A stretch of DNA of 32,000 nucleotides. Source: Paramicrosporidium saccamoebae KSL3 (taxonomy: Eukaryota > Fungi > Cryptomycota). Both the position numbers and the translations under genes were made by a program. Location: the NCBI GenBank assembly GCA_002794465.1, contig MTSL01000112.1, positions 28,173 to 60,172 on the forward strand, in the 5' to 3' direction. Below, piece by piece: positions 1 to 32,000 of this stretch. Every line of letters begins with the position of its first letter. Within the stretch, counting starts at the first letter, position 1. The notes under the pieces are model-generated. The model saw only the letters and a list, made by a program, of their open reading frames with translations, did no database searches and was not told the DNA's origin.

Positions 1-17
1 GAGTTGCACCTGTCAAC

Positions 18-884
18 ATGAGCAGGACGCACTATTTTCGGAATTTATTCTCAAAGCGGACCTATCGCTGGTATGTTCCAGACACACCGAGATATCCTGC
101 ATGGTCATATGTTCTTATGGTGGTGGGCGGCTCTACTGTCGCCTACTCAGCCGCCATGATAGTCGACATTGAGCGGGATAAGACCCGCCGGCGGAGGTGG
201 ATCTCTCCACCAAAGAACAGCATCGGTTATGATAATAATGCTTCGTTGGCCAGCTGGTGGAATGGACGCAGGGAGAGCGAGAAAACCATCATATCACTTA
301 TTGGCATAAATGGGCTAGTATTTTTAGCATGGAAGTTTCCAGGTTTGCAGACTTTCATGTCTCGATATTTCATGCATTCGACTCGCTCACATCCGATAAC
401 CATGCTCAATTCGAGCTTTAGTCATGTATCGGGGATGCACTTTCTAGTCAATATGATTGCCCTCTACAGCTTTGGCCGGATGCTGCATGAAAAGATGGGA
501 CGAGAGCAGTTTTTGGCATTTTACCTTAGTGCTGGCCTCGCCTCCAGCGCAGGTAGTCACATGGTTCGGAGTATTAGAGGTGATTTTGCAAAGTCATTGG
601 GTGCATCAGGGGCAGTTTTTGCTGTGGCCGCTGGATGTGCGCACCAGCCCGATGTAAGGGTCTCACTCATCTTCCTACCATTTGTCTCTATTCCAATCGG
701 ATATGCTCTGCCCGCAATGATGGCATATGACGCAATTGGATTGGTTAAACGATGGGCAACCTTTGATCATGCAGCCCATCTTTCTGGAGCTCTCTTTGGT
801 TATATTTTTTATACTGCCAGCACACGACACATCTGGCCGCAGAGATATAATATTTTGAAATCTGTAGGCTATCCAATAAAGTAA
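18..884 (+). CDS. PCP1: Mitochondrial rhomboid protease (PARL/Pcp1 family)
   Basis: 288-aa ORF with a basic N-terminal presequence-like stretch, several TM segments, H..GMHFLVNM, catalytic GASGA serine motif and HAAHLSGALFG histidine motif. Confidence 0.9.
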   Translation: MSRTHYFRNLFSKRTYRWYVPDTPRYPAWSYVLMVVGGSTVAYSAAMIVDIERDKTRRRRWISPPKNSIGYDNNASLASWWNGRRESEKTIISLIGINGLVFLAWKFPGLQTFMSRYFMHSTRSHPITMLNSSFSHVSGMHFLVNMIALYSFGRMLHEKMGREQFLAFYLSAGLASSAGSHMVRSIRGDFAKSLGASGAVFAVAAGCAHQPDVRVSLIFLPFVSIPIGYALPAMMAYDAIGLVKRWATFDHAAHLSGALFGYIFYTASTRHIWPQRYNILKSVGYPIK

Positions 885-931
885 TCTGATTGGTCACCTC
901 TTTGGAGGCGGGAAATTGCTTCGTATTAGCC

Positions 932-2806
932 ATGGTGGAACGTCGTCTCAGCACTGCTCCGTTTCAAGCACCAACAATGCCATCTGCGGCCCCACGCATG
1001 TCACTTGCTGGGCCAAGACAGAGTCTGGGCCCTTCCCGAGTGCGAGGCTCCAATGTTGGAACTGCTGTCTCAGAGTTGGCGGGGATGTCGATTGGCACAG
1101 AACAGCGCAAGTTGTCGCTTGGCAGAAGCTCTCTGGATCCTCGAGAATCGCTTAATCGTCGTTCTAGTGCATTTGGAAAGAATCTGGCCGGGACTTATGC
1201 CGGTGGCAAGGACCCGCGTCCTATTCGCGAAAAGTCCTATCAGCTTGAGGTTATCAAAAATCTCATCAACTTTCTTGCAAAGTCCGGATATCCGCACCCG
1301 ATATCGCAAAAAATCTTAACTGCACCGAGTGCAAAGGATTTTCAGAACATTTTTAAATTTTTGTACGCCCAACTGGATCCTGGATACGATTTCGGCAAAA
1401 AGTTTGAGGATGAAGTACCACTAGTGATGAAGGGGCTGAGGTATCCATTTGCAGGTGAGATTAGTAAAAGCCAGTTGTATGCGTGTGGGTCAATGCACGC
1501 TTGGCCAGGCCTTCTTGCAATGTTGGGATGGATGGTCGACTTGGTCAACTGTTGCGACATTCTGCATGCCCAATTTGAGACTGAGCCTTCTGATATGACT
1601 GATTTGCCTGGAAGCACCCAAACGACTGCTTCCGAAAAGGTGTTCTTTGATTATCTGTGCAAATCGTACAAGCTGTTCTTGGCCGGAAGTGACAATTTTG
1701 ATCCGCTCATATCCGAATTGGGGGCCAGTTTTGAACGACGCAATGAAGTTGTCTATCAAGAGGTCGAACAGTTAAGTCGGGTGGTAGAAGAGGAGGAGGC
1801 AGAATATCAAATGTTAATCACCGAGGAACCGCCACTTGCTAAAGCTCAGCGGGAACAATCCATCTATAAGGGAGACATTGAAAAGTTTCGAAAATTCATC
1901 AGCCACCTTGAGGTGAAGCGCACCAAGTTTGACGAGGTGATCAGAAACACTATTAACGACGTTGAGATCTGCGAGAGGGAATTGGAGGAACATGAGATGC
2001 TCCGAGCTACTCTTCAGGCTCAGGTGGAAGCCCAGGACATTTGCCCGGAGGATATTGATCGCATGAATTCTGACAAAGAGCAGCTTGTCAAGACCTTGGA
2101 GTCACTCAGTCAGACTAAAGAGGAAGCCAACAAAGTGTTTTGGGAGCGCGAGCTTTTGGTCCAGAAAAAGCTGGATGCAGTGGAAAAGCTTGTACAAGAA
2201 TACAACTACTCGGGAGAGCAGATTGCAGTCATTCCTCAGGAGGCAGTCAATTCCAAGGGGCTTTCTCTGGAGTTGGCTTTCAACCCTCACGCCACCCGTG
2301 CCGACCAGCTTGTCAACTTGGACATTCGCACTCAGGTTCATCCCAGTTTTAATTCCTTGCGCGAAGAGTGCCATGCAATGATACATCAGGCCCAGGACCA
2401 ACTATTATCGCTACAGGAAGCACTGGATAAGCTGAATGAGGCATGCAATGACAAGATTGAAGAGCTACGAAGCAATGAGAAGAAGATTGAGCGAACAGTC
2501 CAATCATACCTTGAAGAGAAGGAGTCTTGTGCAGTCGAAAACAAAAAGACTGACGAAGAAGCCGAGTTGCTTGAGCAAACGATTCAAAAGTTGCGATCTG
2601 ATATTTCTTCACATTCCATCATGTCGCAACAGCGCCTACAACGTGCCACTGTCGAGTATGATCAGCTTGTTACAAATGTCGCTAGCGAAAAGGAACGTAT
2701 TGGGACCGACATGTATCGTCTTCTCGAAGAATTAATCAACTTTAAAACTCATGTGGAATCGTCCCTTGAGGACCTGGAGCAAGCCTTTGGTCGCGAAGAT
2801 TTGTAG
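932..2806 (+). CDS. NDC80: Kinetochore protein Ndc80/HEC1
   Basis: First ATG is at 932, in frame with ORF 890..2806. Ser/Arg-rich tail, then DPRPIREKSYQ...PSAKDFQNIFKFLY...YPF..ISKSQL...WP.LL.ML.W (CH domain), then a long coiled coil. Confidence 0.95.
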   Translation: MVERRLSTAPFQAPTMPSAAPRMSLAGPRQSLGPSRVRGSNVGTAVSELAGMSIGTEQRKLSLGRSSLDPRESLNRRSSAFGKNLAGTYAGGKDPRPIREKSYQLEVIKNLINFLAKSGYPHPISQKILTAPSAKDFQNIFKFLYAQLDPGYDFGKKFEDEVPLVMKGLRYPFAGEISKSQLYACGSMHAWPGLLAMLGWMVDLVNCCDILHAQFETEPSDMTDLPGSTQTTASEKVFFDYLCKSYKLFLAGSDNFDPLISELGASFERRNEVVYQEVEQLSRVVEEEEAEYQMLITEEPPLAKAQREQSIYKGDIEKFRKFISHLEVKRTKFDEVIRNTINDVEICERELEEHEMLRATLQAQVEAQDICPEDIDRMNSDKEQLVKTLESLSQTKEEANKVFWERELLVQKKLDAVEKLVQEYNYSGEQIAVIPQEAVNSKGLSLELAFNPHATRADQLVNLDIRTQVHPSFNSLREECHAMIHQAQDQLLSLQEALDKLNEACNDKIEELRSNEKKIERTVQSYLEEKESCAVENKKTDEEAELLEQTIQKLRSDISSHSIMSQQRLQRATVEYDQLVTNVASEKERIGTDMYRLLEELINFKTHVESSLEDLEQAFGREDL

Positions 2807-2882
2807 GGCAATTGGCGATAGTTGTTGTGTTTTCAAGTGGATTAGATAATGGTATCTGTGTCTGCATGATGTAATAGAGTCC

Positions 2883-2964
2883 ATATCTATCCCAACTAGT
2901 GTCTATCTGAATTAGTGCCTCATTCTCGTCCGTGTCTATCCGAATTAGCACTTTACTCTCGTCT
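2883..2964. repeat. Short tandem duplication, 2 x 33 bp plus a partial third unit
   Basis: gtgtctatctgaattagtgcctcattctcgtcc (2899-2931) and gtgtctatccgaattagcactttactctcgtct (2932-2964), preceded by atatctatcccaactag. Lies between convergent NDC80 and TRM8. Confidence 0.75.
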
Positions 2965-3036
2965 GTGATAATCATTCCACTGGGCGGCTTGTTTACTACG
3001 CCAATAAACCACCCATCGGATCTAGTCTAGTGATAT

Positions 3037-3810
<774 letters not shown>

Positions 3811-3832
3811 CTAGCCCCGGACGGCAAGTGCC

Positions 3833-5143
3833 ATGTCGAGGCTTGAGGTATTCACACCTCCATCTCAGAAGCCTCGACGCGAGCTTGCGTTGGTGCACGC
3901 TAGACCTGTTCATGTGATTAACTCGGCATCTCCATTTTCAAAGGACTCGGAAGATCAAAATTATCGCGGATTTCTTCATTTAGCAATTCTGCTTCTTGTT
4001 GTCAACATGCTGCGTCTTATGGTGGAGAATTTTCAAAAATATGGCGTTTTGCTGTCCATTCCCGGGCGAGATGTTCCACTTTCGGACTTATTATGCTGCT
4101 GTTGTGCTGTGATGACTCTGTGGGTGAATATTGTCGTGTCGTATGTTCTCGAAAGGGCCGTAGTCCACACGCCTTGGTTGGGAGGGTCCAAATTGTACGC
4201 GGGGGTGATCTTTGTCAATGTTACTGCGTTGCTGCTAATCCCTGCATTCATTGTCTGGACTCACATGTACCATCCACTCCTCGGTTCTCTTGCAATGTCG
4301 TTATCCATCATTCTTTGTATGAAAATCATCTCTTATCATGTGGTTAATGCCGAGCTGCGTCAAAGATGGAAGGAGAGGGTTGGTGAAGATCCATATCCGG
4401 GTTGTCCCTACCCGCAGAATATCACCCTCAGAAATGTCGCCTATTTCTGGGTTGCTCCCACTCTATGCTATCAATCAACTTATCCTTTAATTGAAGCGTT
4501 CCGTCCAAAGTTTTTCATAAAACGCCTGGTTGAACTTGGGGCAGCATTAGCAATGATCCACATTTTGACCGAACAATATGCGATCCCAACCGTGAAGAAC
4601 TCTATGAAGCCGATCAATGAGCTGAATTTGATGGGAATGATTGAACGCTTATTGAAATTGTCAATATCAAGTCTTTACATTTGGTTACTGGTTTTCTATG
4701 CGCTCTTCCATTCCTTCTTGAATGCCTTTGCTGAGCTTGTTCGCTTCGGAGACCGCATGTTCTATAAATCGTGGTGGAATGCCAAGTCATTCGAGGAGTA
4801 CTGGCGTCTTTGGAATGCGCCAGTCCATCAATGGCTAAAGAGGCATATTTATTCTCCCATGAGAGCACAGGGCTGGTCTAGCTCCACATCCCAGGCGTCA
4901 ATCTTTGTCATTTCCGCAATGGCGCATGAACTTCTTGTCGGCGTCCCCACCCATGTTCTTGAGGGATGGGCATTCTTTGCCATGATATTTCAGATCCCAT
5001 TAGTCGCCGCCACTGGCTGGTTTACGAGACTCAAGCCCAACTCGAGTGCTGGAAACTTTTTCTTTTGGATTTGCTTCTGTATCGTGGGCCAGCCAATGAT
5101 CGTCTTACTGTATTATCGCTCTTGGATCAATAGAGTATTGTAA
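3833..5143 (+). CDS. DGAT1: MBOAT acyltransferase, DGAT1-like (sterol acyltransferase not excluded)
   Basis: QNYRGFLHLAILLL, YPQNITL, F..APTLCYQ..YP, FYKSWWNA, YWRLWN.PVH.W and SAMAHE (catalytic His); many TM segments. Confidence 0.85.
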   Translation: MSRLEVFTPPSQKPRRELALVHARPVHVINSASPFSKDSEDQNYRGFLHLAILLLVVNMLRLMVENFQKYGVLLSIPGRDVPLSDLLCCCCAVMTLWVNIVVSYVLERAVVHTPWLGGSKLYAGVIFVNVTALLLIPAFIVWTHMYHPLLGSLAMSLSIILCMKIISYHVVNAELRQRWKERVGEDPYPGCPYPQNITLRNVAYFWVAPTLCYQSTYPLIEAFRPKFFIKRLVELGAALAMIHILTEQYAIPTVKNSMKPINELNLMGMIERLLKLSISSLYIWLLVFYALFHSFLNAFAELVRFGDRMFYKSWWNAKSFEEYWRLWNAPVHQWLKRHIYSPMRAQGWSSSTSQASIFVISAMAHELLVGVPTHVLEGWAFFAMIFQIPLVAATGWFTRLKPNSSAGNFFFWICFCIVGQPMIVLLYYRSWINRVL

Positions 5144-5260
5144 ATGTACGTAGCATGCTTTGATTGGTTCATATTCCGAGTGGCCGTTTCAATTTCGACC
5201 AATTATTCGGGTCTGTACTATTTAAGTGTTTCTACCCGCACCAAGGCCCATCGTGTTGTC

Positions 5261-5671
5261 ATGATTGCAGAAAAGGCGGAACAAACCACATCGGATCTGG
5301 ATCATATCATTGAATTATCAATCCTCAAGGTCCGAAGAATGCAGATCACGGGCGTACGAGAGGAGAGACAGCGGTTGTTGGTTCTAGAGACGCTTCACCA
5401 ATGCATCACACAGAAGATTGAAGAAATGTATGAGAAATGCGGTGAAGATGGGATGGACCGAGCCAGCGCGTTCCTTACAGTCTTGCATGAGGCGATTCGT
5501 AAATTAGGATTAAGCAGGCTTGTTCGATTCGGTATCACACTCCCCGAAAATGAAAATGAATATCCCCGTCTAAAGCTGCCCATTTCGAGGAAGCTGCGCG
5601 ACTTTACAGGTATTCAAGGTGCGTTGAATGAATCTTCTCTGAAGGAAACACCAGAGGCCGTAGAGAATTAA
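5261..5671 (+). CDS. Small hypothetical protein with a SERTA-like N-terminal motif
   Basis: 136-aa ORF from ATG 5261. The upstream in-frame ATG at 5144 abuts the DGAT1 stop and looks non-coding. Helical composition; IELSILKV-x12-RQRLLVLETL pattern. Confidence 0.6.
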   Translation: MIAEKAEQTTSDLDHIIELSILKVRRMQITGVREERQRLLVLETLHQCITQKIEEMYEKCGEDGMDRASAFLTVLHEAIRKLGLSRLVRFGITLPENENEYPRLKLPISRKLRDFTGIQGALNESSLKETPEAVEN

Positions 5672-6008
5672 TAAATTTCTGTCTTTGAGATACAACATCG
5701 GGGCTTTGTATATTGGAAACTGAGAGAGAGAGGGCACGTTGTGTGGTAGATCGGACGGGAAGAGGATTTGTTTGCTATTAGTCCAACGATCCAACGTCAA
5801 CTTTTATACACAGTTACAATAGAGCGGCATTCTAGTAACGAACCTGCTGATCAATCCGCTCAATAGCGAGTATTTATGCGGTCCAGGGTTTCCAAAAAGT
5901 CTTGGTTCCAACCGCTCACAATACTGCTTTACTAGCAAAAAGACCAGGGTAAGGTGCTTTTGGTGATATCCTGACAAGCTGACGGGCTGTCGAGCTTGAA
6001 TCACCGAA

Positions 6009-9000
6009 ATGATTACAAATGAAGCTGTAGCGCAGCTACAACAAATCCTCGTGGGACTATCTTCCTCAGACAATTCGATTCGCGAGAAGCATGAACAGGC
6101 CTTTGAGCAAAACTGGATATCGCAACCAGAGGTTTTATTCCCAAGTCTTTGCATGGTGATCACAATGGACCAGACTCCTACTAGTCGCTCTTTAGCCGCC
6201 ATCATTCTTCGTCGGGTGCTTGGAAAGAGTATTCCTGCCCCGACTGGAGGCAAGAATGTTCGTCTGTGGAGCACCCTGAGTGCTGACGCCCAAAAGAACT
6301 GCGGGGAGACACTGCTCAATTCGTGGAAAGGCGAATCTGTTAAAGAGGTACGTAACAAAATTAGCGACGCCATTGCTGAAGTTGCAAGGATAGTTAATTT
6401 GCACGAAGAATGGCCCCAGCTACTCACTCTGATATGGTCTGTGGACGTGTCACAGCCGAGCGAGCTTATTGAGAGCTCACTCCGTATCTTGGCTGCTGTC
6501 CCAGAGTGCATTCAGAACCAAAAGGGAGAATTGGTTGCCTCCTATCTGATTCAGTTTTTCAATCATGCCGAGGTCCAGGTTCAACTGGCTGCCGTCAAGG
6601 CCCTCTGTGCGGTTGTCTCTGTAAGCAGCGACGATAAGAAGCAAGCATATGCTAATATTGTCAATGGGATCCCCAATATCCTGGCCGCCTTTGCGCAAGC
6701 ATCAGCGGAGGAGGCATTGACTGACTGCATCCAATCAATTGTTGAAATGGCGGATGATTGTCCAAAGCTGTTCCGTCCTCAAGCCACCCGTCTTGCTCCC
6801 GTTCTTTGCGCCATTACTGACTGCAAAGAGGGGCAATTTGAGGACGATACACGCTCTGTTGCCCTCGAATTGCTTACCACGTTGGTTGAAGTGATCCCTG
6901 GAACATTTAAAAAGCAAAAGGAATTGACAGGAACCGTTGTGATTCTGATATTAAAAATGATCAGCAGTGGCCTGGATGATGGCCAGGAATGGTATCAAAT
7001 CACGCCTGATGATGAATTTGAGGAGGAGGATCTCTCGCTCACCGCCGAGGCTGCTCTTGATCGTGTTGCTATTGCCTTGGGTGGAAAGACTCTACTTCCT
7101 TCGCTCATGTCTTCGATTCCTGGAATGATCCGTTCCTCAGAGTGGAAGCACCGCTATGGCGCTCTCCGTGCCATTGCCAATATGGCAGAAGGGTGTGCAG
7201 ATTTGCTTGAGGATCGACTGGAGGAACTATTGGGGCTTGTCTGGCCGTCCTTCAAAGATGCCCATCCCCGCGTCCAATATGCCGCTTGCCACGCGCTCGG
7301 ACAATTATGCACAGATTTTGCTGGTCCCCTCCAGGAACATTTTGCACAGCAATGTCTGGCCAGCCTTGTGGGGGTGTTGGTAAGCAGTAACCAGCCTCGT
7401 GTTCAATGTCACGCTGCTGCGGCCCTCATTAATTTTGCTGAAGGCGTCGATTCGGCTATTATTTCTCCCGTTCTCGATGGTTTGTTGGATCGTCTTGTTT
7501 CCTTACTCGGAACCAGCACGCTGTACCTCCAAGAGCAAGTCATTGCGTCAATGGCAGCATTTTCTTCCGCCTCGGGAGTCTCCTTTTCTCGTTTCCTTCC
7601 CCAGGTGATTCCATTGCTGATGAACTGTCTGACGAGCAACTTGGACAAGTCCTATCGCCAACTCCAATGTCGCGCGTTAGAGGCAGTGACGATGGTGGCC
7701 TTGGCTGTTGGGAAGGAGCATTTTCGTCCGTATTCCCAGCCGCTGCTTGATGTAATGGTCAAACTGCAGCAAGCAGAACACGACAGCGATGATTTGATTT
7801 TGGACTATTTGGCCCCTTCGTGGGTTCGTATTTGCCAGGTGCTGGAGACGGAGTTTTCTCCATTCATTCCCCTCGTCCTCCCGCGTCTTCTAAGCGATGC
7901 GGCTGCAGACCCTGACATTGCCGTCATTGATGCAGCCAATCCCACGGCTGAGGACGACTACGATCCCAACGAGTGGGAGTTTGCCACCATCCGTGGTCGT
8001 CGTCTTGGCATTCACACTGCAACTCTCGACAACAAGTGCGCTGCCGTTGAAAATTTGGCAGTCTACATTGCTACATTGCAAAAGGACTTTGCCCCATTTG
8101 CTGAGCAGACCTTTAGCACTGTTCTCCCCTTAGTCTCCTTTACCATGCACGAAGGAGTTCAGTCGGCCTCAGTCGAAGCTCTGGCGTCGCTCATAAAGGT
8201 GGTTTATGAAGCAGGAAAGCCATCAAACTTGGCTACTGTTAAATCCATGACACAGCAATCTTTGACTGCCATGCTTAGTCAGCTGCAAGAGTCGGGCGAT
8301 TCCGAGGTTCTCGTGTCTATCCTCGATGCGATGGCTGATATCTGTAACATTTCTAGTGGAGAAATTTTACCGGAAGGTTTATTGTATCAGTCTTTTGATG
8401 CCATCAATGCGCTTCTAACGATCCTTATGAGAAGCCAAAGTCGTTCATCTGCTCAGGTCGATGAAGATGAGGAAGATGACGAGGAGAAGCGGGCTGAGGA
8501 TGACGAAAATGTCATGTATGGGATTACCCGTTTGGCCGCTGCCCTCTTTAAATGTTTCAAGGAAGCGTCTCTGGCCCCCTCAGAGACTTTGCTAAAGTTC
8601 TGCCTAGGCTGCATTATGCCCGGAAAGTCTGGATTGCTCCCACATAGACATGCTGCCCTATGTATTCTAGATGATTTGGTGCACTGGCTAGGCGTTCATA
8701 CTTTTCCCATTCGGGACCATGTTGCGCAGTCATTTGCCAAAGGGTTGGTTGATGAGGATCCCGATAACCGCCAAGCTGCTGTTTTTGGCGTGGGAATGTG
8801 TTCCGAACATGCTCCTTCTGTGTATGAACAGTTCTGTCGAGGTACTATTTGATTGGTTGGTGCTGACTAGTATAGAAATGCTTCCCTTGTTGCTAAAACT
8901 GATCAGCCACCCAGATAGCAAAGCCCCGAGTGTCATTACAGTCACGGATAATGCCATGTCGGCTGTGGCTAGAATATGCCAGGCTTATGGAGTAGACCTG

Positions 9001-9306
9001 AAGACAGTGTTGCCAATCTGGATCACTGGACTGCCAGTTACTCACGATGAAGCCGAAGCGCCCACAGTGTACAAGTGGCTTTTGACATTGTTAGGAAATG
9101 GTGACATCAGCGTCACTGATGAGCAAGGGACCCATATCTTGCGAGCGCTGGTTGAGGTGCTGGTAAAGAATTGTATTGCGGATCCGACTCTCAAAAATCA
9201 AATCAAATCTGCCGCAGCCTCCCTCCAGCAGCAACTCTCACCCGATCTCACCCAATCTGCCATTAGTGGTTTTACTCCCGAGCAGCTGGCAAAATTGAGC
9301 CAATAA
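6009..9306 (+). CDS. PSE1: Importin beta-3/importin-5 (Pse1/Kap121); join(6009..8841,8876..9306), 1087 aa
   Basis: HEAT-repeat protein with SSEWKHRYGAL.AI..MAEGC, HPRVQYAACHALGQLCTDF and PRVQCHAAAALINF. A 34-nt intron (gtacta...gctgactagtatag) joins ORFs 6009..8852 and 8719..9306 in frame to the expected family length. Confidence 0.9.
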
Positions 9307-9443
9307 TTCTTAATAAACATCCTGGATTCTGACTCTGGTCTTATTGGCTCAATTCTGGGACAGTTTAGGAAAGTGGCCAATAGGACAGCCTAAGGGAGAA
9401 ACAAGGTGAAAAGGGCCGGCTCAGCGGTACAGTGGTAGCAGAG

Positions 9444-10529
9444 ATGTCGGCCGAGTTGGAGAAAAATATTGGCGCTGCCCAGGCGCAAGCGGAAGCTTAT
9501 CAGGATCAGATTCGACGCCAAAAGGAACAGACGGCGGACACGACGATGGCCGAGTTCAGTCGAGATATTGCCCCACTACCGCGTAACCAAATGCGCGTTC
9601 GTCGAGTGCTAAAGGGACATTCCAACAAGGTCTACTCTGTAAATTGGGCACAAGACAGTAGCTCCCTGGTCACAGCGTCACAGGATGGGAAAATGATTGT
9701 GTGGGATCCCATGTCCGCTGACAAGGAATACGCCATCACGCTGCGTTCATCGTGGGTGATGTGTTCGGCGTATTCTCCCAGTAGGAAAATGGTGGCCTGC
9801 GGAGGGTTGGACAATGCCTGCAGTCTGTATGATCTCAGCAAGGTGGACGAAGCAATGGCAAATACTAAAAATGGCATCCCGGATATTGCTCCAACCAAGG
9901 AGTTTATAGGGCACATTGGCTTTATCGCAAGTGCACGTTTCTTGTCTGACTCTGAGCTGCTCACTTGCTCAGGTGATACGACTTGCATCATGTGGGATGT
10001 GGAAAGGGCGATCCCAAAGATCACCTTTAAGGGACATACCGCCGATGTCATGAATCTGGCGCTGTTGGCCGATCGCACAAATCCGGGATCAGCCAACACT
10101 TTTGTTACTGTTGGCTGTGATGCTACTGCTCGAGTTTGGGATATCCGATCAGGCCAATGTACGCGCATCTATGTGGGACACGACAGCGACATCAATGCTG
10201 TTGATTCTTTCCCCAATGGTGTTGCCTTTGCCACCGGTTCTGACGACCATTCCTGTAGAATGTACGATCTTCGCGCAGATCGCGAAATGATGCGATTCAT
10301 CAAGCCTGAAATGTCCTCTTGTGTGACCAGTGTCTCCTTTAGCAAGTCAGGGAGAGCACTCTTTGTGGCCTATGACGACACGAATGTGATTGCGTGGGAT
10401 ACACTCAAAGCTACGCAAAGCGGTGTCCTGGCTGCTCACGAGGAGCGTGTAAGTAGTTTAGCCGTTTCCCCTGACGGGTCTGCCTTGGCCACGGCGAGTT
10501 GGGACTCTATGGTCAAGATTTGGGCATAA
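9444..10529 (+). CDS. STE4: Heterotrimeric G-protein beta subunit
   Basis: N-terminal coiled coil, RRVLKGHSNKVY, LVTASQDGKMIVWD, LRSSWVMCSAYSPS..VACGGLDN, seven WD40 repeats ending SWDSMVKIWA. ATG at 9444. Confidence 0.95.
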   Translation: MSAELEKNIGAAQAQAEAYQDQIRRQKEQTADTTMAEFSRDIAPLPRNQMRVRRVLKGHSNKVYSVNWAQDSSSLVTASQDGKMIVWDPMSADKEYAITLRSSWVMCSAYSPSRKMVACGGLDNACSLYDLSKVDEAMANTKNGIPDIAPTKEFIGHIGFIASARFLSDSELLTCSGDTTCIMWDVERAIPKITFKGHTADVMNLALLADRTNPGSANTFVTVGCDATARVWDIRSGQCTRIYVGHDSDINAVDSFPNGVAFATGSDDHSCRMYDLRADREMMRFIKPEMSSCVTSVSFSKSGRALFVAYDDTNVIAWDTLKATQSGVLAAHEERVSSLAVSPDGSALATASWDSMVKIWA

Positions 10530-10594
10530 ATCTAGTGATCTGAAATAAAGTAACTACCCTATTTACAAGTGTGGTGTTTGATCCGGTATATATC

Positions 10595-10806
10595 TGTCGC
10601 GTAGTGGTGGATAAATAGTATGGACTGTCAGGCGGAAAGGGGGGGGGGTTTGTTCACTGCTGATCCTAGAATAGTATGGATACACATCCCACTGTCCTCA
10701 AATACCCAGCAACTAATCAACCCTCTACGTCAAATACCCGACTAATCAATCCTCTGCCTCTGCCTCTACGTCACATAACCAACTAATCAATCCTCTGCCT
10801 CTACTT
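10595..10806. repeat. Dispersed repeat family 2, copy 1, with an internal 3-unit array
   Basis: 10650-10755 matches 22414-22519 with 6 mismatches in 106 nt by manual alignment. Contains three CAAATACCC..AACTAATCAA.CCTCT..ACGT units. Confidence 0.9.
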
Positions 10807-10963
10807 TACATATCTGTGAGGTTGCAGCAGTGACCAAGAAAGCTGAAAGCAAGAGGATCAAGGTTTGATTTGCGGACACGTTCTTTGTAATACAGCCCCC
10901 CTTTCTTGACACTCACATGTATAATATATCACTTTATTACGGCACGTCGCGATGATCCTATAC

Positions 10964-11791
10964 TTAGACAGAGTCGGCAGGGAGGGGCTCGCTCCAGGTG
11001 GCGTCGGCACCACGAGAAACCTTTGAGCCAGTCTCAGCAGATCCCTCAGTCTCAGTATGCAGCTCGAGGAGCTTTTGGAGGTCATACTTGGGCTGTTTAA
11101 GAATCTTCACCTTGTGGACACAGACGTTTTGAAGGGGATAGACGCTCTGGGCAGCCTTCTCAATCTCCTTGCCAATGGAATCGGGAATGAGCTTGGCAAC
11201 AATTTCCTTCAGGTCACAGACGCTAATCTCGCGGGTCATAATGTCAAACATCTTCTTGCGGATAGCGCGGATCTGAGAGGACTGGGCATAGGAGGTCTTG
11301 CGGACCTGCTTTGGGCGTCGCTTGGTGAAGCCAATGCAGAAGGCACGGATGAGGTATCCATCAGTAGTCTTCACATCAACGTGGGCCTCAATCAGCGTCT
11401 GCCACTTCTTAACCATGGAACGGAGCTTGTCAGTGGTGTATGACATTCCGTGAAAGTTGGTAAGGCAAGCCTTTCCTTGGATCTCATCGACACGGAGGCG
11501 GAACTTGCGGAAAGCCTGGTCCTCGCTCTTGGTGTTCAGGTCTCCAAGAGACATTTCCAAGACACGTCCACGGAGACCTTCCTCGGCACTCTTGAGTCCT
11601 TGGGTGCGGTTCACGAGGGTCTTTCCAACGTTACGGACGGCGAACATGGCGGGTGCCTTGATGTCATACCAATCCTTGCGGGTGAACGGGTCCACAATCT
11701 TCTTCTTGAGACCCTTCTTGCCCTTCGAGAGGCGCTTATTCTTTCCCACAGCCTATATATTAATGGATGGATGACACCCTATGCATACCAT
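10964..11791 (-). CDS. RPS1: 40S ribosomal protein eS1 (S3A); complement(join(10964..11752,11789..11791)), 263 aa
   Basis: An ATG-only exon plus the 36-nt intron 11753-11788 (GTATGC...ATAG) gives the canonical [15 protein letters not shown]. Also [14 protein letters not shown] and [20 protein letters not shown]. Confidence 0.97.
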
Positions 11792-11925
11792 TTTGCGGTT
11801 GGGTAAGTTCGAGGACCCTGGCCGGGGCTGGAGACCTCTCTTTGGCACCTTGGGATTGAGTCTTGTTTATTAGAATCTGTAAAGTTGTTACTAAGAGTCC
11901 TGTTGAGATGGGTGGGAAAACACAC

Positions 11926-12041
11926 TTTTATTAAAGTATATGGCTTCTTTATAGGGGGCCATTCTTAGTATAACCGGACTGGACTGCGAGACCGCTATCT
12001 GGATCGGACTCACCAATAATAAGTGGATACTATTTATCAGG
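11926..12041 (-). repeat. Dispersed repeat family 1, copy A
   Basis: Shares ttttayyaaagtatrtggcttcttt...gcc and gctatctg..tc.gg.tc.ccaa blocks with 13449-13600, and caataataagtggatact with 28594-28611. Confidence 0.8.
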
Positions 12042-12100
12042 CCCGCCTGGTGGAATCCCTAGGCCTATCTGTATACGGACTCTTGCAGAATCAATACCCA

Positions 12101-13270
12101 TTAAAAGAAATGATAGTCTCCGTAACCAGTAGAGCTCGAGAGGTGCTCATCGCCATTTCGAGAGTCGTTGAGAGTGAGAATAACAGGCTCGAGCGATTCT
12201 ACTGGAAGTTGTGGGGAGTAATCCTCATCCTCACCGAAACCCCAGGTTCGGAAATTATCGACAGGGTGTTCACGTTGGAGTGACGCTCCCGGATATGACA
12301 GAAAGTGATTCCCACTATCATTGACACCCTCATTTTGAAGGGGAGTGAGAGAAAGGGCAACAGGTCCAGATGGTTGTGGGAAATGTGACGGAAGATGACC
12401 ATTATTGTTAAAACCATCATCGCTTCGGAAGGTTCTGGGTTTGGGAGTAACAGGGTTGGATGACGGAAAGTAGAATTCAGCATTGCTTAAACTTTCGTCT
12501 CCTTGGCAGGTATTGTGAAACTGATCTCCTCGGGGTAGGTTTTCTGACTGTGACAGAAGGAACTCTTCCTCCTCACCATCATCGAAATGCCCTTCGCTTG
12601 GGGGAAGAGTATCGTAATTTTGACTAGAAGTGTTGGACTGCGTGGCCATCGAAGGAGCAGATTTGAAAAACTCTTCAAGCCGCCCTTTAAGATGGAGCAA
12701 TTTCTCGAAATCTGCGCTAGTAAGAGTTTGGACCTTTCGAACTTGCAACGGAGCAGTCTCGTACACGCGAGTGATCAGTATAGAGAGACCTCTGCAATAA
12801 TCACTGCTGGGAATGGAGAGCACCGCTTTTAGCAGTTCGGCTGGACTGCCCCCAGAAACTGCATCAAGAGTCATATTGATGGCGCTAATGCAAAGTTGGG
12901 TGTTGTCCGAGGGGCCAAGTTGATGGCTAAGCATGACAATTAGATCACGCTCTACCACCCTATTGAGTTGCTTATAAGGTCCATTCCTGGCCCTCAGGTA
13001 TTGCCGGTCTCTCAAGACCCAGATTGAGCTACGACCAGACGAGTCTACTTTAAATTCGCCGTTAGTGCCACAAGTAACAACGGCTGTATCACTCGGTAAA
13101 CTACCTGGAGTGAAAGACAGCTTGGTTCCCCTTTGACGCGGGCCTAAAGTAGTTGAAAGATTCCAAGAGCCAACTGTAGTGTTGCTAACAGGTAATTCCA
13201 GAGTAAGCAAGCCACATGACGCTATATAAAGCTGCGTTGTTATGAGGACAATAAACCTGGTCGAGTGCAT
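12101..13270 (-). CDS. Orphan protein, predicted secreted, with low-complexity C-terminal half
   Basis: 389-aa uninterrupted ORF. N-terminal hydrophobic stretch FIVLITTQLYIASCG, N-glycosylation sequons NTT/NLS/NMT, and an S/E/N/P-rich tail. No family recognised. Confidence 0.7.
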   Translation of the reverse strand: MHSTRFIVLITTQLYIASCGLLTLELPVSNTTVGSWNLSTTLGPRQRGTKLSFTPGSLPSDTAVVTCGTNGEFKVDSSGRSSIWVLRDRQYLRARNGPYKQLNRVVERDLIVMLSHQLGPSDNTQLCISAINMTLDAVSGGSPAELLKAVLSIPSSDYCRGLSILITRVYETAPLQVRKVQTLTSADFEKLLHLKGRLEEFFKSAPSMATQSNTSSQNYDTLPPSEGHFDDGEEEEFLLSQSENLPRGDQFHNTCQGDESLSNAEFYFPSSNPVTPKPRTFRSDDGFNNNGHLPSHFPQPSGPVALSLTPLQNEGVNDSGNHFLSYPGASLQREHPVDNFRTWGFGEDEDYSPQLPVESLEPVILTLNDSRNGDEHLSSSTGYGDYHFF

Positions 13271-13448
13271 CTCGAAATATCGATACCCCTGGCACTGCGA
13301 TGAGCCCTGCTGGCCCCGTGGTGAACCGATCCGCCATGCTCAAGGGACAATAGCCCAGATATTTATGCGATCCTAGAGTTCAGTCCCTTCCATTCCAGGC
13401 ATATTGAGAGTGGCGACCTATAGAAGTGCCTGTGGATGAGCGAATGAG

Positions 13449-13600
13449 TTTTACCAAAGTATGTGGCTTCTTTGTAAGCAGCCATCTTTACTATTATTGG
13501 AATGGCTATCTGAGTCCGGGTCGCCAACGATACACGAATACTGTTTAACAGCGCCTTTAATAGCGTTCATCCGCCCATCAGCAGGTTTTTATTAGGGGGT
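13449..13600 (-). repeat. Dispersed repeat family 1, copy B
   Basis: Aligns by eye to copy A and, over a longer stretch, to copy C (aagcagcc, gctatctgagtc, cgccttta, catcc blocks). Confidence 0.8.
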
Positions 13601-13642
13601 TGATTCGGATATACATTGACTCATCCTTATCCTGTGGGTTTA

Positions 13643-14095
13643 TTATACAAGAATAACTTCAGTGTTAGTCCTAACAAATGGCAATAACAATTTTCCTACA
13701 AACGTCTTGTCTGCACCGGCCACACCCAATGTCAGTAAACCGGTCGCTAATCCCAGCCACGCCGATAAATGGAATCCCAATATTAACGGAGGGAGGGCCA
13801 TTACAGCAACAAATGCACCCAATACCATTGCGACTTTCCGGGTGGTGGGACGCAGTGGCTGATTGAGCATCACAGCAGTCACTATGAATACTGCTAGCGC
13901 GTAACAAAACATGTAGGGATCACGTCCTTTTGAATGGACCCAAGAACCATTCCCGAGAATTGAGATTGCTATTAGCTACACATCACTAGTACTGTCATAC
14001 AGGGATACCAAGTGAAACAGACAGAGGACAGTGAACAAGAGTGTGCCGGGAATATTCCTGCCATACACGAGATCATCCTGCACAACTGCAACCAT
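13643..14095 (-). CDS. Orphan small multi-pass membrane protein; complement(join(13643..13975,14009..14095)), 139 aa
   Basis: A 33-nt GT-AG intron (13976-14008), typical in size for this genome, joins MVAVVQDDLVYGRNIPGTLLFTVLCLFHL in frame to ORF 13643..13912. About four hydrophobic segments. Confidence 0.6.
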
Positions 14096-14223
14096 ATTCT
14101 CGGTATCCCTGACCTGCAAGTCTTTAAGGACGTGTTATATTAAATATTTGACACATATGGTCTAATAATTTTACTTTCTTGGAGTGATGCAAATCGGGAC
14201 AGACTTTATATACACTGTGGCGT

Positions 14224-14556
14224 TTACTTTGGGGCATATTTAGGCTGAATCTCATATGCGTTCCATGCCGTATCATCGTCCGCATGGCAAGAGGAAGCAC
14301 ATTCACTATCCTCCTTTGGATGGAATATACAACACACTAAAGTACAGTCAGTGAAACAAAGCGCTATACCATTCGACTTTTTCCTCCCAAGATGCTCATT
14401 ATCGACTATCCCAGGTGGCCAGTGTACTCTTGGCACGCGTGTCGTTACCTCGCCACGCAGTCGGAGGACAGCAGGAGCTCCATCTGGCGTTGGTGCGGTG
14501 GGATGCTCCTCTGTCACCAAGGAGGCAACTGTTCCCCGTTCCGCGTCCGTCGTCAT
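14224..14556 (-). CDS. YPI1: Protein phosphatase 1 inhibitor-3 (Ypi1/PPP1R11); complement(join(14224..14336,14370..14556)), 99 aa
   Basis: LRLR...RVHW (RVxW PP1-docking motif), VDNEHLGRKKS. Removing the 33-nt intron 14337-14369 gives KKSNVCCIFHP. Confidence 0.9.
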   Translation of the reverse strand: MTTDAERGTVASLVTEEHPTAPTPDGAPAVLRLRGEVTTRVPRVHWPPGIVDNEHLGRKKSNGIALCFTDCTLVCCIFHPKEDSECASSCHADDDTAWNAYEIQPKYAPK

Positions 14557-14581
14557 CCACCAATCAAAACGCGATTCTGTA

Positions 14582-15205
14582 TTAATAATAGTCTAACTTT
14601 TTCATGACGGGTTTATCCTCTCGGGGGATCTTTCTAATCTTGAGCATCTTCCTAACTACCTTGACAGGATCCGGTCTGTGGCAGCAGACTCGAATAAAAG
14701 CATGACCTCGCCATTGTATCCCATGTTTGCCCCGCGCACGAATCTCCAGCCGCTTTAAATACACTCCCCTCCCAACTGTCGCCGATTTGATGTAATAAAG
14801 CGCTGGATTTGCCCCTTTTTGCTTCAGACTGCCCTTCATGGAGGACAAAAGGTCAGTGACCGTCGTAGCCATTTTTCTTTTGGAAAAGTGCATTTGCAGA
14901 ATTGCCGCATCAAGAGGCAGACCGATGATTTGACGAGACAGACCGGTCATTTTCTGAGTACTGCCGCGGATGAATGGCGACTGCATCCAGAGCTGGGTGG
15001 GAGGGGGTTCGCGGACTTTGCGTTTTGCCTCGTTGATTGCATCCCATGGGCTTTGTAGTGGTTGAGTGGGCTTGGAACCGGTAACCTTTTCTGCTTTTAG
15101 CCTCTCCACCATTGCATCACTACGGGAAAAGCCGTCTCGGACGCGGTTCCAAAGGCCAGCCATCCCCCAACCGCTGGCATGGCGTCTGCTCGCCGTCAGC
15201 ATCAT
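14582..15205 (-). CDS. MRPL22: Mitochondrial ribosomal protein uL22m
   Basis: Presequence-like N-terminus; GSTQKM..L.RQI.GL..D.AI.QM.FS.R and YIKSATVGRG.YLKR...RARG...I motifs of L22. Confidence 0.85.
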   Translation of the reverse strand: MMLTASRRHASGWGMAGLWNRVRDGFSRSDAMVERLKAEKVTGSKPTQPLQSPWDAINEAKRKVREPPPTQLWMQSPFIRGSTQKMTGLSRQIIGLPLDAAILQMHFSKRKMATTVTDLLSSMKGSLKQKGANPALYYIKSATVGRGVYLKRLEIRARGKHGIQWRGHAFIRVCCHRPDPVKVVRKMLKIRKIPREDKPVMKKLDYY

Positions 15206-15229
15206 CGTTTAAATACATTTGTTTTCTTA

Positions 15230-15535
15230 ATGGTCTTGTCCATTGGGAACTTTATATGGACAGCAGTGCTGTTTGTCAATGCTGTTGCCATTCTTAACGA
15301 GGAACGCTTCCTCTCCCGAAGTACCATACTGGCATTGTCTAACTAGCGATAGTTGGGTGGGGAAGGGCGTATGAAGGGTACGAGCAGACTGGCTCTATGA
15401 AGAAACAACTCATCCAGCTAATAGGCGCCGTGAGGACATTGATGCGAAGTGAGCCATACTATAGCATACTGAATTGTAGTCCCGCTGATCATTGTAAATT
15501 TGCTCATAATCATCTACGAGATATTCCTTGGATAA
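15230..15535 (+). CDS. YOS1: Yos1/IER3IP1 ER-Golgi protein; join(15230..15320,15353..15448,15480..15535), 80 aa
   Basis: Absent from the ORF track. Two introns (32 and 31 nt) give MVLSIGNFIWTAVLFVNAVAILNEERFLSRIGW...KKQLIQLIGAVRTLMRIPLIIVNLLIIIYEIFLG. Confidence 0.93.
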
Positions 15536-15618
15536 GTGAATGTGGGAGGCCAGAGCTGGCCAAGCCTTTACAGCTACGAGACAGTTGGTGTATAAACGAG
15601 CACATTTGTATCAGACGG

Positions 15619-16229
15619 TTAGAAGAATTTTATTCCCAATTCCATGCAATTAGACCCCTCCTCAGAGTCAAACAGACGAGCTCTCCCCGACTTTTCGAGC
15701 ACGCCGATGGCGCGCCGCCACATGGCCTCTGGTAATTGATAAAATTCACAGGAGGATGCATCGTCTGCATGAAACAGCTCATACACTGTCACAATAGAAC
15801 CCGTTTGTCCAGTGACTTCAACATGTGCATATATCAAATCTGCCCACTCTGCAGGTTTCCTCCAAAACAGTAAACACCTCGTGGCTTCACTCTTTTTATC
15901 AACTAACCATTCTGCCTGACCAGCAAAAGTCATTTCATCAATAATGGCCTTTAGCGTGTCTTTTGAAAGACGTCCTACAGTATAAGGGCCAAATTAAACT
16001 ATACTGTTAATATTGGCGTTACAGAATGGAGCTGCAGCCAGGACCTCGCTAGAAAGCTCCAACTCAAATATCCGTGCCTCGGCAGCAGAGTCGAGGATGA
16101 GACTGGTCCACAGTTCGCATTGCTTTAGCCAGGTCTGCTGGTGGGTCTGGCGTCTATTAGAGATATGAGGGACGGCAAGTGGGCTAACGTGAAGAAGGGA
16201 GGAAAATTGTATATAGGCGGATACTCCAT
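15619..16229 (-). CDS. VPS25: ESCRT-II subunit Vps25; complement(join(15619..15974,16005..16153,16189..16229)), 181 aa
   Basis: MEYPPIYNFPPFFT N-terminal motif, W..LIL, AEWLVDKK, WRKPAEWADLIY and C-terminal GIKFF. Introns of 35 and 30 nt. Confidence 0.93.
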
Positions 16230-16400
16230 GCTGTCGGGTTGAAAAGATTCAATTTTTCCATATTCACAAGCCACATGGTTTTGTCAATGATCCAGGCTGG
16301 TAGACCGTCTATTCAAGTGCTGGTAGAGTGGGTTACACGTCATGGCTTGCTGATTGACCGAACGACGTGAAAGATTTACATTTGGCGCGTCTAAGAAAAA

Positions 16401-17845
16401 ATGGTAATTTTCATGACTGGCATTGGACACATTTTCCCAAATTCACCTGCCCATCGTCGACGTGTACGGAGAGACGCTAAGCATTACTTATTTGTGCAGG
16501 TTAGAATATGGATGTCATTGTTGGTGACGTTCCCAATGCTGAGTGGCCCAAATTTTCGCACTCGCCTGCCCAAGCTGTGGAGGGCAATCGACAATGAGGT
16601 CATTCCCTCTACCCGGTTCTTCATTGAGTGGTTCATAATCCTGGGACTGCTGAAGCACGGCGATTCAAGCGACTTTATTTCATTCCTGAATCGACTGTTA
16701 GAGTTCAACTCTTCCACAGGAACGGCCATCTCTCTCTTGACAGTCGCCATGCATGTGGGGAGGAAGATTGAGGGGGAGGGGAAAAGGGCCTTTTTTGATG
16801 TTGTATTTCATCGAGTCTTGCCATGGATTATGCACAACAATCACATGGTTCGATTGTTTGCCTTGTATGTCTTTGACAATCTCTGGCTTCGTACCACTAC
16901 AGACCAGTAGCGCGCTTAGTAGTTGTTGACATATTTAGTGAGCTTCAAGACATGACACTTCCAGAAGGATATCTGAATATGGCAGCATTCATTAGCCAAA
17001 GCGAGCACAGTCAGAGATTTTTGCAAAAGCTAAAGAGGGAATACTTTTTGAGCGAATTTGATCCAATCCGTGACTACAATATCCAAACCATCTTTTCGAC
17101 ACTTCCCGAAAAGGCCAATATTGCCCCCAATGAGTGTATTTCCATGTTTTCATTCATGAATGTCAACCCCGAGGTGGGGAATGTACCGTTTGGAGACGAT
17201 CCACTCATTGGCATCTTGTCCGAAACAACACTCAATTCACCCACAGTAGCCGAGACTAGCACAGCGATACTGAAAGACTACCAGCAAAAGATTGACCCGT
17301 GGGATATGGGGCTGATTGAGCAGGATCTGAACGAGATTAAAAAGCGAACAATTGCAGATCAGAGGAGAGAATCATTTGACATTGTTATTGTTGCCAGTCT
17401 GATTGATCGGATCCCCAATTTGGCGGGTCTCTGTAGGACGAGTGAGGTATTTGGAGCAACATCCTTGGTTCTTCCCAACCTGGCCATTCAAGAGGACCCC
17501 AACTTTCGCAATATCAGCATGACCTCAGAACGGTGGCTGGATTTGCAAGAAGTGAAGCCGGGAGACTTGGACGCATACTTGCAAAAGATGCGTTTTGCAG
17601 ATTATCGCATCATTGCTGTGGAACAGTCCAGTCAAAGCCATTCCCTGCTGCATTATGAATTTCCCAAAAAGTGCTGCTTAGTACTCGGAAGCGAGCGTGA
17701 GGGCATCCCAGCTGAAATTCTCCATCTGGTGGACGATTGTGTAGAGATTCCACAATTTGGGATGATTAGATCGCTGAATGTGCACGTTACTGGAAGTATC
17801 ATCCTTTGGGAGGCGCGTCGGCAGCAGGCCCTCCTGCAACAATAA
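16401..17845 (+). CDS. TRM3: tRNA Gm18 2'-O-methyltransferase (Trm3/TARBP1-like), N-terminally short; join(16401..16463,16500..16906,16939..17845), 458 aa
   Basis: SpoU domain: IVVASLIDRIPNLAGLCRTSEVFG, LVLGSEREGIP, CVEIPQFGMIRSLNVHV. Upstream HRRRVRIWMSLL and RFFIEW match the TARBP1 pre-catalytic region. Introns of 36 and 32 nt; the 5' end is uncertain. Confidence 0.82.
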
Positions 17846-17863
17846 ATTTCCCTATTTCCTGAT

Positions 17864-18052
17864 TTCAGATTACGGGTTTGTGTAAGCGAGAGAGGGCTAC
17901 GGGATTGTGTGATTGGTTGCAGACTATGGGATTGTGTAAAAAATTGCAGGTTATGGACTTGCGTGAGAGATTGCAGACTATGAGATTGTGTGGTTGATTG
18001 CAGGTTATGGGCTTGCGTAAGGGAGTGCAGGCTATGAGAGTGTGTAGAATAG
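17864..18052. repeat. 27-bp minisatellite, 7 units, with alternating A/B variants in units 2-5
   Basis: Consensus TGCAGRYTATGRRMTTGYGT plus 7 variable nt. Units start at 17864, 17891, 17918, 17945, 17972, 17999 and 18026. Confidence 0.92.
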
Positions 18053-18076
18053 CGCACCAGGGATTCATTGACTATA

Positions 18077-20321
18077 ATGGAAGGGCGGGCCATCAGTCTC
18101 TTTCCCTATGAACCATATCCCATTCAGCGGGACTTTGTACATTATTTTCTCGAAATTCTCAAGCGCAACAGTGATATTGCAAACATTGGGATCCTAGAGA
18201 GCCCCACTGGCACTGGTAAGACTACAAGTATCCTGTGTAGTGCATTGGCATGGCTCGAGATGGCGCAGGAGGGAGGAGGGGATAACGAGGGGGAGAATAT
18301 ACCGGAGAATGGCACTTCGCAAGAGACGCTATTTGGTGAGCCAGACTGGGTCGCACAAGCACGAAAGAATCAACCCAATCACAAATACTCGGTTGTCAAT
18401 CGTAGAAAGCGGAGGAAGACTGTGTTGAATAACAATCTTGATGATTCGGTCAAGAGATTGCTCGAACTCGTCGACGATTCTGATGAAGAGTCATCGGATG
18501 TTCGTCCTATCCGCCGTGTTTACTATTGTTCCCGGACTCACTCACAGTTGGCGCAGGTCATGTCTGAGCTGAAAAAAATTACAGCAGGAACACTTCCAGT
18601 CAAGGCTGTTACACTGTCGGCGCGGAAATCCAGCTGCATTAATCCAGCAGTAAAGAAATTGTCCAGCACAGAGGCCATTAATGAGAAATGCCAGGAATTG
18701 TTAGAGGATGATTCGTGTCCTTTTTATAACCGCGACAAGGTGATAACGTCGTTTGTCGAGGAATTATCGAGCCACCGTGTCGTCGATATTGAAGACTCGG
18801 TTCGGTTGGGAAAGGAAAGGGAAATGTGCGCTTATTTTGGCAGCAGGTTGTTATCCAAATCAGCCGAAATTGTTACCGTCCCGTACAATATGATCCTGAA
18901 CAAGGCAACACGTGATTCACTGGAGATTGATTTGCATGGGTCCTTGGTCATTTTCGACGAGGCACACAACCTGATTGACACGATTAATGAACAGCAGAGC
19001 TGCGAAATAAGCTCTCTAATGACCAGTCGGGTCTCGTTGGCTCTTGGACACTACGTAGACAAGTTTGAGAGGAGGCTGCTGCCGGCCAATCTGGTGCTTT
19101 GTCATCAGCTGCAACAGATTATTGCCCGGATAGACTCCTTTATAACGAACACGACAGACTCGGTGTTGACAGTCAATGAACTCCTCTCTCAATGCCAGAT
19201 TGACCATATCAACATGCTCAAAATAGTGGACTACGTTGGTGGGTCGAAATTGTCGACTAAACTGACCGGCTACTATCCCAGCTCCGAACACGGCGATCCA
19301 AACATCCTGAACTCGTTTTCGACATTTATTGAGCGTCTAGCCGCTGCGGATGTTGATGGACGATTGATTTTGACGTCCAAGACGTTGAAATACGTATCTC
19401 TAAACCCCTCGTTGGTCATGGAAGATATTTGTAGAGATGCCCACACTGTCATTCTGGCTGGCGGTACCATGAAGCCTGTAACAATGTGACAATTGACTAA
19501 TAGTGTTTTGTAGATTGACGATGTCACCCTGCAATTGTTCCCGACAGCAAAGCCGCACATTTTCTCCTGTGGCCATTTACCCGAGACTAGACACAACGTG
19601 CTTGGATTAGTAGTTGGTATTGGTCCGGGCAATGTGCCACTTAATTTTACCCATTCAAAATGGGAAGATGAAGAATTAATGACCGATTTAAGCCAAACTC
19701 TGCAGAATGTCACTAATATTGTTCCTGACGGGGTGATTTGCTTTTTCCCCTCTTACTCCAGTCTGGATCACTTCTGCGCCCAATGGACCACTCGTCCAAC
19801 CAAGAAACAGGTAGCATTCCCAGCCAATCCTAACTCTGTAGATCTTTATCGAATCACCGGGCGCGACTGATATTGAGAAATTGCTAAGGAATTACCAACA
19901 TGCAATTGCAACCTCTAAAGGTGCGTTGCTACTGGCCGTGATGGGGGGAAGGCTGAGCGAAGGCGTCAATTTTTCTGATCGTCTCGCTCGTGCCGTCATT
20001 GTCGTAGGTCTTCCCTACCCCAACATTTACGATGCCGAGACAATGGAACGTGCACGCCATTACTCTCGCCTGCGTGGCAGTGATGCATCCAGCGAGTTTT
20101 TGGAGAATATATGTATGAGGACGGTCAACCAGACGGTCGGCAGAGCGATCCGCCATGCCCACGATTATGCAGCAATCATCCTCCTGGATGAAAGATATGG
20201 TCGTTCTCGTGCCAAGCTGCCAAATTGGATGCAGCCCTCTCTGCACCCAAAATCTGGCTCATCAGACTTTTCTTTTGCATTCTCCAAATTGGTCCAATTC
20301 TTCCGTGCCAAAAAGCAATAA
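18077..20321 (+). CDS. CHL1: Fe-S DNA helicase Chl1/DDX11; join(18077..19477,19514..19810,19842..20321), 725 aa
   Basis: FPYEPYPIQ, ESPTGTGKT, YCSRTHSQLAQV, four Fe-S cysteines, FDEAHN, LAGGTMKP, GGRLSEGVNFSD, NQTVGRAIRHAHDYA. Introns of 36 and 31 nt. Confidence 0.92.
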
Positions 20322-20350
20322 ACCTCGAAATCAATATTTTTAAATTCAGC

Positions 20351-21415
20351 ATGTTTACAGGGATTTTGCACACTCTTTTTCCCGTCGCTCTGCAGAATCT
20401 GTTTCTTTGTGTCATCGGTGTGCAATTCTTCTACCTCGCTGCCATTAGATTGCATGCGGCAGGGATCGACTTTGCTGCTGCTCTCAGCTACGGCTGGGGC
20501 ACCGACCGACTGCTTCACGATACTCTGCAGGTCCTGAAATGTTCCTGGCTCATCTACTTGGCGGCGCTGCTCGCCCATCCACTCTTTCCGCTGGCTAGTG
20601 TGGTTGCATGGTGCGCCTTTCTGGCGCTTTTACTTGTGCCAAGCGACTACTTTGGAGGTGCGTTGCGGAAGCGGTTCATTAGCTCGTTCCTGAGAACAAC
20701 AAGCCCGTTCAGCTGGTCCTCGCCAACTCCACTCATCGATGTCGTAGTCGGCGACATTTTAACCAGCTACGCCAAGGTCTTTGCAGCCTGGGATGCACTC
20801 ATCTTTTGTTACCTTCTCGGACCATCCGGCCAATGTCTACCGAGCATTCTCTCTGTCCTGCTGGTTTGGTAATTATTCCCTCATGCTCTCATGCACTCTA
20901 TTTTTAGTTATCCGTACTTTTGTCGACTGCGACAATGCGTGTCCGACTATAGAAGCGGCCACCAGCGTGCCATCAGACCGTTGTTAAATGCCCTCAAGTA
21001 TTCCATGAGCTTCCCCGTGGCATACCTCTCCTTTGTGCTACTACATCCGGTGACGGACCCAGCTCTGCGTATCCTATGGCTGCTGTTTGTGTCGGTGAGT
21101 ACAATGTACTCTATAATATGGGATGTCGTGGTGGACTGGGATCTGGGCCATGTGAATTCTAAACACCGAATGCTACTCCGCTCCCAACTAGTGTTCAAAC
21201 ACCCTCACACATATTATATCGCCATCATCATCAATACTCTTTGTCGTCTCGTCTGGTTACTGCGGATTGCATGCACTGCCTCATATTCCAAGGAGCATTG
21301 GCTACTTTGCATGATTGAGGCCTCTTCTGCCGTGTTCATATTCCAGCTCGTCGAAACTGGACGTCGTTTCCTCTGGCTCGTCTTCCGAATGGAGGCGTTC
21401 CATGTGCAACAATAG
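20351..21415 (+). CDS. ERD1: EXS-family membrane protein (Erd1-like, no SPX domain); join(20351..20868,20908..21415), 341 aa
   Basis: DVVVGDILTSYAKVF, YPYFCRLRQC, LNALKYS, WDVVVDWDLG, ETGRRFLWLVFRMEA. One 39-nt intron, 20869-20907. Confidence 0.82.
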
Positions 21416-21416
21416 A

Positions 21417-22117
21417 CTATTTATTGTGTACGAGCAGCGTCCAAATGTCCTTCCAATGGTCGCTGTCGTTGTAGAGGTATTGCATACTCGACTGGAGGGA
21501 AGATTGAAGAGTGTGGCGATGGTGACGAAAAAGGTACATTACAAACCCCCAAACCAACGTGGCCTCGATCGCAAACCCGTGTTGGCTTGGAATCTTGGTT
21601 CCTCCATAGCTCAGCTGGTGGGGGTTGGGAGTTGTGATTCTTTCATAGCCTAGCTTGACTAGCCCCGTCAACACCCTCGACAGCAAATACAGGACAATCT
21701 ACACTTGTCAGAAATCTTTTTTATGAAAACCTGGTTATTAACAGAGTTATCAGCAGAGAATATAAGGCCGCCACCAATGCAACCTGCCAGGAACGAATGC
21801 CACTCTGATTCGCCACGCAAGGCTCTCCGCAGAAACACGAGAACCCCTTTGTAGATGGCCACAAATCGGGCCAAGTTCCAGGCATGCGTTTTGGTCAAAT
21901 CACACACGACCCCAAGCTTTTCCCAGAATCTACAATTTCAGTGTTTGGAGTACGCGCGGTACGGCTCAGAGCGGAACAGAAAAGTCATCACGAAGGCGTG
22001 CGGAAAGCGGAGTTTTGTGCCGTAGACTAGACCGTTCCGAAAGCCTTTTAGCACGCCCAACAAGTCACGCAACAGTCCATCCACGGACCCAACATACAGG
22101 TCCAGCACCTCTAGCAT
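21417..22117 (-). CDS. PXMP4: Peroxisomal membrane protein 4 (PMP24, Tim17 family); complement(join(21417..21698,21731..21929,21963..22117)), 211 aa
   Basis: KGFRNGLVYGTKLRFPHAFVMTFLFR, HAWNLARFV..YK, YLLSRVL, LQSSLQSSMQYLY.DS. Introns of 33 and 32 nt. Confidence 0.92.
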
Positions 22118-22187
22118 GACTAAAAATAATGTATATTCTTTATTATGGGCACAAGGATAATAGGGTCTATTGATTGACAAATTAGTA

Positions 22188-22360
22188 TTCCTAAAGCGTG
22201 TGGATTTTTTACAAGCAGCCGCCCTTAATATGATTGAGATGACTTGTAGGATCGCTATCTGAGTCGGATTTACCAATTATAAACAGATTGGTTTTGTTAA
22301 AGACGCCTTTACAGGTTGCCATCCTCGGTGCGGCTGGATTGTGGGTTATTTATCAGGACC
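22188..22360 (-). repeat. Dispersed repeat family 1, copy C (about 1.5 units)
   Basis: aagcagcc...ggatcgctatctgagtcggatttaccaat...aaagacgccttta...tatttatcagg aligns with copies A, B, D and E. Confidence 0.75.
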
Positions 22361-22374
22361 ACCAATCATAAGAG

Positions 22375-22523
22375 TGTCGTGTAGTGGAGATAATACCACA
22401 GACGGGAAGGGGGTTGTTCACTGCTAATCCTAGAATAGTATGGATACAAATCTCACTGTCCTCAAATACCCAGCAACTAATCAACCCTCTACGTCAAATA
22501 CCCAACTAATCAACCCTATACGT
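22375..22523. repeat. Dispersed repeat family 2, copy 2, with an internal 2-unit array
   Basis: Near-identical to 10595-10755 and in the same orientation; directly abuts family 1 copy C. Confidence 0.9.
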
Positions 22524-22576
22524 CAAAAGGGGATACTTGAACAGGGTCTCTGATTAACGATCAATGAAACTCACAT

Positions 22577-23563
22577 TTATTGTTGTTTTAGCTTTTTTGT
22601 GAGCTCTGGGAGGATCGTAAACAGATCACCTACCAGTCCATAGTCGGCAAATTGGAAAATGGGCGCATCCGGATCTTTGTTGATTGCAATAATGGTCTTG
22701 CTGTCTTTCATGCCCGCAACATGCTGTATCGCTCCTGAAATACCGATCGCAATGTACAATTTTGGAGCCACCACCTTGCCAGTCTGTCCCACCTGTAGGT
22801 CATTTGCCACATAGCCTGCATCTACTGCCGCCCTCGATGCACCGACTGCAGCCCCTAAAGTATCAGCCAGCTCGTAGATTAGCTTGAAATTATCGGCGCT
22901 CTTGAGAGCACGTCCTCCAGAGACTACAATCGTGGCTGCCCCAAGATCAGGACGATCTGATTTGCTCAGTTCCTCACTCTCCCACTTTGTCAGCATTTCG
23001 GCCGGTTCAGCTTTGTATTCCTCTATCGGTACTTGTGCAGTTGCCATCTCATCCAACTTGAAGGCAGTCGGCCTTACGGTAACAATGTTAATAGATCCGC
23101 TAGTTTTTACCGTGGTGATGGCATTTCCCGCATATATCGGCCGCACAAATGTGCTCCCGTCAACAACTTCTGTCACATCAGCCACTGGAGCAATGCCCTC
23201 TTCATCCTGCGCTAACAGTCCAGCCATCCTGGGCAGAATGTTCTTCCCAATAGAAGTGTGGGCTGCCCACCAGTGCGAGAAGCCGTGTTGTTTCTGCAAT
23301 GCTACCAAGAGTGGTGCGGTCACTTCTGGAAGCAATTTTTCATAGTTTGGATGTGTAGCTAAGATGACCTTTGTCAATCCAGAAAGTTTCTTTGCCTCCT
23401 CAATTACAGGCGATGTTGCATTGTCAACAGCCAAAACTCCGACCGCCTCACCGCCTGCCTTTCTTGCCGCTGCAATTGCCGCCAGATTTGCCGTGGCCAG
23501 TTTTCCTTTAGCGTGTTCTAAGAATATTGCTGATGAAATTTGCCGTCTCCATATACGAAACAT
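22577..23563 (-). CDS. ETFA: Electron transfer flavoprotein alpha subunit
   Basis: [75 protein letters not shown]. Confidence 0.97.
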
Positions 23564-23652
23564 GGTGACCGTGTCCTATGGACGTTAGTATAGACGAACC
23601 AGGGACCCCATAACAAAGACTTTCACACTACAAGCACAATTTACTTGTTACT

Positions 23653-25029
23653 CTAATGACGAGATGAGGCTAATTTGTCTCTTCGTTTCTTTACATGTTT
23701 CGGGGTCTTTGTCTTGCGGCGTTCCTTCTTCTCTGCCTTGACCTTGATCTTGTTTTCTTTCCTCAATTTCTTAATCTCTTCCTTACTCAATGGGCTTGAA
23801 TTTTCCAAACTATCCGTTTCATCTGGATTATCCGACTCGTCAGAATCATCCGAGTCACCAGTGTCGTTTGTCTCGTCAGAGTCGCTGGTATCGATATCTA
23901 GACCCATAAGCTTTGTGTAGAGCAGATTCTCGGTATCACCGGCCTGCATACAATCCACATCTCTCTCAATGTCAATAACTTCATCCAATGTTCTCGGAAT
24001 ATACGAATCCTTAAAGACTCGCTCTTCCACTTGATCTTGCGCATTGTCAGCAACAAGTTCCTCTTGGGACGCCTCATGTGCTCGTTGCAAATACTGCTCA
24101 AGATCGTTCGCCTTTAGATCGTAATCTGTCACAAAGTCAAACAGCCTCCTTAGCGTCAAGGTCTGCACTTGGTATTGTCTAAAGAACGAAATGACATTTC
24201 CACAATCATGACGTAAGAAATCCAATGCCCGCGGATGATCGTGCTCCACTGATTGCGACACGTCAATAATCACCAACTGTCCCTCATTAACCAACATATT
24301 GTACTCGCTCAGATCAGCGTGCACCAAGTGACATTCCTGGTACATGATGCGCATAATTCTGATGCACTGGTCGTACAACTCTATGGCCTCTTCGTATGTA
24401 ATTCTAGCGTCTTTCAGTCGGGGAGCAGGGACACCCTCCGAGTTGCCGATGAAGCTCATAAGTAGAATGTGCAACTTGAGCTGCAACGGTTCTGGTGACG
24501 GGATCCCCGCTACTTGTAAACGCTTCAGGTTACGAAACTCCTTCTCTGCCCACACCTGCACCATTTTCCTTGGGTTGTGTTTTGAATATCCCTTCCGGAA
24601 GCGGAATTCTCCCACGACGTATTTTTCACGCGACTTGAAGGTCAGGATTGTTGTCTTGTAAATCTTCAAGGCGTAATGTTCGCCAGTCTCGCCCATGGCA
24701 TGATAGACGTTTGCTTCTTTCCCAGTGCTCACACATCCGTTGATCTCGTAAATGACGTTCTTGTTGATCATTTTCAGCAAAATCATCCTCGTCCGCGGAT
24801 CTAGCACCTGCTCTGTCACTGCCCTATTGGCACGGTCTGTATACTGGTTGCGGTCCTTGTCCAGTTTTGGGTTGTTCAGCATGGCATAATGCTTTCCAGT
24901 GTCGTCGTTCAAGTTTATTCTCGCAGCAAGCCGTTCCAGATTCACTCCACCAGCGCCCACACGTCCCTCCTCTTTATTCAAGAGCTGCTCTTCAAGCTCA
25001 TCCAGGGAGTATTCACCTTCGGACGACAT
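23653..25029 (-). CDS. RIO1: Atypical Ser/Thr kinase Rio1
   Basis: TEQVLDPRTRMIL, STGKEANVYHA, WAEKEFRNLKRL, LVHADLSEYN, IDVSQSVEHDHP and a basic tail (KVKAEKKERRKTKTPKHVKK). Confidence 0.97.
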   Translation of the reverse strand: MSSEGEYSLDELEEQLLNKEEGRVGAGGVNLERLAARINLNDDTGKHYAMLNNPKLDKDRNQYTDRANRAVTEQVLDPRTRMILLKMINKNVIYEINGCVSTGKEANVYHAMGETGEHYALKIYKTTILTFKSREKYVVGEFRFRKGYSKHNPRKMVQVWAEKEFRNLKRLQVAGIPSPEPLQLKLHILLMSFIGNSEGVPAPRLKDARITYEEAIELYDQCIRIMRIMYQECHLVHADLSEYNMLVNEGQLVIIDVSQSVEHDHPRALDFLRHDCGNVISFFRQYQVQTLTLRRLFDFVTDYDLKANDLEQYLQRAHEASQEELVADNAQDQVEERVFKDSYIPRTLDEVIDIERDVDCMQAGDTENLLYTKLMGLDIDTSDSDETNDTGDSDDSDESDNPDETDSLENSSPLSKEEIKKLRKENKIKVKAEKKERRKTKTPKHVKKRRDKLASSRH

Positions 25030-25055
25030 TTTCGCGTACCCTGGTACTACCGAAC

Positions 25056-25838
25056 ATGAAAGTGGTTGCCCTAATCAGGCAAGTCTCATCATGAATATAA
25101 TTTAACAACCTCTGTAGTGGCGGAAAGGACAGCACATATAACATGATGAGGTGTGTCCAGGAAGGACACGAGATTGTAGCCCTAGCCAATCTGTATCCCA
25201 CAGAGAGCGAAGAGCTGGACAGCTACATGTATCAAAGCGTCGGACACGATGCCATCGTCGCTTATGCTGAATGTCTCAACCTTCCCCTCTATCGACGTGC
25301 CATCAGCGGCAGGCCAGTAAACCTGGAGTACGACTATGCACCAACGGAGCGAGACGAGGTGGAGGATCTGTATGAACTATTGGTCCAGGTACAGCGAGAG
25401 CACCCAGATGTGCAGGGTGTCTCCTCTGGCGCCATCCTATCGACATATCAGAAGAACAGAGTGGAGAATATTTGTCTTCGGCTTGGGATGACCTCTCTTG
25501 CCTATCTATGGGCTGCTGAACAGCACACCCTTCTCCAGGACATGATTGACTCTCAGCTGCAGGCCATTATCATCAAAGTTGCCGTCTTTGGACTCGACAA
25601 GAACGATCTTGGCAAATCTCTGGCCGAGCTGCAGCCCAAGTTGGTAAATCTGGCTGGAAAGTTTGGAATTAATGTGTGCGGGGAAGGTGGCGAATTCGAG
25701 TCACTGACCTTGGACTGTCCCCTATTTAAGAGACGACTTGTAATTGATGAAACAACTACAGTCATACACAAAGAAAGTGAATCTGCTCAAGTTGCATATT
25801 TAAAGATCACAAAATGGCATCTGGAGGAAAAGCAATAG
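25056..25838 (+). CDS. DPH6: Diphthine-ammonia ligase; join(25056..25078,25118..25838), 247 aa, GC-AG intron
   Basis: Splicing 25079-25117 restores the PP-loop MKVVALISGGKDSTYNMM. Also ELDSYMYQSVG, GAILSTYQKNRVE and CGEGGEFESLTLDCPLFK. Confidence 0.93.
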
Positions 25839-25943
25839 ACTAGTAAAGTGGTAAAGTAATAGAGTAGAGTTATTGTAATGATGATGTAATACTAGCTGTA
25901 AAGACTGAAGGACCCCTAGTCCACCATGTGCTCAATCACGAGT

Positions 25944-26462
25944 TTAGATTCCAGTGGAACCAAATCCACCGGCACCACGAACAGTCTCATCCAAATCCTA
26001 CGAGATTAGCAAAATGGTGCTGAATACCTCAACGACTTCAACGGGCGGTGTGGAGATTTGCTCAAGAATCAACTGAGCAATCCGATCTCCCTTTTTTATC
26101 TCAAAGGATACTTCATTGAAATTGAACAGGATCACCCCCAGCGGTCCTCTGTAGTCTTCGTCAATGACACCTGCTCCCACATCAATAAAGTGTTTGTGTG
26201 CCAGTCCTGAGCGCGGGGCCACACGTCCGTAATGGCCCGCCGGTATCGCCAACGAAATGTCAGTCGCCACCAGTCCTTTGCCCTTGGCGGGGATTGTAGT
26301 GTCAACGGCACTGAAGAGGTCGTACCCAGCCGACGATGCAGTACCGCGCTCTGGAGCGCGACCATTCTCGCTCAACTTTTTGATACGGAGAGCAGCAGTG
26401 GTGGGCTTTTGGATGGAAGAATCAACTGCGGGCGTCATTTTGGCGCGTTTCGGACTTGGCAT
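25944..26462 (-). CDS. DUT1: dUTP pyrophosphatase; complement(join(25944..25997,26028..26462)), 162 aa
   Basis: [35 protein letters not shown]. The 30-nt intron 25998-26027 separates motif 5 ([13 protein letters not shown]). Confidence 0.97.
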
Positions 26463-26659
26463 TAATTAATTATTTGTTGCCCTGAAGGAGGTTCGTAAAT
26501 TCATGGCCAGAACAATTGCTGGCTTGAAGTCGTAGCCCCTTAATCACCTCTGATACAAGAACAACTACACTGTTTCTGTAATAGCAAATAGTTAGTGGCA
26601 CAATCTGAAATTCAGGTGCTGACTCGAAATCGGCATGCACCGACTGACCGGGGATTGCT

Positions 26660-28334
26660 ATGACTCGGTTACTCGAAGACGACGGACAAGTGGATTTCAA
26701 GATCAACACAAAGTTTGCTGAAAAGTACCAGGAGAAGAAGAAGAAGGAAGAGTTGTCCATCCGTATGTTGTATCAGGAGTATTAAATGTTTAGTGGAGGA
26801 CAAGTACAAGGCCAAGCTGGCATCCAAGGGAGTAAAGCTGACATCCCACGGTGCTGTAGATGATGACGAAGAGTACAGCAGCACTGATAGTGAAGAGGAT
26901 GTGGTGGAGGATGAAGATGGAGAACTCGTAACACCGGCAGTCGAGGCGCAAATCTTGAGAACGTTGGCAGAGATCCGTTCTCGTGATGGCAAGATTTACG
27001 ATCCAAATATCAAGTTCTTCTCTCCCGAAGAGCTCCAGAAGGCAGAGGCAGAGTGGAAGGAGAAGAAGAAACATTTAAGGAAGGAGAAGCCGCTCAAGAT
27101 AAAGGATTTTCATAGAGAAAAACTGCTAAAGGGTCAGGCTGACAGTTCCGAAGAAGAGGAGCCAGTAGTCAAGACTCACGAGGAGGAACAGACCGATCTT
27201 TTAAAGGAGTTTAAAATGGCTGCAAATGCTGCCAACGATCAGGACGACGATGGTTTATTGACGATTAGACCCAAAACTGAACAAGAAGTTGCCCGTGAGG
27301 ATGAAGAGTACAAGAATTTTCTTTTGGAAAACTTGGCCAGCAATGAGAACGCTCGAGAGAATATGAGTGAATGGTTTGGCACTGCCTCGGGCCGCACCGC
27401 AGTCACAAACGATGAAAGCTTTCTCATTGAATATGTGCTGAACCGCGGATGGGTGGATAAGGACCGCAAGGCTATCCCAAGTTATGAGGAGATTATCGCC
27501 GAGGACGAGGAGGATGCCGACGCAGTGGACAAGATGGAAGAATTTGAGGAAAAGTACAATTTCCGATATGAGCAACCCGGAGGTGATCAGATTGTCACTT
27601 ATTCGCGTCAAATTGATGGATCCATGCGTCGTGAGGAGAGTAAGCGGAAGGAACAGCGTGCAGCTCACAAATTACGAAAGGACGAAGAGAAAGAGCGCCA
27701 GAGAGAGGAGCTAAAGAGACTGAAGAATCTAAAGAAGCAAGAGATTCAGGAAAAGTTGAAACGGATTCAGGAAATCTCTGGAACCAGCAAGCCCATCCAA
27801 GTTGATCTGGAAAGTGACTTTGATGCTGAGAGCCATGACAAAAAGATGGGGCTTTTATTCGATGACGAGTACTATAAAAACGACGACGAATCGAAGCCTG
27901 TTTGGACCGAATCAGAAGATGAAGAGCCAGTCAGTGAGGCACAAGCCAAAGTTCTGAGAAAGGCTGCCAAGTCGATTGCCAAACTTGCTAAAAAGGCTGC
28001 CGAGGAGGATAGACAACAAAAAATGAGTGAATACCTCGACGAATACTATCAACTTGACTATGAGGATATGATTGGTGGTGAGATTCCCTGTCGATTCAAA
28101 TATCAAAAAGTAAAGGCCACCACGTTTGGCCTAAAGGTGCGCGACCTTATTACAGCGGATGATGCAGATCTCAATTCGCACGTTTCGCTAAAGAAGTTGG
28201 CGCCGTATCGGCCGGCAGAGGTGCTGGAGGCGGACGAGGCGCGACTAGGTCACAAGAAGCGAGTGTACAAGTTTTATGATCTTGTCAGAAAGGATGGCCC
28301 CAAGACGTCAGTTCCAAAGAAAAAAAAGCAATAG
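26660..28334 (+). CDS. KRI1: 40S biogenesis protein Kri1; join(26660..26762,26794..28334), 547 aa
   Basis: FKINTKFAEKY...EELSILEDKY across a 31-nt intron. Also IYDPNIKFF, FLIEYVLNRGW, EFEEKYNFRYEQP, LDYEDMIGG.IPCRFKY and L...VSLKKLAPYR. Confidence 0.92.
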
Positions 28335-28371
28335 ATTTAAATAATACAGTGCAAATGTTATGCTGACCATA

Positions 28372-28620
28372 ATGGATCTGTTATACAGTGTCTGCATATC
28401 ATTATTGGTGACTCCGACTCAAATAGCGATCCCATAAGCCGCATAGTCTAACGGAATTATTTCGCTCACCAACAAAGTCTTTGCCGATTAGATCATATTG
28501 GTGCACGAGAGTATGTCCTTATTAAAGGCGTCTTTATGGGTCTCCATCCTCAAGATGATTAAATTGGGGGATATATATCTAGGCCGGGTTCGTCAATAAT
28601 AAGTGGATACTGTTTAAAAG
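28372..28620. repeat. Dispersed repeat family 1, copies D (+, about 28372-28436) and E (-, about 28516-28620) in convergent inverted arrangement
   Basis: D: ttattggtgactccgactcaaatagcgatcc is the reverse complement of the A/C core. E: caataataagtggatactgttta and aaaggcgtcttta match A and C. Confidence 0.72.
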
Positions 28621-28704
28621 ATTATTTAGTCTGACCATAATTCTGTGACAAATATATTCAAGGGGTTCTGCCATGCCCATATAGATCTGTTGGAAAGACT
28701 CCCC

Positions 28705-28766
28705 GGTCGACATATACGGGTCGACATACTGGTTGACACACTGGTCAACATACTAGTCGATATATT
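28705..28766. repeat. 12-bp tandem array (5 units) ending 5 bp upstream of the SIZ-like ATG
   Basis: ggtcgacatatacg, ggtcgacatact, ggttgacacact, ggtcaacatact, agtcgatatatt. Confidence 0.8.
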
Positions 28767-28771
28767 GGCAA

Positions 28772-30349
28772 ATGTATAGCCCCCCTTGGGTAAATTATGA
28801 GCAGGCTCTTAGAGAAAACTTTCGTGATCCTTCCACAGGAGCGTACTACGATGAGAGGCAGATGCGAGAAACTTACGGGGAGGGAGGTTATACGGACGAT
28901 GAGGACGATTATGGAGAAGCCGACTACGGGTATGAAGCCAGGATTCTTGGTGGATACCATGGTCAGTATGGTGCCATAGCCCAACACCGTGACGAAACCT
29001 CTTCACAAGATTCGTGCGACCTGTACGACACGTCATACCCAATTCATGAGCTCCAAAATAACACTGAACCGCAGACTATTAAGAAACTGGTCCAAATGTG
29101 CACCATTCCCACGTTAAAGGCGATTCTGACACGATTGGGACTGGCAAAGAGTGGAAATAAGCCTGCATTAGTTGAGCGCGTATGTGCAGAGGCGGAGAAG
29201 AGACGACACGACCGGACACTGTTCAATGCGACTATGACCGCTTTTAACGAATTCTTCGCAAACTCTCGCGACGGTCGACGTCCATTTGCATTTTTGCCAA
29301 ATCCTTCCTATTCAAAGAGAGTGTTGGAGGCTAGCGCCAAGTATGCGGACCTGGACTATACTCTGCCATTTCCCTGGATACTGGAGCAGAAGCTGACACC
29401 ACCCATTCTGACATCTGCACTGAACAATCGGGATCCATTCCAGCTCGCTTTCAACAAGGAAAACGAGCCTGGTGCCAGATATCTGCTAGTCGCCCTCAAA
29501 TTGTACAGCGAGGCGGAGAGGAGGACAAAACAAAAGCCGGTTTATCGACATGCTTATTTGAAAATATTCTCATGCCACTTTTCCACATCCCGTTACGACG
29601 GCCGTTACCCAGTCAAGAAAGACCACGATATTACGCACCTTCTTAGGACGGGATCGAATCAGTGGCATATGCTGAATGTTGGCGAGTTAGCGTATCAGGA
29701 CTACTTATTGCAAATCGTCAAGGCGCGCCGTGATCTCCCCTCCTGGACGCGCACAATCAATGTAAAGAGTTCGACTGAGATATTGCGACGGTTGCATCTG
29801 GAGGCTGAGAGGGCGAATAAGGATGGGATATCGTCTCATGCGGTGACAGTGTCGCTGCGATGTCCATTGTCGCTGCAAAGAATGACCACGCCCGTCCGTT
29901 CGAAAAAGTGCAAACATGCACAATGTTTCGACCTGTCATCTGTACCACGTGATTCTGCCGGTGGGATAATGAAATGTCCCATATGCGACGTTGTCTGTCC
30001 TCCAGACTCGCTCTATATTGATGGTCTTGCCCTGGAGATGCTGCAGTCGACTGGAGACGAAATGCTTATCAATGCTGACACGGAAACCTGGAATTCAACC
30101 GAGATTAAAGCAACAACCAGTCCTGTCGATCACTCCCTAATAGATCTGACAGAGTTGCCCGATGATCCTCCTGAAGATGCGAACGCAGAGTCTGTGTTTA
30201 TCAAACCCGATCCTGGAGGAACGGAAAATGAAAATGTCTTGCCTGCCGCGGGGTTAGTCTTATTGGATGCAGAAACGGACGTTATTACGAATCCAGGAAT
30301 CCGACAAATGCTAGGAAGGACAATAAGGGATGCCATTGTTTTAGATTGA
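28772..30349 (+). CDS. SAP + SP-RING (MIZ zinc finger) SUMO E3 ligase, Siz/PIAS-like, divergent
   Basis: SAP-like TIPTLKAILTRLGLAKSGNKPALVERV; SP-RING VSLRCPLSLQRMTTPVRSKKCKHAQCFDL...KCPICD; PIAS-type SIM LIDLT followed by acidic residues. Confidence 0.82.
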   Translation: MYSPPWVNYEQALRENFRDPSTGAYYDERQMRETYGEGGYTDDEDDYGEADYGYEARILGGYHGQYGAIAQHRDETSSQDSCDLYDTSYPIHELQNNTEPQTIKKLVQMCTIPTLKAILTRLGLAKSGNKPALVERVCAEAEKRRHDRTLFNATMTAFNEFFANSRDGRRPFAFLPNPSYSKRVLEASAKYADLDYTLPFPWILEQKLTPPILTSALNNRDPFQLAFNKENEPGARYLLVALKLYSEAERRTKQKPVYRHAYLKIFSCHFSTSRYDGRYPVKKDHDITHLLRTGSNQWHMLNVGELAYQDYLLQIVKARRDLPSWTRTINVKSSTEILRRLHLEAERANKDGISSHAVTVSLRCPLSLQRMTTPVRSKKCKHAQCFDLSSVPRDSAGGIMKCPICDVVCPPDSLYIDGLALEMLQSTGDEMLINADTETWNSTEIKATTSPVDHSLIDLTELPDDPPEDANAESVFIKPDPGGTENENVLPAAGLVLLDAETDVITNPGIRQMLGRTIRDAIVLD

Positions 30350-30390
30350 GATGAGATGGGGTGAGACGAGATGAGACGAGATGAGATGAG
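30348..30390. repeat. Imperfect (GAGAY)n pentanucleotide microsatellite
   Basis: gagatgagatggggtgagacgagatgagacgagatgagatgag, starting within the SIZ-like stop codon. Confidence 0.8.
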
Positions 30391-30659
30391 TTGTGTAAAA
30401 ATTATTTTATGGTGATAACCGTGGGGTGAATAATCGTGGAATGGACAATGAAACACGCCACCACGCAAACACGCAATTACGCAACCATGTAATCACGCAA
30501 CCCCCCATCCTACCCCAAAAGACTATTACAGTGTTTTTCATGTCCAGATAAAGGGTTTTTGAATATGTACATACATGGGTTATGGGGATGTTACTGCTCA
30601 AAATGGACAACATTTCCTAAAAAGACGATATAACCAATGTGTTTACGGGGTGCAATGCC

Positions 30660-31937
30660 ATGCTGCTCCGTATATTGCCTTTCGTCCTTGCGGTGACGGG
30701 ACTCCGAGTCGCGATCCGCTCGGGTCTCGCCCACCCGCCAAAGCTCTCTGCATTGCACGGCTATAAAGTAGAATCGCAGCCTACTAAAAACAAGCCCAGC
30801 GAATCAAGTAGCACGGAATTATCTGAAGCGGGTGCGGTAACGAACAAGTATAATGTAACAGCTCTTGCGGAACCCCAGGGCGATCAGCAGTTTATCCAAA
30901 AACTCGCTCAATTCCGCCAACGCCTCTTTCCTGATGGTATGCAACTCGATCAACAGCTGATGGCGGCGGATCAGATGAACAGTCCGGCGCTGTTTGGGGA
31001 CGATCGAGCCATTTCTTGGTTCCCGGTGCAATGTAGCACTATGGGACTTGATCTTCGCGTTGTCAGTACTCTGCAAGAGGCAAAGGATATACGCAGTAAT
31101 GCAGTGTACAAGGTACGCGATCAAGCCACTGGAAAGTTATATGTTCTCAAACACGCTGGAAAAACCGAAGACTATTCGGCCGAGGTGGGCTTTTTAATGG
31201 TTGCAAATCATCCGCTCTTTGTGCGGCCAATCTGCATCCAACGCGAACGACGAGGAGCAAGACGGCCGGGAATTGTGTTGGAATATATTGCAGGAGAACA
31301 TTCTGACGAGTATGCAAAACGTGCCACCACCACTGTTGCCGATCTCCAGAGACTCTCTGCACAACTGTTGGTGGCCCTCAAATATATGCATAAGATTGGC
31401 TTTGTGCACGGCGATCTGAAGCCGGGAAACGTTATGGTCAAGAAAAATGGCGAGTTGGTGGTCATTGATTTCGGCTATACGGCGCCCTTCCCCAATACCC
31501 GTCCGAATAGAGGGAATCCCTCCATCAAGGCCCCCGAGTTGAGCGGACTGATTACCGGCGTATTGGACGAGGCGTTGGATATGTGGGCCTATGGCAGCGT
31601 GTTGGCCACCTGGTATTCGTCCAAGTATTTATCTCCCATCCCAAAGAGATACGCCATGGTCCATATCGGCCATCATCGCGACTATAGTTTCAGTAGTGTT
31701 CCAACCAAATATCCCGCGGACCTACGTGCCGTCCTTTATTTGATGATGTCGCCTTCTCCGCCCATGCGACGATTCCGTAATGTCAAGACGCTGCAAATGT
31801 TGCAATCAATGGCATTCTTCAATTCGATTGATTGGCAGGCGTTGGACAAGAACTTGTCCGCTCTGTATCAAAAGAGAAAGAAGCAATGGAGGAATCCCCT
31901 TTCCGTCACGCCAAATGCTGTGCTAGTCGGAAATTGA
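30660..31937 (+). CDS. Divergent AGC-like Ser/Thr kinase with an N-terminal signal peptide-like sequence, 425 aa
   Basis: First ATG at 30660 (MLLRILPFVLAVTG). AVYKV...YVLK, alphaC Glu (YSAEV), HGDLKPGN, DFG, APE, DMWAYG and an AGC-type FFNSIDWQAL tail. Confidence 0.85.
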   Translation: MLLRILPFVLAVTGLRVAIRSGLAHPPKLSALHGYKVESQPTKNKPSESSSTELSEAGAVTNKYNVTALAEPQGDQQFIQKLAQFRQRLFPDGMQLDQQLMAADQMNSPALFGDDRAISWFPVQCSTMGLDLRVVSTLQEAKDIRSNAVYKVRDQATGKLYVLKHAGKTEDYSAEVGFLMVANHPLFVRPICIQRERRGARRPGIVLEYIAGEHSDEYAKRATTTVADLQRLSAQLLVALKYMHKIGFVHGDLKPGNVMVKKNGELVVIDFGYTAPFPNTRPNRGNPSIKAPELSGLITGVLDEALDMWAYGSVLATWYSSKYLSPIPKRYAMVHIGHHRDYSFSSVPTKYPADLRAVLYLMMSPSPPMRRFRNVKTLQMLQSMAFFNSIDWQALDKNLSALYQKRKKQWRNPLSVTPNAVLVGN

Positions 31938-32000
31938 GTATTGTATACTCGTAGTTTTATCGTAGTAGCTAACACACAATATGAGATTTGTAATCCATGT

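Follow-up and report, generated by a model that had tools for sequence, protein, structure and literature searches.

The gene at positions 30660..31937 (+ strand) of a 32,000-nucleotide stretch of contig MTSL01000112.1 from Paramicrosporidium saccamoebae KSL3 (the window, corresponding to contig positions 28,173 to 60,172) encodes what is probably a catalytically competent Ser/Thr kinase, derived from a PKA-like ancestor, that has been relocated to the secretory pathway. The gene anchors a coherent, previously unnamed kinase family with clear PKA-like ancestry, in which a signal sequence and an extension with a putative cysteine tether have been gained and the glycine-rich loop, the RD arginine and the AGC C-terminal tail have been lost. 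P. saccamoebae is an intracellular parasite, as a preliminary reading of this DNA (the ‘sequence-only reading’) had required for its proposal of a new effector class, and is intranuclear in its amoeba host.

The kinase gene and its relatives

The open reading frame is intact in the translation of the window, running from an ATG at 30660 to a TGA at 31935–31937 and specifying 425 amino acids plus the stop. The stop-to-stop frame starts at 30621, which places an in-frame stop just 5' of the ATG, and the gene model deposited at NCBI for MTSL01000112.1 encodes the same 425-residue protein. Upstream of the start codon, two further ATGs, at 30637 and 30655, are out of frame. Orthologues likewise open with a hydrophobic N-terminus, indicating that the start codon is right. 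The sequence-only reading, which proposed an exported effector kinase, had named refuting findings beforehand, none of which came up: no alternative start or upstream exon that would remove the signal was found, and neither was any clear orthology to a conserved cytosolic kinase. The motifs that it had quoted are all present, comprising a hydrophobic N-terminus, a glycine-free loop, GNPSIKAPE, FFNSIDW and QKRKKQWR (residues 404–411), and its catalytic set is intact: the beta3 lysine K164, the alphaC glutamate E175, HGDLKPGN (250–257) and DFG (270–272).

That reading had also called for a search for a family of signal-peptide kinases. Such a family exists: an exhaustive profile search returned 57 cluster representatives at E<=1e-30, nearly all of which were missed by word-index protein searches. 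An orphan or lineage-unique gene is thereby excluded. All 30 of the representatives that were looked up come from metagenome or SRA assemblies, and none of these 30 has an NCBI or UniRef entry. The contigs of distant members have the gene content of compact eukaryotic genomes; an alignment of the orthologues against genome contigs of bacteria and archaea only gave no match, a result that is uninformative on eukaryotes. When the family HMM was run against the ORFs of the window, the kinase ORF was the sole match (E 1.1e-135).

The gene is single-copy and syntenic in five related genomes, giving five positional orthologues. Its upstream neighbour, a separate SAP and SP-RING (PIAS-like) gene at 28772..30349 (+ strand; Pfam zf-MIZ 4e-14, SAP 4.8e-06), serves as the synteny anchor and precedes the kinase in L002, L004, L008 and L013 as well. 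Distant family members occur in tandem arrays and lineage-specific expansions; the split ORFs of one such array (L006) were each scored alone against the family HMM, unjoined. The P. saccamoebae gene evolves moderately faster than its housekeeping neighbours, a rate that rules out rapid effector-style divergence. Arms-race behaviour of the kind expected of an effector is thus weaker than the sequence-only reading had assumed, given a gene that is single-copy, in conserved position in five genomes and of moderate rate. That combination is an unusual signature for host-directed effectors.

An AGC/PKA-derived catalytic domain

The protein kinase catalytic domain occupies residues 126–395 (31035..31844, + strand), ends at the FF..IDW motif, and is recognized by Pfam Pkinase with an E-value of 2.7e-22, in a match that begins at profile position 14, after the glycine-rich loop. 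Three comparisons uphold the earlier assignment of the kinase to the AGC group and point to PKA. The family profile, searched against the PDB, found yeast Tpk1 as its top match (E 3.4e-36), with PKA chain residues 8–274 and 42–308 covered; the best 60 matches listed were all to PKA or to the N-terminal kinase of RSK, and the aligned region takes in the entire catalytic domain through its FF..DW end. A single-sequence comparison of the P. saccamoebae protein with the PDB also points to AGC/PKA, and the top Foldseek matches of its predicted structure were Trypanosoma cruzi AEK1, PKA and CK2alpha. The AGC C-terminal tail is another matter: Pfam gave no Pkinase_C match in this protein, and 33 residues follow FF..IDW, as against about 10 or fewer in most family members. 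The catalytic domain is thus closest to PKA and other AGC kinases by sequence and fold, whereas the family differs from them in having a signal sequence and an N-terminal extension with a proposed cysteine tether, and in lacking the C-terminal tail, the glycine-rich loop, the RD arginine and the threonine at the usual activation-loop site.

The ATP-binding loop between strands beta1 and beta2 (residues 140–147; 31077..31100, + strand) is degenerate. Glycine is missing at all three positions of the GxGxxG motif, and the site of the third is occupied by Asn147. Across the family, column 141 is Gly in 27/52 sequences (Ala in P. saccamoebae), N147 is kept in 48/52 and V149 in 44/52, and residues 142–144 form an insertion that most members lack. 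Basic residues occupy positions 145–146. The beta1-beta2 hairpin itself is retained in the AlphaFold model, as strands 132–139 and 148–154.

The catalytic loop, HGDLKPGN (residues 250–257; 31407..31430, + strand), is of the non-RD type. Its key positions are strongly conserved (H250 in 51/52 sequences, D252 in 50/52, K254 in 48/52 and N257 in 50/52), and the middle position of its HxD motif, residue 251, is Ala in 33, Gly in 12 (including the P. saccamoebae protein), Ser in 5, Cys in 2 and Arg in none of the 52. The activation segment from DFG to APE (residues 270–294; 31467..31541, + strand) is similarly constrained, with D270 in 50/52, G272 in 51/52, P292 in 52/52 and E293 in 51/52. Position 286 is Thr in 30 family sequences and Asn in 16, the P. 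saccamoebae residue being Asn, and by our own mapping the usual phospho-acceptor position of its activation loop appears to hold neither Ser nor Thr. Together, the non-RD loop and the apparent absence of an acceptor from the usual site suggest activity without activation-loop phosphorylation.

The kinase is probably catalytically competent, judged from residue conservation: K164, E175, D252, N257 and D270 are each kept in 50–51 of the 52 family sequences, and so strong a constraint on catalytic residues makes activity probable. The opposite view would be that loss of the glycine-rich loop has abolished nucleotide binding, leaving a pseudokinase that acts as a scaffold or decoy. It draws on the absence of all three loop glycines in this protein and on the example of BPK1, described among the relatives of secreted parasite kinases as a pseudokinase (PMC6442604). 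We regard it as highly improbable. K164, E175, D252, K254, N257, D270 and G272 are each retained in 48–52 of 52 sequences at identities down to ∼25%, a pattern expected under selection for catalysis; conservation extends to the loop that replaces the glycine-rich one, with N147 in 48/52 and basic residues at 145–146; and WNG1 is active without a glycine-rich loop (PMC6442604).

The N-terminal hydrophobic segment

Residues 1–22 (30660..30725, + strand) form a hydrophobic segment and probable signal peptide. An uncharged run of 11 residues, I5 to L15, follows R4, with a best 8-residue Kyte-Doolittle mean of 2.94, and residues 5–20 are helical in the model. Heuristic inspection for the (−3,−1) rule gave candidate cleavage sites after residues 13, 14, 21 and 24. 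By these simple rules the N-terminus has the n-region, h-region and (−3,−1) pattern of a cleavable signal peptide.

The same character is seen across the family. Signal-peptide-like N-termini were scored in 36/42 full-length members and in 12/67 non-family background ORFs (p=1.5e-12), by a crude heuristic, rather than a trained predictor, that flags 18% of the background ORFs. Non-family ORFs served as the control; lower-ranked kinase matches (18/81) were dropped from that role as contaminated by probable family members. The secretion signal proposed in the sequence-only reading is therefore a family-wide trait and no accident of a single start codon. Hydrophobic runs in the family have a median length of 15.5 residues, with 26/42 being 8–18 residues long and 13/42 being 19 or more, so that most are of signal-peptide rather than anchor length. 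A KDEL/HDEL-type ending was found in 0/42 full-length members, and P0001 and P0003, the two members examined for a second hydrophobic segment, both lack one.

The closest orthologues are less clear-cut. Their hydrophobic segment is short and, in the P. saccamoebae protein, interrupted by Arg; that of P0003 is weakly hydrophobic (best 11-residue mean 1.57). Following the segment, the P. saccamoebae protein carries a net-basic stretch in which acidic residues are absent until position 38, a feature that may also fit a presequence or a reverse signal-anchor. The group shares a short motif ending in [SA]-G-L (residues 15–23 in P. saccamoebae; 30702..30728, + strand), with a chance expectation of 0.034 per protein, and the motif lies at residues 21–41 in P0001, P0003, P0012/P0160, P0013 and P0014. 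For this orthologue group a membrane anchor or mitochondrial targeting is a possible rival to secretion.

If the segment were an uncleaved anchor in the ER or mitochondrial outer membrane, the kinase domain would face the parasite cytosol and the protein would be a tethered signalling kinase. Several measurements lean in that direction: the charge after the hydrophobic run exceeds the charge before it (+1.10 versus +0.64 as the family mean, +3 versus +1 in P. saccamoebae), the best 19-residue Kyte-Doolittle mean of the P. saccamoebae protein (1.96) lies above the classical threshold of 1.6, and in 13/42 members the uncharged run reaches 19 residues or more. Most runs, however, are only 8–18 residues long and too short for a bilayer, and the one in P. 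saccamoebae is 11 residues and flanked by Arg. The linker that follows, being long, disordered and variable in length, is typical of secreted pro-regions, and an invariant cysteine pair that provides the only cysteines in nine members is hard to square with the reducing cytosol. On this evidence an anchored, cytosol-facing kinase seems unlikely.

A mitochondrial kinase with a presequence, possibly bipartite, is very unlikely. P. saccamoebae has a fully functional mitochondrion with a complete respiratory chain, and the first 37 residues of the protein, which include three Arg and two Lys, are free of acidic residues, as such a presequence might be. Against this, the segment has a low helical hydrophobic moment (0.83 over 18 residues) and a core, I5–V12, that lies far above typical presequence hydrophobicity; acidic residues appear by position 25–33 in P0003 and P0014, and the wider family has classical signal peptides with acidic or polar residues immediately after. 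Nor does the [SA]-G-L motif carry a conserved Arg of the kind associated with the processing peptidase, the residue being Ala in P0012 and Gly in P0014. A cleavable signal leading into the secretory pathway is the interpretation that we retain for the segment.

Linker, pre-kinase extension and cysteine pair

The sequence-only reading had described a linker of ∼110 residues between the signal and the kinase domain. Its first part, residues 23–67 (30726..30860, + strand), is indeed disordered (pLDDT <50) and poorly conserved, being unalignable and of variable length among orthologues. Its second part is not a linker: residues 68–125 (30861..31034, + strand) are confidently folded in the AlphaFold model (pLDDT >90) and conserved in the family, forming a pre-kinase extension with helices at 76–89 and 93–105 and a W120-x-P122-x-x-C125 element. 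The model as a whole (pLDDT 87.6, pTM 0.82) contains a single fold over residues 68–415. A W-x-P-(V/I)-x-C motif marks the extension across the family, where column counts are 30/43 for F78, 37/43 for L89, 35/45 for W120, 32/45 for P122 and 45/45 for C125.

Cys125 (codon 31032..31034, + strand) is the first of an invariant cysteine pair, being present in 45/45 non-gap sequences. The second, Cys192 (codon 31233..31235, + strand), is found in 52/52 sequences and lies in strand beta4 (residues 190–193 in the model). These are the only two cysteines of the P. saccamoebae kinase, and the pair likewise accounts for all cysteines in nine family members. We infer a putative disulfide between Cys125 and Cys192.

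The C-terminal basic patch

Retention in relatives (N147 in 48/52 sequences, position 251 never Arg, C125 in 45/45, C192 in 52/52) indicates that the features described above are beyond chance; the basic tail is the exception. The patch QKRKKQWR (residues 404–411; 31869..31892, + strand) lies in a C-terminal helix and resembles a nuclear localization signal, matching the loose monopartite pattern K-[KR]-x-[KR] at residue 405. Family columns 405–411 are gaps in 41–46 of 52 sequences, and no other family member has K-[KR]-x-[KR] in its last 40 residues, although P0002 keeps the patch loosely; the basic tail is restricted to the P. saccamoebae protein and its nearest relative. The helix that holds it spans residues 392–411 in the model, with a pLDDT of ∼91 for residues 401–410, and patches of the K-[KR]-x-[KR] type occur in 10/25 long ORFs of the window. 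The earlier interpretation of the tail as a nuclear localization signal is consequently unsupported: the patch is absent in 4/5 positional orthologues and belongs to a helix modelled with confidence, and patches like it arise often by chance.

These observations bear on the proposal that the kinase is a soluble effector that is released to the host and that its KRKK patch directs to the host nucleus. The family-wide signal-like N-termini support the secretion part of that proposal, the parasite manipulates the host nucleus, and the patch does fit the consensus. It is missing, however, from P0003, P0160/P0012, P0013, P0014 and all other members except for the loose version in P0002; it lies in a helix rather than a flexible tail; 10 of 25 long window ORFs share its pattern; and a parasite that secretes from within the nucleus should need no such signal to reach the nucleoplasm. 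We consider targeting by this patch decidedly unlikely.

Proposed mechanism and significance

In the reading that we prefer, that of a PKA-derived kinase in the secretory pathway, the N-terminal signal sequence would direct the protein into the ER and would there be cleaved. After the signal the chain would continue through the disordered linker into a single compact fold, where the pre-kinase extension, with its two helices and Trp-x-Pro-x-x-Cys element, would pack on the N-lobe, and the putative Cys125–Cys192 disulfide would stand in for the absent AGC C-terminal tail. ATP would be held by the glycine-less beta1-beta2 loop, through the family-conserved Asn and the adjacent basic residues, and the kinase might be constitutively active. 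Because it has neither a further membrane segment nor a KDEL/HDEL-type ending, it should leave the ER; its site of action could then be the secretory compartments of the parasite, the parasite surface or, after release, the host nucleoplasm. As the parasite lives in the host nucleus, release there is plausible, and export is plausible since the kinase belongs to a family of such signal-bearing kinases. The literature yielded no expression, proteomic or localisation records for the kinase.

A bolder reading, which we put forward tentatively and with more doubt than confidence, is that these proteins represent a family, so far undescribed, of PKA-derived kinases that evolved independently in Rozellomycota-type parasites and are exported; that they function without the glycine-rich loop, carry a disulfide-locked Trp-Pro-Cys segment in place of the AGC tail and are thereby constitutively active outside the parasite cytosol; and that the single conserved P. 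saccamoebae copy is released directly into the host nucleoplasm, where it phosphorylates host nuclear proteins. Neither the genome paper of P. saccamoebae nor a review of zoosporic-fungus secretomes treats secreted or protein kinases of this species, and we found no literature that pairs ‘Paramicrosporidium’ with ‘kinome’. For parasite biology, the gene is a candidate, single-copy and in a conserved position, for one whose protein acts where an intranuclear parasite meets the nucleus of its host, and the family profile can be used to survey uncultured rozellids in metagenomes.

Comparison with known kinases

Divergent kinases that are secreted play a central part in apicomplexan parasitism. 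For the Rozellomycota-Microsporidia lineage, we know of no comparable secreted divergent kinase that has been characterised beyond genome-level counts. Membership of the P. saccamoebae protein in the WNG, ROPK, FAM20 or VLK groups was rejected on the evidence of the family profile, of Foldseek and of the published description of WNG.

The metazoan kinases FAM20C, Fjx1 and VLK/PKDCC carry a signal or anchor, fold with disulfides and phosphorylate proteins of the secretory lumen, and have atypical kinase-like folds. They provide a model for the luminal branch of our explanation. The kinase described here differs from them in having a canonical Pkinase match and fold neighbours (PKA, AEK1 and CK2alpha) that are canonical cytosolic kinases; Pfam gave no Fam20C-type match, only canonical and generic kinase-like families.

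The Phytophthora effector CRN8 is a secreted kinase that accumulates in the host nucleus; it is an RD kinase, and its modular CRN N-terminus bears a translocation motif. It shares with our protein the secreted-kinase theme, by description, whereas the P. saccamoebae kinase is non-RD and no relationship between the two was detected.

Toxoplasma ROPK and Plasmodium FIKK kinases are divergent, signal-peptide-bearing and often non-RD, have N-terminal extensions and are exported by intracellular parasites; ROP16 is a ROPK that reaches the host nucleus. The tandem, lineage-specific expansions of distant members of our family resemble those of ROPK and FIKK, unlike the P. saccamoebae gene, which is single-copy and syntenic. 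The best matches listed, by sequence or by fold, include no ROPK chain, and the string FIKK is absent from the protein.

Microsporidia, the sister lineage of Rozellomycota, have expanded kinase families enriched in signal peptides or TM domains, and individual Pkinase proteins with signal peptides are listed for Anncaliia algerae (PMC5423893). Both those families and the present one include signal-peptide kinases, a likeness that is drawn by description only.

The Toxoplasma WNG kinases provide a parallel for the loss of the loop. In them a helical lid takes the place of the beta1 strand and loop, and the strand order of the N-lobe is altered; basic residues close to the site of the missing loop have been proposed to assist in holding ATP; the DFG motif of WNG1 is reported to have an acidic residue (E457) at its Gly position; and the family is conserved across the parasite lineage rather than hypervariable (PMC6442604). 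Our family shares with WNG the missing glycine-rich loop, the basic residues near it and lineage-wide conservation without hypervariability, but the model of the P. saccamoebae kinase retains the beta1-beta2 hairpin, and the DFG glycine (G272) is kept in 51/52 sequences. No WNG or BPK1 chain appeared among the best 60 profile matches or the 50 best-ranked Foldseek matches listed. Being AGC-derived and belonging to Holomycota rather than Apicomplexa, the family has an origin independent of WNG, and would thus represent a second natural experiment in predicted catalysis without a glycine-rich loop, here with the beta-hairpin retained. If the tentative reading of export is true, the family would be a convergent counterpart, in the fungal lineage, of the WNG and ROP kinases of Apicomplexa.

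Gene model and genomic neighbourhood

The kinase is encoded by an intact open reading frame of 425 codons (window 30660–31937, + strand) that contains all of the motifs quoted in the sequence-only reading, and the deposited gene model on contig MTSL01000112.1 (GCA_002794465.1) encodes exactly the same protein. The stop-to-stop stretch of this frame starts at 30621 and its first in-frame ATG is at 30660, so that a longer N-terminus would be impossible without splicing. A short upstream ORF (30637–30696), opened by out-of-frame ATGs at 30637 and 30655 that share one frame, overlaps the kinase start codon; their presence in the transcript depends on the position of the transcription start. Ahead of the kinase, the intergenic stretch also carries two short tandem repeats (30347–30390 and 30451–30500), one of TGAGA (~8.8 copies) and the other of the AAACACGC type (~6 copies).

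The kinase occupies the same gene neighbourhood in four other assemblies (loci L002, L004/L005, L008/L009 and L013, with the block whole or partial), in the conserved order ETF-alpha, RIO1, diphthamide synthase (Dph6), Kri1, SAP/SP-RING, kinase and WD40. Order is kept across a block of ~10 genes (window 22577–31937; L002, L004, L008 and L013), with an NTE/patatin gene further along. The WD40 gene, which comes next after the kinase in all relatives, is missing from MTSL01000112.1 because that contig stops 63 bases past the kinase (window 31938–32000). Genomes sharing the block range from 44% to 59% G+C, and the uncultured relatives from SRA runs that carry it look like additional Paramicrosporidium-like genomes; nothing human- or viral-looking was found in the window or in the loci analysed. 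In the gene calls of the deposited contig, RIO1 is joined to ETF-alpha (777 aa; window 22577–25029, L001 1918–4370) and Kri1 to the SAP/SP-RING protein (1054 aa; window 26715–30349, L001 6001–9690). Both pairs are separate long ORFs in the window and separate genes in L004 and L008; the fusions are probably artefacts of annotation.

Only one family member is present in the window, and the kinase is a single-copy, syntenic gene. Its identity to the positional orthologues is 39–59%, compared with 54–71% for RIO1, Dph6 and Kri1 and 32–39% for the SAP/SP-RING gene; its evolution is moderately fast, not runaway. Distant members lie at other locations in three-gene tandem arrays, in activated sludge (L006/L007) and in a JGI metagenome (L010). 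Two of the three tandem members in L006 (10001–14136; also L007) are each called in two pieces, a small ORF bearing a signal-like N-terminus and, ~40–50 bases further on, a kinase ORF, a pattern suggestive of short introns or breaks in these two copies; the split ORFs were scored apart against the family profile, unjoined. The L010 array (661–6640) comprises signal-bearing members of 447 and 465 aa together with a third gene, whose 910-aa product has two matches to the pre-kinase extension region.

A family of divergent AGC-derived kinases

Among the matches listed by a word-index search, only two were close relatives (75% and 59% identity), the others reaching at most ~31%. Since the effector proposal hinges on which relatives exist, we added an exhaustive profile search, in which 57 cluster representatives scored E≤1e-30 and 1,111 scored E≤1e-10. 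Most of the top matches are 360–470 aa long, and their alignment starts ahead of the kinase core and runs through to the FF..DW end. Judged by these relatives, the kinase gene is not an orphan. All 30 of the family representatives examined come from Logan, ENA or JGI assemblies only; a 282-kb contig with another member also holds ordinary eukaryotic genes.

The Pfam Pkinase profile matches residues 148–326 (E 2.7e-22), beginning at profile position 14, past the glycine-rich loop. In an alignment of 52 family sequences, conservation of the catalytic residues is almost complete: K164 and E175 (each 51/52), the catalytic loop (H250 51/52, D252 50/52, K254 48/52, N257 50/52), the DFG and APE motifs (D270 50/52, G272 51/52, P292 52/52, E293 51/52) and D307 (51/52), W309 (50/52) and R370 (52/52). 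Between the catalytic His and Asp, 33 of the 52 sequences have Ala, 12 Gly, five Ser and two Cys, and none has Arg; the entire family is therefore non-RD. At the P+1 position Thr (30) and Asn (16) predominate, the query having Asn. The third glycine of the ATP loop is replaced by Asn (Asn147) in 48/52; at one earlier loop position, where the query has Ala, 27/52 carry Gly, positions 145–146 are mostly Lys or Arg across the family, and the query loop has a three-residue insertion absent from most members.

AGC ancestry, which had been read from the FF..DW motif, is well supported: the family profile matched PKA catalytic subunits in the PDB at E about 3e-36, all 60 of the best listed matches were PKA or RSK, and a Foldseek search of the PDB with the predicted model ranked T. 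cruzi AEK1, PKA and CK2alpha first. The AGC C-terminal tail is absent by Pfam and family alignment, and is lost together with the loop glycines and the RD arginine. The catalytic domain is AGC-derived and has all of its catalytic residues under constraint.

Predicted structure and a conserved cysteine pair

The AlphaFold2 model, built on the same alignment (mean pLDDT 87.6, pTM 0.82), predicts an N-terminal helix (residues 5–20), disorder at 23–67 and a single compact fold spanning approximately residues 68–415, with two pre-kinase helices (76–89 and 93–105) and a retained beta1–beta2 hairpin (132–139 and 148–154). Of the ~110-aa linker initially described between signal and kinase, ~45 residues are indeed linker, and the remainder is a folded extension in the model.

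The query contains two cysteines only. Cys125 is found in 45/45 sequences covering its column and Cys192, on a strand at residues 190–193, in 52/52; nine members have no cysteines beyond this pair. A W-x-P-(V/I)-x-C motif (Trp 35/45, Pro 32/45) leads into Cys125, preceded by an amphipathic helix in which Phe and Leu are conserved. In sequence terms, the invariant pair joins the extension to the N-lobe.

The basic C-terminal patch (404–411) had been described as resembling a nuclear localization signal (NLS). KRKK fits a loose NLS pattern, as do 10 of the 25 long ORFs of the window; its columns are gapped in 41–46 of the 52 family sequences, it is absent from four of five positional orthologues, and no other family member has such a pattern in its last 40 residues. 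It also lies inside a confidently predicted helix (392–411). We treat it as incidental.

N-terminal targeting and proposed mechanism

Targeting was judged by explicit sequence features and a simple signal-peptide rule. The query has R4, an uncharged run of 11 residues (I5–L15; best 8-residue Kyte–Doolittle mean 2.94) and several (-3,-1) cleavage candidates. The rule was passed by 36/42 full-length family members and by 12/67 long ORFs of those loci that lie outside the family (Fisher p=1.5e-12), and the N-terminal signal is a family-wide feature. The median hydrophobic run is 15.5 residues long (8–18 in 26/42), none of the 42 ends in a KDEL/HDEL-type sequence, and the two members scanned (the query and its orthologue P0003) have no second hydrophobic segment. 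Taken with the invariant cysteine pair, these features are best read as entry into the secretory pathway.

The close orthologues have a short hydrophobic segment, or one of no more than moderate hydrophobicity (P0003), and a net-basic stretch follows it; the query has no acidic residue before position 38. P. saccamoebae has a working mitochondrion. The N-terminus of this subgroup may therefore instead be a reverse signal-anchor or a presequence. Every close orthologue also has, directly after the hydrophobic segment, a short motif ending in [SA]-G-L (query residues 15–23, window 30702–30728; residues 21–41 in P0003, P0012/P0160, P0013 and P0014) that is expected by chance 0.034 times per protein and that most members of the wider family lack; it may belong to a cleavage site or serve in sorting or processing.

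If the protein does enter the secretory pathway, its signal would be cleaved and the protein folded in the ER, where a Cys125–Cys192 disulfide would pin the Trp-Pro segment onto the N-lobe. In cytosolic AGC relatives the hydrophobic motif of the AGC tail has a stabilising job, which the pinned segment may take over. ATP would be held by Asn147 and neighbouring basic residues in place of the glycine loop, and, with a non-RD loop, the kinase would be active whether or not its activation loop is phosphorylated. Lacking a retention signal, the protein would leave the ER, and its final site could be the secretory compartments of the parasite, its surface or spore wall, or the host nucleoplasm. The effector proposal had been made conditional on an intracellular parasite; P. 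saccamoebae is intranuclear, so release into the nucleoplasm is a natural outcome of ordinary secretion. A housekeeping luminal kinase would fit the gene's conservation pattern just as well.

Comparison with known systems

Divergent kinases secreted by intracellular parasites are, as a general kind, already known. FAM20 and VLK-type secretory kinases differ in fold (Pfam, Foldseek), and the likeness to ROPK and FIKK kinases is one of lifestyle only. The sister lineage Microsporidia has kinase families in which signal peptides or TM domains are over-represented (PMC5423893). The literature searched yielded no mention of such kinases for the P. saccamoebae lineage. The family, its AGC origin, its solution to glycine-loop loss and its cysteine-tethered extension appear undescribed in the sources searched.

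The nearest functional analogue of this kinase, whose activity is predicted from its sequence, is the Toxoplasma WNG family, which is described in PMC6442604 as secreted and active without a glycine loop. By the same account, WNG kinases have a helical lid in place of strand beta1 and the loop, and WNG1 is reported to have an acidic residue (E457) where the DFG glycine is expected; the P. saccamoebae kinase, in contrast, retains the DFG glycine and, in the model, the beta1–beta2 hairpin. No WNG or BPK1 chains were among the best sequence or fold matches listed, and the resemblance is one of convergence, not membership.
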